Notes under the pieces: generated by a model
Told to the model about the DNA's origin: nothing
Databases searched by the model: none
What the model saw: the letters and a program-made list of their open reading frames with translations, nothing else
Program-made: the position numbers and the translations under genes
Origin: an uncultured Bacilli bacterium
GTDB taxonomy: Bacteria > Bacillota_I > Bacilli_A > RF39 > UBA660
DNA length: 64,000 bases
Assembly: GCA_934167695.1 (NCBI GenBank)
Contig: CAKPLP010000003.1
Span: 11,529 to 75,528, forward strand
Direction: 5' to 3'
Shown here: positions 1-64,000 of the stretch, in pieces
Layout of the letters: each line of letters begins with the position of its first letter
How positions within the stretch are numbered: position 1 is the stretch's first letter

Positions 1-46
1 TTTTAGAAAAGGATGGTTATACTTGTAAATAGTAAGTGGTGGTTTT

Positions 47-628
47 ATGTTGAAGTTTAATAGAAATTTTTATGATGATAATTATTTAATGATAGATGTT
101 AAGTCTGATTTATGTTCCTTTGTAACAGATGAAAATTTAAATATACCTTGTGATGTGAAAAAAGAGGCTATGTTTATATATTCTGATTGGTTTAGTTATG
201 AAGAAAATTTAATGTATGAAAAGGAAAAAATCATTAATCATAAGATTGCTATAAGATGTGATAGTAATCTTGGAGGTTATTTATTATCAAATTTTGATAA
301 TGTTAATATTATAAATGATGATTTAAATGTTAGTTATGAAAAAGTGGTAAGTGCTCTTGATATTGCTATTTTTGAGGATAAATGTAAATTGGTTAATAAA
401 ATAATGCCTTTATTTAAGGGAAGAGTATCTGGTTTTAAAGGTGAGTTAATAGGAAAATATGATGAAGCAGTTCTTGATTATATTTTAAATAATCCTGATT
501 ATAAAATGTATTTAGAAAAGATGGATTATGAGTGTAAAGAATTTATTGTTTATGAAGATGGTTTTTATAGTAAAAAAACTTTGGGTAAAACTAATAATAA
601 AGTAATGCAAAAGAAGTTAATTTATTAG
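47..628 (+). CDS. hypothetical cytoplasmic protein (193 aa)
   Basis: Intact ORF. GGTGG RBS sits about 8 nt upstream of ATG 47. Hairpin plus U-tract terminator lies downstream. No recognisable motif. Confidence 0.45.
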   Translation: MLKFNRNFYDDNYLMIDVKSDLCSFVTDENLNIPCDVKKEAMFIYSDWFSYEENLMYEKEKIINHKIAIRCDSNLGGYLLSNFDNVNIINDDLNVSYEKVVSALDIAIFEDKCKLVNKIMPLFKGRVSGFKGELIGKYDEAVLDYILNNPDYKMYLEKMDYECKEFIVYEDGFYSKKTLGKTNNKVMQKKLIY

Positions 629-632
629 TAAT

Positions 633-665
633 AAGACTTCCTATTTATGGAGTCTTTTTTGTTTT
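633..665 (+). terminator. intrinsic terminator (hairpin AAGAC(T)TCC/GGAGTCTT + U-tract)
   Basis: Inverted repeat with one bulge, followed by TTTTTTGTTTTTT. Confidence 0.5.
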
Positions 666-751
666 TTATGGTTTATTATTTGAAATGGACTATGTAATTT
701 TGTTTACTTTTTTAATATTTATAGATATAATACTAAAAGAAATGGATGTGA

Positions 752-2176
752 TTGTTTATGCATTTACCAAGTTATAAGGAAGCAATAGTTAGAAAAAAGG
801 ATTATAGATTCGTTAATTATGAGATAGATAAAAATTATGTTGGAAAGTATAGTGGAAAGAAGTATTTTTTGAAGACATATGGTTGTCAGATGAATGAACA
901 TGATAGTGAAAATATAAAAGCAATGCTTGAAGAATTGGGTTTTAGTGAAACAGAGGATTATATGGATGCTGATTTGGTTCTTTTAAATACTTGTTCAATT
1001 AGAGAAAATGCTCATAATAAGGCTTTTGGTATGTTAGGAAGATTTAAGCATTTAAAGGCAGATAAACCAGAATTGGTTGTTGGAATTTGCGGTTGTATGG
1101 CTCAAGAAGTTGGTGTCGTTGATGAGATTATGAAAAAATATAAATTTGTTAATTTTGTTTTTGGTACACATAATTTATATCGTTTGCCTTATATTATTGA
1201 TAAAGCCATTATGGAAGGTAAACAGGAAATTGAAGTTTTCTCTAAAGAAGGCGATTTAATTGAGGATATTCCTGTTAGAAGGGCTAGTCGTTATAAAGCT
1301 TATGTTAATATTATTTATGGTTGTGATAAGTTTTGTACGTATTGTATAGTACCTTATACTAGAGGTGGTGAACGTAGTAGAAGACGCGAGGATATACTAA
1401 GAGAAGTAGAAAAATTGGTTCAAGATGGATATAAGGAAGTAACATTATTGGGACAAAATGTTAATGCTTATGGTAAAGATTTATATGATGATTATGGACT
1501 TGGTGAACTTCTTGAAGATGTTAGTAAAACAAATATACCAAGAATTCGTTTTACTACTTCTCATCCTTGGGATTTTACAGACAAAATGATTGAAGTAATA
1601 AGTAAATATCCTAATATCATGCCTAGTATTCATTTACCTTTACAATCTGGTAGTAGTAGAATTTTAAAATTGATGGGACGTCGTTATACAAAGGAAAGTT
1701 ATTTGGAATTGTTTGACAAAATGAAAGAAAAGATAAAGGATGTTACTATTTCTACTGATATTATTGTAGGATTCCCCGGAGAGACAGAGGAGGATTTCTT
1801 AGAAACTTTAGATGTTGTTAATCATTGTAAATATGATAATAGTTTTACTTTTATATATTCACCACGTGAAAATACTCCTGCTAGTAGATTAAAAGATGAT
1901 ATTGCTCTTAGTGTTAAAGAAGAACGCCTTCAAAGATTAAATAATCTTGTTAATAAATATTTTTTGGAGAAAAATAAAAAGTTAGAGGGTACAATACAGG
2001 AAGTTTTAGTAGAGGGAAAATCATTAAAGAAAGATGATTGTTATTATGGATATACTAAAACTAATAAATTAGTTAATTTTACTGGTTGTGATATTAATGA
2101 AGGAGATATAGTTTTAGTTAAAATTACAGAGGCTAAAACTTGGAGTTTGGATGGAAAATTATTTGAATCAGAATAG
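752..2176 (+). CDS. miaB: tRNA-2-methylthio-N6-dimethylallyladenosine synthase MiaB (radical SAM methylthiotransferase)
   Basis: N-terminal MTTase domain (FLKTYGCQMNEHDSE). Radical SAM CxxxCxxC (CTYCIVPYTRG). C-terminal TRAM-like region. Position upstream of ymcA/cotE matches Bacillus ymcB. Confidence 0.9.
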   Translation: MFMHLPSYKEAIVRKKDYRFVNYEIDKNYVGKYSGKKYFLKTYGCQMNEHDSENIKAMLEELGFSETEDYMDADLVLLNTCSIRENAHNKAFGMLGRFKHLKADKPELVVGICGCMAQEVGVVDEIMKKYKFVNFVFGTHNLYRLPYIIDKAIMEGKQEIEVFSKEGDLIEDIPVRRASRYKAYVNIIYGCDKFCTYCIVPYTRGGERSRRREDILREVEKLVQDGYKEVTLLGQNVNAYGKDLYDDYGLGELLEDVSKTNIPRIRFTTSHPWDFTDKMIEVISKYPNIMPSIHLPLQSGSSRILKLMGRRYTKESYLELFDKMKEKIKDVTISTDIIVGFPGETEEDFLETLDVVNHCKYDNSFTFIYSPRENTPASRLKDDIALSVKEERLQRLNNLVNKYFLEKNKKLEGTIQEVLVEGKSLKKDDCYYGYTKTNKLVNFTGCDINEGDIVLVKITEAKTWSLDGKLFESE

Positions 2177-2498
2177 TTATTCTAGTTTAACTGATATTAT
2201 AAATTATATAAAGAATAGTGATGAATTTATAAAATGTAATGAACTTAAGAGTAGGATGTCTAAAGATGAGTCTTTATTGAAGATAATAGAAAATGTGAAA
2301 GTGTTGCAGAAAAAGTATATTAGGAGTCAATATGATGTTAATATAAAACAACAACTTGATGATGAAGTTAATTTATTAAACAGAAATGCTTTGTATTGTG
2401 AATATAACTATTATTTAGGAAAAGTTAATAATATGATTGACTTGGTACGTGATGAATTAAATAGATATTTTTCAGATGTAGTAGGAGAAGATTTTTAA
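2151..2498 (+). CDS. ymcA: YmcA/YlbF-family protein (Com_YlbF-like helical regulator)
   Basis: Small helical protein immediately downstream of and overlapping miaB. Same place as B. subtilis ymcA (miaB-ymcA-cotE synteny). Start uncertain; overlaps the miaB stop. Confidence 0.5.
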   Translation: MENYLNQNSYSSLTDIINYIKNSDEFIKCNELKSRMSKDESLLKIIENVKVLQKKYIRSQYDVNIKQQLDDEVNLLNRNALYCEYNYYLGKVNNMIDLVRDELNRYFSDVVGEDF

Positions 2499-2510
2499 TC
2501 TTCTTTTTTT
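2487..2510 (+). terminator. intrinsic terminator (GAAGAT-TTTTA-ATCTTC + T7)
   Basis: Perfect 6-bp stem overlapping the ymcA-like stop, followed by TTTTTTT. Confidence 0.55.
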
Positions 2511-2560
2511 GTATAGTTTTATCAAGTTAAAGCATAAACTAAATTAGAGGAGGGATTATA

Positions 2561-3088
2561 GTGTCAAATTATCGTGAAATTGTTACTAAAACGGTTATTG
2601 GTAAAGGTAAGAAAACTTTTACTACTACTAATAGAAAAACAGTAGAAAATACTCCTTCAACTATTTTAGGTTGTTGGATAATAAATCATAATTTTAAGGG
2701 GCAAAAAAATAATGATGTAGTTAATATTAATGGTAGTTATGATATTAACATTTGGTATTCTTATGATAATGATACTAAAACTGATGTTATTAAGCAAACT
2801 GATAATTATAATGAAAATGTTACAATTAAAAATACTGGTGATGTAATAAATGAAGAAATTATTGTTAGAAGTTTAAGACAACCTTCATGTGTTAAAGTTG
2901 ATATTGATGGAAAGGATATAGTTTATACTGTAGAAAAGGAACTTGGTATAGAATTAGTAGGGGATGAAAAAGTAAGAATAGAAACATCTGATACACTTGA
3001 TGATTGGGATGAAATAATTGATGATGTAGGAGATAAAATAGAGAATGAAGTAAAAGAAGATTATATAGAAGAAGATAAAACTATATAA
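2561..3088 (+). CDS. cotE: spore coat morphogenetic protein CotE
   Basis: N-terminus MSNYREIVTKTVIGKGKK...STILGCWIINH...YDINIWYSYDNDTKTDV closely parallels B. subtilis CotE (MSEYREIITKAVVAKGRK...ILGGWIINH...YDINVWYSY). Acidic C-terminal tail. Synteny miaB-ymcA-cotE. RBS GGAGGGA. Confidence 0.85.
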   Translation: MSNYREIVTKTVIGKGKKTFTTTNRKTVENTPSTILGCWIINHNFKGQKNNDVVNINGSYDINIWYSYDNDTKTDVIKQTDNYNENVTIKNTGDVINEEIIVRSLRQPSCVKVDIDGKDIVYTVEKELGIELVGDEKVRIETSDTLDDWDEIIDDVGDKIENEVKEDYIEEDKTI

Positions 3089-3146
3089 TTCTTTTTTTCT
3101 ATAGTTTTATGAGGCATATATGGAAGTTTTGGTTTATAAATAAATA

Positions 3147-3170
3147 GTGTCAACAAAAAAATGTTGACAC
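3147..3170. promoter_or_regulatory. perfect inverted repeat GTGTCAACA-A6-TGTTGACAC overlapping the rpsP -35 box (candidate operator)
   Basis: 9-bp arms read directly. The right arm contains TTGACA. Confidence 0.5.
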
Positions 3171-3192
3171 TTCTTTTTATCTATGTTATTAT
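3164..3192 (+). promoter_or_regulatory. sigma-A type promoter of rpsP: TTGACA-17-TATTAT with TGn extended -10
   Basis: TTGACA at 3164-3169, 17-nt spacer, TG at 3184-3185, TATTAT at 3187-3192. About 30 nt upstream of the rpsP RBS GAGGAGG. Confidence 0.6.
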
Positions 3193-3223
3193 AGTAACGA
3201 ATGTGAAAGAGGAGGAAATTTTT

Positions 3224-3499
3224 ATGGCAGTAAAAATTAGATTAACTAGAATGGGATCAAAAGGTCATCCTAGATATAGAATTGTTGCAACTGATTCTCG
3301 TGCTAGACGTGATGGACAATATTTAGAGTTAATTGGTAACTATTATCCATGTGATACAACTGAAACAAAAATTAATGAAGAAGTTGCATTAAAATGGTTA
3401 AGAACAGGTGCTATTCCTACTGATACAGTTAGAAGTTTATTTAGTAAAGCTGGTATCATGGAAAAGTTTGCTAAAGAAAAAAATAAGAAGGAAAAATAA
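3224..3499 (+). CDS. rpsP: 30S ribosomal protein S16
   Basis: [31 protein letters not shown] is the canonical S16 N-terminus. Strong RBS. The ORF-track start at 3161 is an upstream extension through the promoter. Confidence 0.95.
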
Positions 3500-3501
3500 T
3501 T

Positions 3502-3747
3502 ATGGATTTATTGGAATTAACAGAGACTATTATTAAGTCTTTAGTTAAGAATACTGAAAATATTGAGGTAAAAGAAGTAGTAGAAAAAAATGATTTAATA
3601 GAAATATTAGTTAAAGTTGATGAAGCTGATATGTCTAATATTATTGGTAGAGAAGGAAGAGTTATTAATGCTATTCGTACTCTAATTCAAGAAGCTAGTT
3701 CTTTAAGAGATAATAAATACGTAAAAATTGAAATAGAAAAGTTCTAG
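3502..3747 (+). CDS. khpA: KH-domain RNA-binding protein KhpA (YlqC-like)
   Basis: 81 aa. GxxG KH motif (IGREGRVINAIRTL). Immediately follows rpsP as in Bacillus (rpsP-ylqC). Confidence 0.8.
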   Translation: MDLLELTETIIKSLVKNTENIEVKEVVEKNDLIEILVKVDEADMSNIIGREGRVINAIRTLIQEASSLRDNKYVKIEIEKF

Positions 3748-3767
3748 AAGTCCTAGAACTTTTTTAT
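3741..3767. terminator. bidirectional intrinsic terminator (GTTCTAG-AAGTC-CTAGAAC + T-tract)
   Basis: Perfect 7-bp stem between convergent khpA (+) and the radical SAM gene (-). T6 on the + side, A-run on the other. Confidence 0.55.
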
Positions 3768-4660
3768 ATTCCTGTTAGGTCAAAGTCTGGAATAAAGCTG
3801 TCTTTAGCAGTATCTCCAATTTGCATGAAAGCATTTGTAATACCTAAATCACAGGCATAGTTTATTAATTTATTATAGTCACTTTCTTTTACCTTGTGAT
3901 TTAAACTTTCTATATTTTTTACTTGTTCTAATGGTGTATATTGGTTCATTATACTTATAAATATATTATCATGATAGGTTTTATATAGGTAATTTAATAT
4001 AGTTTTTGAATCATTTAAATTTTCTGGTAGCATGAGGTGTCTTACAATTACACCTTTTTTTAATATTCCAGATTTATCGAATTTTACTTTTCCTACTTGG
4101 TTATACATTTCTTTAATTGCATTTGTTGCAAATTCAAAGTAATTTGGTGCTTTAGAATATTTAATTGCAATGATTTCATCGTAATATTTTAAGTCTGGTA
4201 AATATATATCTATTAAACCATTTAATTTCTTTAATGTTTCAACTTTTTCATATCCACTACTATTATAAATAATTGGTATTGTTAATCCCTTTTTTTTGGC
4301 TATTTTTATAGCTTCAATTATTTGAGGAGTATAATGTGTTGGAGTAACTAGATTAATATTATGAGCTTTTTTTTCTTGGAGTTCTATCATTTTATTTGCC
4401 AACTCTTCTATAGAGATTTCTTTACCAAAATTATTAGTTGATATATTATAATTTTGACAGAATATACATTTCATATTACATCCTGAAAAAAATATAGTTC
4501 CAGATCCATTTGTACCTGAAATTGGAGGTTCTTCAAAATAGTGTAGACTAATTCTTGCTACCTTAACTTTAGAACTCATTCCACACAAACCTTTTTCTCC
4601 TTCATTTCTATTTACTTTACATTCTCTAGGACATATTTGACATTTTTCTAATTCTTTCAT
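3764..4660 (-). CDS. radical SAM protein, PflA/YjjW-like activating-enzyme family (COG1180; CxxCPxxC N-terminal motif)
   Basis: CQICPRECKVNR..GLCG N-terminal motif. SAM cluster GCNMKCIFCQN. EEPPISG motif. Start placed at MKELEKC with an AAAGGAAA RBS. The ORF-track start at 4699 is an extension. Confidence 0.7.
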   Translation of the reverse strand: MKELEKCQICPRECKVNRNEGEKGLCGMSSKVKVARISLHYFEEPPISGTNGSGTIFFSGCNMKCIFCQNYNISTNNFGKEISIEELANKMIELQEKKAHNINLVTPTHYTPQIIEAIKIAKKKGLTIPIIYNSSGYEKVETLKKLNGLIDIYLPDLKYYDEIIAIKYSKAPNYFEFATNAIKEMYNQVGKVKFDKSGILKKGVIVRHLMLPENLNDSKTILNYLYKTYHDNIFISIMNQYTPLEQVKNIESLNHKVKESDYNKLINYACDLGITNAFMQIGDTAKDSFIPDFDLTGI

Positions 4661-4774
4661 AAGTATTTCCTTTCTTTTCATATTATATATGTAAATCATT
4701 AATTTTAAAATACTTTTTCTTGTAGAAATATCTTCTTTGTTATATAATTGTTTTTAGATAAGATGGAGGGCAAT

Positions 4775-5575
4775 ATGAAAAAGAGAGTTTTAAGTGCTAT
4801 TATTATGTTACTTGTATTTATACCACTTTTATTTGTTGGAGGTAAAGTTTTTGCATTATTTATGTCTTTAACCGCTGTTTTAGGTTTATATGAACTTTTA
4901 AAAATCAAAGAAGCAAAGAAAAAATTACCTATTGTTATGAAAGTTATTTCTTATATAATTGTTGTTTTTATGTCTCTTAATAATATGGATGCTATAGATT
5001 TCCATTACATGATGGATTATAAAAATATTTCTATTATTATTTTTGGTTTTGTTGCACCATTGGTATTTATTAATGATAATAATAAATATAATATTAGTGA
5101 TGCTTTATATTTAATTGGATCTACTTTGTTTTTAGGATTTAGTTTTAATTTGATTATTATTACTCGTAATTATGATTTAATGTATATTATATATTTATTA
5201 CTTATATCTACTATAACTGATACATTTGCTCTTATTACGGGAAAATTAGTTGGTAAAACAAAACTTTGTCCTACGATTAGTCCTAATAAGACTGTTGAGG
5301 GAATGATTGGTGGAACAGTTATGGGTGTTTTTGTTGCTACTAGTTTTTATCATGTTTTTATGAATCCTAATTATTCTTTGGTATTTTTGATATTGATTAC
5401 TACTATGCTTTCATTAGTAGGGCAACTTGGAGATTTAGTATTTTCTATGATTAAGCGTTATTATAATAAGAAGGATTTTTCTAACTTAATTCCGGGGCAT
5501 GGTGGAGTTCTTGATAGATTGGATAGTTTGATTTTTATTGTTCTTGCTTTTATTTTAGTTATGGGAATTATATAA
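4775..5575 (+). CDS. cdsA: phosphatidate cytidylyltransferase CdsA
   Basis: Multi-TM protein. C-terminal CTP-transferase signature SMIKRYYNKKDFSNLIPGHGGVLDRLDS. GGAGGG RBS before ATG 4775. Confidence 0.85.
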   Translation: MKKRVLSAIIMLLVFIPLLFVGGKVFALFMSLTAVLGLYELLKIKEAKKKLPIVMKVISYIIVVFMSLNNMDAIDFHYMMDYKNISIIIFGFVAPLVFINDNNKYNISDALYLIGSTLFLGFSFNLIIITRNYDLMYIIYLLLISTITDTFALITGKLVGKTKLCPTISPNKTVEGMIGGTVMGVFVATSFYHVFMNPNYSLVFLILITTMLSLVGQLGDLVFSMIKRYYNKKDFSNLIPGHGGVLDRLDSLIFIVLAFILVMGII

Positions 5576-5585
5576 AGGAGGATTT

Positions 5586-6653
5586 ATGAATATATTAATT
5601 AATTTAATTTTATTTGTATTAATTTTAGGTGTTATAGTATTAATTCATGAATTTGGACACTTTTTATTTGCTAAACTAACAGGTGTTTATGTTTATGAAT
5701 TTTCTATTGGAATGGGTCCTAAAATATTTTGGCATAAACCAAAAAAGAGTGAAACGGAATATTCTATTAGATGTGTACCTATTGGCGGTTTTTGTGCTCT
5801 TGCTGGTGAAGATTTAGAAAATGATGATAAAAGTGTTCCTGATGATAGAAAGTTGCAAGCAAAAAAAGCTTGGCAGAGATTTCTTATTATGGTTATGGGA
5901 CCGGGGTTTAATTTCCTTTTAGCTTTAGTTTTATTATTTTTTGTAGCACTTATTTGGGGTGCTCCTATTATGAGCCCTAAAGTTTCTAGTGTAGAAAGTG
6001 GTTATCCTGCGTATGACGTTGGTATTAAAAAAGGTGATTTAATAACAGAAATAAATGGTCATAATATTAAAACTATTGATGATGTTAGTTTATATTTAAC
6101 TGTAGCATCTCCTAAAAATTCTACTACAATAAAAATTGTAAATGAGGATGGTGTTGAAAAACAATATCGTATTAAACCAAAAAAAGTAAAAGTTACTAAA
6201 AATAAAAAAACTTCTACAACATATCGTTATGGAATAGGGTTAAAAACTAAAAAAGAATATGGAATAGGTAAAGCATTTAATTATATGATAGTAAAAACAG
6301 GATCATTATTTAGACAAATGTTTGTAACTGTTGGTTATTTATTTACTGGAAGAATTTCAGTTAGTCAATTAAGTGGTCCGGTTGGTATTTATTCTATTGT
6401 TGGTGAACAGGCAAAAAGTGGAATTTCTAGTATACTTTATTTAATAGCATATTTAAGTATTAACGTAGGCTTTTTGAATTTACTTCCATTACCTGCATTT
6501 GATGGAGGACATATATTATTTATTATTATAGAAAAAATTAAAGGTTCTCCTGTAAAACCAGAATTTGAAAATAAAATTCATACTATTGGATTATATGCCT
6601 TATTAATTTTAATGTTGTTTATTACGGTTAATGATATTATAAGGTTATTTTAG
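5586..6653 (+). CDS. rseP: RIP site-2 metalloprotease RseP/RasP (M50 family, PDZ domain)
   Basis: HEFGHF zinc motif within TM1. Central PDZ-like region. C-terminal LNLLPLPAFDGGH motif. Follows cdsA as in Firmicutes. Confidence 0.85.
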   Translation: MNILINLILFVLILGVIVLIHEFGHFLFAKLTGVYVYEFSIGMGPKIFWHKPKKSETEYSIRCVPIGGFCALAGEDLENDDKSVPDDRKLQAKKAWQRFLIMVMGPGFNFLLALVLLFFVALIWGAPIMSPKVSSVESGYPAYDVGIKKGDLITEINGHNIKTIDDVSLYLTVASPKNSTTIKIVNEDGVEKQYRIKPKKVKVTKNKKTSTTYRYGIGLKTKKEYGIGKAFNYMIVKTGSLFRQMFVTVGYLFTGRISVSQLSGPVGIYSIVGEQAKSGISSILYLIAYLSINVGFLNLLPLPAFDGGHILFIIIEKIKGSPVKPEFENKIHTIGLYALLILMLFITVNDIIRLF

Positions 6654-6758
6654 AAAGAGAAATACTTATTTAGTATTTTTCTTTTTTTAAACAAAAAATT
6701 AATAAAAAATGTTATACTAATGATACTTAGTGTTAAATATTTATATGAGGAGGGTTAT

Positions 6759-8918
6759 ATGGTAGTAGGTGTTTTAGTAGAGTTATCTAATAAAAATATA
6801 GATAGAGTTTTTGATTATTTAGTAGATCCTTCTCTTGTAAATGATATTAAAGTTGGTATTAGAGTATTAGTTCCATTTGGGTATCAGAAGTTAGAAGGAT
6901 TTGTTGTTTGTATTAAGGATAGTTCTGATATTCAATTAAAGAAAATTATCTCTATTGTTGATCGTGAAGTTGTTTTAGATGAGGAGTTGTTGAAGCTTGG
7001 AAAGATAATGCAGGAGAAAACTTTATCTACTTTAATTAGTTGTTATCAAGTAATGCTTCCAAAGGCTTTAAAGGCTAAGAATGGTACGGTTATTTCTAAG
7101 AAGTTTGATACTTATTATAAACTTGGAGATATTTCTGGTAAATTTAATGATAGTCAAAGTAGAATTTTGAAGTTATTTAATAGTCATGAGCTTGTTTCAA
7201 GAAAGAAAATTTTGGCTATTTCTAGTAGTAGTTTGAAAACTTTAATAAATCGTGCTGTCTTGATTCCTGTTGTTAAAGAGCATTATCGTTTGGAGTATGA
7301 AAATAGTCCTTTGAAAAGTTATACTTTGACTGATGATCAACAAAGGGTTGTTGACGAATTTAACAATTCAAATGATTTAGTTTATTTATTACATGGTGTA
7401 ACTGGTTCTGGAAAAACGGAAGTTTATATGGAACTTATTAATAAAGTTTTAAATGATGGAAAAACGGCTATTGTTTTGGTTCCTGAAATTAGTCTTACTC
7501 CTCAGATGATAAAGCGTTTTATGGCTCGTTTTGGTGATAGAATTGCTGCAATTCATTCTGCTTTATCTGAGGGTGAAAAGTATGATGAATGGCGTAGGAT
7601 TGAAAGAGGAGAAGCATCTATTGTAATAGGGGCCCGTAGTGCATTGTTTAGTCCTATTAAAAATTTAGGACTTATTGTTATAGATGAAGAACATAGTGAT
7701 ACATATAAGCAGGATGATTCTAATCCTCGTTATAATGCTATAGAAATGGCTATAGAAAGATGTAGATTAAATGATGGATGTAAGTTGTTGTTAGGAAGTG
7801 CTACTCCATCACTTGAATCTTATGCAAGAAGCCAAAAGGGCATTTACCATTTACTTAAATTATTAAATCGTGTTAATAAGCATCCTCTTCCTAATATTGA
7901 ACTTGTTGATATGAATAAAAATTTTAAAACTAGTAAAGGTCATTTTTCTCTTGAACTTTTAAATAGAATAAAGCAAAAAATAGAATTAGGTGAACAGGTT
8001 ATTTTATTATTAAATAGAAGAGGATATTCTTCTTTTGTTTCTTGTAAAAACTGTGGTTATGTGTTTAAGTGTCCAAATTGTGATATTACCCTTACTTATC
8101 ATAAGAGTACAAATAATTTGAGATGTCATTATTGTGGATATGCTGATAATATTTCATCTATTTGTCCAGAATGTAAGGAAAACTCAATTACAACAATCGG
8201 AGTGGGCACTGAGAAGATTGAAGAGGAAATTAAGAATCTTATTCCAACTGCTAGAGTTGTTAGAATGGATTTTGATACAACTAGTAGAAAGGGTGCTCAT
8301 GAAAAAATAATTTCTAGTTTCAAAAATAGGGATTATGATATTTTACTTGGTACTCAGATAGTTGCAAAGGGACTTGATTTTGATAATGTTACTTTAGTGG
8401 GAGTTATAAATGCTGATACATCTTTAAATTTTCCTGATTTTAGAAGCAGTGAAACAACGTTTTCTTTACTTAGTCAAGTTGCAGGTAGAAGTGGTAGAAG
8501 TACTAAAGAAGGATCTGTTATTATTCAAACTTTTAATCCTGATCATTATGCTATTAATTTTGTTAAAAATCATGATTATATAGGTTTCTATAAAAGGGAA
8601 ATGTTATTAAGAAAACAGTTAAAATATCCGCCATTTTATTTTATTACTTATATTAGAATTAGTGGTAAAGATAGTAATATTTGCTATAGAGAAGCTATGA
8701 AAATAAAAAAGGCTTTAGAAAAATATTTAGATCAAACAATTATTTTAGGACCTAGTACTGCTAATATCTTTAAAGTAAGTAATATTTATAGATATGGAAT
8801 TATTTTAAAATATAAAAAGCAAGATAATTTAATAGATGTTTTAAATAAAATGATAGATGTATATAAAAGTAATAGAAATGTTACTATAGATTTAAATTTT
8901 AATCCGGGACATTTTTAA
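6759..8918 (+). CDS. priA: primosomal protein N' (replication restart helicase PriA)
   Basis: Walker A GVTGSGKTEVY. DEEH box. Cys-rich zinc-binding insert (CKNCGY..CPNCD..CHYCGY..CPEC). Start at MVVGV with a GAGGAGGG RBS. Confidence 0.9.
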   Translation: MVVGVLVELSNKNIDRVFDYLVDPSLVNDIKVGIRVLVPFGYQKLEGFVVCIKDSSDIQLKKIISIVDREVVLDEELLKLGKIMQEKTLSTLISCYQVMLPKALKAKNGTVISKKFDTYYKLGDISGKFNDSQSRILKLFNSHELVSRKKILAISSSSLKTLINRAVLIPVVKEHYRLEYENSPLKSYTLTDDQQRVVDEFNNSNDLVYLLHGVTGSGKTEVYMELINKVLNDGKTAIVLVPEISLTPQMIKRFMARFGDRIAAIHSALSEGEKYDEWRRIERGEASIVIGARSALFSPIKNLGLIVIDEEHSDTYKQDDSNPRYNAIEMAIERCRLNDGCKLLLGSATPSLESYARSQKGIYHLLKLLNRVNKHPLPNIELVDMNKNFKTSKGHFSLELLNRIKQKIELGEQVILLLNRRGYSSFVSCKNCGYVFKCPNCDITLTYHKSTNNLRCHYCGYADNISSICPECKENSITTIGVGTEKIEEEIKNLIPTARVVRMDFDTTSRKGAHEKIISSFKNRDYDILLGTQIVAKGLDFDNVTLVGVINADTSLNFPDFRSSETTFSLLSQVAGRSGRSTKEGSVIIQTFNPDHYAINFVKNHDYIGFYKREMLLRKQLKYPPFYFITYIRISGKDSNICYREAMKIKKALEKYLDQTIILGPSTANIFKVSNIYRYGIILKYKKQDNLIDVLNKMIDVYKSNRNVTIDLNFNPGHF

Positions 8919-8989
8919 AATTCTTATTAATTTACATCTTAAATTATACGTGTTATACTTTACTTATAAAATAATGAGGTGGATTAATT

Positions 8990-18314: not shown

Positions 18315-19148
18315 ATGCAAGGACAAATTATTGAGATTGTAAGTGATTTACATATAGTTAGTTGCGATGGTGTTAAATATAGATGTAAGTGTAGGGGAAA
18401 GTTTAGAAATAAACATATTATCCCTCTTGTCGGTGATTTTTGTATTTTTGATGATAAGAAACTTATTATAGAAGAAATTTTACCTAGAAAGAATTGCTTT
18501 GAAAGACCTAAAGTTAGTAATATTGATCAGGGTATTATTGTTACGAGTTTAAATAATCCTGATTTTTCTATTAATTTACTTGATAGGTTTTTAACTATTA
18601 TGGAACTTAATAAGGTTACTCCTATTATTTGCATTACAAAAGAAGATTTAATTAGTTGTTCTCAATTAAATGAAATAAATCATGTTTTAGATTATTATAG
18701 GAACATAGGATATTTAGTGGTATCTAATACTGAAATTGAAAAAATAAAAGGTATTTTAAAGAATAAAACTAGTGTTTTTACTGGCCAAACTGGTGCTGGT
18801 AAAAGTACATTGCTTAATAAAATTGACAAAGATTTAGGTCTTTTAGTTGGAGATGTTAGTGAGGCACTGGGACGTGGTAAACATACTACTAGGGTTGTTT
18901 CTTTATTTGAAGTTTGTGGAGGAAAAGTGTTAGATACTCCCGGGTTTTCTGCAGTGGAATTTAGTAAATATAGTATTGAGGATATTAAAAATAGTTTTAT
19001 AGAGTTTAAAAACTTTCCATGTTTATATAAAGACTGTTCTCATACTAATGAGTCTGTTAATGAATGTTCAGTAAAAAAAGCTGTTTTAGAACGTAATATT
19101 TTAGAAGAAAGATATAATGATTATTTGAAGTTTATTGAGAGGAGATAG
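18315..19148 (+). CDS. rsgA: ribosome small-subunit biogenesis GTPase RsgA
   Basis: OB fold N-terminus. Circularly permuted GTPase (GQTGAGKSTLLN). C-terminal zinc-finger Cys (CLYKDCSH..C). Start at MQGQII. Confidence 0.85.
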   Translation: MQGQIIEIVSDLHIVSCDGVKYRCKCRGKFRNKHIIPLVGDFCIFDDKKLIIEEILPRKNCFERPKVSNIDQGIIVTSLNNPDFSINLLDRFLTIMELNKVTPIICITKEDLISCSQLNEINHVLDYYRNIGYLVVSNTEIEKIKGILKNKTSVFTGQTGAGKSTLLNKIDKDLGLLVGDVSEALGRGKHTTRVVSLFEVCGGKVLDTPGFSAVEFSKYSIEDIKNSFIEFKNFPCLYKDCSHTNESVNECSVKKAVLERNILEERYNDYLKFIERR

Positions 19149-19152
19149 AGAA

Positions 19153-19776
19153 ATGTTAGTAGCAACTTCTTTTTTAAGTAGTAAAAATCCCCCTAGAGAT
19201 TTAAAGATTCTTAATGATACTGATACTGATTATATTCATGTTGATGTAATGGATGGTAAGTTTGTAAAGAATAAAACAATGCCTTTTAGAGAAATGAAGA
19301 ATATTTACAAATATACATCTAAGAGATTAGATATTCATTTGATGGTAGAAGATAGTTCTGAATATATTAAAAATTATTCTTCTTTAAATACAGAGTTTAT
19401 TACTATTCATGTTGAGAGTAAAAATGTGAAAGATAATTTATTATTAATTAAGAGTTATAACATTAAAGCTGGGATAGCGCTTAATCCTAAGAGTAGGGTT
19501 GAAGATATTATACCTTATTTACCTTTTATTGATCAGATTCTTATTATGAGTGTTGAACCCGGCTTGGGAGGACAGGAATTTATTAAGGATTCTGTTTTGA
19601 AGATAAAGGAGATTAGATCGTTATTGAAAGAGTATAAGATTAATCCACTTATTAGTATTGATGGTGGAGTTAATTGTAATACTATTTCGTATTGTAAGGG
19701 TTGTGATATGGTTGTTAGTGGTAGTTATATAGTATTATCTGATGATTTTCAAGAAAGAATTAATAGTTTAAGATAG
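19153..19776 (+). CDS. rpe: ribulose-phosphate 3-epimerase
   Basis: HVDVMDG, SVEPGLGGQ and SIDGG motifs. GAGGAGA RBS. Confidence 0.85.
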   Translation: MLVATSFLSSKNPPRDLKILNDTDTDYIHVDVMDGKFVKNKTMPFREMKNIYKYTSKRLDIHLMVEDSSEYIKNYSSLNTEFITIHVESKNVKDNLLLIKSYNIKAGIALNPKSRVEDIIPYLPFIDQILIMSVEPGLGGQEFIKDSVLKIKEIRSLLKEYKINPLISIDGGVNCNTISYCKGCDMVVSGSYIVLSDDFQERINSLR

Positions 19777-19786
19777 GAGTGTAAAT

Positions 19787-20734
19787 ATGAATGATAATAA
19801 TAATTTAAATAATCAAAATGGTCAAAATGATGAAGTAACAATTAAAATAGATTCAAATAATAATTATAGTCAAGTTGCTGATTCTAATCCAACTGTTTCT
19901 ATTAATCCTGTTTCAACTGATTCTACTTCGATTAATAATAATTCTGTAAATGTTGTTAGTGATAATTCTATACCTACGATTAATATTTCTAGTAGTGATC
20001 AACCTAGTATACAATCTTTTTCTCCTAATAATATTTCTAATAATAATCAAACTGGTATACAAACTGTTTCTACTAATATAACTACTCCTAATGTAAGTGA
20101 AGTAGTTTCTAATAATAATTTATCTATGCCAGATACAAATGAGCCTAATATAGTTAATATTACTCCTGTTAATGATAATGTAAATAATGATTCTAATGAG
20201 TCTAAAAATGGAAAATTTAAGAGTATTCTTTTAGTTATTTTCTTTGTTTTATTATTTGGTTTTATTATGTTTTTACCTCAAATTTCTGAATTTTTTCAAA
20301 CTGGTAAATCTAATTATAATTCTAAGGAAGTTTTGAATGGGGTTCTTGTTTGTACTAGTGAAAAGAATAATGATGTTACAACTACTTATTATCAAATGGA
20401 TTTAAAGTTTAGCCAAAAGAAATTACAATCTTCTGAATATAATGTAACTGTAGAAAGTGAAGATGATAGTAAAATTCAAAGTAGTGATAAGGAGTGTAAG
20501 ACTGTTAGAGAGAAGGCTACTGATATAGAGGGTATTGATGTTATGTGTACTAGTAGTGATAATATTTCTACGATGATTCAGGATTATAATTATAAATTGA
20601 TTGATAATAGTAAGTTAACTAAATTTACTGAGGCTGGTGGTTTTTATCCAGAATTTAAATATAATGATGATATATATAATATTCAGTCTAAAATGGTTAA
20701 AGCTGGATATGATTGTGAAGTTAAATCTTCTTAA
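19787..20734 (+). CDS. hypothetical single-pass membrane protein with N/S-rich low-complexity N-terminus (315 aa)
   Basis: N-rich approximately 150-aa N-terminal region. TM ILLVIFFVLLFGFIMFL. Cys-containing C-terminal ectodomain. AGGAGTG RBS. Confidence 0.45.
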   Translation: MNDNNNLNNQNGQNDEVTIKIDSNNNYSQVADSNPTVSINPVSTDSTSINNNSVNVVSDNSIPTINISSSDQPSIQSFSPNNISNNNQTGIQTVSTNITTPNVSEVVSNNNLSMPDTNEPNIVNITPVNDNVNNDSNESKNGKFKSILLVIFFVLLFGFIMFLPQISEFFQTGKSNYNSKEVLNGVLVCTSEKNNDVTTTYYQMDLKFSQKKLQSSEYNVTVESEDDSKIQSSDKECKTVREKATDIEGIDVMCTSSDNISTMIQDYNYKLIDNSKLTKFTEAGGFYPEFKYNDDIYNIQSKMVKAGYDCEVKSS

Positions 20735-20826
20735 TTTACATATTTTGACATTTTATGGATTTGGTAATTTTGCCCATTTATTGTAAACTTCTTATCTACA
20801 TGATATTATGTAGGTGAGGAGTTTAT

Positions 20827-21594
20827 TTGTTTATGAAGAAATTTATTTATATTTTAAATATATTACTTTTGTTATTAATTCCTACTACTGTGTTTGTATG
20901 TGGTGATGAGAATGTTATTCACTATAGTGCAGATACATCTACTAAAGTTGAAATGATAAAAACTACGGTTTTATTAAATAGAAGTAATAAAAAAAGGGAA
21001 GAGGAGGAAGCTATTAAAGCTTTAGCCTTAAAACAGGAAGAGGAAGAAAAAGCTAAACAAGAACAAGAAAAAACTGTTGTTAGACAAGTAGCTGTAACTG
21101 TTCCGGAGAAGGTTGTTGAGGAAGTTGGTTCTTTAGCAGGTAGTGATGATACTATTAATAACGATAAAAATATTGGTAATAATACTACGGTAACTATTAA
21201 TCCATCAGATCAAGTTTATGTTGGTTCTAAACTTAAGGGTAGTATGAGTGCTTATGGTAGGGATTGTTGTAGTAGTGATCCTAATAAGCAAGGTCATACG
21301 GCAAGTGGTTATAATATTAAACTTAGTGGTATGTATTATAATGATGCTGAGTATGGTAGAGTAAGAATATTGGCTGCTGATAAGAATTTTAAGTTATATT
21401 CAATTATAAAAGTTAATGATCCTCTGGATGGAGAATATAAAGCGATAATATTAGATAGAGGGGATTCTAATATTGGTATTGCTGAAGATAGATTATATAT
21501 CTTTGATTTGGTTGTAGAAAGTCAGGAATGGGCTAGACGTAAATATGGGGTTCATGAAAATGTTGAGTTTGAAATTTTAAGAATAGGTCAGTAA
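20827..21594 (+). CDS. secreted 3D-domain protein (MltA-like three-Asp domain; YocH/YabE-like cell-wall protein) with E/K-rich coiled-coil linker
   Basis: Signal peptide. EEEE/KAKQEQEK linker. C-terminal ...HTASGYNIKLSG...RVRILAADKN...AIILDRGDSNIGIAEDRLYIFDL matches 3D-domain conserved Asp spacing. Confidence 0.65.
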   Translation: MFMKKFIYILNILLLLLIPTTVFVCGDENVIHYSADTSTKVEMIKTTVLLNRSNKKREEEEAIKALALKQEEEEKAKQEQEKTVVRQVAVTVPEKVVEEVGSLAGSDDTINNDKNIGNNTTVTINPSDQVYVGSKLKGSMSAYGRDCCSSDPNKQGHTASGYNIKLSGMYYNDAEYGRVRILAADKNFKLYSIIKVNDPLDGEYKAIILDRGDSNIGIAEDRLYIFDLVVESQEWARRKYGVHENVEFEILRIGQ

Positions 21595-21669
21595 TAAATT
21601 CTCTTTATTTCTATTGAAATAATTCTTATTTACTGTTAATATATTGTTAGAGTAAGATTGAGGTGTGTT

Positions 21670-22335
21670 ATGAATAAAGAGAAAAATAATGATTATCAAG
21701 AAGTTGATAAGAAGCAATTAGTAGCAGTAATCTTATTACTTATTATGTTAGTATTATTAGTAATTGGAGTTACTTATCAAGTATATATTTATGGTAAAAA
21801 TGGTGATTCTGTTATTAATCAAATTATAAATGGTGGGGATGATGATGAAAGGTTAAATCCTTTTAAAAATGGAAGTGTAACTTTAGTTTATACTGAAGGT
21901 GATAGTGGTATTACTATTGAAAATGCTCTTCCAATGACAGATTCTGAAGGAAGAAAAATGATTGCTTCATCTCAAATGATGAATTTTACAGTAACTGCAA
22001 ATATTAAAAATAGTAGAAAAATTGGTTATGAAGTAGTAGCTGAAAAGGATAAAAAGTCTACTTTAAATGATAAATATATTAAAGTTTATTTGGAAAAAAG
22101 TACAGATAATTATAACTTTGTTGCTGTTAATGAACCTAGATTGTATAATGGAATTTCGGAAACTGATGATTATGGGGTTACTTCTGGTAATATGATTATT
22201 GATAAAGTTGAAAATATTGATAAAGATGTAACGTATTATTACCGATTAAGAATGTGGCTTGATGGTAGTTATTCTTTAAGTAATTCAAATAAATATTTTT
22301 CATTAAAAGTTAGTGTTTATGGAAAAGCGGAATAG
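21670..22335 (+). CDS. hypothetical membrane-anchored protein (221 aa)
   Basis: N-terminal TM LVAVILLLIMLVLLVIGV. Extracellular beta-rich region. GAGGTG RBS. Strong terminator downstream. Confidence 0.45.
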   Translation: MNKEKNNDYQEVDKKQLVAVILLLIMLVLLVIGVTYQVYIYGKNGDSVINQIINGGDDDERLNPFKNGSVTLVYTEGDSGITIENALPMTDSEGRKMIASSQMMNFTVTANIKNSRKIGYEVVAEKDKKSTLNDKYIKVYLEKSTDNYNFVAVNEPRLYNGISETDDYGVTSGNMIIDKVENIDKDVTYYYRLRMWLDGSYSLSNSNKYFSLKVSVYGKAE

Positions 22336-22336
22336 T

Positions 22337-22370
22337 AAAAAGTCAATACTTTATTTTGACTTTTTTATTT
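22337..22370 (+). terminator. intrinsic terminator (AAAAGTCAA/TTGACTTTT 9-bp stem + T-tract)
   Basis: Perfect 9-bp inverted repeat followed by TTTTTTATTT. Confidence 0.6.
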
Positions 22371-22396
22371 GGTAAAATTGTTAAGGAGGCTTATTT

Positions 22397-24553
22397 ATGA
22401 ATGAAACAATTATAAAAGAAATTGCAACTAACTTGAATATAAGTGATAAACAGGTAGAGGTTGTCTTAAATTTACTTAGTGATGGAAATACTATACCTTT
22501 TATTGCGAGATATAGAAAAGAGGTTACTGGTGCTCTTGATGAGGAAACTATTAGAAGTATTAATGAAGTTTATGAATATCAAGTTAATTTATTGAAAAGA
22601 AAAGAAGATGTTATTAGATTAATTGATGAGAAGGGTATGCTTACTGATGAAATTAAAAATAATATTATGAAGTGTACTAAACTTGTTGAGGTTGAGGATA
22701 TTTATAGACCATATAAGGAAAAGAAGAAAACTAAAGCAACTGAAGCGGTTGCTATGGGACTTGAACCTCTTGCTAAGATGATGATGACTTTTCCTACAAC
22801 TGGAGATATAGATAAATTATGTAGTAAATTTATAAATGAAAAGGTAGAAAGTACTGAAAGTGCTGTTACTGGGGCATGTTATATTATTGCTGAGTGGATT
22901 AGTGATAATGCTTTTTACAGAAAGTGGATAAGAGGTTATTTTTATAAGAATGGTATAATTACATCTAAATTGAAAAAGGGTGCAGGGGATGAGAATAAAG
23001 TATATGAAATGTATTATGATTATAGTGAACCTGTGAAATGGATTAAACCTCATAGAATTCTTGCTGTTAACAGAGGTGAAAAGGAAAAGATTCTTACTGT
23101 TAGTATTGATGTTAATAAGGATGAAATAATTGCTTATTTAGAAAAAAAAGTGATTAAGAATGATAAGAGTTTTGTAAGTAGTTATGTAGAAAATGCTATA
23201 CTTGATTCTTATAAGAGATTAATTGGTCCTAGTATTGAACGTGAGATTAGAAGTGATTTAACTGAAAAGGGTGATGAGGCTGCTATTAGTAATTTTGGTA
23301 AAAATTTGGAGGCTTTACTTTTAACTCCACCTTTAAAGGAGAAAGTTGTTCTTGCATTTGATCCCGGATATGTTAATGGTTGTAAATTAGCTGTTGTTGA
23401 TAAGAATGGAAAATATTTAGATAGTACAGTTATTAAACCTTTTTTAAAGGGTGATAGTGAAGAGAGAATTAGACTTTCTATGGAAGTTGTAGTTCAGTTA
23501 ATTAAGAAGTATAATGTTGATATTATTTCTATTGGAAATGGTACGGCATCACGTGAATCTGAAAAATTTTGTGCTGATATGATTAGTAAATATAATCTTA
23601 ATTGTAAATATGTTATTGTAAGTGAGGCTGGTGCATCAATTTATAGTGCTTCTCCTCAAGCGATTGAAGAATTTCCTGATCTTGCTGTTGAAAAAAGAAG
23701 TGCTGTAAGTATTGGTAGGAGACTACAAGATCCACTTGCTGAACTTGTTAAAATTCCACCTGAAGGAATTGGTGTTGGTTTATATCAACATGATGTATCA
23801 CAGAAAAATTTATCAAATTCCTTGGATTTTGTTGTTGAAAAATGTGTAAATAGTGTTGGTGTTAATGTCAATACTGCTAGTGCATCGCTTTTGAGCTATG
23901 TGTCTGGTGTTACAAAAGCGGCAATTAAAAAAATTATTGATTATCGTGAAAAAGTTGGTAAGATTATGTCTCGTGATGAGATAAAGAAAGAAAAACTACT
24001 TACCCCTAAAGCTTATGAACAAGCAATAGGTTTTCTTCGTATCAATGGTGGTGATAATGTTCTTGATTCAACTGCAATTCATCCAGAAAGTTATGATGTT
24101 GCTTTAGGTATTTTAAAAGATCTCGGTTATACTATTAAAGATATTGGAACTAGTGATTTAGTTAATGCTCTTAATGAGATTGATGTTGAAAGTGTTGCTA
24201 GCAAATATAATACTGATAAGTACACTTTGGAGGATGTAATTTCATCTTTAAAGAAACCAAATCTTGATCCAAGAGATTCTTATCCACAACCAATTTTAAA
24301 AAGTAATGTTTTAGATATAAAAGATTTACATATAGGGGATAAGTTACAGGGAACCGTTAGAAATGTAGTTGATTTTGGACTTTTTATTGATATAGGCTTA
24401 CATGAAGATGGTCTTGCTCATATTAGTAAATTAAGTAATAGTTACATTAAACATCCAAGTGATTTATTTAGTGTAGGAGATATTGTTGATTGTTATGTTG
24501 ACGATATTTCACTTGAAAAGAATAAAGTTAGTTTATCTCTTTTACAAAGATAA
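22397..24553 (+). CDS. tex: transcription accessory protein Tex (YqgF/RNase H-like, HhH and S1 domains)
   Basis: 718 aa. N-terminal Tex HTH region. YqgF-like core (AFDPGYVNGCKLAVVD). C-terminal S1 domain (GDKLQGTVRNVVDFGLFIDIG). AAGGAGG RBS. Confidence 0.9.
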   Translation: MNETIIKEIATNLNISDKQVEVVLNLLSDGNTIPFIARYRKEVTGALDEETIRSINEVYEYQVNLLKRKEDVIRLIDEKGMLTDEIKNNIMKCTKLVEVEDIYRPYKEKKKTKATEAVAMGLEPLAKMMMTFPTTGDIDKLCSKFINEKVESTESAVTGACYIIAEWISDNAFYRKWIRGYFYKNGIITSKLKKGAGDENKVYEMYYDYSEPVKWIKPHRILAVNRGEKEKILTVSIDVNKDEIIAYLEKKVIKNDKSFVSSYVENAILDSYKRLIGPSIEREIRSDLTEKGDEAAISNFGKNLEALLLTPPLKEKVVLAFDPGYVNGCKLAVVDKNGKYLDSTVIKPFLKGDSEERIRLSMEVVVQLIKKYNVDIISIGNGTASRESEKFCADMISKYNLNCKYVIVSEAGASIYSASPQAIEEFPDLAVEKRSAVSIGRRLQDPLAELVKIPPEGIGVGLYQHDVSQKNLSNSLDFVVEKCVNSVGVNVNTASASLLSYVSGVTKAAIKKIIDYREKVGKIMSRDEIKKEKLLTPKAYEQAIGFLRINGGDNVLDSTAIHPESYDVALGILKDLGYTIKDIGTSDLVNALNEIDVESVASKYNTDKYTLEDVISSLKKPNLDPRDSYPQPILKSNVLDIKDLHIGDKLQGTVRNVVDFGLFIDIGLHEDGLAHISKLSNSYIKHPSDLFSVGDIVDCYVDDISLEKNKVSLSLLQR

Positions 24554-24578
24554 TTCGGTTAATAGCTGAATTATTTTT

Positions 24579-25205
24579 TTAATATAGTAAAGTTATTTTT
24601 CTTTGAGTTATTTTTATAAAACCTTCATCTTTTAAATATTTTAATTCTCTTGACATGGCACATCTATCTACTGAAAGATAATCTGCTAATTCTGTGAATG
24701 TTATGGGAATATAAATTATTTTTGAATTACTCTTTTTTGATAGTATTTTGAAGTATTCTAGTAATTTATCTCTTATAGTTCTTTTAGTTAAGATATTTAT
24801 TTTATTATTTTTCTCTGTTATTTTATTTGTCATTACTTTTAGTAAGTTTTGTATGAACTGATTGTAGTAGTATGAATTGTTTTTATAGTTAATTATTCTG
24901 TCATAATCTATTAAAATTATTTTTGTATCTTCTTTGGTTATGATGTCGTATTCTTGATTTAGTACGGGAAGAATTATTGATCCAAATATGTCATATTTAT
25001 TTAAATTATCAACAATTAAACGATTTCCGTTGTAGTCATTTCTTATTATTTTAATTGAACCATATTCTATTATTACTAGGGTGTTTTTATCGTTAATGCT
25101 TGAATATATATTAGTATTTTTTTTAAATGTTAGGGTTGTTGCTTCTAAATATTTTAGTATTTTTTCTTTATTTTTGTTGTTAATGTTGTTGAATAAATTG
25201 TCCAT
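24579..25205 (-). CDS. Crp/Fnr-family transcriptional regulator (cNMP-binding domain + C-terminal HTH; no FNR Cys cluster)
   Basis: C-terminal HTH RTIRDKLLEYF...ITFTELADYLSVDRCAMSRELKYLKDEGFI typical of Crp/Fnr. Divergent from nrdD. Start at MDNLFNN. Confidence 0.75.
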   Translation of the reverse strand: MDNLFNNINNKNKEKILKYLEATTLTFKKNTNIYSSINDKNTLVIIEYGSIKIIRNDYNGNRLIVDNLNKYDIFGSIILPVLNQEYDIITKEDTKIILIDYDRIINYKNNSYYYNQFIQNLLKVMTNKITEKNNKINILTKRTIRDKLLEYFKILSKKSNSKIIYIPITFTELADYLSVDRCAMSRELKYLKDEGFIKITQRKITLLY

Positions 25206-25245
25206 ATTTACACCTTCTAAAAAAATTGTATCATTTTTTGTAAAG

Positions 25246-25276
25246 TGTTGCAAATGCAACATTTAAATTTTATAAA
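25246..25276 (+). promoter_or_regulatory. 16-bp perfect palindrome TGTTGCA-AA-TGCAACA overlapping a putative nrdD promoter (TTGCAA-17-TATAAA)
   Basis: Palindrome at 25246-25261 read directly. -35 TTGCAA at 25248-25253 lies inside it. TATAAA at 25271-25276. Confidence 0.5.
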
Positions 25277-25321
25277 AAGTGGTATACTTGATTTATGCAA
25301 AGTAGGAAAGGTAGTGAAGTT

Positions 25322-27481
25322 GTGAAAGTTATTAAAAGAGATGGACATATGGTTGATTATAGTCCAGAAAAAATAGAGGAAGCTATAGAAAAAGCTAACT
25401 TAGAGGTAGAAGATGAAGATCAAGCTTCTAGTGTGCAAATAAAAAATATTATTAAATATATTGAACGATTAGGTAAAAGAAGAATTTTAGTTGAAGATAT
25501 TCAGGATATTATTGAAATGAAATTAATGTCTATAGGAAAGTATAATCTTGCTAAGAAGTATATTACTTATCGTTATACTAGAGAATTGGTAAGGAAAAGT
25601 AATACTACTGATTTAGCTATTAAGGAATTAATAGATGGTGAGAGCGAGTATTGGAATACAGAAAATTCTAATAAAAATGCTAAGGTTGTTACTACACAAA
25701 GAGATTATTTAGCTGGTATTACTAGTACTGATATTACAAGACGTTTTTTACTTCCTGAGGATATTGTACAAGCTCATGATGATGGAATAATTCATTTTCA
25801 TGATGCAGATTATTTTGCTCAGAATGCTTTACATAATTGTGACTTAATAAATCTTGAAGATATGCTTCAGAATGGTACTAATATTAATGGAGTTATGATT
25901 GAACGTCCTCATCGTTTTTGGACTGCTGTTACTATTGCTACACAGTTAATTACATCTGTAAATTCTAGTCAATATGGTGGTTGTACTATTACACTTACTC
26001 ATTTAGCTCCTTTTGTTAGAGATAGCTATAATAAGTATTTAAAGAAATATAAAGATAGAAAGTTTAAAAAAGCTGATTGTGAAAAGTATGCTAAGGAGGA
26101 TTTAGCAAAGGAAATAAAAGATGGTGTTCAAACTTTCCAATATCAAATTAATTCAATGACAACAACAAATGGACAGGCTCCATTCTTGAGTGTATGCATG
26201 TATCTTGGAGAAACTGAAGAGTATAAAGAAGAACTTGCAATGATTATTGAAGAGGTTTTGAAGCAGAGAATAGAAGGAATGAAGAATGAGAAAGGTGTTT
26301 ATATTACCCCAGCTTTTCCTAAGCTTCTATATGTTCTTGAAGAAGATAATATTCATGAGGATAGTAAATATTATTATTTAACTAAACTTGCTGCTGAATG
26401 CACTGCAAAACGTATGGTTCCTGATTATATCTCAGAAAAGGTAATGAAAGAGTTAAAGGTTGATAAGAATGGAAATAGTCAATGTTATCCTTGTATGGGT
26501 TGTAGATCTTTCTTAACTCCTTATGTTGATGAAAATGGTAAACCTAAATATTATGGTAGATTTAATCAAGGTGTTGTTACACTTAACTTGGTTGATGCTG
26601 CTTTATCTTCTGATAAGGATATGGATCAATTCTGGAGTATTCTTGATGATAGATTAGAATTATGTCATAGAGCTTTACAAATTAGACATAAAAGACTTAG
26701 TAAGGTTACTTCAGATGTTGCTCCTATATTATGGCAACATGGTGCCTTAGCAAGATTGAAAAAGGGTGAGAGTATACATGAACTTTTACATCATGGTTAT
26801 TCTACAATCTCTCTTGGTTATGCTGGTCTTTATGAATGTGTTAAATATATGACTGGATATTCTCATACTGATAATGGAGTAGGAAAAGAGTTTGGTCTTA
26901 AAGTTATGCAAAGATTAAATGATAAGTGTAAGGAGTGGAAAGAGGCTGAAGATATTGATTATAGTGTTTATGGTAGTCCTATTGAAGCTACAACTTATAA
27001 ATTTGCAAAATGTTTGAAGGAACGCTTTGGAGTTATTAAGGGAATTACGGATAGAAACTATATTACTAATTCTTATCATGTTCCTGTATTTGAAGAGATT
27101 GATGCTTTTAGTAAGTTAAAACTTGAGAGTGAATTTCAAAGATTAAGTCCCGGTGGTGCGATTAGTTATATAGAAACTCCTAATTTAAGTAATAATCTAG
27201 ATGTTGTTATGGAAGTAATTAAATTTATTTATGATAATATTATGTATGCAGAGCTTAATACTAAGTCTGATTATTGCCAAGAATGTGGATACTCTGGTGA
27301 AATACTTATCGATGATAATTTAGAGTGGTATTGTCCAAATTGTGGTAATAGAGATCATGATAAATTAAATGTTGCTAGACGTACTTGTGGTTATATTGGT
27401 TCAAATTTCTGGAATAAAGGCAGAACTCAAGAAATAAAAGAACGTGTAATTCATATTGATAATAAGGATGATGAGGAGTAG
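25322..27481 (+). CDS. nrdD: anaerobic ribonucleoside-triphosphate reductase NrdD
   Basis: ATP-cone N-terminus VIKRDGHMVDYSPEKIEEAIEKA. C-terminal Zn ribbon CQECGYSG...CPNCG. Glycyl-radical motif RTCGYIGS. GTG 25322 after an AGGAAAGG RBS is likely the true start (ORF-track ATG at 25295). Confidence 0.9.
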   Translation: MKVIKRDGHMVDYSPEKIEEAIEKANLEVEDEDQASSVQIKNIIKYIERLGKRRILVEDIQDIIEMKLMSIGKYNLAKKYITYRYTRELVRKSNTTDLAIKELIDGESEYWNTENSNKNAKVVTTQRDYLAGITSTDITRRFLLPEDIVQAHDDGIIHFHDADYFAQNALHNCDLINLEDMLQNGTNINGVMIERPHRFWTAVTIATQLITSVNSSQYGGCTITLTHLAPFVRDSYNKYLKKYKDRKFKKADCEKYAKEDLAKEIKDGVQTFQYQINSMTTTNGQAPFLSVCMYLGETEEYKEELAMIIEEVLKQRIEGMKNEKGVYITPAFPKLLYVLEEDNIHEDSKYYYLTKLAAECTAKRMVPDYISEKVMKELKVDKNGNSQCYPCMGCRSFLTPYVDENGKPKYYGRFNQGVVTLNLVDAALSSDKDMDQFWSILDDRLELCHRALQIRHKRLSKVTSDVAPILWQHGALARLKKGESIHELLHHGYSTISLGYAGLYECVKYMTGYSHTDNGVGKEFGLKVMQRLNDKCKEWKEAEDIDYSVYGSPIEATTYKFAKCLKERFGVIKGITDRNYITNSYHVPVFEEIDAFSKLKLESEFQRLSPGGAISYIETPNLSNNLDVVMEVIKFIYDNIMYAELNTKSDYCQECGYSGEILIDDNLEWYCPNCGNRDHDKLNVARRTCGYIGSNFWNKGRTQEIKERVIHIDNKDDEE

Positions 27482-27990
27482 TGCATTATAATAAAATAAG
27501 AAAGATGGATATCTCTAATGGACCGGGGGTTAGAGTATCTATCTTTATGCAAGGATGTACATTTAATTGTAAAAATTGTTTTAATCCTGAAACTCATGAT
27601 TTTAATGCTGGTAAAGAGTTTAATGAATCAACTATCGAGAGAATTTTGGAGTTGTGTAGTAAGGATTATATTGTAGGATTATCAATTTTAGGAGGAGATC
27701 CTCTTCATCCTAAGAATATTGATGGTACTTTGGAACTTGTTAAAAAGTTTAAAAAGAAATATCCTAAAAAAAGTATTTGGGTTTGGACTGGTTTTTTATA
27801 TGAAGATATTGTTAATAAGGATATTTTAAAATATATTGATGTTTTAGTAGATGGAGTATATATTGATAAGCTTTATAATCCAACTTTAAAATGGAAGGGT
27901 AGTTCTAATCAAAGAGTTATTGATGTTGTTAAATCATTAAAAAATGATAAAGTAGTTGAAGTTGTAGAAGGAGATTTAGTGTATGCGTAA
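27481..27990 (+). CDS. nrdG: anaerobic ribonucleotide reductase activating protein NrdG (radical SAM)
   Basis: MDISNGPGVRVSIFMQGCTFNCKNCFN matches the NrdG signature. GTG start overlapping the nrdD stop (translational coupling). Confidence 0.85.
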   Translation: MHYNKIRKMDISNGPGVRVSIFMQGCTFNCKNCFNPETHDFNAGKEFNESTIERILELCSKDYIVGLSILGGDPLHPKNIDGTLELVKKFKKKYPKKSIWVWTGFLYEDIVNKDILKYIDVLVDGVYIDKLYNPTLKWKGSSNQRVIDVVKSLKNDKVVEVVEGDLVYA

Positions 27991-28444
27991 TAGAGGTTTT
28001 GAAGTAATAGAAGAATATAAGGATAAAAATATTAATTTACCTGTTAGAAAAACAAAATTTTCTTCTGGATATGATGTTGAAGCAGCAGAGGATGTTGTTA
28101 TTCCACCTTTTAAACCGGGGATAAAACCAACTCTTATTCCAACAGGTTTAAAAGCATATTGTGCTGAGGATGAGTTTTATATGTTAGTAAATAGAAGTAG
28201 TGGTCCAAAAAAAGGACTGGTAATGCCTAACAGTATAGGAATTATTGATTGTGACTATTATAATAATGATTCTAATGAAGGACACTTCTATTTTCAATAT
28301 TTTAATATAAAAGACGAAGAGATTGTGATTCATAAGGGTGATGTAATTGGTCAGGTTATTTTTCAAAAGTATTTAACTGTTGATTGTGATAACGCTGATG
28401 GTGTTAGAACTGGTGGATTTGGTTCTACTGATAAAACTATATAG
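27983..28444 (+). CDS. dut: dUTP diphosphatase (dUTPase)
   Basis: RSSGPKKGLVMPNSIGIIDCDY and C-terminal GGFGSTD motifs. 8-nt overlap with nrdG. Confidence 0.85.
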   Translation: MRNRGFEVIEEYKDKNINLPVRKTKFSSGYDVEAAEDVVIPPFKPGIKPTLIPTGLKAYCAEDEFYMLVNRSSGPKKGLVMPNSIGIIDCDYYNNDSNEGHFYFQYFNIKDEEIVIHKGDVIGQVIFQKYLTVDCDNADGVRTGGFGSTDKTI

Positions 28445-28455
28445 AGAAAAAATAG

Positions 28456-28488
28456 CTCTAATTAGGAAACTAATTAGAGTTTTAAATT
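28456..28488. terminator. bidirectional intrinsic terminator (CTCTAATTAG-GAAA-CTAATTAGAG)
   Basis: Perfect 10-bp stem between convergent dut (+) and the XRE gene (-). T/A runs on both sides. Confidence 0.6.
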
Positions 28489-28703
28489 AATATTTTATTT
28501 GTAATTGGAATAATACTTATTAATTCTCCCGGTGTACATTCTAGATACTCACAGAATTCTTCAATATATTTAAATGAAATAGAACTTGTTTCTCCTCGAA
28601 TTATTCTGTTAAGATTTCTTGATGTTAAATTCATCTGTTGGCATAACCAATACTTTGTTTTACCTTTTCTTTTTAAAAGTTCTTCTATATTAATTTTTAC
28701 CAT
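28482..28703 (-). CDS. XRE-family (Cro/C1-type HTH) transcriptional regulator, 73 aa
   Basis: KTKYWLCQQMNLTSRNLNRIIRGETSSISFKYIEEFCEYLECTPGEL is a typical short HTH_XRE. Confidence 0.7.
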   Translation of the reverse strand: MVKINIEELLKRKGKTKYWLCQQMNLTSRNLNRIIRGETSSISFKYIEEFCEYLECTPGELISIIPITNKILI

Positions 28704-28839
28704 ACATATTCATACTCCTTCTTTTAGGAATATTGTAAATAAAATGAAAAGTATAAATAAGATACTTAGAATACCTACAGCTTATTAGTTGTTGTATTAT
28801 TATTTTGTTTTGTGATAAAATTGATATAGTGATTAAAGT

Positions 28840-29445
28840 ATGGTAAAAAGAAAGTTAAAGTTAAGAAAAAATGTTTTATCTAAAATTATTATTTTTTTAA
28901 TACTTGTTAGTATTATGATTTTATTGTTTTTTGCTTCTTATTATATTTATACAAATAGTAGAAAAGATATTGTTTATAAAAAGAATGTTTATCAATATAG
29001 TTATCTTGTAATTGATGAGATGTCTGATAGCTTTGCAATAGTTGATAATAAGGAATTACATTTTGTAAAATCTAAAAATAACATTTATATTGTGGCAATA
29101 GATGGTAGAGATAAAGAAAAATATACAGGTATAATAGATTATACTTATGGTAAAACTAAAGATGTAAAACAAACTAAAATATATGGTTATCCCATAAAAG
29201 TAAATACAAAAATTCAAAATTTGGCTGTTAAGTATATTAATGATTTTTTGTCTTATGAAGATAAAATTGATATTGATATTAATAATTATTCTAAATATTT
29301 TCCAGATACTTATTTAGATACTACTATTCATGAATTTTATAAGTTTAATTATATAGTTTTTTTCTTATTACTTTTGGTACTTTTTATATTAATTTTGTTT
29401 GTTTATCATTTCTTTTTAAAAAGGAGGATTAAAAAATTAGATTGA
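28840..29445 (+). CDS. hypothetical membrane protein (N- and C-terminal TM helices)
   Basis: TM IIIFLILVSIMILLFFASYYIY and C-terminal YIVFFLLLLVLFILILFVYHFFL. Confidence 0.4.
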   Translation: MVKRKLKLRKNVLSKIIIFLILVSIMILLFFASYYIYTNSRKDIVYKKNVYQYSYLVIDEMSDSFAIVDNKELHFVKSKNNIYIVAIDGRDKEKYTGIIDYTYGKTKDVKQTKIYGYPIKVNTKIQNLAVKYINDFLSYEDKIDIDINNYSKYFPDTYLDTTIHEFYKFNYIVFFLLLLVLFILILFVYHFFLKRRIKKLD

Positions 29446-30209
29446 AAGATATTTTTAATTTTCGAAGTAGAAGTGCTTTTTATGTATATATATTTTTAAA
29501 TATTTTTGTTTTTATAGTTTTATTTAATAGGATTTTAAGTTTTGATTTTAAAAATGTTCTTTTATGTTTTACAAGTATTATTTTATTTATTACTCCTAAT
29601 ATAATTGAAAGTATGTTTAATATTAGATTTCCTTCATTTTATAAGATTTGCATACTTTTTTTTATTTTTTTGTCTGGAGTATGTGGAAAGATTTTTAATT
29701 TTTATTTGACTTTTCCTTTCCTTGATACATTTTTACATACTGTAAATGGATTTCTTTGTGGAGCATTAGGAGTAGGAATATTGAATTATTTTTTTTCTAA
29801 TAATATTCGTATTTCTCACTATTTAATTATTATTTTTATTATTTTATTCGCAAATTTTATTGGTGTATTATGGGAAGTAGTTGAATTTAGTAGTGATATT
29901 TTATTAAAAACAGATGCTCAAAATGATTTTGTTATTAGAAGATTTTCTTCTGTAGAATTGAATAAAAAAAAGAATGGTCATGCTATTATTGTTGATAACA
30001 TTGACCATACAGATATTTATTATATTAATAATGGTAAAATGGATAAAATTGTTGTAGATGGGTATTTAGATATTGGAATAATTGATACTATGAGGGATTT
30101 AATTGTTAATTTATGTGGGGCAATTTTCTTTTCAATTTTATTTATTTTATATATGGGTAATAATAAAAAATATAGATTTATGAATAATTTTATTATATTA
30201 AGAAATTAA
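29442..30209 (+). CDS. hypothetical polytopic membrane protein
   Basis: About 6 hydrophobic segments. TTG start overlapping the upstream stop. Confidence 0.4.
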   Translation: MKDIFNFRSRSAFYVYIFLNIFVFIVLFNRILSFDFKNVLLCFTSIILFITPNIIESMFNIRFPSFYKICILFFIFLSGVCGKIFNFYLTFPFLDTFLHTVNGFLCGALGVGILNYFFSNNIRISHYLIIIFIILFANFIGVLWEVVEFSSDILLKTDAQNDFVIRRFSSVELNKKKNGHAIIVDNIDHTDIYYINNGKMDKIVVDGYLDIGIIDTMRDLIVNLCGAIFFSILFILYMGNNKKYRFMNNFIILRN

Positions 30210-30213
30210 TTAT

Positions 30214-31230
30214 TTATGAATTTATTTTTTTTATGTAATTTTTATTAGTATTTAATTTATTTAATATTTCTGTTTGACTTTCTTCTTTTGTTTTTATATC
30301 TAATAATATTTTTTCAAATTCTTCAAAGTCTTTATCAAAATTTTGATATTTATCTTTCTTTTCTTTGTTTAAAAAATAATCAATATACATGTCGTATAAA
30401 TGTATATCATAGTCATAGTTATTTTCATCGTCATTATCAAAGTAATTGTTATTTTGATGATCATGTAATTTAACAAATATTTTTGCTGATATATTATAGT
30501 TTATTTTTTCTAGGTAGTCTATTAAACCGTCTATGTCTTCATTAAAGTAGATATCTAAAAGTTTATCTTCGGGTATTATTTTTTCTAATAGATAGATATT
30601 ATTTTTTTGATATGCTGCTTCATTATATAAAACTTTATTTGTAAATACTGTGTTTATTTCTTCTTCTAGTGCCATTCCATATTCAGAGTTTGCGAATTTA
30701 ATAACAATTTTTTTATTATCTTCTGTTAAATATATTAAATTTCTTAACATGTGACTTATTTCGTGATGAATAACATTATATAATGGTAAATCTTTACATA
30801 GGTTTAATTCATGTAGGTTGGCATCAAAGAAGGCCATTGTATATTTATTTTGACTTTTTTCAATTATTTCTTCTTTTGTTAAGTAATTAATTTTTATAAG
30901 TTCAATATTTTTTTGTAGAATACTTTTATCTAAGTCAGGATATTTATTACATATACTTTCAATATATTCATAAAAATAATCTTTTACTCCATATTCATTT
31001 GTTATAAATGGATTATTATTAACAGTTTTAATTAAATCATCATATGTTGGATTTTTAATTAAATATCCTAATTCTTCAGCATCATTTCTATTTGAAATTT
31101 TATTGTTTTCTTCATTAATGAAGTTTATTATAGAACCTTCTTCTTTAGTTATTTGGCCAACTTTTGTTCCTAATAATATACAGCTTGTTGCTAAAATTCC
31201 TATTTGAATTATGTTTAATCTTTTTTTCAT
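30214..31230 (-). CDS. secreted/anchored protein with HExxH motif (putative zincin-like metallopeptidase)
   Basis: Signal peptide MKKRLNIIQIGILATSCILLG (non-canonical lipobox). HEISH motif. Start at MKKRLN (ORF-track 31335 is an extension overlapping the rbfA promoter region). Confidence 0.45.
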   Translation of the reverse strand: MKKRLNIIQIGILATSCILLGTKVGQITKEEGSIINFINEENNKISNRNDAEELGYLIKNPTYDDLIKTVNNNPFITNEYGVKDYFYEYIESICNKYPDLDKSILQKNIELIKINYLTKEEIIEKSQNKYTMAFFDANLHELNLCKDLPLYNVIHHEISHMLRNLIYLTEDNKKIVIKFANSEYGMALEEEINTVFTNKVLYNEAAYQKNNIYLLEKIIPEDKLLDIYFNEDIDGLIDYLEKINYNISAKIFVKLHDHQNNNYFDNDDENNYDYDIHLYDMYIDYFLNKEKKDKYQNFDKDFEEFEKILLDIKTKEESQTEILNKLNTNKNYIKKINS

Positions 31231-31328
31231 AGTTTTTCCCCTTTTGCAGTGAGTGTTATTATAACATATACTTATGTAAATTGCAATAACCTCTATATAA
31301 TGATATACTTTTAAGTGGAGGGATATAC

Positions 31329-31670
31329 ATGGCAAATAATTTAAGAATAAAAAGACTTAATCATACTTATATGGAAGAAATTAGTATGATATTAATGGAA
31401 GAAGTAAAGGATGAAGAGTTAAAAGATGTTATTATAACAGGGGTTGATGTTACTAATGACTTAAGTTATGCTAAGGTTTATTTTACTTTATATAATAAAG
31501 AAAAAAGAAAAGATGTTTATACTGCTTTAAATAATGCGGCATCTTTTATTAGAGGACAACTTTCTTCGAGAATAGAGATTAGACATACTCCTGAACTTAG
31601 ATTTATTTATGATGAAAGTGAAGAGTATGGAGAAAAGATAGATAAGATTATTGATAATTTAAATAATTAG
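31329..31670 (+). CDS. rbfA: ribosome-binding factor A
   Basis: About 113 aa. RIKRLNHTYMEEISMIL...GVDVTNDLSYAKVYF KH-like RbfA pattern. GGAGGG RBS. Confidence 0.85.
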   Translation: MANNLRIKRLNHTYMEEISMILMEEVKDEELKDVIITGVDVTNDLSYAKVYFTLYNKEKRKDVYTALNNAASFIRGQLSSRIEIRHTPELRFIYDESEEYGEKIDKIIDNLNN

Positions 31671-31677
31671 TATAATT

Positions 31678-31708
31678 AAAGGCTTTGTAAGTTATGGCCT
31701 TTTTAATT
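31678..31708 (+). terminator. putative intrinsic terminator (AAAGGC...GCCTTT + TTAATTT)
   Basis: 6-bp stem, 13-nt loop, T-rich tail after rbfA. Confidence 0.4.
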
Positions 31709-31786
31709 TGTTATTAAAATTTTGTAAAATTTATAGCATTAATAGTATAAATGAATTATAATAAATAGTATCAGTAGGTGATTAAT

Positions 31787-32506
31787 TTGAAGATAAAGAT
31801 TAAAGATGTATTTGTAAATTATGTACAATATGGAAATGGTAAAGATATTATTTTATTACATGGTTGGGGACAAAATATTGAGATGATGAAGCCTATTGGC
31901 GATATGTTGTCTAGTAATTATAAAATTACGATTCTTGATTTGCCTGGTTTTGGTGAAAGTGATGAACCTAAATATGCTTGGACTTTAAAGGATTATTCTG
32001 ATATGCTAGAACAACTTGTAAATGAGTTGAATATAAAGAAACCTATTATTATGGGACATTCATTTGGTGGAAGAGTTGCTATTTATTATTCTAGTTATCA
32101 TTCTATTACTAAATTAGTACTATTTGGAAGTCCAGTTAGGCCTGAAAGAAGTACTAATAGTATTAAGGTTAAAGTATTAAAATCTTTAAAACAACTTCCA
32201 GGTATGGGGAAAATTGCGGAGAGAATGAAAAAATATATAGGGTCAAGAGACTATAAAGCTGCATCTACTATAATGAGGCAAGTTTTAGTTAATGTTGTTA
32301 ATCAAGACTTATCAGAATATGCTAAACAAATTGAGGAACCTACGTTATTAATATGGGGTGACAATGATTTGGAGGCAAGTATTGATGATGCTCATTTATT
32401 AGAAAATATTATGATTGATGCTGGAGTGGTTGTCTTACCGGGGACTCACTATGCTTATCTTGAAAATTTACCTCAAGTAATTAATATATTAAATAACTTT
32501 TTATAG
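31787..32506 (+). CDS. alpha/beta-fold hydrolase
   Basis: HGWGQN oxyanion region. GHSFGG nucleophile elbow. C-terminal His. TTG start 7 nt after an AGGTGA RBS. Confidence 0.7.
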   Translation: MKIKIKDVFVNYVQYGNGKDIILLHGWGQNIEMMKPIGDMLSSNYKITILDLPGFGESDEPKYAWTLKDYSDMLEQLVNELNIKKPIIMGHSFGGRVAIYYSSYHSITKLVLFGSPVRPERSTNSIKVKVLKSLKQLPGMGKIAERMKKYIGSRDYKAASTIMRQVLVNVVNQDLSEYAKQIEEPTLLIWGDNDLEASIDDAHLLENIMIDAGVVVLPGTHYAYLENLPQVINILNNFL

Positions 32507-32515
32507 GAGGAATTT

Positions 32516-34132
32516 ATGTTTTTGTTTTATTTAATAATAATTGCAATGATTTGTGAAGTCTTTTTTAAGACAAAAAAATCTCTTCATATGTTACAACAAA
32601 ACCTTTATAATGAAAATAATCGTTATTTAAAATGGGTTTTGAAAAATTCATCTAGTTATTTTAATATAGAAATTATTTCTATTATTATGGCTGTTTTGGG
32701 GGTATTTGTAATTTATGATGTTAATAAATATGTTATATTATCTCAAATAGTTATATTAATTGTTTATTGTGCTTTAACTTATAAATGGCGAAATAAATTA
32801 AAATATGAACAGACTAAAAAACCTCTTGTTTTTACAAAGAGAGTTAAAAGATTGGTTGTTACTACTACTATTTTATATTTGATTCCTATAATAGTATTAA
32901 TTTTGAATACTAGTAGTATAAGATTAGTTTGGCTTATGATACTTATTTTATCTATTATGGTATATATTAATGATTATATCGTATTCCTTTCTAATGTTAT
33001 TAATTTTCCTATTGAAAGATGTGTTTATCATTATTATAAAAGTAAAGCTCAAAAGAAGCTTAAAAGTATGTCTAATTTAAAGATTGTTGGTATTACTGGT
33101 AGTTATGGTAAAACTAGTAGTAAGAATATTTTGGGTAATATTTTAAATATTAAGTATAATGCATTGCCAACTCCTAAGAATTTGAATACATATAATGGTT
33201 TAATTATGACTGTAAATAATTATATGGATAAGTTTACGGATGTTTTTATTGCAGAGATGGGTGCTTATGTAAAAGGAGAAATAAAAGGATTATGTGATTT
33301 AGTTCATCCTAAATATGGAATTTTAACAACTATTGGTACTGCTCATTTGGAGTCTTTTGGAAGTGAACAAAATATTATAGATGGAAAATTTGAATTAATA
33401 GAGTCACTACCTCTTGATGGTATAGGAGTATTAAATGGAGATGATCCTAAGCAGGTTTCTTATAAGTTGAAGAACAAATGTGAAATAATTTGGATTGGTA
33501 TTGATAATCATGATGTTGATATTTATGCTAGTAACATAAAATGTTCTAGTAAGGGAACTAAGTTTGATGTTTTCTTTAAAAAGGAAAATATTAAATGTTC
33601 GTTTGAAACAAAACTGTTAGGTAATCATAATGTTTATAATATCTTGGCGGCTTTAGCATTAGGACATCGTTTTGGCATAGAAATTAGTGATTTGCAAGTT
33701 GCTGTTAAAAGTGTCTTACCAGTTGAACATAGATTAGAATTAAAGAGATTGGGTAATTTTTATATGATTGATGATGCTTATAATTCTAATCCTGTTGGTG
33801 CAAAGAATGCTGTTGCTGTACTTAAAATGATGCCGGGGATTAAAATAGTTGTTACTCCGGGTATGATAGAGTTGGGTTCAAAAGAAGATGAACTTAATGA
33901 GATTTTTGGAGAACAAATTGCTGAAGTTGCCGATTATGTTGTTTTAATTGGTAAGGAGAAAACAAAACCAATTAAAAAGGGACTAGAAAATAAAAGATAT
34001 GATTCTAGTAATATAATTGTATATAATGATGTAAGAGAAGCTTATGCTTTTATAAACAGTATTAAAAATGATACTGATGAGGATGTATATGCTTTATTTG
34101 AAAATGATTTGCCAGATACATATAATGAATAA
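32516..34132 (+). CDS. murF: MurF-type Mur ligase with an N-terminal 5-TM membrane domain in place of the canonical N-terminal domain
   Basis: P-loop GITGSYGKTS. AHLESFGS. C-terminal HRLE...IDDAYNSNP (MurF signature DDxYNANP). Residues 1-185 form about five hydrophobic helices. Confidence 0.7.
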   Translation: MFLFYLIIIAMICEVFFKTKKSLHMLQQNLYNENNRYLKWVLKNSSSYFNIEIISIIMAVLGVFVIYDVNKYVILSQIVILIVYCALTYKWRNKLKYEQTKKPLVFTKRVKRLVVTTTILYLIPIIVLILNTSSIRLVWLMILILSIMVYINDYIVFLSNVINFPIERCVYHYYKSKAQKKLKSMSNLKIVGITGSYGKTSSKNILGNILNIKYNALPTPKNLNTYNGLIMTVNNYMDKFTDVFIAEMGAYVKGEIKGLCDLVHPKYGILTTIGTAHLESFGSEQNIIDGKFELIESLPLDGIGVLNGDDPKQVSYKLKNKCEIIWIGIDNHDVDIYASNIKCSSKGTKFDVFFKKENIKCSFETKLLGNHNVYNILAALALGHRFGIEISDLQVAVKSVLPVEHRLELKRLGNFYMIDDAYNSNPVGAKNAVAVLKMMPGIKIVVTPGMIELGSKEDELNEIFGEQIAEVADYVVLIGKEKTKPIKKGLENKRYDSSNIIVYNDVREAYAFINSIKNDTDEDVYALFENDLPDTYNE

Positions 34133-34146
34133 GGGAGGAGAAATTT

Positions 34147-35370
34147 ATGAAAATTAAAGTTGGTGTTGTTTTTGGTGGTGAAAGTGTTGAACATGAAGTT
34201 AGTATAATTTCTGCACTTCAGGCTATGAACAAAATAAATCAAGAAAAGTATGAAATTATTCCTATCTATATTACAAAAGATAGAGAATGGTATACAGGGG
34301 AGATGTTGAGAGATATAGAATCTTATCAAGATTTATCACTTATAAAAAAATATGCAAAAAATGTCGTTCTTTATTGTGAGAATGGTAGATTTGTTTTAAA
34401 GAAAAAGAAAGGTTTATTTAATAAAGTAGTTACTGATATAGATATTGCTTTTCCAATAGTACATGGTACTAATGTTGAAGATGGTGCTTTACAAGGATAT
34501 TTTCAGAGTATAGGTATTCCTTATGTAGGACCTAATGTGTATGCTGCAGCAGTTGGTCAAGACAAAGTATATATGAAAAGAATATTTGAAGGTGAAAATC
34601 TTCCAATGACTAAATTTACTTGGTTTTACGATGCTGATTATAAAAATAATTTAGAAGATGTTTTAAGTAAAATTAAAAAATTAAAGTATCCTGTTATTGT
34701 AAAGCCTGCAACTACTGGTAGTAGTGTAGGAATTGGAACTGCTAGTAATGAGAAAGAGCTTATTGATGCTATTGATGACGCTATTCAATATGATTCTAAA
34801 ATATTAGTTGAAGAAATGGTTCAAAACTTAAAAGAGGTTAATATTAGTGTTTTAGGTAATTATGAACATCAAAAATTAAGTGAAATTGAGGAAGTAATTT
34901 CAAATGAAAAATTTTTGACTTTCGAAGAAAAGTATATAGGTAATGGAAAAACAAAAGGTAAAAATGGTTTGAAAATGATGAAGCCTAATAAAGGCTCTAA
35001 GGGTATGCTTTCTGCTACTAGAAAAATACCAGCAGATTTAAGTGACGAGGTAAGAGAAGAAGTAGAGAAAGTTGCAACTTCGGCTTTTAAAGCATTAGGT
35101 AGTTCAGGAGTATGTAGAATTGACTTTTTAATTGATGATAAAGCTCAAAAAGTTTATGTTAATGAAATTAATTCTATTCCAGGAAGTTTGTCATTTTACT
35201 TGTGGGAACCTAAAAATAAAAAATATACTGAATTATTAGATGATTTAGTTAATATAGGTGTAAAAGACTATAAAAAACGTGTTAGTAAAACTCATTCATT
35301 TGAAAGTAACATTTTAGCAGGATATGCAATGAATGCAGGTAGTAAAGGCACGAAAGGGAAATTAAAATAA
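34147..35370 (+). CDS. ddl: D-alanine--D-alanine ligase (long form, 407 aa)
   Basis: MKIKVGVVFGGESVEHEVSIISA N-terminus. ATP-grasp motifs (VKPATTGSSVGI, C-terminal INSIPG). Insert KTKGKNGLKMMKPNKGSKG. Confidence 0.85.
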   Translation: MKIKVGVVFGGESVEHEVSIISALQAMNKINQEKYEIIPIYITKDREWYTGEMLRDIESYQDLSLIKKYAKNVVLYCENGRFVLKKKKGLFNKVVTDIDIAFPIVHGTNVEDGALQGYFQSIGIPYVGPNVYAAAVGQDKVYMKRIFEGENLPMTKFTWFYDADYKNNLEDVLSKIKKLKYPVIVKPATTGSSVGIGTASNEKELIDAIDDAIQYDSKILVEEMVQNLKEVNISVLGNYEHQKLSEIEEVISNEKFLTFEEKYIGNGKTKGKNGLKMMKPNKGSKGMLSATRKIPADLSDEVREEVEKVATSAFKALGSSGVCRIDFLIDDKAQKVYVNEINSIPGSLSFYLWEPKNKKYTELLDDLVNIGVKDYKKRVSKTHSFESNILAGYAMNAGSKGTKGKLK

Positions 35371-35382
35371 AAAGTTAAAAAG

Positions 35383-35412
35383 TTCAAGTGTATATCTTGA
35401 ATTTTTTTCTTT
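35383..35412 (+). terminator. intrinsic terminator (TTCAAG-7nt-CTTGAA + T7)
   Basis: 6-bp stem followed by TTTTTTTCTTTTTT after ddl. Confidence 0.55.
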
Positions 35413-35455
35413 TTTATATATAATAATAAGCATAATGTTTTTTGGAGGATGGATT

Positions 35456-37804
35456 ATGAATAGTGATTCTATTATTATATTTGTAAGTAATGATATTGTT
35501 TTGTTTCCAAACTCCGAAGTGCGCTTTGAGATTGATAATTCTTATGAAAAAGATCTTTTTAAATTAATTGACTCTACTACTAAAGATGTACTTATAGTAA
35601 ATCCTTATGAAAATGTTAACTTCCCTGATGTTACTATGCTTCCTAAAATTGGTGTATTGGCAAGATTAAATTTAGTAATGGACATGCCTAATGGAAAAAC
35701 AAAAATAACATTATTAGGGTTAAGAAGAGTTAATGTTTTTAATTATGCTATAAGTGACAGTATGATTTATACGGCAAATTATAATGATATAGAAACTCCA
35801 AAGGTAGTTGATGAACATTATAAAAATATTTTAATAAAAGCGTTAGATAGATATGTTAGTAAAGTGCCATATGTTTCTAATTCTGTTATGAGTAAGATTG
35901 ATTTTATGGATAATATTAGTGATCTTACTGATTTAATTATTAGCTTTTTACCATTTGATATGGATAAAAAGAAGTCCTATATTTTGGAACTTGATAGTTA
36001 TAAAAGATGCAAAATGCTTATAGAAGATATGAAAGATAGCATTAAGTATGTTGAATTAGAGGAGAAAATAGAAAAAGAAGTTGATAAAGAATTAGATGAT
36101 AGCCAAAGAGAATATTACTTAAGACAAAAAATTAGTGTTATTCAAAAAGAACTTGGTGATGTTGGTAGTAAAGATAATGAAATAAACAAGTTAAAGAAAA
36201 AGTTTAACCGTTTGAAATGTCCTCCAAAAATTAAATCTAGAATTAAACTTGAGTTGAATAGATATGAGAATACTCCTAGTAATTCACCAGAAATAACTTT
36301 GATACGTGATTATCTTGACTGGATGTTTGCACTTCCATGGAGTACCTTTACAAAAGATAATAATAATTTTGTAGATGTTATGAATATATTAAATGATTCT
36401 CATTATGGTATGAAGAAAGTTAAGCTTAGAATTTTGGAATATTTGGCTGTAAAACAAAATACTAATAGTTTAAAAAGTCCTATTATTTGTTTGGTTGGCC
36501 CTCCGGGTGTTGGAAAGACAAGTTTAGCTTTATCGATTGCAACTGCTCTTAATCGTAATGTTACTAAAATTTCTGTTGGTGGTATAAATGATGAGGCTGA
36601 AATAGTTGGACATAGAAGAACTTACGTAGGAGCTAATCCCGGAAGAATAATTCAAGGAATAAAAAGAGCTGGTAGTTCCAATCCTGTATTTATTATTGAT
36701 GAAATAGATAAAATGCGTAAAGATATAAAAGGTGATCCTGCTAGTAGCTTATTAGAGGTGTTGGATCCAGCTCAAAATTCTCATTTTTCTGATCATTATA
36801 TTGAGGAAGATTTTGATTTAAGTAAGGTTATGTTTATTGCCACTGCAAATTATATAGAACAAATTCCTTATGAGTTACAAGATAGATTGGAAATAATAGA
36901 AGTTCCCGGATATACTGAGTATGAAAAACTAGATATCGCTAAAAATTATATTATTCCTAAGGCAATGGATGAATGTGGACTGACCTTACTTAATGTTCAG
37001 TTTAGTGATGATGCTATAATGGACATTATTAGGTATTATACTAAAGAGGCTGGAGTAAGAGAATTGCAAAGAAAAATTGCTAGCATTTTAAGAAAAATAG
37101 TAAAAAAATTACTTACAAATAAGAAAATAGTATCTTATTATATAGATTCTGCTATGATTTATGAATTACTTGGAAAGAAGATATTTTTCTATAATGTTAT
37201 TGAAAAAGAAAAAAGAATAGGTGTTGTTAATGGTATGGCTTATACTATATTTGGTGGAGATGTGTTACCTATTGAGGCTACTTATTATAAGGGTTCTGGT
37301 AGACTTATTTTAACTGGTAGCCTAGGGGAAGTAATGAAGGAGTCTGCTAGTATTGCCCTAAGTTATGTAAGAGCTCATGCTACTGATTTTGGTATAGATA
37401 TTAATAGTTTACTTGAAAATGATATACATATTCATGTTCCTGAAGGAGCTGTTAATAAAGATGGGCCTAGTGCAGGTATTACTATAACTACTGTTTTAAT
37501 TAGTTTATTTAAAAATCAAGCAGTATCAAGTAATTTATCGATGACTGGTGAAATGACTTTATCTGGTAAAATTCTTCCTATTGGTGGAGTTAGAGAAAAA
37601 GTAATAGGTTCACATAGAGCAAAGATTAAAACAATATATTTACCTAAAGATAATCAATATGATTTAGATGAAATTGATGATGATATAAAGAAAGATATTA
37701 AGTTTGTTTTTATTGATAATTATGTAGAATTATATAATTTGTTATTTAAGGGGGAAGTAATGAGTGAAAAAAGAATTCGAAGAAAACGAATTATTAATGG
37801 ATGA
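35456..37804 (+). CDS. lon: ATP-dependent Lon protease
   Basis: Lon N-domain. AAA+ Walker A GPPGVGKTS. Walker B IIDEIDK. Protease domain with catalytic DGPSAG...K. Start at MNSDS, 6 nt after GGAGGA. Confidence 0.9.
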   Translation: MNSDSIIIFVSNDIVLFPNSEVRFEIDNSYEKDLFKLIDSTTKDVLIVNPYENVNFPDVTMLPKIGVLARLNLVMDMPNGKTKITLLGLRRVNVFNYAISDSMIYTANYNDIETPKVVDEHYKNILIKALDRYVSKVPYVSNSVMSKIDFMDNISDLTDLIISFLPFDMDKKKSYILELDSYKRCKMLIEDMKDSIKYVELEEKIEKEVDKELDDSQREYYLRQKISVIQKELGDVGSKDNEINKLKKKFNRLKCPPKIKSRIKLELNRYENTPSNSPEITLIRDYLDWMFALPWSTFTKDNNNFVDVMNILNDSHYGMKKVKLRILEYLAVKQNTNSLKSPIICLVGPPGVGKTSLALSIATALNRNVTKISVGGINDEAEIVGHRRTYVGANPGRIIQGIKRAGSSNPVFIIDEIDKMRKDIKGDPASSLLEVLDPAQNSHFSDHYIEEDFDLSKVMFIATANYIEQIPYELQDRLEIIEVPGYTEYEKLDIAKNYIIPKAMDECGLTLLNVQFSDDAIMDIIRYYTKEAGVRELQRKIASILRKIVKKLLTNKKIVSYYIDSAMIYELLGKKIFFYNVIEKEKRIGVVNGMAYTIFGGDVLPIEATYYKGSGRLILTGSLGEVMKESASIALSYVRAHATDFGIDINSLLENDIHIHVPEGAVNKDGPSAGITITTVLISLFKNQAVSSNLSMTGEMTLSGKILPIGGVREKVIGSHRAKIKTIYLPKDNQYDLDEIDDDIKKDIKFVFIDNYVELYNLLFKGEVMSEKRIRRKRIING

Positions 37805-38438
37805 GTTTTATTTAACGGGATTTAAATATTATTTATTGAGAGAATCAGATGAACAAATCAAAAATGTATATAATGATGAGGTTTTTAATTTTCTTTTAGA
37901 AAGAATTTTGTTGGAAGAACCATTATTTTTATTAGTAGATTCTTCTATATCTACAAAAATATTTAATTTTATTAGTAGTAATAGATTTAATGATAAGCAA
38001 AATTTAAAAAAATCAAATAATTATATTCTTATAATAAATGAAATTCTTTCTGTTGATGATATGAGGTTATTTAGAGAATATTATTTTACAAATATTTTAA
38101 GAAGATTTGGAAGGGGTTCTTTTGCTATTGAAATGATTAATCGTGCTGAGCAGGGTGATGATTTAATTAAATCAATGTTAAATGAGTTATATGCTTATGA
38201 TTATGTATATATGTGTAAGATTTTATTTAATAATTTTTCATCTTTAGAAAGTCATGATGAAGAATTGCTTTTCTTATCTTCAACTAATTATTTTTTAAGT
38301 CGTGATGTTAATTTATTTGATAATGATGTTAAAAATAATGTTTCAAATATAATTGATAATATTGATACTAAAGATAGTAAAAAATTAAAGAAAGTACTTA
38401 AAACTACTAAAAAGAATATTAAGAAATCTAGAATTTAA
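37764..38438 (+). CDS. hypothetical protein (224 aa) between lon and the sigma factor
   Basis: Intact ORF overlapping the lon 3' end (alternative start ATG 37797). No recognisable motif. Confidence 0.4.
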   Translation: MKKEFEENELLMDEFYLTGFKYYLLRESDEQIKNVYNDEVFNFLLERILLEEPLFLLVDSSISTKIFNFISSNRFNDKQNLKKSNNYILIINEILSVDDMRLFREYYFTNILRRFGRGSFAIEMINRAEQGDDLIKSMLNELYAYDYVYMCKILFNNFSSLESHDEELLFLSSTNYFLSRDVNLFDNDVKNNVSNIIDNIDTKDSKKLKKVLKTTKKNIKKSRI

Positions 38439-38476
38439 TAGTGTGTTAAAATATAACTTGTAAGGGGGATAAATAA

Positions 38477-40675
38477 ATGGAATTAAACTATAAAAATGTT
38501 CAACAATTAAATTCACAACAAATTTTAGATTTGTTATTACCTGATTTTTCTAATATTTATGAAAGTTTTAATTATATAGAAATATCAAAAAATGAATTTT
38601 ATGTTTTGGTATTAGATAGCATTACTAAATCAAAAAAGATGTATAATGGAGATGTTTTATATAAGGAATATATTGAAAGTGTGGTAACTAATAGACTTAT
38701 TGAGCATGTTAAATTAGATTTGTCTAAACCTGATAAAGCGGTTATTATTTTAAATAATTATATAAATAAATTTTTTAAGGTGGAAAATGATTTAGAAGAT
38801 AGGGTAAAGAAATTGGAATGTTTTTTTGAAATTTATAATTATATTCCTAGATCGAATTTATTAATAAAAGTAATAGAAAAAAATGAGTTTCTATCAAAAA
38901 CTATAGAATTAATTATTGATAAGTATAAGGACGATTTTTCTTATGATATTTTAGAAAATCAATTTAATGATAGTGTAATATTGTTATTTATAAAAACATA
39001 CTGTAGTTTAAATAATATTTTATTAAATGATGAGGTAAAAGTAGAGTGTGAAAAAAAATTATTAGATGATGTTAATTTTAATGAAGAAAATTATTTTCAA
39101 CAAATAAAAAAAATACCATTATTATCTATAGAAGAAGAGCAAAATTTGATAAAGCGTGCATTACAAGGTGAAATTGAAGCAAAAAATTTGTTAGTTTGTA
39201 GCAATTTAAGATTAGTTAATAGTATAGCTAAAAAATATATCGGTAGAGGAGTGCCGTTACAGGATTTAATTCAAGAAGGTAGCATTGGTTTGATGAAGGC
39301 AATAGATAAATTTGACTTAAGTAAAGGTGTAAAGTTTTCAACTTATGCTACATATTGGATAAGACAAGTTATTACTAGATCAATATATGATGTTGGTAAG
39401 GATATTAGAATACCAGTATATTTATATAAAAAAATTAATTCTTATAAAGATGCTTTACAAGAGTTGAGATTAGAGTTAAATAGGTATCCAACACTTGATG
39501 AAGTGGCAGCTAAAATGGATTTGCCTATATCTGAAGTTACAGAATTATTAAAATCTCAAGGTGATGTAGTAAGCATGAACACACTGGTTAATGATGAAAA
39601 TGATACTGAATTACAAGATTTTATTCCTAATACAGATGAGAGTCCTGATGAGTTAGCTATTACTACTGTTATGCAGGAGCAAGTAAGAGATTTAATACAA
39701 AATAGTTCTCTAAGTCAAAGAGAAATAGAAATATTAATGTTGAGATTTGGCTTTAATGATAATAAGATTATGACTCTTGAAGAGATAGGAAAAAAATTAA
39801 ATATAACAAAGTCAAGAGTTGGACAAATTGAAGCACAAGCATTAATTAAATTAAGAAAATCTAAAAAAATTAAACAATTTGCAGAATATATGTCTAATCC
39901 TGAACAGGCATTAAAACGTTTAGATGAGTTTAGAAAATATTATTATGAAAATAACCGTGCATATAAAAGCTTTTTATATGAAGATAAAGTAAAACAAAAA
40001 ATAGAAGTGGGAGAACATAGTATGCCAAGAAAATTAAAATCAATTTATGAATATCTTAGTGATTATTCGAAGGAACAGATTGATGAATTGATAGAAGAGT
40101 TACCTGAAGAAGATAAAGAATTAATTAAAGTAAGATATGGTAGTGATTTAAGTAAACCTGTAATAGGAAAATTATCTAAAAATCAAAGGGATAGATTTTA
40201 TGGAAGTCTTATTCCTAAAATGAGAAAAAATTTAAATAAAAAAAGTAAAGCTCAAAATATTAATAAAATTGTTCAATCTGATTCAAGGAAGAATGATTAT
40301 ACTGAACAATTAAAAAAAGTAAATCAATCTGCACAGGTACCTTTTAAAACAAATTTAGAAGATTCTAATATTAAGGAAAGTGAAGAATTGATTACAAAAG
40401 ATGATTATATTAAAATGTTAGAATTATTAAGAACTCCTAATTTTAGCCAAATGATAGCTGTTCTAACGGTAAAGGAAGCTGTAATTATTTCTTTAAAATT
40501 AGGATATGTAAATGGTGAATATTTTTCAACTGAGGCTATTGCTCAATTCTTAGGAATAGAAAAAGCCGAAGTTATAGAAACTACAAAAAAAGTGCTACTC
40601 TTATATAAAGAAAATATTAATCAGTTTATTGATCATGCAGTTGAAGTGATAGAAAAGAGTAAAATTAAAAAATAA
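38477..40675 (+). CDS. sigma-70 family RNA polymerase sigma factor (RpoD/SigA-like regions 1.2-4) with approximately 270-aa C-terminal extension
   Basis: Region 2 (LRLVNSIAKKYIGRGVPLQDLIQEGSIGLMKAIDKFDLSKGVKFSTYATYWIRQ). Region 3. Region 4.2 (LEEIGKKLNITKSRVGQIEAQALIKLRK). Then extra region-4-like repeats (ELIKVRYGSDL...; KEAVIISLKLGYVNGEYFSTEAIAQFLGIEKAEVIETTKKVLLLYK). Confidence 0.8.
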   Translation: MELNYKNVQQLNSQQILDLLLPDFSNIYESFNYIEISKNEFYVLVLDSITKSKKMYNGDVLYKEYIESVVTNRLIEHVKLDLSKPDKAVIILNNYINKFFKVENDLEDRVKKLECFFEIYNYIPRSNLLIKVIEKNEFLSKTIELIIDKYKDDFSYDILENQFNDSVILLFIKTYCSLNNILLNDEVKVECEKKLLDDVNFNEENYFQQIKKIPLLSIEEEQNLIKRALQGEIEAKNLLVCSNLRLVNSIAKKYIGRGVPLQDLIQEGSIGLMKAIDKFDLSKGVKFSTYATYWIRQVITRSIYDVGKDIRIPVYLYKKINSYKDALQELRLELNRYPTLDEVAAKMDLPISEVTELLKSQGDVVSMNTLVNDENDTELQDFIPNTDESPDELAITTVMQEQVRDLIQNSSLSQREIEILMLRFGFNDNKIMTLEEIGKKLNITKSRVGQIEAQALIKLRKSKKIKQFAEYMSNPEQALKRLDEFRKYYYENNRAYKSFLYEDKVKQKIEVGEHSMPRKLKSIYEYLSDYSKEQIDELIEELPEEDKELIKVRYGSDLSKPVIGKLSKNQRDRFYGSLIPKMRKNLNKKSKAQNINKIVQSDSRKNDYTEQLKKVNQSAQVPFKTNLEDSNIKESEELITKDDYIKMLELLRTPNFSQMIAVLTVKEAVIISLKLGYVNGEYFSTEAIAQFLGIEKAEVIETTKKVLLLYKENINQFIDHAVEVIEKSKIKK

Positions 40676-40696
40676 AATATATATTATTATACTTTG

Positions 40697-40721
40697 AAAA
40701 GGACTTTGTTCTTTTTTTTTT
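40697..40721 (+). terminator. putative intrinsic terminator (AAAAGGAC/GTTCTTTT + T-tract)
   Basis: Short stem with one G-U, followed by a 10-T run after the sigma gene. Confidence 0.4.
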
Positions 40722-40758
40722 CATTTATTCATAATATTAATTGAATAGGAGGATATGT

Positions 40759-41598
40759 ATGAAAAAAACTTTATCTTTTGAAAAAGATTTAACATTTCAA
40801 ACAATGATTGGTGAAGTTAGTACTATTTCATTTGAAGATGATTTGAAATTTGTGGATAAGAGTAATATAGAAGGTAATTTTTATATTAGTGGTAAGTATA
40901 AAATGACTGAGGCTAGTACTTTAACTGAAGATTTTTCATTTAGTGTTCCAATAGAAATTGCTATGATGGAAGTGTATGATTTAACTACTACTAAAATTAG
41001 TATAGAAAACTTTAATTATGAGGTTATTGATGATGATGTATTAAGATGTAAAATTGATATTTTAATTGAAGGAAGAGAAGAAGTGGTTTTAGAGGATGAG
41101 AAGAGTACTTTAGATGAAAAGGTCTTAGATAGAGAATGTGATGACGATGATGTCTTGGAGGAAGAAAAAGAAATTCCAATAAAAGAAGATAAAAAGGATA
41201 ATGAAAAAGTAGAGGAGGCAGAGGTTGTGGAGGAAGAGGAAAAGTTAAATAATAATATTAATATTGATATGAAACAGGATATAAATATGGATATTATTCA
41301 AAATATTGAAAGTAAAAAAGATAATGAAGAAAAGGAGAAAAGGGATGAAGAAGTGGTAGCTGTTGTTGAAGATAAGCCTAAGAATACTACAATTAAGGTT
41401 AATTCTTTATTTGCAAATTTAGGTGATGATAATGATACATTTACAACTTATTCTGTTTATATTATGCGCGAAGGTGACACTGTTGAAAAAGTAATGGATC
41501 AGTATCAAGTAAAAAAAGAAGATTTGGAAATGTATAATGATTTAAGTACAATACAATTAAATTCTAAAGTAATTATTCCTACTAGTAGTGATGAATAA
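40759..41598 (+). CDS. SpoVID-like spore coat morphogenetic protein (N-terminal SpoVID-type domain, acidic middle, C-terminal LysM)
   Basis: N-terminus LSFEKDLTFQTMIGEVSTISFEDDLKF...GKYKMTE resembles the SpoVID N-domain pattern. Acidic E/D/K-rich linker. C-terminal LysM (YSVYIMREGDTVEKVMDQYQV...LEMYN). Followed by a ysxE-like gene as in B. subtilis. Confidence 0.55.
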   Translation: MKKTLSFEKDLTFQTMIGEVSTISFEDDLKFVDKSNIEGNFYISGKYKMTEASTLTEDFSFSVPIEIAMMEVYDLTTTKISIENFNYEVIDDDVLRCKIDILIEGREEVVLEDEKSTLDEKVLDRECDDDDVLEEEKEIPIKEDKKDNEKVEEAEVVEEEEKLNNNINIDMKQDINMDIIQNIESKKDNEEKEKRDEEVVAVVEDKPKNTTIKVNSLFANLGDDNDTFTTYSVYIMREGDTVEKVMDQYQVKKEDLEMYNDLSTIQLNSKVIIPTSSDE

Positions 41599-42502
41599 TA
41601 TATTAGAAAAGTATAATTTAAGAGTTGTAAAGTATAAATATATCAATACTGCTAAAATTATTAATACTGATGATGGTAAGTTTGTTATAAAAGAAAAAAA
41701 AAGAGAAGATAAGGATAAATTGTATGAATACTTATTATCTAGAGACTTTTCTTTCTTTTTGTATCCTGAGAATGATTTAAGAGATGATATTGAAATATAT
41801 GCTTATTTGGATGATGTTAAGATAGATAAGGAAGAAAAAGCTAAGGATCTTATGTATATAATTAGTGATTTACATAATAGGACTACTACTTATAAGAATA
41901 CAAATTTAGATAAAATTAAGGAAATATATGAGGCAAGAATTAATTTAATTGAATATTTAATGAACTATTATAATGACTTAGAGGAAGTATTTATGATGCA
42001 TGTTTATAATAGTCCTGCGGAGTATTTATTACTTAGAAACATAGATAAGATATATAATACATTACAGTATAGTAGAATGTTACTTGATGAATGGTATCAA
42101 TCTATTATAAAAACAAAAAAAGAAAGGATAGCCTTTCTTCATAATCATTTAAGTTTAGATCATTTCATTGATGGTAGAGAAGCTAAACTTATTAATTTTG
42201 ATTATTCTGAGTATAATAGTCCTATATATGACTTTATTCATTTTTATAAGAAGCATTATAAGGAATTAGATATGGAAAGTCTGTATGAAATATATAAGCA
42301 TAAATTTAAGTTTACGAGGGAAGAGGAATTATTATTTTTTATTGAATTAATGATTCCTTGCAAAATAAGTTTTACTAATAATAATTATAATAATTGTGTT
42401 ACTGTTTATGATTTAAATAAGTATTTGGATGTTACTAGAAGTTTTGTTTTAAAAGAGCAAGAGAAACATCAAAAAAGATATAATGAAAACGAGAAACAAT
42501 AA
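41591..42502 (+). CDS. CotS/YsxE-family spore coat protein (phosphotransferase-like)
   Basis: About 300 aa. Kinase-like fold signature (KLINFDYSEYNSPIYDFIHF). 8-nt overlap with the spoVID-like gene. Synteny with B. subtilis spoVID-ysxE. Confidence 0.6.
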   Translation: MNNILEKYNLRVVKYKYINTAKIINTDDGKFVIKEKKREDKDKLYEYLLSRDFSFFLYPENDLRDDIEIYAYLDDVKIDKEEKAKDLMYIISDLHNRTTTYKNTNLDKIKEIYEARINLIEYLMNYYNDLEEVFMMHVYNSPAEYLLLRNIDKIYNTLQYSRMLLDEWYQSIIKTKKERIAFLHNHLSLDHFIDGREAKLINFDYSEYNSPIYDFIHFYKKHYKELDMESLYEIYKHKFKFTREEELLFFIELMIPCKISFTNNNYNNCVTVYDLNKYLDVTRSFVLKEQEKHQKRYNENEKQ

Positions 42503-42593
42503 GATAATAGCATTGATTCTGGTTGTTATAAATACTAATATTAGTACTTGCCAAAAAATAATTATTAATAAACAAAATATTGCTCCTAAGTAT

Positions 42594-42615
42594 AGAAGAC
42601 TTGTTCTTCTTTTTT
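42594..42615 (+). terminator. intrinsic terminator (AGAAGA-CTTGT-TCTTCT + T5)
   Basis: Perfect 6-bp stem plus TTTTTTG after the ysxE-like gene. Confidence 0.5.
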
Positions 42616-42691
42616 GTTTGCAAAAGCTACATCTACAATAAAATGGATGTTTTGCTGATTTCATTGAACATCACCTATAGTAATTTATGTA

Positions 42692-42720
42692 TTTTAATGT
42701 GATTTGTTTCATGATATAAT
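42692..42720 (+). promoter_or_regulatory. putative promoter with perfect extended -10 (TGATATAAT) upstream of the prepilin-like gene
   Basis: TGnTATAAT at 42712-42720. Weak -35 TTTTAA 17 nt upstream. 24 nt before ATG 42745. Confidence 0.5.
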
Positions 42721-42744
42721 TTATTAGAAAGTGTAGGTAATAGT

Positions 42745-43518
42745 ATGAATAATAAGGGTTTTACTTTAGTGGAATTAATTGCAACTATTGCAATACTGGG
42801 GTTTGTGTCTTTGATGGCTTTTCCATCTATTAATAATGTTATATCTTCTAATAAGTCTAGTTCATGTAAGTATTATGAAAGGTCTATGATTGCTGCTGCG
42901 AAGAGTTTTATTCAGAAAGAAAAGTATGATATCATAGATGCATATAATGGTACTTTTCCTAGTAGTTTTGATATAGATTTAACTCAACTAATTATTTATG
43001 GTTATTTAGATGAGTATAAAGATAGTAAAACTAATATTAATACTGGTGCAAAAGTTGTTGTAAAATATGATCAAAGTAGTAATACATATATTTATAATAT
43101 TTCTAATTTAGTATGTAGTAGTAAGTCTAACAATAAAGAACTTTATTGTTCAGATCCTTCTAATCATTGTACTGGTGGTGAGTCTAAAAAGTATTTATTA
43201 CCGAATAATGAAGAGACTATTAATTTTAGAGATATTCCTACTAATGTTTTTCTTCAATCTTATAATAATCAGTTATCTCTTTGTACTAAGACTAGTGATT
43301 ATAGTTTAAAATGTTATAAAAATAATAATTATAATGGTTATATTAGTGAGTTAAGTAGTGATTCTAGTTGTTCTAATTTTGGGGATTTTTATCAATGTGA
43401 AGTTAGAACTGGTAGATGTAAAATATATAAAAATGGTAATGTTAGTTGTGATGATGATTATAATAGATGTTCAATCACATTAGATAAGGATGGTAAAACA
43501 AGTGGAAATTGTTCATAA
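42745..43518 (+). CDS. type IV prepilin-like protein (class III signal peptide GFTLVE) with Cys-rich 230-aa C-terminal domain
   Basis: MNNKGFTLVELIATIAILGFVSLMAF is a canonical prepilin N-terminal cleavage/methylation motif. About 13 Cys in the mature part. Confidence 0.65.
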   Translation: MNNKGFTLVELIATIAILGFVSLMAFPSINNVISSNKSSSCKYYERSMIAAAKSFIQKEKYDIIDAYNGTFPSSFDIDLTQLIIYGYLDEYKDSKTNINTGAKVVVKYDQSSNTYIYNISNLVCSSKSNNKELYCSDPSNHCTGGESKKYLLPNNEETINFRDIPTNVFLQSYNNQLSLCTKTSDYSLKCYKNNNYNGYISELSSDSSCSNFGDFYQCEVRTGRCKIYKNGNVSCDDDYNRCSITLDKDGKTSGNCS

Positions 43519-43580
43519 TGTTAGAAAAACATTTATAATTTTGTTATAATAATATTGTTGATTAGGAGATGGTTAGATTA

Positions 43581-44027
43581 ATGTATTGTAAAAACTGTGG
43601 AAGTGAAATTAGAAAAAACAGTAAATACTGTTCTAAATGTGGTACTAAAGTATTAGGTGAAGATATTAGTGAAAAAAAGAAAGAAAAAGAAAATGATTCC
43701 TCTTTTTGTAAGAATTGTGGCTGTAAGATAGAATCTAAAAATGTTTATTGTCCAAATTGTGGATATAATCTTATTAATAATACAAGTAATGTTAATAAAA
43801 ACTTAGTAGATGATCCTGTTGAAAGTTTTGTTATTTATGTTATTAGTTTTATTATACCACTCGTAGGTTTTATATTGTGGGTAATTACTAGAAAGGAAAA
43901 TCCTAAACGTGCAAAGAATATTTTAATAGTATCTTTTGTTTCTATTATTAGTGCAATTCTTTTAGTAGTTTTGGTATTGTTATTTGTTTCAGTTTATTTT
44001 TTTAATAGTTATGGAGGTGTATTATAA
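43581..44027 (+). CDS. double zinc-ribbon membrane protein (2 x CxxC-N-CxxC + two C-terminal TM helices)
   Basis: MYCKNCGSEIRKNSKYCSKCG and CKNCGCKIESKNVYCPNCG. C-terminal TMs. Alternative start ATG 43569. Confidence 0.55.
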   Translation: MYCKNCGSEIRKNSKYCSKCGTKVLGEDISEKKKEKENDSSFCKNCGCKIESKNVYCPNCGYNLINNTSNVNKNLVDDPVESFVIYVISFIIPLVGFILWVITRKENPKRAKNILIVSFVSIISAILLVVLVLLFVSVYFFNSYGGVL

Positions 44028-44383
44028 TGTATTGTAAAAAATGTAATAATAAAATTGATGAAGGAAGTAAGTTTTGTAGTTTTTGTGGAAGTAAAGTTGA
44101 AGAGGATGTAAATGTTGGTAAGGTTTATTGTACTCACTGTGGTGAACAGATAGATGATAATTTGAGTGTTTGTCCGTATTGTGGAAAAAGTGTTAAAAAT
44201 ACTGTTGTAGATAAGGATGATACTGAAAACTATTGGCTTGAAGTTTTGGGATTTTTAATACCTTTTGTTGGTCTTATAATTTGGTTGAGTATTAAAAGTA
44301 AATCGCCAGTAAAAGCTCAAGGTGTTTTAAGAACTACTGTTATAGGTTTTATATTTTGGTTTGTTTGGAATATTCTTTTTTAA
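44027..44383 (+). CDS. double zinc-ribbon membrane protein, paralog of the upstream gene
   Basis: MYCKKCNNKIDEGSKFCSFCG + CTHCGEQIDDNLSVCPYCG. Two C-terminal TMs. TAATG stop/start overlap. Confidence 0.55.
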   Translation: MYCKKCNNKIDEGSKFCSFCGSKVEEDVNVGKVYCTHCGEQIDDNLSVCPYCGKSVKNTVVDKDDTENYWLEVLGFLIPFVGLIIWLSIKSKSPVKAQGVLRTTVIGFIFWFVWNILF

Positions 44384-44460
44384 GTAGTGAGATAAAAATA
44401 TAGTATTAATCATTATACATATTTTTGCAGTATGAAAAGAAAAGAAGAGGGGTGTATTTA

Positions 44461-44682
44461 GTGCATAAAAAAGCTATATTTATAGTTATAGGAATATTAG
44501 TAGGATTAGTAATTTCAATGGGAGGAGTATATGCTGCAGTAACTATTACGGGAAGTAATGTAACATATTCAAATTCTTCCTCAGGTCTTACCTCTACAAC
44601 TGTGCTATGATAGTTCTTTAATACATAATGGAACCTATGGCTTAATGCTGGTGCACGTGCAGTAGTAGTTGTTTCTAAGTAG
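44461..44682 (+). pseudogene. decayed remnant of the secreted paralog family (N-terminal signal/mature motif fused in-frame to the C-terminal ARAVVVVSK tail, three in-frame stops)
   Basis: VHKKAIFIVIGILVGLVISMGGVYAAVTITGSNVTYSNSSSGLTSTTVL then TGA/TAG/TAA. The family C-terminal motif ...NAGARAVVVVSK* follows in the same frame. Confidence 0.55.
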
Positions 44683-44757
44683 AAAAGTATAGTTAAATAT
44701 GTTACAATAAAACTGGTAATTTTATCAGTTTTATTTTTATTGTAAGGAATGGTGTAT

Positions 44758-46842
44758 ATGAAAGAGTTATTAAGTCCAGCAGGAAATATGGAAAGTCTTA
44801 AGGCTGCTATTCATGGTGGGGCTGATGCTATTTATATTGGAATGAAAAATTTTGGAGCCAGAAAGTTTGCTAATAATTTTGATGATGATGAATTAATAGA
44901 AGCAGTTAAAATATGTCATTTGTATGGAGTTAAACTTTATGTGACTATGAATACTGTTATTAAAGACAATGAGGTTGAGGATTTTCTAAAACAAGTTTCT
45001 TTTTTATATAATTCTGGAGTAGATGCTTTTATTATGCAGGATTTTGGTATGATTAACTTGGTTTTAAATACATATCCTGATATTGAGATTCATGCTTCGA
45101 CACAGTTTAATAATAGTGGAATTGAAACTATTAAATTGTTGAAGAAAATGGGTGTAAAAAGAGTAGTTCTTTCTAGAGAGTTATCTTTAGATGAAATTAA
45201 TAAAATTGATGTTGATATTGAAAAAGAAGTTTTTATACATGGTGCTTTATGTGTTAGTTATTCTGGTAACTGTTATTTTTCTAGTTTACTTGGTTCACGT
45301 AGTGGTAATCGCGGTGAATGTGTTGGGTGTTGTAGACTACCATATAAACTTTATAAAAATAATAAACTCCTTAATGATGGTTATTTACTTAGTACTAAGG
45401 AGTTGAATACTAGTGATTCATTTGATGAGCTTTTAAATAGTGATATAAAAAGTTTTAAAATAGAGGGCAGAATGAAAAGTGCAGAATATGTTTATTTTAT
45501 TACTAAATTTTATCGTAATATCATAGATGGTCATGGTTTTAATAGTGAAGATTTAGAGATACTTAAAATTTTATTTAATAGAGAATTTACTAGAGGAAAT
45601 TTATTTTCTGATTTACTTATTAATTCAAAAACTCCTAACCATATTGGTTTAAAAATAGGTAAGGTTGTTGATTTTAATAAAGATAAAATAAAGATAAAAG
45701 TAGATAGAGATCTTTATCAAGAAGATGGTATTCGCTTTTTTAATTCTGGTAAGGGAATGATTACAAATTTTTTATATAATGAAAAAGGTTTATTGGTTAA
45801 TACTCTTCCAAAGGGAAGTTTTGGATATATTAAAAATTCAGTAGGATTAGATAAAAATGATGATATTTATCTTACTAGTAGTAAAAAGTTATCAGCATCA
45901 CTACTTAATTATCCATTAAAGAAAATTCCTGTTTCCTTAAAATTTATTGGACATGTTGGTGAACAGGCAAAACTTTATATTAGTGATGATAAAAATGATA
46001 TTTCTGTTTGTGGTTTTGAGTGTCAATGTGCTCAAAATATGCCTGTTACAGAAAATAGAATAATGAAACAACTTTCTAAGTTAGGTAATACAGTTTATAC
46101 TGCTACTAATATTGAGGTTGATATTAGTGATAATTTATTTATACCAATGAGTAGTTTGAATAATTTAAGACAGTCTTTAACTAAGTTATTAGATGATAGA
46201 AGATGTTCTTTTAAAAGGTCTGGTGCTAGAGAGGTTTCTTTTGATAAATTAAATATTAAAAATACTAATTATGATACAGTTATAGTTGATAATGAAAAGG
46301 AACTTTTAAATGTTTTAGATTATAAGAGAATTTATATATCTTCTTTTGATGTTTTTAATAAATATAAAAATTTGGAAAACATATACTATATTGAAAAGAG
46401 AAATACTTTTAATAATATTTTTCATGAAAGAAGTTTAGTTTCTGAATTTGTTTTTCCTAATAATTATATTAGTGATTATACTTTTAATGTTACTAATATT
46501 TATAGTGTATATTATTTATTAAAACTTGGATATAATTGTGTTACTTTAAGTGTAGAACTTACTGATTTTGAAATTTCTTCTTTAATTCAAAATTTTTATC
46601 AAAGGTTTTCTTTTTATCCTAATGTAGAGGTTATTGGTTTGGATAAGATTGAAATTATGATTATTAAGGGAAATATTTTAAATATAGATTGTGATGGTGT
46701 ATATTCATTAAAAGATATAAAGAATAGGGTTTATCCTGTTTATTATGATGGTGTTAATACTCATATATATCAATATGATTTAATGAAGCATAAACGTTTT
46801 GATTTATGTAATAATAGATACCATTATAAATATTTAAAATAG
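44758..46842 (+). CDS. peptidase U32 family protein (collagenase-like, long form)
   Basis: N-terminal LLSPAGNMESLKAAIHGGADAIYIG...HASTQ TIM-barrel U32 signature. Cys-rich CVGCCRLPYK. Long C-terminal extension. Confidence 0.75.
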   Translation: MKELLSPAGNMESLKAAIHGGADAIYIGMKNFGARKFANNFDDDELIEAVKICHLYGVKLYVTMNTVIKDNEVEDFLKQVSFLYNSGVDAFIMQDFGMINLVLNTYPDIEIHASTQFNNSGIETIKLLKKMGVKRVVLSRELSLDEINKIDVDIEKEVFIHGALCVSYSGNCYFSSLLGSRSGNRGECVGCCRLPYKLYKNNKLLNDGYLLSTKELNTSDSFDELLNSDIKSFKIEGRMKSAEYVYFITKFYRNIIDGHGFNSEDLEILKILFNREFTRGNLFSDLLINSKTPNHIGLKIGKVVDFNKDKIKIKVDRDLYQEDGIRFFNSGKGMITNFLYNEKGLLVNTLPKGSFGYIKNSVGLDKNDDIYLTSSKKLSASLLNYPLKKIPVSLKFIGHVGEQAKLYISDDKNDISVCGFECQCAQNMPVTENRIMKQLSKLGNTVYTATNIEVDISDNLFIPMSSLNNLRQSLTKLLDDRRCSFKRSGAREVSFDKLNIKNTNYDTVIVDNEKELLNVLDYKRIYISSFDVFNKYKNLENIYYIEKRNTFNNIFHERSLVSEFVFPNNYISDYTFNVTNIYSVYYLLKLGYNCVTLSVELTDFEISSLIQNFYQRFSFYPNVEVIGLDKIEIMIIKGNILNIDCDGVYSLKDIKNRVYPVYYDGVNTHIYQYDLMKHKRFDLCNNRYHYKYLK

Positions 46843-46911
46843 CTCTTATCAATTTTTTGATTTTGTGTTAAACTATATATAGGTATATAGATAGAGGAGT
46901 GATTTTATTTT

Positions 46912-47451
46912 ATGGAAAAGAAATCTCTAAAAAAAGAAAAGAATATGACTAAAAATTATTTTATTTTATTTTTTATAATTTTACTTACAGTATTATTTGT
47001 TTGGTATATTTGTAAGTGGTATCAAGTATATTCTGATTATCAAAAAGAAACTCCTGTTATTCGTGGTACTTTAAATTATGAAATAACTGGACTAGAGCTT
47101 GATCACTATATTATGGAAAATCCTAGTTGTGTTATTTATATGTGTACTTCAAGTAGTGATAGTTGCAGATCATTTGAAAAAGATTTTAAAAAGTTAATTG
47201 TGAAGAAAAATTTACAAAATAATATTATATATTTAAATTTAAGTGATGTTGATATTAATACTTTTGTTACTAACTTTAATGATAGTTATCATTATAAAAT
47301 AAAGCTTACAGAGAATTATCCGGCGATAGTAGAATTTACTGATGGTAAAGTTACTGGATTATTGGAGGGTACTACTGATAATCGTCTTACTATTACTAAA
47401 GTAGATCAGTTTATTGATTTACATCAAATTGGATTAGAAGAAGAAAGTTAA
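46912..47451 (+). CDS. hypothetical N-terminally anchored membrane protein (179 aa)
   Basis: TM YFILFFIILLTVLFVWYI. AGAGGAGTG RBS. No recognisable motif. Confidence 0.4.
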   Translation: MEKKSLKKEKNMTKNYFILFFIILLTVLFVWYICKWYQVYSDYQKETPVIRGTLNYEITGLELDHYIMENPSCVIYMCTSSSDSCRSFEKDFKKLIVKKNLQNNIIYLNLSDVDINTFVTNFNDSYHYKIKLTENYPAIVEFTDGKVTGLLEGTTDNRLTITKVDQFIDLHQIGLEEES

Positions 47452-47474
47452 TCTTCTTTTTTTAGGAGGAAATT

Positions 47475-47987
47475 ATGAATAATATTGTTTTATTTGAACC
47501 AGAGATACCTCAAAATACAGGTAATATTATGCGTACTTGTGTTGCAACTTCTACAGTGCTTCACTTGATAAAACCACTTGGTTTTATTCTTGATGATGCT
47601 CATTTAAAAAGAAGTGGAGTTAATTATATTGACAAGCTTAATTATCATGTTTATGAGAACTTTGATGATTTTATGGAAAAGAATAAAGATGGAGAATTTT
47701 TCTTTTTTACTAGATATGGTCATGTTCCTCATACTACTTTTGATTATTCTAATAAAGAGAATAAAAATTTGTATTTTATTTTTGGGAAAGAATCAACAGG
47801 CTTACCTAAAGAAATTTTAAAGAATCATTTGGATCATTGTATGAGAATTCCTATGACTAGTGATGTAAGGGCTCTTAATTTGTCTAATTGTTGTGCGATT
47901 GTTATATATGAGGCGCTTCGTCAACAAAATTATAATGATTTGCTTAGAGATGAGCCACATAAAGGAAAAGATTATTTAGAAAAATAA
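47475..47987 (+). CDS. trmL: tRNA (cytidine/uridine-2'-O)-methyltransferase TrmL (SpoU/TrmH family)
   Basis: NIVLFEPEIPQNTGNIMRTC. GKESTGLP. SLNLSNCCAIVIYEALRQ SPOUT knot motifs. About 170 aa. Confidence 0.85.
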   Translation: MNNIVLFEPEIPQNTGNIMRTCVATSTVLHLIKPLGFILDDAHLKRSGVNYIDKLNYHVYENFDDFMEKNKDGEFFFFTRYGHVPHTTFDYSNKENKNLYFIFGKESTGLPKEILKNHLDHCMRIPMTSDVRALNLSNCCAIVIYEALRQQNYNDLLRDEPHKGKDYLEK

Positions 47988-48016
47988 AAAAATCGGTTTG
48001 TTTGCCGATTTTTATT
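47986..48016. terminator. bidirectional intrinsic terminator (AAATCGG-TTTGTTTG-CCGATTT)
   Basis: 7-bp stem flanked by an A-run and a T-run, between convergent trmL (+) and the thioredoxin-like gene (-). Confidence 0.6.
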
Positions 48017-48419
48017 TTATATATTTTAATTTTTTTAATGTGTTTTTTAATTTTTTATCACTAATAGAACCTGTGATTCGGCTACTAACAATTTCTTTTC
48101 CCTTATTGAAAAACATTGTAGTAGGAGTTCCTTCAAATGTATATTTTTCATTAAACTTATTGTAATCGCTTTCTGAAATATAAGAAATATTTAAATTATA
48201 AGCTTCTAAATTATTATCTTTTAAAATAGTCTTTAATCTTGGTGTAAATTCTTCACAATGACTACAACCATCTTGAGTAATTTCTAATATAAATGTTTCT
48301 TTTTTATCTATCATATCTTTAATTTCATCATAGCTTACTCTTTTTAGTGTATTTTGACATCCTGTTAATAGTAAAATTGCTATTAAAAACAAGGGAATCT
48401 TTATAAATATCTTTTTCAT
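48012..48419 (-). CDS. thioredoxin-fold lipoprotein (CxxC = CSHC), extracytoplasmic thiol-disulfide oxidoreductase candidate
   Basis: Lipobox LLTGC. CSHCEEF active-site-like motif in a thioredoxin-like context (ITQDGCSHC). Confidence 0.65.
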   Translation of the reverse strand: MKKIFIKIPLFLIAILLLTGCQNTLKRVSYDEIKDMIDKKETFILEITQDGCSHCEEFTPRLKTILKDNNLEAYNLNISYISESDYNKFNEKYTFEGTPTTMFFNKGKEIVSSRITGSISDKKLKNTLKKLKYIK

Positions 48420-48520
48420 TTTTACCTCTTTTCTTTACAAAAAAAATTATATCATACCTTTTAAAAATATGTAAAGTAAGTTATAATTAAATAAGAGTAA
48501 AGGAAAGGGGTATTTGTAAA

Positions 48521-50086
48521 ATGATTTTTAGAAAACCTTATGCATTTTTAATTAAAAATTTTAGAAAGATTCATATTACAATTTTAGCGGCATGGCTTTT
48601 TATTTATTTTAAAGTCAATGATATAACTAGTTTTGTAAGTGAATTTATTGGGTTTGGTACTTATAGTTCTTCGTTAGAATCTTTTTCATCTAAGGTTGGT
48701 ATTTTATTTTATTTAGCTGTTATTTTTATTATAGTAAGTAGTTTATTATTACTTATACTATTAAAAAGAAAGGATAAGCCTTGGAAAGTATATCTTATTT
48801 ATATATTTGAATATGTATTATTACTTTTTGCAGTTATTTTTCTATCTGGATTTTTTTCTTCATATACAATTAATACTAATGTTAGTGGAGTATTAATATA
48901 TAGAGATATGTTAAACATATCTAAATATTTACAATATGTAGTTTTAGTTTTTTTAGTTATAAGAGTTTTGGGTATTGATCTTAAGAAATTTAATTTTAAG
49001 AATGATGAGGAATTTTTAGAGCTTAGTAGTGATGATAGAGAAGAGTTTGAGATTAGTTTTGATTTTGATAAGAATTCTATTAAAAGAGGATTTAATAGGT
49101 TTAAAAGAAATTTTAATTATTTTTATCGTGAGCATAAATTTATATGTGATATTTTTATGATTGGATGTTTGGTGTTTTTAATTGGATATTCTTATTATTA
49201 TTTTGGAATTGTTCATAAATCTTATAAGCAGGGAAAAACATTTAATTCTGGTATTTATAGTATTACTGTAAATGATAGTTATGTAACTAATAAAGATTAT
49301 GCTGGTAATAGTATAGAGAAAGGTTATAAATTTGTTATTGTAAAGGTTAGTATAAAAAATAATTATAATAAAACTGTTGAACCTAATTTAGATAGATTTC
49401 ATTTAGTTAATAAAAATACTGAAAGATCATATTCTAGTTTTTATAACAGCTATTTTAAGGATCTTGGAGATGGTGCTGATGATGCTATTAAAATTAATAC
49501 TGGTAAGGAAAAATCTGTTTATTTAGTTTATAGAGTAAAGGGTGATCTTGATAATAAAAAGTTTGTATTATATTACCAAGAACTTGGAGGAAAACTTAGA
49601 AGTTATTTAAGAAAGATAAAACTAAATATTCAGGATGTTTCAGAAATTAAGGATGTTGGTGAATATAATAAGGGTGATAAAATAGATTTTAGTTATGTTT
49701 CTGGTACTAAAAAGAAAATTACTATTACTGATAGCGCTATTCAGTCTAGTTTTGCTTATCATAGATATTATTGTCCAACTTCTTCTATGTGTGGTGTGTA
49801 TGATGAAAATTTAACTGCTGAAGAGGGGAAACTTCTTTTAAAAATTTCTTTTGCTTCAAGTGATTTTGAAGGCGAAGATTTTATTGACTTTTCATCTAGT
49901 TATGGTAAAATTAAATATATAGATAATAAGGGTAAAACTCAATATGCAAGTATTAAAAATGCTATTAAAACGAATTATCAAGGCAAGGAAATTTTTATTA
50001 GTAGTGATGCTGATGTTTTGAATTCAGAAAAAATTTGGATAGAATATATCCTTAGAAACAAAAGATATGTTTTAAGAATAAAGTAA
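48521..50086 (+). CDS. hypothetical polytopic membrane protein with beta-rich extracellular C-terminal domain (521 aa)
   Basis: Four to five N-terminal TMs. The C-terminal 300 aa are hydrophilic with Cys. Confidence 0.45.
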   Translation: MIFRKPYAFLIKNFRKIHITILAAWLFIYFKVNDITSFVSEFIGFGTYSSSLESFSSKVGILFYLAVIFIIVSSLLLLILLKRKDKPWKVYLIYIFEYVLLLFAVIFLSGFFSSYTINTNVSGVLIYRDMLNISKYLQYVVLVFLVIRVLGIDLKKFNFKNDEEFLELSSDDREEFEISFDFDKNSIKRGFNRFKRNFNYFYREHKFICDIFMIGCLVFLIGYSYYYFGIVHKSYKQGKTFNSGIYSITVNDSYVTNKDYAGNSIEKGYKFVIVKVSIKNNYNKTVEPNLDRFHLVNKNTERSYSSFYNSYFKDLGDGADDAIKINTGKEKSVYLVYRVKGDLDNKKFVLYYQELGGKLRSYLRKIKLNIQDVSEIKDVGEYNKGDKIDFSYVSGTKKKITITDSAIQSSFAYHRYYCPTSSMCGVYDENLTAEEGKLLLKISFASSDFEGEDFIDFSSSYGKIKYIDNKGKTQYASIKNAIKTNYQGKEIFISSDADVLNSEKIWIEYILRNKRYVLRIK

Positions 50087-50101
50087 AGAGGCGGCGATAT
50101 T

Positions 50102-51871
50102 ATGGAAAAGAATAAGGTTAAAAAGAATGTAACTGTTATTATAATTGCACTTATAGTTATTATTGGTTTATGGCTTATTATTATTTATCCACTTATTAAA
50201 TTTAATGAAAATGAAAAAACTGTTATTAATGCCACTAAGAGGTATTTTGAAATTAATAGTAATAAACTTCCTAGAGAGGGTGATATAAAAACTATTTCTG
50301 TTGGTGATTTATTAGATCAAAAGTATATTACTGATTTGAGGACTGCCTATAATAATGATACTTGTGAAGCTAGAACTAGTTGGGTTAAGGTAAAGAAGGT
50401 AAATGGAGATTATAAATATTATGTTTATTTGAAATGCGGTATCTTTAGTTCTAATGTCGATCATGAAGGACCTGAGATTGTTCTTAATGGTGATGATAAA
50501 ATAGAAATAGAAAAAGGCGAGAAGTTTGTTGATCCGGGAGTTAAGAGTGTTAAAGATAATACAGATGGTAATATAGATTTAAAGAAGGTATATACAAAGG
50601 GTGAAGTTAATACTGATAAAGTTGGAACATATATAATTACTTATGGTGCTATAGATAGTTTTGAAAATAAGACTGAAGTTCAACGTAAGGTTATTGTTTC
50701 ACAAAGTTTATCTAATACCGTTGAAATTAATACAGATAAAGACAATATTTATAAGGGTGCTGTTCAAAATAATTATATAAGATTCTCTGGTCAACTATTT
50801 AGAATCGTTGGTTTGGATAGTAATGGTAATGTTAAGATTGTAAGTAATGAAGATATTGCTAGTGTAGATTATAAATCTGTTAATGATTGGTTAAATAATT
50901 ACTATTATAATAACCTTGCAAAAAGTTCAAGGAAATATGTTGTTACTAATTATGAATGGTGTAGTGATAGCGTTAGTAAAGATAAAGTTGATAGTGTTAA
51001 TAAGTGTAATAATAAAGAAATTAAACAAAATGTTGGACTTTTATCAATAAATGAGTATAATAGTAGCTTAAAGGAGGGGGAGAGTTACCTTTATACTAAT
51101 ACTATTAATTGGACAATGAATGCTTTGAATTCTAAAAAAGCTTGGACAACTAAAGATAATTTTATTGGAAAAACTTCTAAATATTTGGAATATAGTAGAA
51201 ATTATAATTTTAAGGTTAGACCTAGTTTGGTTTTGAAAAATGGTATTAAAATTAAATCTGGTGATGGAACAGTTGATAACCCATACGATATAGGTGATTT
51301 TAAGATTGCTAAGCCGGGTAGTAAAGTTTCTAAGAGATATAGCGGTGAATATATTAAATATGGTGGTAATTTATATCGCATTATAAATTCTGATAGTGAG
51401 GGTTATACAAAAGTTATTTCTATTTATAATTTAGCTGATTATACTACTACTTATGGAAGTGGAAATCAATATAATCCTAATAAAGCAGGTAACATTGCGT
51501 ATGTTATTGAAAATACAGTTAGTACTTATAATAAAGTTAGTATTTTTGCAAAACATCAAATAGAAGTTCCAATTTATAAAGGTATTGCTACTTATAGTGG
51601 TGAAAAAACAACAAAGAAATATAATGTTAAATTTAGTGCACCTAGTATGTATGAAATGTATAGTTCTTATTATGATTCTTTCTGGTATATAGAATCTTCT
51701 AAGCAAAGTGATATTAAATATGCTTCTAGTTATAACGGTACTGTTTACTTTGATATGGATGATATTACAGATATTAATACTCATATTATGTATACTGGAT
51801 ATATGAAAAAGACAAGCGTTATTATTAGTGGTAGTGGAACTATGAGTGATCCATATGAAGTAGATTATTAG
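50102..51871 (+). CDS. N-terminally anchored surface protein with DUF5011-type Ig-like domain
   Basis: TM VTVIIIALIVIIGLWLIIIY. EGPEIVLNGDDKIEIEKGEKFVDPGVKSVKDNTDGNIDL...VGTYIITYGAIDSFENKTEVQRKVIV matches the DUF5011 pattern. Disulfide-bounded segment CEARTSW...YLKC near the N-terminus. Confidence 0.55.
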   Translation: MEKNKVKKNVTVIIIALIVIIGLWLIIIYPLIKFNENEKTVINATKRYFEINSNKLPREGDIKTISVGDLLDQKYITDLRTAYNNDTCEARTSWVKVKKVNGDYKYYVYLKCGIFSSNVDHEGPEIVLNGDDKIEIEKGEKFVDPGVKSVKDNTDGNIDLKKVYTKGEVNTDKVGTYIITYGAIDSFENKTEVQRKVIVSQSLSNTVEINTDKDNIYKGAVQNNYIRFSGQLFRIVGLDSNGNVKIVSNEDIASVDYKSVNDWLNNYYYNNLAKSSRKYVVTNYEWCSDSVSKDKVDSVNKCNNKEIKQNVGLLSINEYNSSLKEGESYLYTNTINWTMNALNSKKAWTTKDNFIGKTSKYLEYSRNYNFKVRPSLVLKNGIKIKSGDGTVDNPYDIGDFKIAKPGSKVSKRYSGEYIKYGGNLYRIINSDSEGYTKVISIYNLADYTTTYGSGNQYNPNKAGNIAYVIENTVSTYNKVSIFAKHQIEVPIYKGIATYSGEKTTKKYNVKFSAPSMYEMYSSYYDSFWYIESSKQSDIKYASSYNGTVYFDMDDITDINTHIMYTGYMKKTSVIISGSGTMSDPYEVDY

Positions 51872-51887
51872 TATTAAGGTGTTAAGT

Positions 51888-52697
51888 ATGAAAAAAAGTG
51901 TGAGAAGAAAAAAGAATATTATGAATAAGAAAATTATTATTTTACTAATTTTTCTTCTTGCTATTTTAGCATTATTATATCTGTTTAAACGATTAGATTT
52001 AAAACAGATTTTTGTTCCTATATATGAAGTGAGTGATAGGACAAGCAATGTTAAAAAAGCGAGTAAGAAATATAGTGATCAAGCTGATGTAGTTGGTTGG
52101 ATAAAAGTTCAGGGCACTAATATTGATTACCCTGTAGTTTATGAAGATGGTTCTACTACTGAAAGATATTCATTTAATTATGCTTGGATTAACAGAAATA
52201 ATAAAAAATTGACTAATAGACCAATTATCTTTAGTCATAATATTAGAAATGTTTCAAGTCAACCTCTCATAGGTGATAAGGAAATGGATCAGTTTGAACA
52301 GTTGATGTCATATATTTATTATAATTTCAATAAGGATAATAAATATATTCAATATACTGTTAATGGTAAGAATTATTTATATCAAATATTTTCTGTTTCT
52401 ATTGTTGATGATAATTTAATAGATTATTACGATACATCTTACACTAAAAAAGAAATGAAAAAATATATTAAAGAAAGTTTGAATGATAGTTATTTTAAAT
52501 ATGATGTTGATGTAAGTGAAGATGATAAAATTATTACCTTAGTTACATGTACAAGATTTGATGGAAAATTACTTAATGATTTTAAAATAGATGCAAAATT
52601 AATTGACAAAAATAAAGGGTATAACTATAATGTTTCTGAAAAGAAAAATTATGATTATGTTAAAAAAATATTAAAAGGAGATGGCAATGATGTATAA
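51888..52697 (+). CDS. srtB: class B sortase
   Basis: DVVGWIKVQGTNIDYPVV, catalytic His region IIFSHNIRN, TLVTCT catalytic Cys motif and the following basic segment parallel S. aureus SrtB. Start at MKKSVRR after AAGGTG. Confidence 0.75.
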   Translation: MKKSVRRKKNIMNKKIIILLIFLLAILALLYLFKRLDLKQIFVPIYEVSDRTSNVKKASKKYSDQADVVGWIKVQGTNIDYPVVYEDGSTTERYSFNYAWINRNNKKLTNRPIIFSHNIRNVSSQPLIGDKEMDQFEQLMSYIYYNFNKDNKYIQYTVNGKNYLYQIFSVSIVDDNLIDYYDTSYTKKEMKKYIKESLNDSYFKYDVDVSEDDKIITLVTCTRFDGKLLNDFKIDAKLIDKNKGYNYNVSEKKNYDYVKKILKGDGNDV

Positions 52698-55600
52698 AGA
52701 TATGATTAAAAAGTGGGTTGGAATGTTATTTGTACTAGCCATTTGTGTTACTTTTTCAGTATTTGATGTTGATGCGAAGAGTACATGTACTAAAAGTGCT
52801 GCTAAAAAGTATTATAATGTTAGAATAGTAAGAAATGGAACTGATGATAAAACTGATTCTATAACTGTTAAAGCAAGTAATGGAAAATTTTATTTGAAAC
52901 TTGTTTCTTATGATAGTAATTTAACAAAAGAACAAATTGCAAAAGATAGTACTATTCCTGTTATTAATTCTACTAGTCCTCTTGTAGGTGGTAAGAGTTA
53001 TAAAATTACTAATAGCCAATTAAGAAATTATTATGATGGTGATGGTGCTTTAGCTGTTAAAATTGTAGCGATATTTGATTCTAATACTGAGGATGATAAA
53101 GATGCAGTGTGTGATGGTGATGATAAGTATATTAGAATGATTACTTATAGTGAACAGTTAGATGATGATAAAAGTACTACATCTTATAATGTTTCTGGTA
53201 ATACTCAAGGATGTATTGATCTAAATAATTTTATAAAGAGTCATTCTGATTATTTTGATTCAAAAATGTTAGATATTTCAAAATCTATTTTACCATCATG
53301 TTTTAATCAAAAAGTAACTTACAATGTTAGTGATGATACAATAGCAATATTAGAAAAAGAAATAGAGAAAATATATAATAATTATAAGAAATATAAAAAG
53401 AATACTGGTGATAGTGGTAATTTTGATGTTGAACTTCAAAAATTAAAAACTTTATCTTCTGATTGGATAGAAATAAAGAAGAAAAATAAAGCAAATCACC
53501 TAACCATTTCTGATAATACAGATAAAACATATAAAAAATTAGGTTCTAATAGTAGCAGTATGTTAACTTGTAGTACTAAAAATGAACGTGTTGAAACTAA
53601 ATTATTCTATATAAATGAAGAAAAAAATACTATTGATTATACTATCGGTGATGGTAGTGTTGGTTCTAAAGTAAAAAAGGATAATGTTGATGTATGTACA
53701 ACTGTTTGTAGAGAAAAGGTATCAATTTCATATGGTCCTCCGGTTGCAGTTGTCGCTGGCCAATGTTTTACATATGAAGTAGAAGTTAAGAGTAACGTTG
53801 AATGTATTGCTCAAGTTAATTATGATGTTTTCCCTAAATTTTCAGATTTTGAACCTTGTACAATATATGGTAGTTGTATAACTTCAGCAGGTCACGAACT
53901 TACTGGTTATAATGAACAAGCTGGTCCAACTGAAGACTTTGATAGTTGTGTAAATAGTTGTGATGGTGGTAAATATAGTCAATCATGTATAAATTCTTGT
54001 TATTCAAAAGTTTATGAAAAATCAACTGATACAAAATCTACTACTAAAACAAGTAGTGCTGATAGTGATAATACTGATATTATTGGTTATGCTTTAGATA
54101 CTCTTAATATTTCTAATAATTCAAAAGTTAGTAAAGTTAAATGGAATGGTAGTAATAGAGTTACTAGTTATACTTTAGATTCTGCTTGTCCTTCTGCAAG
54201 TGCTAGCGTTGATGAAGTTTATAATTGGGTAAATAAAAATATTACTGGTAATTATACATCTGCAGGTGGTACTTTAACTTACCAACCAAAGAATGGTGGA
54301 TGTATTTGGAGTCGATACGGTTATGCATATTTTAGAACTAAACAATTAGCTGCAAGAACCGTTTGTAATGCTCAAGGATATAACTGGATAAGTGGTAGAG
54401 AAAACTGTGAATTTACAAGTAATCCTAATGCAGATAATTATGAATACTATGATAATTGTTTGGCTAGTCAAGGTTGCTATAAAGGTAGAATGAAGAGTGG
54501 ATATAGATGTAAAAATGGTTATGATATTAGTGATTCTAGATGTGAACGAGTAAATTATTATGGTAATTATTATAACCCAGAAAATGGATTTAAACGTCAA
54601 AATGGATGTAGTGAATCTTGTAAATGGAAAGTAAAAAATAATGGTACTTGTAAATATGTTGACAGAGAGAAAGCTGAAAAGGATTATATTAATTCTATCA
54701 AGAAAATTTATGAGGCTTTGGATGGATGTATGAGTAAGGCTGCTGCAACATGTAATACTTCTAATTCTGTTTCTTATACTATGTCTGCTAATACTGATAC
54801 TACTACAACAAATCAATCATGTACTAATGGTAACTATGAATCTAATGGTAATTGTATTGACAAGGATCAATGGTATAATCAATCTAAAACTAAACAAACA
54901 ACTGGAAAAGTTAATAATCTAGATTTAGCTCAAAATACTATTATTAAATTAAATGATGGTAAATGTTATCAAAATAAGAGTGAAGATAATATGTATCATG
55001 GTATTATTACTTTCCCTGGTGCTTGGATTAATAATAAGACTGGAAAAGTTACTTATAGGAAACCAGCTTCTGAAGAAGAAAAATGGTATACATCATATAC
55101 TGGTAATTATTGTACTCCATTAATTGCTAAAAATGTTAATGCTAATTGGTGGACATGGCATTATTACAATAAAACGGGTTCTATTACAAAAGAGTTTGAT
55201 CAATGGGAGTCAGCAGGAGATATTAAAAATATAGTTTATAATATCTTTAGTAAAATAAAGAACTTTGGTAAATATAATTGGAATATAAATACTGGTTGTT
55301 TCTATGCTATTAATAACTATACTGGTAAACCTTGTGATAGTAGTTCATCTAAATGTGATACTATAACTGATACTGAAGTTCCAGGTCCAGAACATTGTAC
55401 TAGTTCTAGTTGTCCTAAAAAAGATGACCAGCTAAAAGCTGAGAATAATTCTAAAGTTGATAATTATTCTTCTAAGTCTATTACTTCATCTAATTTATTC
55501 CCATCTACTAAAACTAGTTCTTTGACTGATAAAACAGTACCTGCTGTTAAATTAAGTTATGGTAAAAAAATGGCTGATACTAATTCATCTACTAGGTCTG

Positions 55601-56076
55601 AAGGATATAACTGGTCTGTTCAAGCAACTAATTTATCTGTTAAAAATTATCCAGTTACTCCTTCTTCACTAGTTAAGAAAATACAAGCTGGTAATACTTA
55701 TGTTGATTCAGAAATTGATTATGAATTTAAATTAACTAAAGAACAAATAAGTACTATTAAGAATGAATCTAAAAGTAGTACTAGTGATAAATTTTATATT
55801 AATTATGCTAATAATTATGTTAAGTTAAATAATAATGCTGATTATAAAAAGACATTCCAAAACTATAATTTAAATACAAATGATGTTGATGGTATAAGTT
55901 TTTATAAAAGTAATTACATTAGAAGTCATGCGACTAAAGTATATGCACCAGATGGAAATGCTTTAAAATGTAATAATTTAAAGCGAAATGGTTCAAATTA
56001 TAGTTGTGATATGTTAACTGATTATGTTAAGAGTGATTCTGAACTTCAAAGTTGGTTAAGCAAGGTAAATAGTTAA
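52687..56076 (+). CDS. large secreted Cys-rich protein (about 1130 aa), no recognisable domain
   Basis: Signal peptide (…VFDVDA|KS). More than 50 Cys, S/T/N-rich. No C-terminal sortase signal or TM visible. Confidence 0.55.
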   Translation: MMYKDMIKKWVGMLFVLAICVTFSVFDVDAKSTCTKSAAKKYYNVRIVRNGTDDKTDSITVKASNGKFYLKLVSYDSNLTKEQIAKDSTIPVINSTSPLVGGKSYKITNSQLRNYYDGDGALAVKIVAIFDSNTEDDKDAVCDGDDKYIRMITYSEQLDDDKSTTSYNVSGNTQGCIDLNNFIKSHSDYFDSKMLDISKSILPSCFNQKVTYNVSDDTIAILEKEIEKIYNNYKKYKKNTGDSGNFDVELQKLKTLSSDWIEIKKKNKANHLTISDNTDKTYKKLGSNSSSMLTCSTKNERVETKLFYINEEKNTIDYTIGDGSVGSKVKKDNVDVCTTVCREKVSISYGPPVAVVAGQCFTYEVEVKSNVECIAQVNYDVFPKFSDFEPCTIYGSCITSAGHELTGYNEQAGPTEDFDSCVNSCDGGKYSQSCINSCYSKVYEKSTDTKSTTKTSSADSDNTDIIGYALDTLNISNNSKVSKVKWNGSNRVTSYTLDSACPSASASVDEVYNWVNKNITGNYTSAGGTLTYQPKNGGCIWSRYGYAYFRTKQLAARTVCNAQGYNWISGRENCEFTSNPNADNYEYYDNCLASQGCYKGRMKSGYRCKNGYDISDSRCERVNYYGNYYNPENGFKRQNGCSESCKWKVKNNGTCKYVDREKAEKDYINSIKKIYEALDGCMSKAAATCNTSNSVSYTMSANTDTTTTNQSCTNGNYESNGNCIDKDQWYNQSKTKQTTGKVNNLDLAQNTIIKLNDGKCYQNKSEDNMYHGIITFPGAWINNKTGKVTYRKPASEEEKWYTSYTGNYCTPLIAKNVNANWWTWHYYNKTGSITKEFDQWESAGDIKNIVYNIFSKIKNFGKYNWNINTGCFYAINNYTGKPCDSSSSKCDTITDTEVPGPEHCTSSSCPKKDDQLKAENNSKVDNYSSKSITSSNLFPSTKTSSLTDKTVPAVKLSYGKKMADTNSSTRSEGYNWSVQATNLSVKNYPVTPSSLVKKIQAGNTYVDSEIDYEFKLTKEQISTIKNESKSSTSDKFYINYANNYVKLNNNADYKKTFQNYNLNTNDVDGISFYKSNYIRSHATKVYAPDGNALKCNNLKRNGSNYSCDMLTDYVKSDSELQSWLSKVNS

Positions 56077-56099
56077 TTGTGGAGGTGTGTTGGTAAGAT

Positions 56100-56588
56100 A
56101 TGAATAAAGCGTTTTTGACTATTGGAATTATTTTAATGGCTATCTTGGGTTTCTATAGTATAAGTTTAGTAAGTAGCCAGCAATCTGGTTCTGAACTTGA
56201 TTATTACTTATTAAAAGAAACTACTGAGTCTGCTATGAATGATGCTGTTGATATGACTTATTATCGTCAATTTGGGGTTTTGAGGATGGATAAAGAAAAA
56301 TTTATGGAAAGCTTTATTAAAAGATTTGCAGTCAGTGTAGATGGTACTAGGGATTATGATATCAAAGTTTATGATATAAATGAGACACCTCCAAAGGTTA
56401 GTATTAGAATTAATTCTGATAAAGCAACTCAAACAATTAAAGGATTTGGTGGTACTAATAATATAGATATTACTACTAATGCTGATATGATTCTTGAAGA
56501 TAATAATAAGACTAATGTTGGTGTTACTAATAAGAATATAGATTATATTAAAGCTTTGAAAATTAAAAGTGTTAATGATATAAAATAA
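56100..56588 (+). CDS. hypothetical N-terminally anchored protein (162 aa)
   Basis: N-terminal hydrophobic helix AFLTIGIILMAILGFYSISLV. GGAGGTG RBS. Located immediately upstream of the cpaB-like gene. Confidence 0.4.
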   Translation: MNKAFLTIGIILMAILGFYSISLVSSQQSGSELDYYLLKETTESAMNDAVDMTYYRQFGVLRMDKEKFMESFIKRFAVSVDGTRDYDIKVYDINETPPKVSIRINSDKATQTIKGFGGTNNIDITTNADMILEDNNKTNVGVTNKNIDYIKALKIKSVNDIK

Positions 56589-56615
56589 TTTATAAAAAGA
56601 AAGAAGAGGGATGTT

Positions 56616-64000: not shown

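Follow-up and report, generated by a model that had tools for sequence, protein, structure and literature searches.

A predicted membrane-integral MurF-type ligase with a five-helix module in place of domain 1, encoded beside a D-Ala-D-Ala ligase gene in RF39 and other Firmicutes

Introduction

MurF (EC 6.3.2.10) is an essential enzyme, soluble by textbook account and an antibiotic target, in which domain 1 is responsible for substrate recognition. Members of the Mur ligase superfamily are adapted to their acceptors by exchange of the N-terminal or accessory module: MurT lacks domain 1 and acts on a lipid-linked precursor, lipid II, at the membrane, CphA and FPGS carry other acceptor modules, and CapB couples the Mur-ligase fold to a membrane anchor. 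Some glycopeptide-resistance clusters include a MurF paralogue of their own. In Bacillus, ddl and murF form an operon (in B. thuringiensis, with products of 361 and 458 aa and a DEAD-box helicase gene next), and a report on Helicobacter pylori describes a soluble MurF recruited to the membrane via partner proteins (PMC9507126). Our literature search found no paper describing a membrane-spanning MurF or its module.

We analysed a 64-kb stretch of DNA (the window) from an uncultured member of RF39, which is among the most prevalent uncultured groups in the guts of humans and animals, and describe here a MurF-like ligase encoded in it, which we call TM-MurF. Like canonical MurF (TIGR01143; structures 1GG4, 3ZL8, 4CVK/4CVM and 4QF5), it has the central and C-terminal domains with all family motifs, its gene is linked to ddl, and it presumably performs the same chemistry, the ATP-dependent addition of D-Ala-D-Ala. 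Unlike canonical MurF, it lacks domain 1 and carries instead a 186-residue module of five transmembrane (TM) helices with invariant motifs of its own, together with a C-terminal L-x-E-N-D-L-P-D motif and an upstream hydrolase partner. Both enzymes are adjacent here as in the Bacillus ddl-murF operon, but the ligase gene precedes ddl, the opposite of the Bacillus order, a hydrolase gene joins them and the MurF is membrane-integral.

Results

Reading frame and start of the gene

TM-MurF is encoded at 32516..34132 of the forward strand (stop codon included; 538 aa, ATG start), and direct reading of the sequence gave no in-frame stop. A Shine-Dalgarno sequence, AGGAGG (32505..32510, forward strand), precedes the ATG by 5 nt and shares bases with the TAG stop codon (32504-32506) of the preceding hydrolase gene; so tight a junction would fit co-translation of the cassette genes. 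Over 340 full-length relatives, 515-559 aa long, have the same uninterrupted frame, and the architecture is common to hundreds of protein clusters of 519-559 aa.

It could be argued that a sequencing or assembly error fused the gene of a small membrane protein to a 5'-truncated murF, or that the start codon was wrongly called. The unusual architecture and a few database relatives annotated with later starts (515-528 aa) speak for such an artefact, and nothing else does. We give it practically no chance: the continuous frame recurs in more than 340 independent full-length sequences from many samples and assemblers, those of cultured isolates included, which excludes a frameshift or fusion artefact; the helix modelled by AlphaFold2 (AF2) runs unbroken from TM5 into the ligase; and the annotated start has a strong Shine-Dalgarno sequence. 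The artefact reading is refuted by these comparative data. The first-pass annotation had taken the locus for one gene, not two, and had named a sequencing-error stop between a membrane-protein gene and murF as its weak point; the ortholog frames uphold the former and dispose of the latter.

Ligase domains

The central, ATP-binding domain (33092..33661, forward strand; residues 193-382) matches Pfam PF08245 Mur_ligase_M with an E-value of 2e-42, and the C-terminal domain (33728..34069, forward strand; residues 405-518) matches PF02875 Mur_ligase_C with an E-value of 1e-9 and shows motif conservation. As had been noticed earlier, the two domains carry the MurF signatures GITGSYGKTS (residues 192-201), AHLESFGS (276-283) and IDDAYNSNP (418-426). 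In alignments of 16-70 sequences, the P-loop G195-S-Y-G-K199-T-S, E247, H277 and K291 of the central domain are invariant in the TM-MurF family, and the C-terminal domain has the motifs H405-R-L and D419-D-A-Y-N-S-N425-P. K291 pairs in alignment with K202 of Escherichia coli MurF, which we take to be the carbamylated residue. The features of the Mur superfamily are present, namely a central domain with P-loop and acidic/His metal ligands, a C-terminal domain and a lysine at the carbamylation position. A further C-terminal motif, L527-x-E-N-D-L-P-D534 (34094..34117, forward strand), is specific to this family, where its identity is 90% or more across 69 non-redundant members.

The NCBIfam murF model TIGR01143 aligns residues 184-515 with profile positions 70-393 of 418 (227.8 bits, E-value 2e-67). 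This score and that of the Evansella homologue (247.4 bits) are both below the 288.6-bit cut-off, because the first ~69 profile positions, corresponding to domain 1, have no counterpart. The MurF models scored 228, 184 and 147 bits, compared with 83 for MurC, 77 for MurE and 70 for MurD (no MurC/D/E model above 86), so that the MurF model lies about 140 bits above any other Mur-family model; cyanophycin, MurT and F430 models reached 39 bits at most (37 for cyanophycin), with no CapB-type model among the matches. MurF was also the best sequence match among solved structures (1GG4, E-value 2e-34), and the ten best Foldseek matches were all MurF (best E-value 1e-25, 364 aligned columns of 538 residues). 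By these comparisons, the catalytic part of TM-MurF is best read as MurF-type. MurT of MurT/GatD (6GS2, 6H5E and 6FQB; fold-match ranks 23-49) likewise lacks the N-terminal UDP-binding domain, but it is a soluble protein that depends on the glutaminase GatD, carries a C-terminal domain of DUF1727 type as well as a Zn ribbon, and amidates D-Glu instead of attaching a dipeptide. The MurT model NF052464 gave 31 bits against a cut-off of 800 for the Evansella homologue and no listed match for the window TM-MurF, and no GatD-like gene was found in the neighbourhood. TM-MurF does not appear to be a MurT.

Membrane module

Residues 1-192 matched no Pfam model, with only sub-threshold noise such as DUF4271 up to an E-value of 10. 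Solved MurF structures align from chain residue ~72-100 onward and not before; the alignment with Thermotoga maritima MurF (3ZL8), for instance, begins at query residue 177 and chain residue 72. Domain 1 of MurF is absent, and in its place stands a five-helix membrane module (32516..33073, forward strand; residues 1-186), for which no Pfam model was found. Such a replacement had been proposed in the first-pass annotation, and it holds: no Pfam N-domain matched at an E-value of 10, TIGR01143 positions 1-69 are unmatched, and the helices are supported by hydropathy, AF2 and charge pattern.

The module runs through TM1 (residues 2-17), loop 1 (18-50), TM2 (51-67), TM3 (70-90), loop 2 (91-112), TM4 (113-131), TM5 (136-159) and a linker (160-186). 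Kyte-Doolittle analysis gave five hydrophobic peaks above 1.6 at about residues 1-17, 51-67, 70-90, 113-131 and 136-159, which agrees with the earlier reading of TM helices, and AF2 modelled the five hydrophobic stretches as helices at pLDDT above 90 (mean pLDDT 92.9 and pTM 0.82 for full-length TM-MurF; 92.6 and 0.85 for the module alone). Across 69 non-redundant relatives, lysines plus arginines number 6.2-7.8 in the predicted inside loops and 0.1-0.5 in the outside loops, a bias that points to an N-out/C-in topology with the ligase domains in the cytoplasm, where the enzyme had been expected.

Conservation was assessed in 69 non-redundant TM-MurF members with pairwise identities as low as 23-37%. 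Cytoplasmic loop 1 (32567..32665, forward strand; residues 18-50) carries K-x-K-K-S-L-H24-M-L-Q27-Q-N29-x-Y31...R36-Y-x-x-W40, with an identity of 90% or more at H24, Q27, N29, Y31 and W40, and its mean column identity is 0.58 versus 0.29 in the flanking TM1. Cytoplasmic loop 2 (32786..32851, forward strand; residues 91-112) carries K101-K-P-L104-V-x-T107-x-R109-x-K-R112-L, with T116 next at the start of TM4; the same level of 90% is reached by K101, L104, T107, R109, R112 and T116, and the mean column identity of the region is 0.56. The juxtamembrane linker helix (32993..33073, forward strand; residues 160-186) contains N163-x-P165-I-E167. Here N163, P165, E167 and A178 are conserved, the end (~177-186) corresponds in alignment to the final helix of domain 1 in MurF, and AF2 predicts a single continuous helix (residues 152-184) from TM5 into the linker.

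Thirteen residues at least 90% identical (H24, Q27, N29, Y31, W40, K101, T107, R109, R112, T116, N163, P165 and E167) are polar, charged or proline and lie on the cytoplasmic face. With column identities of 0.56-0.58 for loops and linker, 0.29-0.43 for the TM cores and 0.60-0.65 for the catalytic domains, the cytoplasmic loops come close to the catalytic domains in conservation. Polar residues that do not vary on the cytoplasmic side, beside variable hydrophobic cores, suggest that the module has taken over the substrate recognition of domain 1, and it would be a functional part of the enzyme, more than an anchor. In 499 clusters the module is fused to the TM-MurF ligase clade and nothing else.

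Gene cassette

TM-MurF lies between two partner genes on the forward strand. The first cassette gene (31778..32506) encodes an alpha/beta-fold hydrolase of 242 aa (Pfam Abhydrolase_1/6 and Hydrolase_4) with the nucleophile elbow GHSFGG (Ser95) and a C-terminal His in GTHYAYLE. Its top NCBIfam match is the EstV family lipase model NF058580 (139 bits, under the cut-off of 300). In H. pylori, EstV (HP0739) presumably adjoins murF; HP0740 was confirmed to be murF. The third gene (34147..35370) encodes a D-Ala-D-Ala ligase (Ddl) of 407 aa by both Pfam (Dala_Dala_lig_N/C) and NCBIfam (NF002528, 309.5 bits, above the cut-off of 262), in line with the downstream ddl of the first-pass annotation. Van-type models score far under their cut-offs (the best, VanG, 212 versus 495 bits), the Lys-Tyr pair typical of D-Ala-D-Ala ligases is retained, and the nearest solved structure is Staphylococcus aureus Ddl (2I87).

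This Ddl has a long omega-loop and a Gly/Lys-rich C-terminal tail. An insertion of ~28 residues in the omega-loop (34939..35022, forward strand; residues 265-292) directly follows the conserved Lys-Tyr and interrupts the alignment with S. aureus Ddl between query residues 264 and 293; it ends in S-K-G-M-x-S-x-x-R-x-I-P-A, a motif shared by the six cassette Ddls compared, whose hosts belong to RF39, Bacillaceae and Lachnospiraceae. The extended loop makes the second-substrate specificity of the Ddl uncertain. Cassette Ddls (395-407 aa) differ from Bacillus Ddl in this loop and in the basic tail, and the window Ddl is 45-67% identical to other cassette Ddls versus 33-40% to canonical Bacillus Ddl.

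Of 39 related loci, 34 show the order hydrolase, TM-MurF, Ddl, which is also seen in the further loci L040-L045 and in the genera Evansella, Alkalihalobacillus and Anaeromicropila. The partners are not obligatory, as two of the 39 loci (L035 and L039) have no adjacent hydrolase or Ddl. Sequence identity of the partners co-varies with that of TM-MurF (r=0.92 for the hydrolase, r=0.96 for the Ddl), and the cassette is inherited as a unit, the Ddl being an atypical, co-inherited variant. Its neighbourhoods are unrelated across genomes (Evansella, with PTS and CRISPR-Cas genes adjoining, Alkalihalobacillus and Anaeromicropila); in one relative mraY and ftsW lie ~9 kb upstream of TM-MurF. No VanH-, VanX-, VanY- or VanRS-like genes or regulators were found near the cassette in the window and six other loci, and by sequence the cassette does not look Van-type. 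A promoter and terminator scan of this AT-rich DNA returned matches at chance level (34 versus 36 expected) with no terminator inside the cassette, and Rfam gave no RNA family in the 64-kb window.

Phylogeny and hosts

In a neighbor-joining tree of 343 shared columns, a distance method applied to a small sample, the 13 TM-type sequences formed one clade (200/200 bootstraps) and five canonical MurFs from five phyla a separate one (169/200). The TM-MurF ligase domains thus appear as a clade of their own, sister to canonical MurFs. Identity between the two types is ~28.5%, and at 29.7% the Evansella TM-type protein is not nearer to Bacillus canonical MurF than to those of other phyla. The family looks old and distinct. 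A Fusobacterium match that begins inside the module was rejected, being a HAD-phosphatase/canonical-MurF fusion in a normal dcw cluster.

Carriers are Firmicutes of gut and soil and include RF39-like gut Bacilli, Clostridia (among them Clostridium sp. CAG:417) and the cultured Evansella halocellulosilytica (GCA_002335745.1), Alkalihalobacillus deserti (GCA_020734105.1) and Anaeromicropila populeti (GCA_900112775.1); a comparison of orthologs, as foreseen in the first-pass annotation, returned the same architecture in more than 340 full-length relatives across Firmicutes. TM-MurF is present in 39 RF39 species representatives, with near-universal retention in reduced RF39 genomes, and only in lineages with known or predicted peptidoglycan. 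A tblastn search of 72,556 plasmids found canonical MurFs and no TM-MurF copy. No second Mur ligase was found in the 64-kb window or 10 kb beyond each end, nor, with a ligase-domain HMM, within 10 kb on either side in 39 related loci.

The RF39 host clade is predicted to produce mDAP-type peptidoglycan and to carry mraY and murG (PMC10868615; PMC7301438). Hosts are spore-formers or predicted to be so (PMC10868615), and CotE and SpoVS are encoded on the window contig. By KEGG, alanine racemase is found in just 1% of RF39 genomes, the supplementary tables of the two RF39 papers giving KO frequencies and not copy numbers. This leaves the D-Ala supply unexplained, and we count it against our best explanation.

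Discussion

The account that we consider probable is that TM-MurF adds D-Ala-D-Ala to a membrane-held MurNAc-tripeptide precursor, with the module replacing domain 1 as acceptor site and the Ddl supplying the dipeptide. The soluble domain 1, by which canonical MurF holds its acceptor at the nucleotide end, would have been swapped for the five-helix module, while a ~30-residue helix straight out of the last TM helix would carry the ligase domains, with their intact catalytic machinery (P-loop, Mg/ATP ligands, carbamylation-position lysine and C-terminal domain) facing the cytoplasm. The adjacent, co-inherited Ddl would make D-Ala-D-Ala or a close D-Ala-D-X, and TM-MurF would use ATP to join this dipeptide to the free carboxylate of the MurNAc-tripeptide precursor at the inner membrane face; the dipeptide part of this predicted reaction draws on the linkage of the Ddl gene. 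His, Gln, Asn, Tyr and Trp of loop 1, Lys, Thr, Arg and Arg of loop 2 and the linker Asn-x-Pro-x-Glu may form the replacement acceptor-binding site, whose ligand would probably be the diphosphate-sugar end of the precursor. The reaction and the role of the loops are what we infer from sequence, and the topology with the full-length model (pTM 0.82) would place the conserved loops near the active site. As acceptor we slightly favour an undecaprenyl-diphosphate-linked precursor, if tentatively and at less than even chances, over soluble UDP-MurNAc-tripeptide, for which the chances are lower again. A module that binds the undecaprenyl-diphosphate end, in an enzyme that works at the inner leaflet and extends lipid I- or lipid II-tripeptide with D-Ala-D-Ala, is possible, though we would not bet on it. 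The cassette is probably the working MurF/Ddl pair in small RF39 genomes and probably an extra module in the large genomes of Bacillaceae and Lachnospiraceae. The proposed mechanism gives the hydrolase no role.

The first-pass annotation had offered two readings of its own, a membrane-tethered MurF that channels its product to MraY and a specialised paralog, for example for sporulation. Some version of the latter is unlikely but has to be weighed: the cassette could be an accessory module rather than a housekeeping one, either a sporulation paralogue or a precursor-editing system in which a D-Ala-D-X ending gives a resistance or stress bypass and the hydrolase removes the normal terminus or a competing compound. 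The separate clade and the spore-forming hosts, known or predicted (PMC10868615), stand with that reading, as do inheritance as a unit in the unrelated neighbourhoods of Evansella, Alkalihalobacillus and Anaeromicropila and a remodelled Ddl omega-loop, the cover of the second substrate site. However, no link to sporulation regulons was seen; Van-like genes and regulators are missing nearby, the Ddl keeps Lys-Tyr and stays far under all Van-type cut-offs, the family is absent from the 72,556 plasmids, and near-universal retention in the reduced genomes of 39 RF39 species representatives suits a core function better. We rate lower still a passive tether, in which a housekeeping MurF works on soluble UDP-MurNAc-tripeptide, recognition lies with the central and C-terminal domains, and the helices only hold the enzyme by MraY so that its product is channelled. 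It would account for the MurF-like catalytic domains, the adjoining ddl as in canonical Bacillus ddl-murF and the mraY and ftsW genes ~9 kb upstream in one relative, and the membrane recruitment of soluble H. pylori MurF described in PMC9507126 lends it precedent. The membrane segment of that first reading is well founded, but a role as mere anchor fits poorly with conservation that is strongest at polar positions of the loops and with hydrophobic cores that are free to drift. An anchor, moreover, needs neither loss of domain 1 nor five helices, and the module is fused to this clade alone in 499 clusters, the clade being separate from canonical MurF.

Least probable of these, and a distant outsider, is a ligase that makes or modifies a different membrane-associated product, for instance a lipid- or polymer-linked peptide. 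The poly-gamma-glutamate synthetase CapB/PgsB and the cyanophycin synthetase CphA1 (a Mur-ligase fold fused with an ATP-grasp enzyme) show that non-nucleotide acceptors are possible, domain 1 as the sole reader of the UDP-MurNAc handle is missing, the clade is separate, and an esterase/lipase-like partner is unexpected in peptidoglycan precursor synthesis. Yet those enzymes polymerise, whereas TM-MurF is MurF-like by a lead of ~140 bits over other Mur models (39 bits or less for cyanophycin, MurT and F430), its partner is a bona fide Ddl-family enzyme above the Ddl cut-off, and the family is confined to lineages with known or predicted peptidoglycan.

The finding describes a very large family, of thousands of database clusters and dominant in RF39, in which domain 1 of MurF has been swapped. 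Under the automatic label of plain 'MurF' a distinct class of enzymes goes unseen, and the pathways reconstructed for RF39 and related bacteria depend on an enzyme that scores below the curated MurF cut-off. The addition of D-Ala-D-Ala to a membrane-held precursor is directly testable, given that cultured carriers exist. If the acceptor is indeed lipid-linked, this would be the first Mur ligase known to be an integral membrane enzyme acting on a lipid intermediate, and RF39-type bacteria would reverse or bypass the textbook order of MurF before MraY. Larger genomes may then use the cassette for repair or salvage, re-capping truncated lipid-linked precursors, and the hydrolase and the basic-tailed Ddl could belong to a complex at the membrane surface. 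In the strongest case, the membrane, and perhaps the lipid carrier itself, would be the site of the last cytoplasmic step in peptidoglycan precursor synthesis, with a changed pathway order and a new target surface.

A MurF-type catalytic core outside canonical MurF

The TM-ligase gene (32516..34132, + strand) lies in a strongly AT-rich window (22-31% G+C) whose + strand carries almost all genes, and forms one uninterrupted 538-codon frame that starts with ATG, preceded at 5 bases by an AGGAGG that overlaps the stop codon of the gene before. Its product matches the Pfam Mur ligase middle domain at residues 193-382 (E 2e-42) and the C-terminal domain at residues 405-518 (E 1e-9), and residues 1-192 have no Pfam match even at E 10. 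Among family models, TIGR01143 (NCBIfam murF) fits best by a wide margin, scoring 227.8 bits where MurC, MurD and MurE reach at most 86 bits; this is below its curated cut-off of 288.6 bits because the alignment begins only at profile position 70. The MurF structures 1GG4 (E. coli), 3ZL8 (T. maritima), 4CVK (P. aeruginosa) and 4QF5 (A. baumannii) match only from about residue 72-100 on, and Foldseek aligned 364 of the 538 residues to solved MurF structures. Since all of these matches leave the N-terminal part uncovered, there is no counterpart of MurF domain 1. Thus, the comparisons recover the MurF-type central and C-terminal domains described in the first-pass annotation as well as the lack of a Mur ligase N domain that it had anticipated, and, judged from its sequence, the protein has a MurF-type catalytic core. 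An invariant C-terminal motif, L-x-E-N-D-L-P-D-x-Y (residues 527-534, window 34094-34117), is specific to TM-type ligases and could contact the membrane module upon closure of the C-terminal domain.

In a neighbour-joining tree built on 343 columns shared with canonical MurFs of Bacillus, Monoglobus, Streptomyces, Klebsiella and Fusobacterium, the 13 TM-type sequences formed one clade (200/200 bootstraps) separate from the canonical one (169/200), although the exact branching is to be taken with caution in so small a distance-based tree. Mean identity is 49% among TM-type proteins and 28.5% between these and canonical MurFs. The TM-type protein of Evansella (Bacillaceae) is 29.7% identical to the canonical MurF of Bacillus, no nearer than to those of other phyla, which argues that the domain replacement is old rather than a recent local fusion. 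The TM-ligase therefore stands apart from MurF proper on three counts, namely its missing domain 1, its score below the curated cut-off and its position outside the clade; it is also distinct from MurT, CapB and CphA, and is predicted to work like MurF. A different N-terminal elaboration occurs in Fusobacterium vincentii (NZ_CP084075.1, a 2.1 Mb mislabelled chromosome filed as a plasmid and carrying no gene annotation), where a 607-aa fusion at 4440-6263 of locus L046 joins a HAD-family (GmhB-like) phosphatase to a canonical MurF and heads mraY-murD-murG.

Distribution of the TM-type family

Among 5.8 billion proteins searched, >120 clusters of 515-540 aa matched the whole query at 65-78% identity, some of them carrying the NCBI name MurF of an uncultured 'Bacilli bacterium'; the database label is MurF or 'Mur ligase family protein'. 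With one genome scanned per GTDB species, the gene turned up in 39 species, which are uncultured gut Bacilli, 'Tenericutes' or 'Mollicutes' of the RF39-type lineage; Clostridium sp. CAG:417 is one of them. When the N-terminal 187 residues were searched alone, 499 clusters matched at 50% identity, and all full-length matches (523-559 aa) bear a ligase with the same P-loop. Profile searches added Clostridia (Lachnospirales, Acutalibacteraceae) and the cultured carriers Anaeromicropila populeti, Alkalihalobacillus deserti and Evansella halocellulosilytica. The same full-length architecture across >120 clusters and 39 species rules out a sequencing or fusion artefact, and these relatives, which share the five-TM module fused to the ligase, agree with the unbroken frame in upholding the earlier reading of a single gene. 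Neither a model in Pfam nor a paper in the library searched was found for the membrane module or the cassette.

Topology and conservation of the membrane module

Hydropathy peaks above 1.6 fall at residues 1-17, 51-67, 70-90, 113-131 and 136-159, and an AlphaFold2 model of the full-length protein with 70 relatives as input (mean pLDDT 92.9, pTM 0.82) places helices at 2-28, 30-43, 52-66, 70-97, 108-130, 135-150 and 152-184, the last being long and predicted to join the ligase directly at its first strand. The module was modelled with equal confidence alone (pLDDT 92.6, pTM 0.85). Across 69 non-redundant relatives, the three predicted inside loops hold on average 7.1, 7.8 and 6.2 Lys+Arg, and the N-terminus and two short outside loops 0.1, 0.3 and 0.5. 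The N-terminus is thus outside and the ligase inside, in the compartment with ATP and precursors.

In the same 69-member set, columns of the five hydrophobic cores average 0.29-0.43 identity, against 0.56-0.58 for the two cytoplasmic loops and the linker and 0.60-0.65 for the catalytic domains. The helices vary freely, and three stretches are nearly fixed: K-x-K-K-S-L-H-M-L-Q-Q-N-x-Y...R-Y-x-x-W after TM1, K-K-P-L-V-x-T-x-R-x-K-R-L before TM4 and N-x-P-I-E after TM5. Module positions at least 90% identical are H24, Q27, N29, Y31, W40, K101, L104, T107, R109, R112, T116, N163, P165 and E167. This pattern is that of a candidate binding or catalytic surface rather than an anchor. Accordingly, of the membrane-tethered cytoplasmic MurF first proposed, the five strongly hydrophobic helices and the location of the ligase hold, and the notion of a tether becomes unlikely in view of the conserved cytoplasmic face.

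A three-gene cassette with a dedicated Ddl

Upstream of the TM-ligase lies a 242-aa alpha/beta hydrolase (31778..32506) with an intact GHSFGG elbow; downstream is the ddl seen in the first-pass annotation, which encodes a 407-aa protein (34147..35370). The intergenic gaps are 9 and 14 bases, with no terminator-like site within the cassette. The 39 related loci comprise 34 with all three genes in order, three cut by contig ends and two in which the ligase lacks these neighbours, so that the cassette can be split. At L035 (253-1869) the ligase adjoins a topoisomerase I-like gene, and at L039 (9986-11605) ABC transporter and pilin-like genes. The same triad occurs in the more distant loci L040-L042, at 45-56% ligase identity, and in Evansella, Alkalihalobacillus and Anaeromicropila, in unrelated surroundings (PTS and CRISPR-Cas, transporters, valyl-tRNA synthetase). 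In pairwise comparisons, the identities of the hydrolase and of the Ddl track that of the ligase (r=0.92 and 0.96, respectively). The hydrolase, with its Ser-His motif intact, is co-inherited with the TM-ligase in both Bacilli and Clostridia (the window, L001-L038 and L040-L045). Among named families it comes closest to the EstV lipases (139 bits, below cut-off); H. pylori EstV is presumably HP0739, adjoining HP0740, which we confirmed as murF.

These sequence comparisons likewise show the Ddl to be dedicated and co-inherited with the TM-ligase. Cassette Ddls are 45-67% identical to one another and 33-40% to canonical Bacillus Ddl. Even in distant hosts they share an omega-loop insertion of ~28 residues (265-292, window 34939-35022), which directly follows a conserved Lys-Tyr and closes with S-K-G-M-x-S-x-x-R-x-I-P-A, and a Gly/Lys-rich C-terminal tail (SKGTKGKLK; residues ~382-407, window 35290-35367), both absent in canonical Bacillus and S. 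aureus Ddl. These features may alter the second-substrate site or help the Ddl dock to the membrane or to a partner, and specificity is uncertain because the omega-loop is remodelled. The cassette Ddls clear a Ddl subfamily cut-off and lie far under every Van-type cut-off, and a Van-type system was rejected.

Genomic and cell-wall context

Otherwise the window encodes housekeeping functions (Tex, NrdD/NrdG, dUTPase, RbfA, Lon, a sigma factor), with no further cell-wall genes in it or within 10 kb past either end, and searching it and the 39 loci with a ligase-domain HMM revealed no second Mur ligase. Published surveys predict that most RF39 genomes have mDAP-type peptidoglycan, mraY and murG, and do not mention a membrane-module MurF architecture (PMC10868615; PMC7301438). 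By KEGG, alanine racemase (K01775) occurs in only 1% of RF39 genomes, D-alanine transaminase in none, and ddl and murF in 57-68% (PMC7301438 supplementary file 2, 'gut lineage1', n=99).

The sole minus-strand gene near the cassette (30214-31335) encodes a 373-aa protein without a Pfam match; it has a hydrophobic N-terminal segment and, like zinc metalloproteases, an HExxH motif (HEISH). L001 has a homologue (40% identity) at the same position. Two overlapping genes at 28840-30209 encode multi-pass membrane proteins of 201 and 255 aa, also without Pfam matches. At 38477-40675, a 732-aa protein, unusually long for a sigma factor, has sigma-70 regions 2, 3 and 4 confined to residues 240-461, leaving extensions of ~240 (N-terminal) and ~270 (C-terminal) residues without a Pfam match. 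Sortase, a 1131-aa surface protein, Tad/T2SS-type ATPase and RcpC-like genes (51879-62768), together with TrbL, TraC, TraG and VirD4-like conjugation genes and a glucosaminidase past the window end (L052 11000-20978), probably represent an integrated conjugative element that includes a pilus locus. Because the contig carries a homologue of the spore-coat morphogenesis protein CotE (2561-3088) and, directly upstream of the window, SpoVS (L051 6780-7040), the uncultured host is probably an endospore-former.

Proposed acceptor and mechanism

Across the Mur ligase superfamily, evolution swaps the N-terminal or accessory module to fit the acceptor; MurT lacks domain 1 and acts on lipid II. By this logic of module exchange, the membrane module suggests a membrane-resident acceptor, undecaprenyl-diphosphate-MurNAc-tripeptide. 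The predicted location of the Arg/Lys cluster is exactly that expected for a lipid diphosphate, but UDP could just as well be the ligand of these residues. We regard a lipid-linked acceptor as marginally more likely than a UDP-linked one, each being quite conceivable but short of probable. In the reaction that we consider most likely, Ddl would provide D-Ala-D-Ala, and the TM-ligase would use ATP to activate the terminal carboxylate of the MurNAc-tripeptide precursor and then attach the dipeptide to it, while the module loops would stand in for domain 1, gripping the acceptor by its diphosphate-sugar end at the membrane surface.

Follow-up and report, generated by a model that had tools for sequence, protein, structure and literature searches.

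Within the 64,000-nt stretch of DNA from an uncultured Bacilli bacterium that we analysed (hereafter, the window), one unbroken ORF on the + strand (52681..56076) encodes a protein of 1128-1131 aa with 40 cysteines. Candidate start codons lie at 52681, 52687 and 52690 and the stop codon at 56074-56076; the product counted from the first ATG has 1131 aa, 52687 is the ATG with the best spacing to an AAGGAG (52672-52677), and public gene calls place the start at 52690 (1128 aa), the numbering used here for all residues. The gene is real and intact and encodes a large exported protein. The alignment of more than 100 cluster representatives runs from one end to the other (profile positions 1-990 of 993), which shows the ORF to be a single gene and not the fusion artefact against which an earlier reading of the sequence alone (the sequence-only reading) had cautioned. 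That reading had recognised no domain, and indeed both Pfam and NCBIfam searches returned no match; fold comparisons with adhesin, PilY1 propeller, vWA and lectin domains were likewise negative, and no plasmid or phage match was found. The protein represents a new family with a new fold, which spans roughly 200 species of uncultured gut bacteria. A known enzyme family was considered as an assignment and rejected, with no match in sequence or fold.

The gene belongs to a chromosomal cluster of roughly 30 kb with a near-invariant order: DUF4352, Ig-like surface protein, class-B-like sortase, Cys-rich gene, DUF5411 and Tad-like pilus genes. In the window, the cluster opens with a polytopic membrane protein bearing an extracellular DUF4352 domain (48521..50086, + strand), followed by a surface protein that is anchored N-terminally and contains a Bact_surface_Ig-like domain (50102..51871, +) and a class-B-like sortase with an N-terminal membrane anchor (51879..52697, +; Pfam Sortase, 1.1e-8). 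The sortase gene runs into the Cys-rich ORF, as had been noticed here before, and its stop overlaps the start of the Cys-rich gene in every locus. Directly downstream there is always a gene for a small, N-terminally anchored DUF5411 protein (56100..56588, + in the window; Pfam, 3.5e-46), at a distance of -32 to +22 nt. Among 79 species loci, the same order is kept for the sortase in 78, the Ig-like protein in 76, DUF5411 in 75, CpaB in 75 and the ATPase in 74; the proposed tie of the Cys-rich gene to sortase-like and Tad-like genes is thus upheld, with the order kept in 75-78 of the 79 related loci. Housekeeping genes lie on both sides of the cluster, the same chromosomal neighbours (U32 peptidase, SpoU) recurring in many species, and no relaxase or integrase domain was detected up to these flanking genes, although a relaxase of a type not covered by models may lie among the unannotated genes. 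Assignment of the cluster's type IV secretion system (T4SS) to a conjugative element (ICE or plasmid) was rejected on these grounds and on the lack of a plasmid or phage match for the Cys-rich protein.

The Tad-like motor and platform genes (56616..60590, +) encode a CpaB/RcpC-like protein, a CpaF/TadA-type ATPase whose closest match is CpaF (7e-20), with FlaI and VirB11 behind, and two polytopic membrane proteins, which are assigned to TadB/TadC only by position and membrane topology. These genes are followed by pilin-type genes and a gene in the TadZ position (60661..62768, +), namely, a 50-aa Flp-like pilin whose MKxATG|ELN sequence deviates from the Flp motif (G/xxxxEY), two pseudopilin-like proteins that start with MRDAxG, with one conserved pair of Cys in each, and a cytoplasmic protein of 325 aa. 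No prepilin peptidase is encoded in the cluster. The T4SS half opens with a small VirB2/T4SS-pilin-like membrane protein (62831..63184, +), which has a conserved Cys pair and, in a relative, a weak match to PF18895. This half extends past the window end with Gram-positive-type genes for VirB6, VirB4, a glucosaminidase/C39-like wall hydrolase and VirD4, and the VirB6-like gene is present in 48 loci that extend far enough. The sequence-only reading did not include this continuation past the window.

Class B sortases are recognised by a catalytic His, the Cys of a TLxTC motif and an Arg about 8-12 residues past that Cys. In the sortase of the cluster, His120 and Cys224 (TLxTC224) are conserved in 78 of the 79 loci, and the Arg position is occupied by K/R at 236 and R/K at 240, both Lys in the window copy. 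The best PDB matches are SrtB enzymes (2e-13), and the score against TIGR03064 is 68 bits, under the cutoff of 153.75. The motif [LNSIVQ]PxT[GNASD] is absent from the Cys-rich protein and from all 21 cluster proteins checked; given that no canonical sortase motif occurs anywhere in the cluster, a sortase-substrate relationship is a conjecture.

Export, cysteines and domain layout

The N-terminus of the Cys-rich protein is a classical Sec/SPase I signal (residues 1-29; 52690..52776, +), as previously read, with an n-region rich in K, a hydrophobic stretch (about 15 residues) and DVDA|K, where cleavage by SPase I is predicted after DVDA; a [VAIST]xA site is found at the same place in 142 of 148 family members. 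It is neither a prepilin signal nor a lipobox, and the class III pilin signal, that is, a short charged leader ending in Gly plus a retained helix of about 20 residues, is absent. The signal peptide is the sole hydrophobic segment and there is no LPXTG/NPQTN-like motif, so that the reported lack of a sorting signal or transmembrane anchor holds, as does the S/K/N/T-rich composition.

The earlier count of more than 50 cysteines was wrong: of the 40 present, one lies inside the signal peptide, leaving an odd number, 39, in the mature protein. Cys nevertheless makes up 3.55% of the protein vs 1.38% of the remaining 55 ORFs on the + strand of the window (binomial P ~1e-7). Cys positions are conserved across the family, with 15 columns filled in at least 141 of the 148 sequences, and the variable ones are gained and lost in pairs: 424-433 (139/139), 711-722 (32/32), 559-573 (18/19), 1094-1106 (111) and the long-range pair 390-654 (128/128). 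The Cys-containing motif CVNSCDGGKYSQSCINSC, singled out previously, is found at residues 420-437. A profile-profile comparison of six segments revealed no internal repeats, contrary to the suggestion of repeated disulfide-rich modules.

Extracytoplasmic disulfides, also suggested previously, are supported indirectly by the paired gain and loss of cysteines, by conserved Cys pairs in other exported proteins nearby, and by two proteins encoded upstream, and it appears likely from these sequence features that the protein carries about 19 such bonds. The first upstream protein is a thioredoxin-fold lipoprotein with a CSHC active-site motif (48012..48419, - strand; Pfam Thioredoxin, 7.5e-9), adjacent in 27 of the 79 loci and with a conserved TGC lipobox and GCSHCEEF motif, which makes a candidate extracytoplasmic thiol-disulfide oxidoreductase; the second is a membrane-anchored DUF6568/PedC-like protein (46912..47451, +; PF20207, 9.2e-39). 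A canonical type IV pilin within the window carries 12 Cys.

The predicted structure comprises a variable N-terminal head (52822..53409, +), with an Ig/FN3-like beta-sandwich (residues 45-154) and a helical region (173-240), and a conserved core (residues 294-442; 53569..54015, +; pLDDT 86-94). The core has three beta-strands, each about 20 residues long, and carries the motif YGPPVAxxAGxCFxYEV; it also forms, on consecutive helices (415-425 and 431-442), a twin CX3C helical hairpin (C420/C424...C433/C437; nt 53932-54015). Its invariant residues are C294, C340, E342, P351, C372, G412, C420, Y429 and C437, joined by D425 within a 29-sequence set; outside the core, N817, N851, N974 and W975 are invariant. 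An S/T/K-rich linker of low conservation (residues 444-496; 54019..54177, +), predicted to be disordered (pLDDT <50 in both models), leads to the fourth structured segment (497-655). This segment includes hypervariable Cys-knotted loops (residues 567-632; 54388..54585, +), which are indel-rich across the family and whose Cys covary pairwise, for example, 559-573.

The next conserved region (residues 656-875; 54655..55314, +) consists of a long helix (659-685) and a beta-rich domain bearing the motifs SFPGxWINNKTGE and FGxFxWNxxxxCFYA. Embedded in a second disordered linker (891-970) is an alignment block with the short conserved motif [FY]x[FI][RK]xVDLxxLFP (residues 925-938; 55462..55503, +), which in the window copy reads NYSSKSITSSNLFP. 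F937 and P938 are kept in at least 90% of the family sequences, and we infer that this strand-like motif is a candidate docking strand; in the PilC/PilY1 family, a C-terminal beta-strand complements a PilK-type minor pilin at the filament tip. The conserved C-terminal alpha/beta domain (residues 971-1128; 55600..56073, +) begins with GRxPG[FY]NWS and holds the covarying pair C1094-C1106; the model shows a helical extreme C-terminus, which is variable.

Variation among paralogs and strains

A second copy of the Cys-rich gene occurs in five loci, usually along with its neighbours, and only locus L038 has all four genes (for the Ig-like protein, the sortase, the Cys-rich protein and DUF5411) twice. 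Paralogs within a genome diverge most in the N-terminal third: identity over the N-terminal 20-30% is 14-24% in four of the five pairs and 38-42% in L065, and over the last 40% it reaches 55-75% in three pairs and 24-40% in L051 and L059. The Ig-like protein, the sortase and the Cys-rich protein co-diversify, and the paralogs of all three have diverged (41-61% identity); the DUF5411 copies are 97-100% identical in three of the four genomes compared and 67% identical in the fourth (L059). At the strain level, residues 561-640 hold 26% of the variable columns in 7% of the length and form two haplotypes.

Possible roles in the pilus and secretion machine

The best reading of these context and variation patterns is that the Cys-rich protein would be an adhesin, at a pilus tip or elsewhere on the surface, as the sequence-only reading had also suggested. 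Tentatively, but with a chance not far from even, we propose that it is the disulfide-stabilised contact or adhesion part of a pilus and secretion machine, either a tip or a surface adhesin. It would be a Sec-exported, multi-domain extracellular protein whose domains are held together by the roughly 19 disulfide bonds, and a dedicated, vertically inherited part of a cluster in which a Tad-like (type IVc) pilus would be joined to a T4SS of Gram-positive type in uncultured, walled, anaerobic gut Bacilli. The variable head, with its Ig-like sandwich and helices, and the hypervariable Cys-knotted loops could bind the target surface, and the conserved central and C-terminal domains could attach to the machine: DUF5411 and the pseudopilins might hold them at the tip of the Tad-like filament, or else they might sit on the cell surface together with the Ig-like protein. 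The class-B-like sortase encoded by the overlapping gene might process or attach the protein via a non-canonical site. Counting against this proposal are the lack of a fold match to any adhesin, the location of the Cys-rich gene 4.7 kb away from the pseudopilin genes, and not among them, and the high conservation of the core, which, along with the invariant E342, N851, N974 and W975, is also compatible with a structural or enzymatic machine part. The absence of canonical sortase motifs from the cluster, the two Lys at the candidate Arg positions of the window copy of the sortase, and an anaerobic host in which no DsbB/VKOR-type reoxidase was seen also count against it.

Less probably, although deserving some weight, the protein might be a structural envelope-spanning part, such as a stalk, conduit or stator that crosses the wall, replacing the secretin or core complex that monoderms lack. 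The invariant position and the single copy per cluster in nearly all genomes are compatible with such a part, and so are the strongly conserved core with its invariant residues and very long beta-strands, the mechanical strength that disulfides would impart, and a weak, non-significant Foldseek likeness to elongated beta-hairpin assemblies. The duplication of the gene, with copies diverged in their N-terminal parts, is unusual for a core machine part, and the fast variation in the N-terminal third and internal loops and the lack of a membrane segment also speak against it.

It appears improbable that the protein acts on a target cell, whether as a secreted effector or toxin or as a cargo that the Tad/T4SS machinery releases or receives. 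The protein has no anchor, its gene lies with secretion machine genes, and there are weak Foldseek matches to the pore-formers aerolysin, lysenin, iota Ib and MAC, all at probability ≤0.1. However, the protein has its own Sec signal in a monoderm organism, so that no further secretion system is needed, which also makes it less likely that the machinery carries the protein as a substrate, as suggested earlier. Moreover, the substrates of T4SSs are cytoplasmic proteins with no Sec signal, nothing resembling an immunity gene is evident, and inheritance with the machine is strictly vertical across ~200 species.

A similarly low probability is given to the possibility that the cysteines are metal ligands (Zn or Fe-S) or that they remain in the reduced state in the anoxic gut. 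The CX3C...CX3C and C-x-C spacings are also able to bind metals, the host is an anaerobe (NrdD), no DsbB/VKOR-type reoxidase was seen in the window, and the number of Cys in the mature protein is odd. Against this, cysteines are strictly gained and lost in twos, even over the long range of 390-654, whereas metal sites normally need three or four ligands, which would be lost together; there are no conserved His/Asp partners beside the Cys, and the DsbA-like C-x-H-C lipoprotein adjoins. The twin CX3C on two adjacent helices further resembles the small Tim proteins of the mitochondrial intermembrane space, in which twin CX3C helical hairpins are stapled by disulfides, and C424 and C433 are strictly co-present; this analogy is limited to a 28-residue motif embedded in an 1100-aa protein of another compartment and implies no homology.

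Finally, an extracellular enzyme serving the machine, for example, a glycan- or wall-active hydrolase, is very improbable: the large size and the polar residues that are invariant (E342, N817, N851, N974 and, within the 29-sequence set, D425) could suggest one, but no enzyme family was matched, the cluster already includes its wall hydrolase, and the invariant residues are spread over several domains.

Comparison with known systems

As a contact or adhesion part, the Cys-rich protein would be a working analogue, not a homologue, of PilC/PilY1, MshQ and the adhesins of Gram-positive conjugation. PilC/PilY1 proteins are exported by Sec/SPase I and combine adhesin domains of diverse types at the N-terminus with a C-terminal domain that is conserved; as a rule they have several disulfides, their genes neighbour those of minor pilins, and beta-strand complementation keeps them at the tip (PMC12918778). 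Like these proteins and MshQ of the MSHA pilus, the Cys-rich protein has about 1000-1200 aa and is exported by Sec/SPase I with no prepilin processing; as in PilC/PilY1, its N-terminal part is variable and its C-terminal part conserved, several disulfides are predicted, and it is no pilin, yet it is encoded inside a type IV filament cluster beside small N-terminally anchored proteins. It differs in having no sequence or fold similarity to PilC/PilY1, including the C-terminal beta-propeller domain of the Neisseria proteins, in the helical, variable extreme C-terminus, in the monoderm host with a Tad-like rather than type IVa filament, and in the sortase-like gene that always overlaps its own.

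TadG/CpaL is another large accessory protein of Tad-type systems, thought to sit at the filament tip (PMC12918778). In contrast to TadG/CpaL, which has a pilin-like N-terminal domain and signal, the Cys-rich protein has a classical cleaved Sec signal, lacks a Tad/TadE Pfam match and is about twice as long.

PrgB/aggregation substance (pCF10) and TraO (pIP501) are surface adhesins of Gram-positive conjugative T4SSs with a proposed role in cell-cell contact. As with PrgB, TraO and the CnaB-type proteins encoded next to the cst locus, a large surface protein and a sortase head Gram-positive-type T4SS genes in the Cys-rich cluster; surface proteins encoded in this way have been proposed to act in cell-cell contact (PMC5770547). 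Those proteins combine LPXTG signals with recognised adhesin domains, contain almost no Cys and reside on mobile elements, whereas the Cys-rich protein has 40 Cys and no sorting signal, and its cluster is chromosomal and syntenic across species, with no relaxase or integrase detected.

An uncharacterised DUF5411-containing Tad-like operon of gut Clostridia, with an internalin-like protein, was reported by Miller et al. 2022 (PMC9523054). In the passages of that report matched by keyword, no mention is made of a sortase, a Cys-rich protein or a T4SS half (PMC9523054). Compared by description only, the two loci share DUF5411, a CpaF-type ATPase, a platform protein and a large putative cell-contact protein (PMC9523054).

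The cysteine-rich gene, its product and its family

The large exported protein considered here is encoded by a single uninterrupted ORF on the plus strand (52681..56076) of a window with 26.7% G+C. In-frame ATG codons at 52681, 52687 and 52690 are candidate starts, with AAGGAG upstream at 52672-52677; public gene calls use 52690, which gives 1128 aa, and we count residues from that start. The product is high in S, K, N and T and contains 40 cysteines, fewer than the more than 50 claimed in the sequence-only reading, at a frequency of 3.55% vs 1.38% in the other 55 plus-strand ORFs of the window (P ~1e-7).

The proposed Sec signal peptide was borne out: the sole hydrophobic segment is N-terminal, with a K-rich n-region and a DVDA|K site, as is classical for Sec export and SPase I cleavage. 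A [VAIST]xA cleavage site occupies the same position in 142 of 148 homologs and the Gly of close relatives is not kept across the family, so we rejected a prepilin signal. We likewise rejected a lipoprotein reading: C19, one of the 40 cysteines and situated within the signal peptide, occurs in only 11 of the 148 sequences, and the residues before it form no lipobox. As also anticipated, the protein has neither a C-terminal anchor nor a sortase motif.

A word-indexed search retrieved 65 homologs; an exhaustive profile search retrieved 658 clusters (50% identity), of which 473 scored below 1e-30. Among the best 150 of these 658 clusters, over 100 align along their full length (~900-1150 aa), and therefore the ORF is not an artefactual fusion of several genes, one of the two possibilities under which the original interpretation was to be abandoned. 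Scanning species-representative genomes, we found 199 encoding loci, all in metagenome-assembled genomes labeled as uncultured Bacilli, Tenericutes or Mollicutes, 'Mycoplasma sp. CAG:877', 'Clostridium sp. CAG:417' or Candidatus Onthousia. The host lineage is common in human and animal guts, has small genomes and is uncultured; the window encodes a Mur ligase, a D-Ala-D-Ala ligase, a PASTA kinase and an anaerobic ribonucleotide reductase, and the host is therefore a walled anaerobe. Homolog and cluster look-ups gave no name for the protein from any source. Pfam, NCBIfam, PHROGs and PADLOC returned no match for the protein itself, nor did Pfam for 29 homologs; searches of PDB sequences were equally blank for the single query and for a profile of 72 sequences, with E values up to 10 allowed. 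This is a new protein family with a largely new fold, and neither the family nor its gene cluster is described in the literature that we searched on RF39 and Tad, DUF5411, VirB4 with Tad and sortase, and Cys-rich proteins.

A conserved Tad-like and T4SS gene cluster

The gene occupies a fixed place in a cluster whose order is nearly invariant across 79 loci: a DUF4352 membrane protein, an Ig-like surface protein, a class-B-like sortase, the Cys-rich gene and DUF5411 are followed by CpaB/RcpC, a CpaF-type ATPase, two platform-like membrane proteins and a 50-aa Flp-like pilin, and then by pseudopilins, a 325-aa protein and VirB2-like proteins. The ATPase (57458-58885, +) has a long N/S/Q-rich C-terminal tail (residues ~345-475) that bears one motif twice, as NYYDMYAPKKIEN and SYFDMFAPKKMGN. 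The 50-aa pilin-like protein (60661-60813, +) has a conserved MKxATG|ELNxTV start and differs from Flp in having Glu at +1 instead of the G/xxxxEY motif. The cluster contains no prepilin peptidase gene; upstream, the window encodes a canonical type IV pilin (42745-43518, +; MNNKG|FTLVELIA...; Pfam N_methyl 3.5e-7), whose presence points to a gene for a PilD-type prepilin peptidase at another place in the genome. This pilin carries 12 cysteines in its globular part and is thus a second Cys-rich exported protein in the window. Between its gene and that of a U32 peptidase lie two neighboring genes (43569-44027 and 44027-44383, both +; together 43569-44383) for small proteins, in each of which a double zinc ribbon at the N-terminus (6-7% Cys) precedes membrane segments.

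The T4SS half begins at 62831-64000 with VirB2-like genes and a 267-aa exported protein, and continues past the window end on the same contig with VirB6/TrbL-like, VirB3-like and split VirB4 (TraC-like plus P-loop_TraG) genes, a glucosaminidase/C39-like wall hydrolase and VirD4 (loci L083, 11041-20978, and L081, L082 and L084). This continuation is also present in distant relatives, and a VirB6-like gene occurs in all 48 loci that extend far enough. The cluster is flanked by a U32 peptidase and a SpoU methylase upstream and by rhodanese, RmuC and tRNA synthetases downstream. We found no relaxase or integrase domain out to these housekeeping genes, and tblastn with the Cys-rich protein gave no match in plasmid and phage collections. 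We therefore rejected a mobile-element origin and regard the locus as a chromosomal, vertically inherited Tad-like plus T4SS supercluster rather than a typical conjugative element. There is one earlier mention of DUF5411, from an uncharacterised Tad-like operon of gut Clostridia (PMC9523054); the combination of a sortase-like gene, a Cys-rich protein, Tad-like genes and a T4SS was not found in the literature searched.

The gene upstream of the Cys-rich gene encodes a protein with a sortase fold nearest to SrtB enzymes, in which His120 and the Cys of TLxTC are kept in 78 of 79 sequences and the Arg position is K or R (the window copy has Lys). In all loci the sortase stop lies within the Cys-rich gene (spacing -8 to -71 nt), and DUF5411 starts -32 to +22 nt from the Cys-rich stop. 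No cluster protein checked carries a canonical sorting signal, so any sortase substrate must be non-canonical; if the enzyme acts on its overlapping partner, which has no known sorting motif, this would widen known sortase recognition. A perfect sigma-70 consensus (TTGACA-17 nt-TATAAT, 52603-52631, +) is located within the sortase gene near its 3' end, ~50 nt 5' of the Cys-rich gene, with a chance expectation estimated at ~0.08 for the region. The match is not conserved, and strong promoter matches are not enriched at the equivalent position in relatives; given this, we treat it as chance or strain-specific rather than as the gene's own promoter. Separately, the window encodes a 732-aa sigma-70 family protein (38477-40675, +) in which regions 2-4 span residues 240-461 between long N- and C-terminal extensions.

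The Cys-rich gene is present twice in five related loci (L038, L051, L059, L065 and L076), usually together with neighboring genes; only in L038 is the whole set (Ig-like protein, sortase, Cys-rich protein and DUF5411) duplicated. Those paired copies that could be compared share 50-55% identity for the Ig-like protein, 41-59% for the sortase and 45-61% for the Cys-rich protein, compared with 97-100% for DUF5411 in three genomes and 67% in L059. The contrast between the diverged copies and the near-constant DUF5411 suggests that the Ig-like protein, sortase and Cys-rich protein diversify together as a trio and connect to a constant machine.

Predicted fold and probable oxidative folding

An AlphaFold2 model built from 72 sequences (mean pLDDT 73, pTM 0.58, 284 residues at pLDDT >=90) predicts an Ig/FN3-like sandwich (residues 45-154), a helical region (173-240) and a highly conserved core (294-442) of three strands of roughly 20 residues and a two-helix hairpin. 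A disordered S/T/K linker (444-496) then leads to an alpha/beta region with indel-rich loops (497-655) and a long helix with a beta-rich domain (656-875), and a second disordered linker (891-970) to a C-terminal alpha/beta domain (971-1128). Within the otherwise disordered second linker is a short conserved motif, [FY]x[FI][RK]xVDLxxLFP, which, speculatively, could be a docking strand. The repeated disulfide-rich modules envisaged at the outset did not materialize, as hhalign of six segments found no internal repeats. In Foldseek searches of the PDB with the first model, the best match, an archaeal pilin (E 0.053), and many weak pore-toxin matches were rejected as non-significant, and BFVD gave no accepted match. 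Weak matches to ssRNA-phage maturation proteins recurred (Qbeta A2 in the PDB, many in BFVD; predicted models m0e268403037c / m77d85559e103) at probability <=0.04 and with very large rmsd. Such maturation proteins bind pili; the resemblance is probably only a shared long-beta-sheet character.

Fifteen cysteine columns are kept in at least 141 of 148 sequences. Variable cysteines are gained and lost pairwise, as at 424-433 (139/139) and 711-722 (32/32), with further covarying pairs at 559-573, 1094-1106 and, at long range, 390-654. In the model, C420-x3-C424...C433-x3-C437 lies on two consecutive helices and resembles a twin-CX3C hairpin. Taken together, these features are better explained by disulfides than by metal binding, and we infer that about 19 disulfides probably form; that the cysteines are instead metal-bound or reduced is improbable given their pairwise covariation. 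Two genes located a short way upstream of the cluster encode candidate catalysts. One product (48012-48419, -) is a lipoprotein of thioredoxin fold whose C-S-H-C motif resembles that of DsbA, and its gene adjoins the cluster in 27 of the 79 related loci; the other (46912-47451, +) is a PedC-like/DUF6568 membrane protein. Conserved cysteine pairs also occur in the pseudopilins and in the VirB2-like, Ig-like and DUF4352 proteins. Exported proteins of Firmicutes generally exclude cysteine (PMC2823432), so the host lineage looks like an exception. Together, the Cys-rich protein, which is kept across some 200 species of these anaerobes, the adjoining exported thioredoxin-like proteins and the nearby 12-Cys pilin indicate that the lineage appears reliant on oxidative folding outside the cell.

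Possible roles at the cell surface

We tentatively favor a surface or tip adhesin as the role of the Cys-rich protein, a reading that draws on its Sec signal, large size, probable disulfides, variable distal and conserved proximal parts, and constant position next to small anchored proteins within a type IV filament/T4SS cluster. In these respects it is like the non-pilin tip adhesins PilC/PilY1 and MshQ. PilC/PilY1 is Sec-exported, with diverse N-terminal domains, a conserved C-terminal domain and several disulfides, and is locked to a minor pilin via beta-strand complementation (PMC12918778). The combination is likewise consistent with adhesins encoded at the start of Gram-positive conjugation operons (PMC5770547). 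Membership in the PilC/PilY1, LPXTG-adhesin or pilin families fails, as the protein has no propeller, LPXTG or pilin signal, and the function is assigned by analogy. A wall-spanning structural part is an unlikely alternative to the adhesin role. A released effector is more doubtful again, and the protein's own Sec signal and strict vertical inheritance argue against it; an enzyme is very improbable.

The functional category assigned, adhesin, is a known one; the machine as a whole stands a real chance of being of a type not described before. One specific form, to which we give a rather low probability, would be a hybrid machine in which a Tad-like filament is combined with a Gram-positive-type T4SS, both carried as a fixed chromosomal feature by an entire lineage of uncultured gut Bacilli with reduced genomes. 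At its contact end, a dedicated sortase-like enzyme would process or attach the new disulfide-rich fold via a non-LPXTG mechanism, and the machine would mediate contact-dependent exchange of DNA or other cargo with other cells. If true, such exchange could explain the partner dependence of these bacteria and their resistance to cultivation. Within this large conserved Tad-plus-T4SS cluster no component is more distinctive than the Cys-rich protein; as the putative surface end of the main cell-contact machine, it offers a handle on attachment to, or exchange with, hosts or partner bacteria, and is a possible antigen or marker.

Variation is unevenly distributed along the protein. Between paralogs, the N-terminal 20-30% shares 14-24% identity in four of five pairs (38-42% in L065), and the last 40% shares 55-75% in three pairs, but only 24-40% in L051 and L059. 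Family-wide, the least conserved parts are the N-terminal third, both linkers and residues 561-640. Among six strain variants (>=93% identity), residues 561-640 hold 26% of the variable columns, as two haplotypes, and the N- and C-termini are invariant. The Cys-knotted loops at residues 567-632 (54388-54585, +) exist in two clearly different forms within one species, the remainder of the protein being nearly identical. Such a pattern would be expected from recombination, or from diversifying selection, at an exposed surface.

Follow-up and report, generated by a model that had tools for sequence, protein, structure and literature searches.

The closest described relatives of the protein considered here, in both sequence and structure, are the class B sortases, namely SrtB/IsdC of S. 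aureus and the SrtB enzymes of C. difficile and C. perfringens. All sortases are reported to carry a His-Cys-Arg triad, and C. difficile SrtB serves as a housekeeping enzyme that recognises SPxTG/PPxTG (PMC8225981). The class B fold is also found in the streptococcal pilus sortases (Spy0129 and the S. pneumoniae type II pilus sortase), which are encoded in the pilus locus beside the proteins they handle and which polymerise pilins through (E/Q)VPTG-type signals and membrane anchors. Sortase-dependent and type IV pili in Gram-positive organisms have been contrasted as separate (PMC3244431). Miller et al. 2022 (PMC9523054) predicted a DUF5411-containing CpaF/PilC operon in Roseburia, Ruminococcus and Eubacterium which, like the locus described below, combines a DUF5411 protein with a CpaF-type ATPase and a platform protein; a sortase goes unmentioned in that work. 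Literature searches on sortases in RF39, in Tad loci or in type IV secretion loci gave no account of the arrangement reported here, in which these two separate solutions to filament building meet and a type IV-type machine of uncultured gut bacteria has a sortase as a constant component.

The window (the whole stretch of 64,000 nucleotides that was analysed) contains the sortase-fold gene with the landmarks given below, for which residue numbering throughout (His120, Cys224 and so forth) follows the 272-aa ORF beginning at GTG 51879.

51888-52697, + strand: sortase-fold gene, ATG start, 269 aa (the ORF list opens at GTG 51879)
about 51927-51986, + strand: N-terminal membrane anchor, followed by the catalytic domain, predicted to be extracellular
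52236-52238, + strand: codon of His120, the catalytic His, in IIFSHNIRN
52548-52550, + strand: codon of Cys224, the catalytic Cys, in TLVTCT
52554-52556, + strand: codon of Arg226, invariant, two residues past the Cys
52578-52580, + strand: codon of Asp234, which occupies the canonical beta8 Arg position
52584-52586, + strand: codon of Lys236, two residues past Asp234

An AAGGTG stands 8 nt upstream of ATG 51888, and as this ATG is the start in all homologues and in an independent gene call of the same organism (L079), 51888-52697 (269 aa) is the right gene. A perfect sigma-70 consensus lies within the 3' end of the gene and is not conserved in other species.

The product of 51888-52697 is a real sortase-fold protein whose nearest class is B, yet it is no textbook SrtB. 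The likeness to class B that the first-pass annotation had read from the letters is borne out by Pfam (Sortase PF04203, 35.3 bits against a cut-off of 26.6), by matches to the PDB and by an AlphaFold2 model. The top phmmer matches in the PDB are the SrtB proteins of C. perfringens, C. difficile and S. aureus (E 2e-13 to 1e-10), and a profile of the family reaches E 7e-21 against the same database. The model has a mean pLDDT of 88.7, and when it is compared with the PDB by Foldseek, its first 19 matches are exclusively class B sortases (E 4e-15 to 8e-8; TM to target 0.58-0.80), sortases of class A and other classes appear from rank 20 on, and 122 sortase chains are matched at E<=1e-3, the streptococcal pilus enzymes 3psq and 4y4q among the matches. 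In common with class B SrtB, the protein has an N-terminal anchor, a GW..V.GTNIDYPV block, a GHN His region and a TL.TC Cys strand; the N-terminal block, His region and TLVTCT motif named earlier are thus all present, the first as DVVGWIKVQGTNIDYPVV at residues 69-86 of the 272-aa ORF. It differs from SrtB in an 11-residue insertion after the catalytic His and in a structured C-terminal extension of ~30 residues, and its score against the SrtB equivalog TIGR03064 (68 bits) is below the cut-off of 153.75 bits. Unlike the class B SrtB systems, it has no NPQTN- or (S/P)PxTG-tailed neighbour and no haem-uptake context.

The genes that surround the sortase, and the start of the module that follows them, are these.

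48521-50086, + strand: gene A, first in the conserved cluster; polytopic membrane protein whose DUF4352 domain is extracellular
50102-51871, + strand: gene B, N-terminally anchored surface protein with the Ig-like domain PF16403 (ex-DUF5011)
52681-56076, + strand: gene D, 1131-aa secreted Cys-rich orphan protein
56100-56588, + strand: gene E, DUF5411 protein with an N-terminal membrane helix
56616-57422, + strand: gene F, RcpC/CpaB homologue (Tad pilus alignment-complex protein)
57458-58885, + strand: gene G, TadA/CpaF/VirB11-type secretion ATPase
58909-59802, + strand: gene H, highly conserved membrane protein in the TadB/TadC position
59802-60590, + strand: gene I, highly conserved membrane protein in the TadB/TadC position
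60661-60813, + strand: gene J, 50-aa Flp-like pilin with the conserved N-terminus MK(A/E)A(T/S)GELN(L/M)TV
60825-61277, + strand: gene K, TadE-like pseudopilin candidate, paralogue of L
61301-61774, + strand: gene L, TadE-like pseudopilin candidate, paralogue of K
61791-62768, + strand: gene M, conserved 325-aa cytoplasmic protein in the TadZ position, without a family match
62831-64000, + strand: start of the type IV secretion module, gene N and the 5' part of the next gene
62831-63184, + strand: gene N, two-helix VirB2-like protein
after N and running off 64000, + strand: 5' part of a 267-270-aa paralogue of N

The pair of genes taken to mark a Tad/Flp (type IVc) pilus, a TadA/CpaF ATPase and an RcpC/CpaB homologue, is found in G and F. 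The former scores 95.9 bits to T2SSE, with TIGR03819 and VirB11 matches under the equivalog cut-offs; the latter scores 30.2 bits to Pfam RcpC (cut-off 28.8) and has as its best Foldseek match 9gzr, RcpC of the Tad alignment complex (E 2e-10). As in Tad/Flp pili, there are also a 50-aa hydrophobic pilin and two pseudopilin-like paralogues, the pilin J displaying a conserved TG/ELN(L/M)TV N-terminus instead of the Flp G/xxxxEY motif. Unlike Tad/Flp pili, TadB/C (T2SSF), TadZ and TadV are not recognisable by sequence in the cluster: H, I and M fit TadB/TadC/TadZ in position and size and have no family or PDB match (profiles of H and M included), T2SSF similarity of H and I is not detectable by sequence so that their assignment is by position only, and a regular-expression search for the TadV-type prepilin peptidase signature G(G/A/M)GD(V/I/A/L/F)K found none in any frame of the window or the orthologous loci, though such a peptidase may be encoded at another site. 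A role for the sortase as a stand-in prepilin peptidase was considered and rejected, since by the positive-inside rule its catalytic domain is predicted to be extracellular, on the opposite side of the membrane from the cytoplasmic face where prepilin leaders are cut. Beyond the Tad set the cluster contains A, B, the sortase, D and E, and it is fused to a VirB4/VirD4 secretion module. The first-pass annotation had also proposed pilus or adhesin polymerisation with a non-canonical signal; the pilus context and the non-canonical direction stand, but the pilus is of the Tad type (TadA, RcpC homologue, Flp-like pilin), driven by an ATPase, and not polymerised by a sortase as in the streptococci. 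Searches with the sequences of E and F returned matches restricted to close RF39 relatives.

In the same organism (L079) the secretion module goes on past the window with VirB6-like, VirB3-like, TraC-like, VirB4, glucosaminidase/peptidase and VirD4 genes. Precomputed Pfam matches in L079-L084 give a VirB4 ATPase, a VirB6-like channel protein, a cell-wall hydrolase and VirD4, while matches to NCBIfam Mbov_0396/0397 families support its identification as a Gram-positive type IV secretion module, and in L091 neither a relaxase nor an integrase was found up to rmuC. With the 261-aa gene that follows the hydrolase as query, metagenomes gave no match; with VirB4 they gave matches. One conceivable role of the sortase is to mature the VirB2-like proteins of this adjacent module (N and its 270-aa paralogue), for instance by trimming the termini that lie outside the cell or by joining them. 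TraF-dependent cyclisation of the TrbC pilin is an analogue for such maturation, and joining of termini would in principle be within sortase chemistry; N, furthermore, is a two-helix protein whose ends both lie outside, and it has conserved features at each: a Cys at the N-terminus, and at the C-terminus a W..CW after a loose (D/N)T.(G/S/N) stretch. The Thr of that stretch, however, is unconserved and missing in the window protein, the sortase is 10 kb from N and coupled to D instead, and N is never part of the sortase duplications described below, such that we regard this maturation role as very improbable.

The sortase family occurs in 191 species-representative genomes, and gene order was checked in 78 fetched loci. 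Every contig of sufficient length shows the order A-B-sortase-D-E-F(RcpC)-G(TadA)-H-I-J-K-L-M-N, followed by the Gram-positive type IV secretion module, with RF39-type Bacilli as hosts. B lies directly upstream of the sortase in 75/78 loci, its end <=26 nt away. The stop of the sortase overlaps the start of D by 7-76 nt in all but one of the 76 loci (75/76), the overlap being 17 nt in the window. Each independent duplication takes in sortase, D and E, with B added in one (L035, L032, and the CAG:877 and HGM10852 MAGs), and between the copies within one genome the sortases are 42-61% identical and the D proteins 48-63%, while the E proteins are 98-100% identical. The sortase is, as such, a fixed, translationally coupled and co-duplicated member of the Tad-like pilus operon, a place that the first-pass annotation had not recognised. 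Because its copies and those of D have diverged while those of E have not, the enzyme diversifies with D, the fastest-evolving gene of the cluster, and is not a single generalist for the cell. With species divergence removed, sortase distances correlate best with those of D (partial r 0.36) and B (0.25), values which 0/2000 permutations reach, and E, F, G and M show a correlation of about 0; the signal is modest, and the residuals of D correlate also with B, K, L and E.

These observations bear on whether the protein is simply a general housekeeping sortase with classical substrates scattered in the genome, its place in the operon being a historical accident. Its nearest outgroup, at 115-155 bits to the family profile, consists of the stand-alone 'TCTR' sortases of Oscillospiraceae and other Clostridia (for example WRS27071.1, Oscillospiraceae, annotated as class B), which are monocistronic among housekeeping genes, beside hrcA-grpE-dnaK-dnaJ or a class A PBP. 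They share with the operon sortase the TCTR motif, an N.S..P.IG insertion after the His and part of the C-terminal extension; unlike it, they have long Ser/Glu-rich linkers and retain the canonical Arg (QRFVVMA). That these outgroup enzymes stand alone and possess the canonical Arg argues that the operon-embedded form is derived. The housekeeping role of C. difficile SrtB is a precedent for a general function, and srtA/B orthologues are retained in RF39 (PMC10868615). Against such a function, the sortase has its invariant, overlapping place between B and D, and is duplicated only together with D and E, its copies having diverged to 42-61% identity.

The remaining evidence on this point comes from the search for substrates, in which C-termini were scanned for a hydrophobic stretch and basic tail, with or without a P.T motif. 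No sorting-signal protein was found among the cluster proteins of the window and the 78 orthologous loci, in agreement with the earlier statement that no neighbour ends in a sorting motif, hydrophobic stretch and basic tail. NP(Q/K)T(N/G) or (S/P)PxTG followed by such a tail is likewise absent from the window, the 78 loci and the downstream secretion module, and no sorting-like motif is conserved in D, B or E. The suggestion that the substrate might lie beyond the window fared poorly: no sorting-signal protein appears in the 10-20 kb downstream of its end, where the ~20 kb are taken up by the type IV secretion module to VirD4 and a B-like paralogue, and then rmuC. In ~1 Mb of non-cluster flanking DNA there is one classical signal, an SPVTG + helix + basic-tail protein 9 kb upstream in L006, where no other sortase lies within 10 kb, as would suit a housekeeping enzyme; that it is the sole one in so much sequence does not, although classical substrates may lie in parts of these genomes beyond the DNA covered. 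Furthermore, a PPNTGID-ending protein in L008 is accompanied by its own second small sortase, which argues against the operon sortase as a general-purpose enzyme. On balance, we think a housekeeping function rather unlikely; were it nonetheless correct, the gene would be an ordinary annotation at an unusual address.

Several other C-termini were examined as signals and set aside. Near its C-terminus F has an invariant (I/V/S/L)PVPT(N/A/S/D/G)E that resembles the streptococcal (E/Q)VPTG, but in the AlphaFold model this motif closes a confident beta strand (pLDDT about 85) inside a folded domain with packed elements after it, and is thus unlikely to be a cleavage site. Gene B has two repeats, each ending G.GT...PY, and its C-terminal G.GT...PY..K occurs internally in B as well; it also falls inside the DUF6273 match of a B-like paralogue, and marks the end of a domain and not a signal. 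The C-terminus of the pilin J is without conservation, and the VirB2-like N lacks a conserved Thr in its tail. In D, the final conserved motif, (P/L/I)G(V/C)NN, commonly stands 0-6 residues from the C-terminus; it is a lead only, with neither a Thr nor a precedent.

Loss of the catalytic His/Cys/Arg triad had been named as grounds for giving up the sortase assignment, and on alignment two of the three residues are kept. His120 and Cys224 are invariant in the alignments A1 and A3, L.TCTR is found in 199/199 family members, and His120, Cys224 and Arg226 are unchanged across alignments spanning 40-99% identity. The third, R233 of S. aureus SrtB (the beta8 Arg), pairs with Asp234 by both hhalign and MAFFT, and the column holds Arg in just 10/199 members, a loss in ~95%; the full triad ascribed to all sortases (PMC8225981) is thus missing here. 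In ~92% of members a Lys/Arg stands two residues after the lost Arg, on the same beta8 face, and judging from the alignments the invariant Arg226 and the frequent Lys236 are possible substitutes for it. As the canonical Arg is absent, transpeptidase activity is not assured, and the protein may no longer be a transpeptidase at all, having become instead either a chaperone or processing protease for D or, with the sortase fold kept, a structural component of the apparatus that spans the envelope. The lack of sorting signals in the window and 78 loci would be in keeping with this, and the post-His insertion and C-terminal extension could make new interaction surfaces. It is nevertheless hard to account for invariant His120, Cys224 and Arg226 without catalysis, and the basic residue so commonly retained past the lost Arg also speaks against a loss of function. 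We consider it unlikely that transpeptidase activity has been abandoned, and infer from residue conservation that the enzyme is catalytically competent.

It is reasonable to postulate that a membrane-anchored, extracellular Cys-His enzyme of class-B fold has become a dedicated part of a Tad-like pilus/type IV secretion supercluster. Its target would most likely be a protein of its own cassette, the first candidate being D, which is translated from the overlapping start and has no match in the PDB or Pfam, with the anchored proteins B or E as alternatives; the recognition signal would be something other than the classical motif, membrane helix and basic tail. The reaction would fix the target covalently to peptidoglycan or to another apparatus subunit, and the outcome would be a machine displaying a stably attached, fast-evolving surface module. 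We infer both substrate and acceptor here, and give the proposal, in which a sortase dedicated to the machine handles D (or B/E) by way of a non-canonical signal, about an even chance of being right. A narrower version, in which the sortase covalently grafts D, as a swappable and fast-evolving Cys-rich adhesin, either to a pilin-like carrier with a membrane helix (E, B, K or L) or to the wall that surrounds the machine, using an unprecedented signal and an active site without the beta8 Arg, we judge distinctly unlikely; if true, it would for the first time connect sortase chemistry mechanistically with type IV filaments. Provided that the enzyme is active, this is a sortase clade that dispenses with the 'universal' Arg, its substrate class lacks the classical signal, which would change genome searches for sortase substrates, and it would offer a way into the attachment of RF39 cells to their partners or hosts.

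The hosts are gut bacteria of an uncultured order whose genomes measure about 1.4 Mb. Peptidoglycan is predicted in most RF39 (PMC10868615), and the present host has a cell wall, as seen from the genes for a PASTA kinase and CotE in the window and for a glucosaminidase in the cluster.

The sortase family was located by pattern scan, one genome per species, in 191 genomes, and the 78 orthologous loci fetched (handles beginning with L) come nearly all from uncultured gut organisms labelled 'Bacilli', 'Tenericutes', 'Mycoplasma sp. CAG:877', 'Clostridium sp. CAG:417' or Candidatus Faecimonas. The last of these is GTDB genus CAG-877 of the order RF39; its genome measures about 1.4 Mb at 28% G+C (PMC8035907), a value that the window's 22-32% G+C fits. 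Wherever a contig is long enough, the gene order A-B-sortase-D-E-F-G-H-I-J-K-L-M-N is unchanged:

A, polytopic membrane protein with DUF4352
B, anchored, Ig-like protein
51888-52697, + strand, sortase (C)
D, large, secreted, Cys-rich protein
E, DUF5411 protein
F, RcpC/CpaB
G, TadA/CpaF ATPase
J, 50-aa pilin

F is an RcpC homologue by both Pfam and structure (top PDB match 'Tad pilus alignment complex protein RcpC', E 2e-10). Without detectable relatives, H, I and M can be called 'TadB/C/Z' by position only, and no prepilin peptidase signature was found near the cluster. A U32 peptidase, a PedC-like protein and SpoU often lie upstream, and the window itself carries core genes (MiaB, CotE, CdsA, RseP, PriA, Fmt, RlmN, PP2C, PASTA kinase, RsgA and Rpe); the cluster is therefore a vertically inherited chromosomal system, and not a mobile element, of a walled, probably spore-forming lineage. 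Related MAGs bear 'Tenericutes/Mycoplasma' labels, yet two genes of the window point to such a host:

2561-3088, CotE spore-coat protein
16499-18313, PASTA-domain Ser/Thr kinase

Peptidoglycan has been predicted in most RF39, with srtA/B orthologues retained (PMC10868615).

The pilus genes run directly into a complete Gram-positive type IV secretion module, followed past the window end in L079 (a contig from the same organism) and in relatives:

Window 62831-64000; L079 11041-20978; L091 11834-20515, two VirB2-like proteins, VirB6/TrbL-like, VirB3-like, TraC-like, VirB4, glucosaminidase/peptidase and VirD4

In L091 the module closes with a B-like paralogue, then rmuC, and no relaxase or integrase precedes rmuC. 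VirB4 is 72-93% identical over 80 metagenome contigs, and the module resembles a secretion or DNA-transfer system passed on vertically with the chromosome more than it does a mobile element. The VirB2-like N (window 62831-63184) and its orthologues have a conserved Cys in the N-terminal tail (C.GL.P) and a conserved C-terminal W..CW; since both ends are predicted to lie outside the cell, a disulfide linking them is suggested. That the sortase matures the VirB2-like proteins we regard as highly improbable.

The first-pass annotation had given the sortase gene as 51888-52697 (269 aa), and these coordinates are right. An ORF lister starts the + strand frame ending at 52697 at GTG 51879; ATG 51888, preceded at 8 nt by an AAGGTG ribosome-binding site, agrees with all homologues and with an independent gene call on the same-organism contig. 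Residue numbers here follow the 272-aa ORF of the alignments, those of the real protein being lower by 3. A 12/12 sigma-70 consensus (TTGACA-17-TATAAT) at 52603-52631, within the 3' end of the gene and about 50 nt ahead of the D start, was set aside as not conserved, 78 other species reaching at most 10/12 at the same place, which is the level of a control region.

The identification as a sortase, for which three sequence blocks had been quoted that are indeed in the protein, is borne out by profile, relatives and model alike. The protein scores 35.3 bits against the Pfam Sortase curated cut-off of 26.6. Among solved structures it matches class B sortases best, namely those from C. perfringens, C. 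difficile and S. aureus (E 2e-13 to 1e-10 when searched as a single sequence, 7e-21 with the family profile). An AlphaFold2 model (36 homologues as input, mean pLDDT 88.7), searched with Foldseek against the PDB, retrieved only class B enzymes in its top 19 matches, with classes A, C, D and E after. It is not a very typical class B member: the SrtB equivalog model TIGR03064 gives 68 bits for a cut-off of 153.75, and relative to solved SrtBs 11 residues are inserted right behind the His motif (HNIRN-VSSQPLIGDKEM-DQFEQL; consensus N.S..P.I.D), and there is a C-terminal extension of about 30 residues, modelled at high confidence as a hairpin plus helix. Automatic annotation already calls the family 'class B sortase', and the gene as such is known; what the papers found do not describe is its obligatory membership in the supercluster and the loss of an active-site Arg.

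A review names His, Cys and Arg as the catalytic triad of all sortases (PMC8225981). In the operon sortase the beta8 Arg is missing, R233 of S. aureus SrtB falling opposite Asp234 both in an hhalign comparison of the family profile with an S. aureus SrtB sequence (its aligned range consistent with PDB hit 1ng5) and in a separate MAFFT alignment including outgroup sortases. That column is Arg in 10 of the 199 family sequences and otherwise mostly Thr, Asp, Ser or Glu. By contrast with this loss, L.TCTR is kept in 199/199 and His120 is invariant in the alignments; two residues past the lost Arg, on the same strand face, about 92% have Lys or Arg. In the structure of S. aureus SrtB, Asp225, which stands two past the Cys, adjoins the catalytic His, and the invariant Arg at this place in the family could plausibly replace the beta8 Arg in its role. 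Asp234 thus weakens the strict class B assignment, which the first-pass annotation had tied to an intact triad; sortase-like working stands unrefuted, as both nucleophile and general acid/base are absolutely conserved. A protein that had lost transpeptidation and become a protease, chaperone or structural part would accord with the missing Arg and less well with the invariant catalytic pair, and we think it rather improbable. The literature yielded no account of canonical Arg loss with His, Cys and TCTR retained.

An HMMER search of 1.84 billion representatives returned 122 proteins below 1e-30, followed by a tier at 115-155 bits of longer proteins that share TCTR, the insertion behind His and some of the C-terminal extension. 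Unlike the operon sortase, these outgroup enzymes retain the canonical Arg (QRFVVMA); they also carry Ser/Glu-rich linkers. The two with long contigs stand alone amid housekeeping genes: WRS27071.1 ('class B sortase', Oscillospiraceae isolate genome) adjoins hrcA-grpE-dnaK-dnaJ, and a MAG sortase adjoins a class A PBP. As the outgroup keeps its Arg and these two members are solitary, the operon-embedded, Arg-less form is a derived state.

All ORFs of the window and the 78 loci were scanned for a C-terminal hydrophobic segment with a basic tail. The window gave three unrelated membrane proteins without a motif and nothing else; the loci gave one classical candidate in all, 9 kb upstream of the operon sortase:

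L006 11-1336, 441 aa, SPVTG, hydrophobic helix and RYSKTKKSKS end; weak DUF7601 match

No conserved P.T motif occurs near the C-terminus of the conserved cluster proteins, nor a sorting-signal protein in the secretion module of L079 and relatives, so that the earlier observation of no substrate nearby extends to 78 loci and the downstream module. Between priA and fmt (window 8990-10213) lies a 407-aa protein of no matching family, with a C-terminal membrane helix, the end ...IIKALGR and no sorting motif. One locus carries a further sortase:

L008 2584-3228, second, small sortase-domain gene, directly upstream of a secreted 353-aa protein (3231-4292)

The 353-aa protein ends ...IIPPNTGID, directly followed by an intrinsic terminator, and has no membrane helix or basic tail; its homologues in L010, L060 and L066 have neither the extra sortase nor the PPNTGID tail. 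The (P)P.TG-type reaction in this lineage is that of a separate enzyme brought in, and the case may show that substrates here can do without a classical membrane anchor.

The ordinary reading would be a housekeeping sortase with targets elsewhere in the genome and an odd address in the operon. We hold this to be rather unlikely, the gene being translationally coupled to its neighbours: B ends at most 26 nt upstream in 75 of 78 loci, and the reading frames of the sortase and D overlap by 7-76 nt in 75 of the 76 loci with a visible next gene. Four genomes have two sortase copies, with D and E duplicated alongside in each:

L035, C-D-E | A-B-C-D-E-F; duplicated cassettes at 2233-6445 and 9863-13898
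L032, A-B-C-D-E-B-C-D-E-F; duplicated cassettes at 8120-14298 and 14449-20522
CAG:877 and HGM10852 MAGs, duplications split over two contigs each

Within a genome, sortase copies are 42-61% identical, D copies 48-63% and B copies 56%, against 98-100% for the two E copies; sortase and D thus behave as divergent cassettes amid conserved sequence, a pattern that hints at exchange of cassettes, or at gene conversion, with E as the anchor. L026 has an extra D-E cassette:

L026 3208-6457 and 10668-13898, D-E cassette pair
L026 about 2350-3090, canonical type IV prepilin gene (MKKINHNGFTLIELLAVIVIMGIL...), immediately upstream of that extra cassette, where other genomes carry their extra sortase copy

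D is the fastest-evolving cluster gene (median best-HSP identity to the window 28%), followed by K and L (34-36%) and by A, B and the sortase (41-46%), whereas the machinery genes change slowly (F 61%, I 67%, H 71%, TadA 84%). Once the mean distance of F, G, H and I had been regressed out of the pairwise distances between 49 species, the sortase residuals correlated best with D (0.36), then B (0.25), values that none of 2000 label permutations reached; the correlation was weak for A, K and L (0.13-0.18) and absent for E, F, G and M. This co-variation is supportive of a sortase-D tie but weak, because the D residuals track those of B, K, L and E as well. In every species D contains 23-51 Cys, and two thioredoxin-type proteins flanking the cluster start may serve disulfide formation in it:

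46912-47451, + strand, DUF6568/PedC-like protein, secreted or lipoprotein; syntenic in at least 13 loci
48012-48419, - strand, CSHC thioredoxin with lipobox, secreted or lipoprotein

We give about even odds to a sortase dedicated to the Tad-like/type IV secretion apparatus and acting on a protein of its own cassette. The data show the fold, the conserved catalytic pair, a fixed and coupled gene position, co-duplication and a lack of classical substrates; activity, substrate and acceptor we infer. On this reading an extracellular, membrane-anchored Cys-His transpeptidase-type enzyme would recognise D most probably, else B or E, through a signal other than the classical one, and would bond it covalently, with the wall or another subunit as acceptor. 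No account was found in the literature of an obligatory sortase in the RF39 type IV pilus/type IV secretion supercluster, the only related report being a predicted CpaF/PilC/DUF5411 operon in Clostridia, without mention of a sortase (PMC9523054). The association and the active-site change would surprise a sortase or pilus specialist; the function is the inferential part.

A recognition signal was not found among the cluster candidates examined. F has an invariant (I/V/S/L)PVPT(N/A/S/D/G)E about 35 residues before its C-terminus (residues 231-235; window 57306-57320) that resembles streptococcal pilin sorting motifs, and was dismissed as the AlphaFold model places it at a confident beta-strand end; the C-terminal G.GT...PY of B was dismissed on domain grounds, and the tails of J and N and the terminal G(V/C)NN of D were not adopted. 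The last conserved motif of D, (P/L/I)G(V/C)NN (window 55980-56076 and orthologues), stands 0-6 residues from the C-terminus in many species, while in others at most about 35 further residues, Cys among them, follow it; it could equally be a processing tag or no more than a domain end. In E, PPKVS is invariant at residues 96-100 (window 56385-56399), and its Pro-Lys faintly recalls, as a lead only, the YPKN pilin motif, whose Lys acts as nucleophile when sortases build pili.
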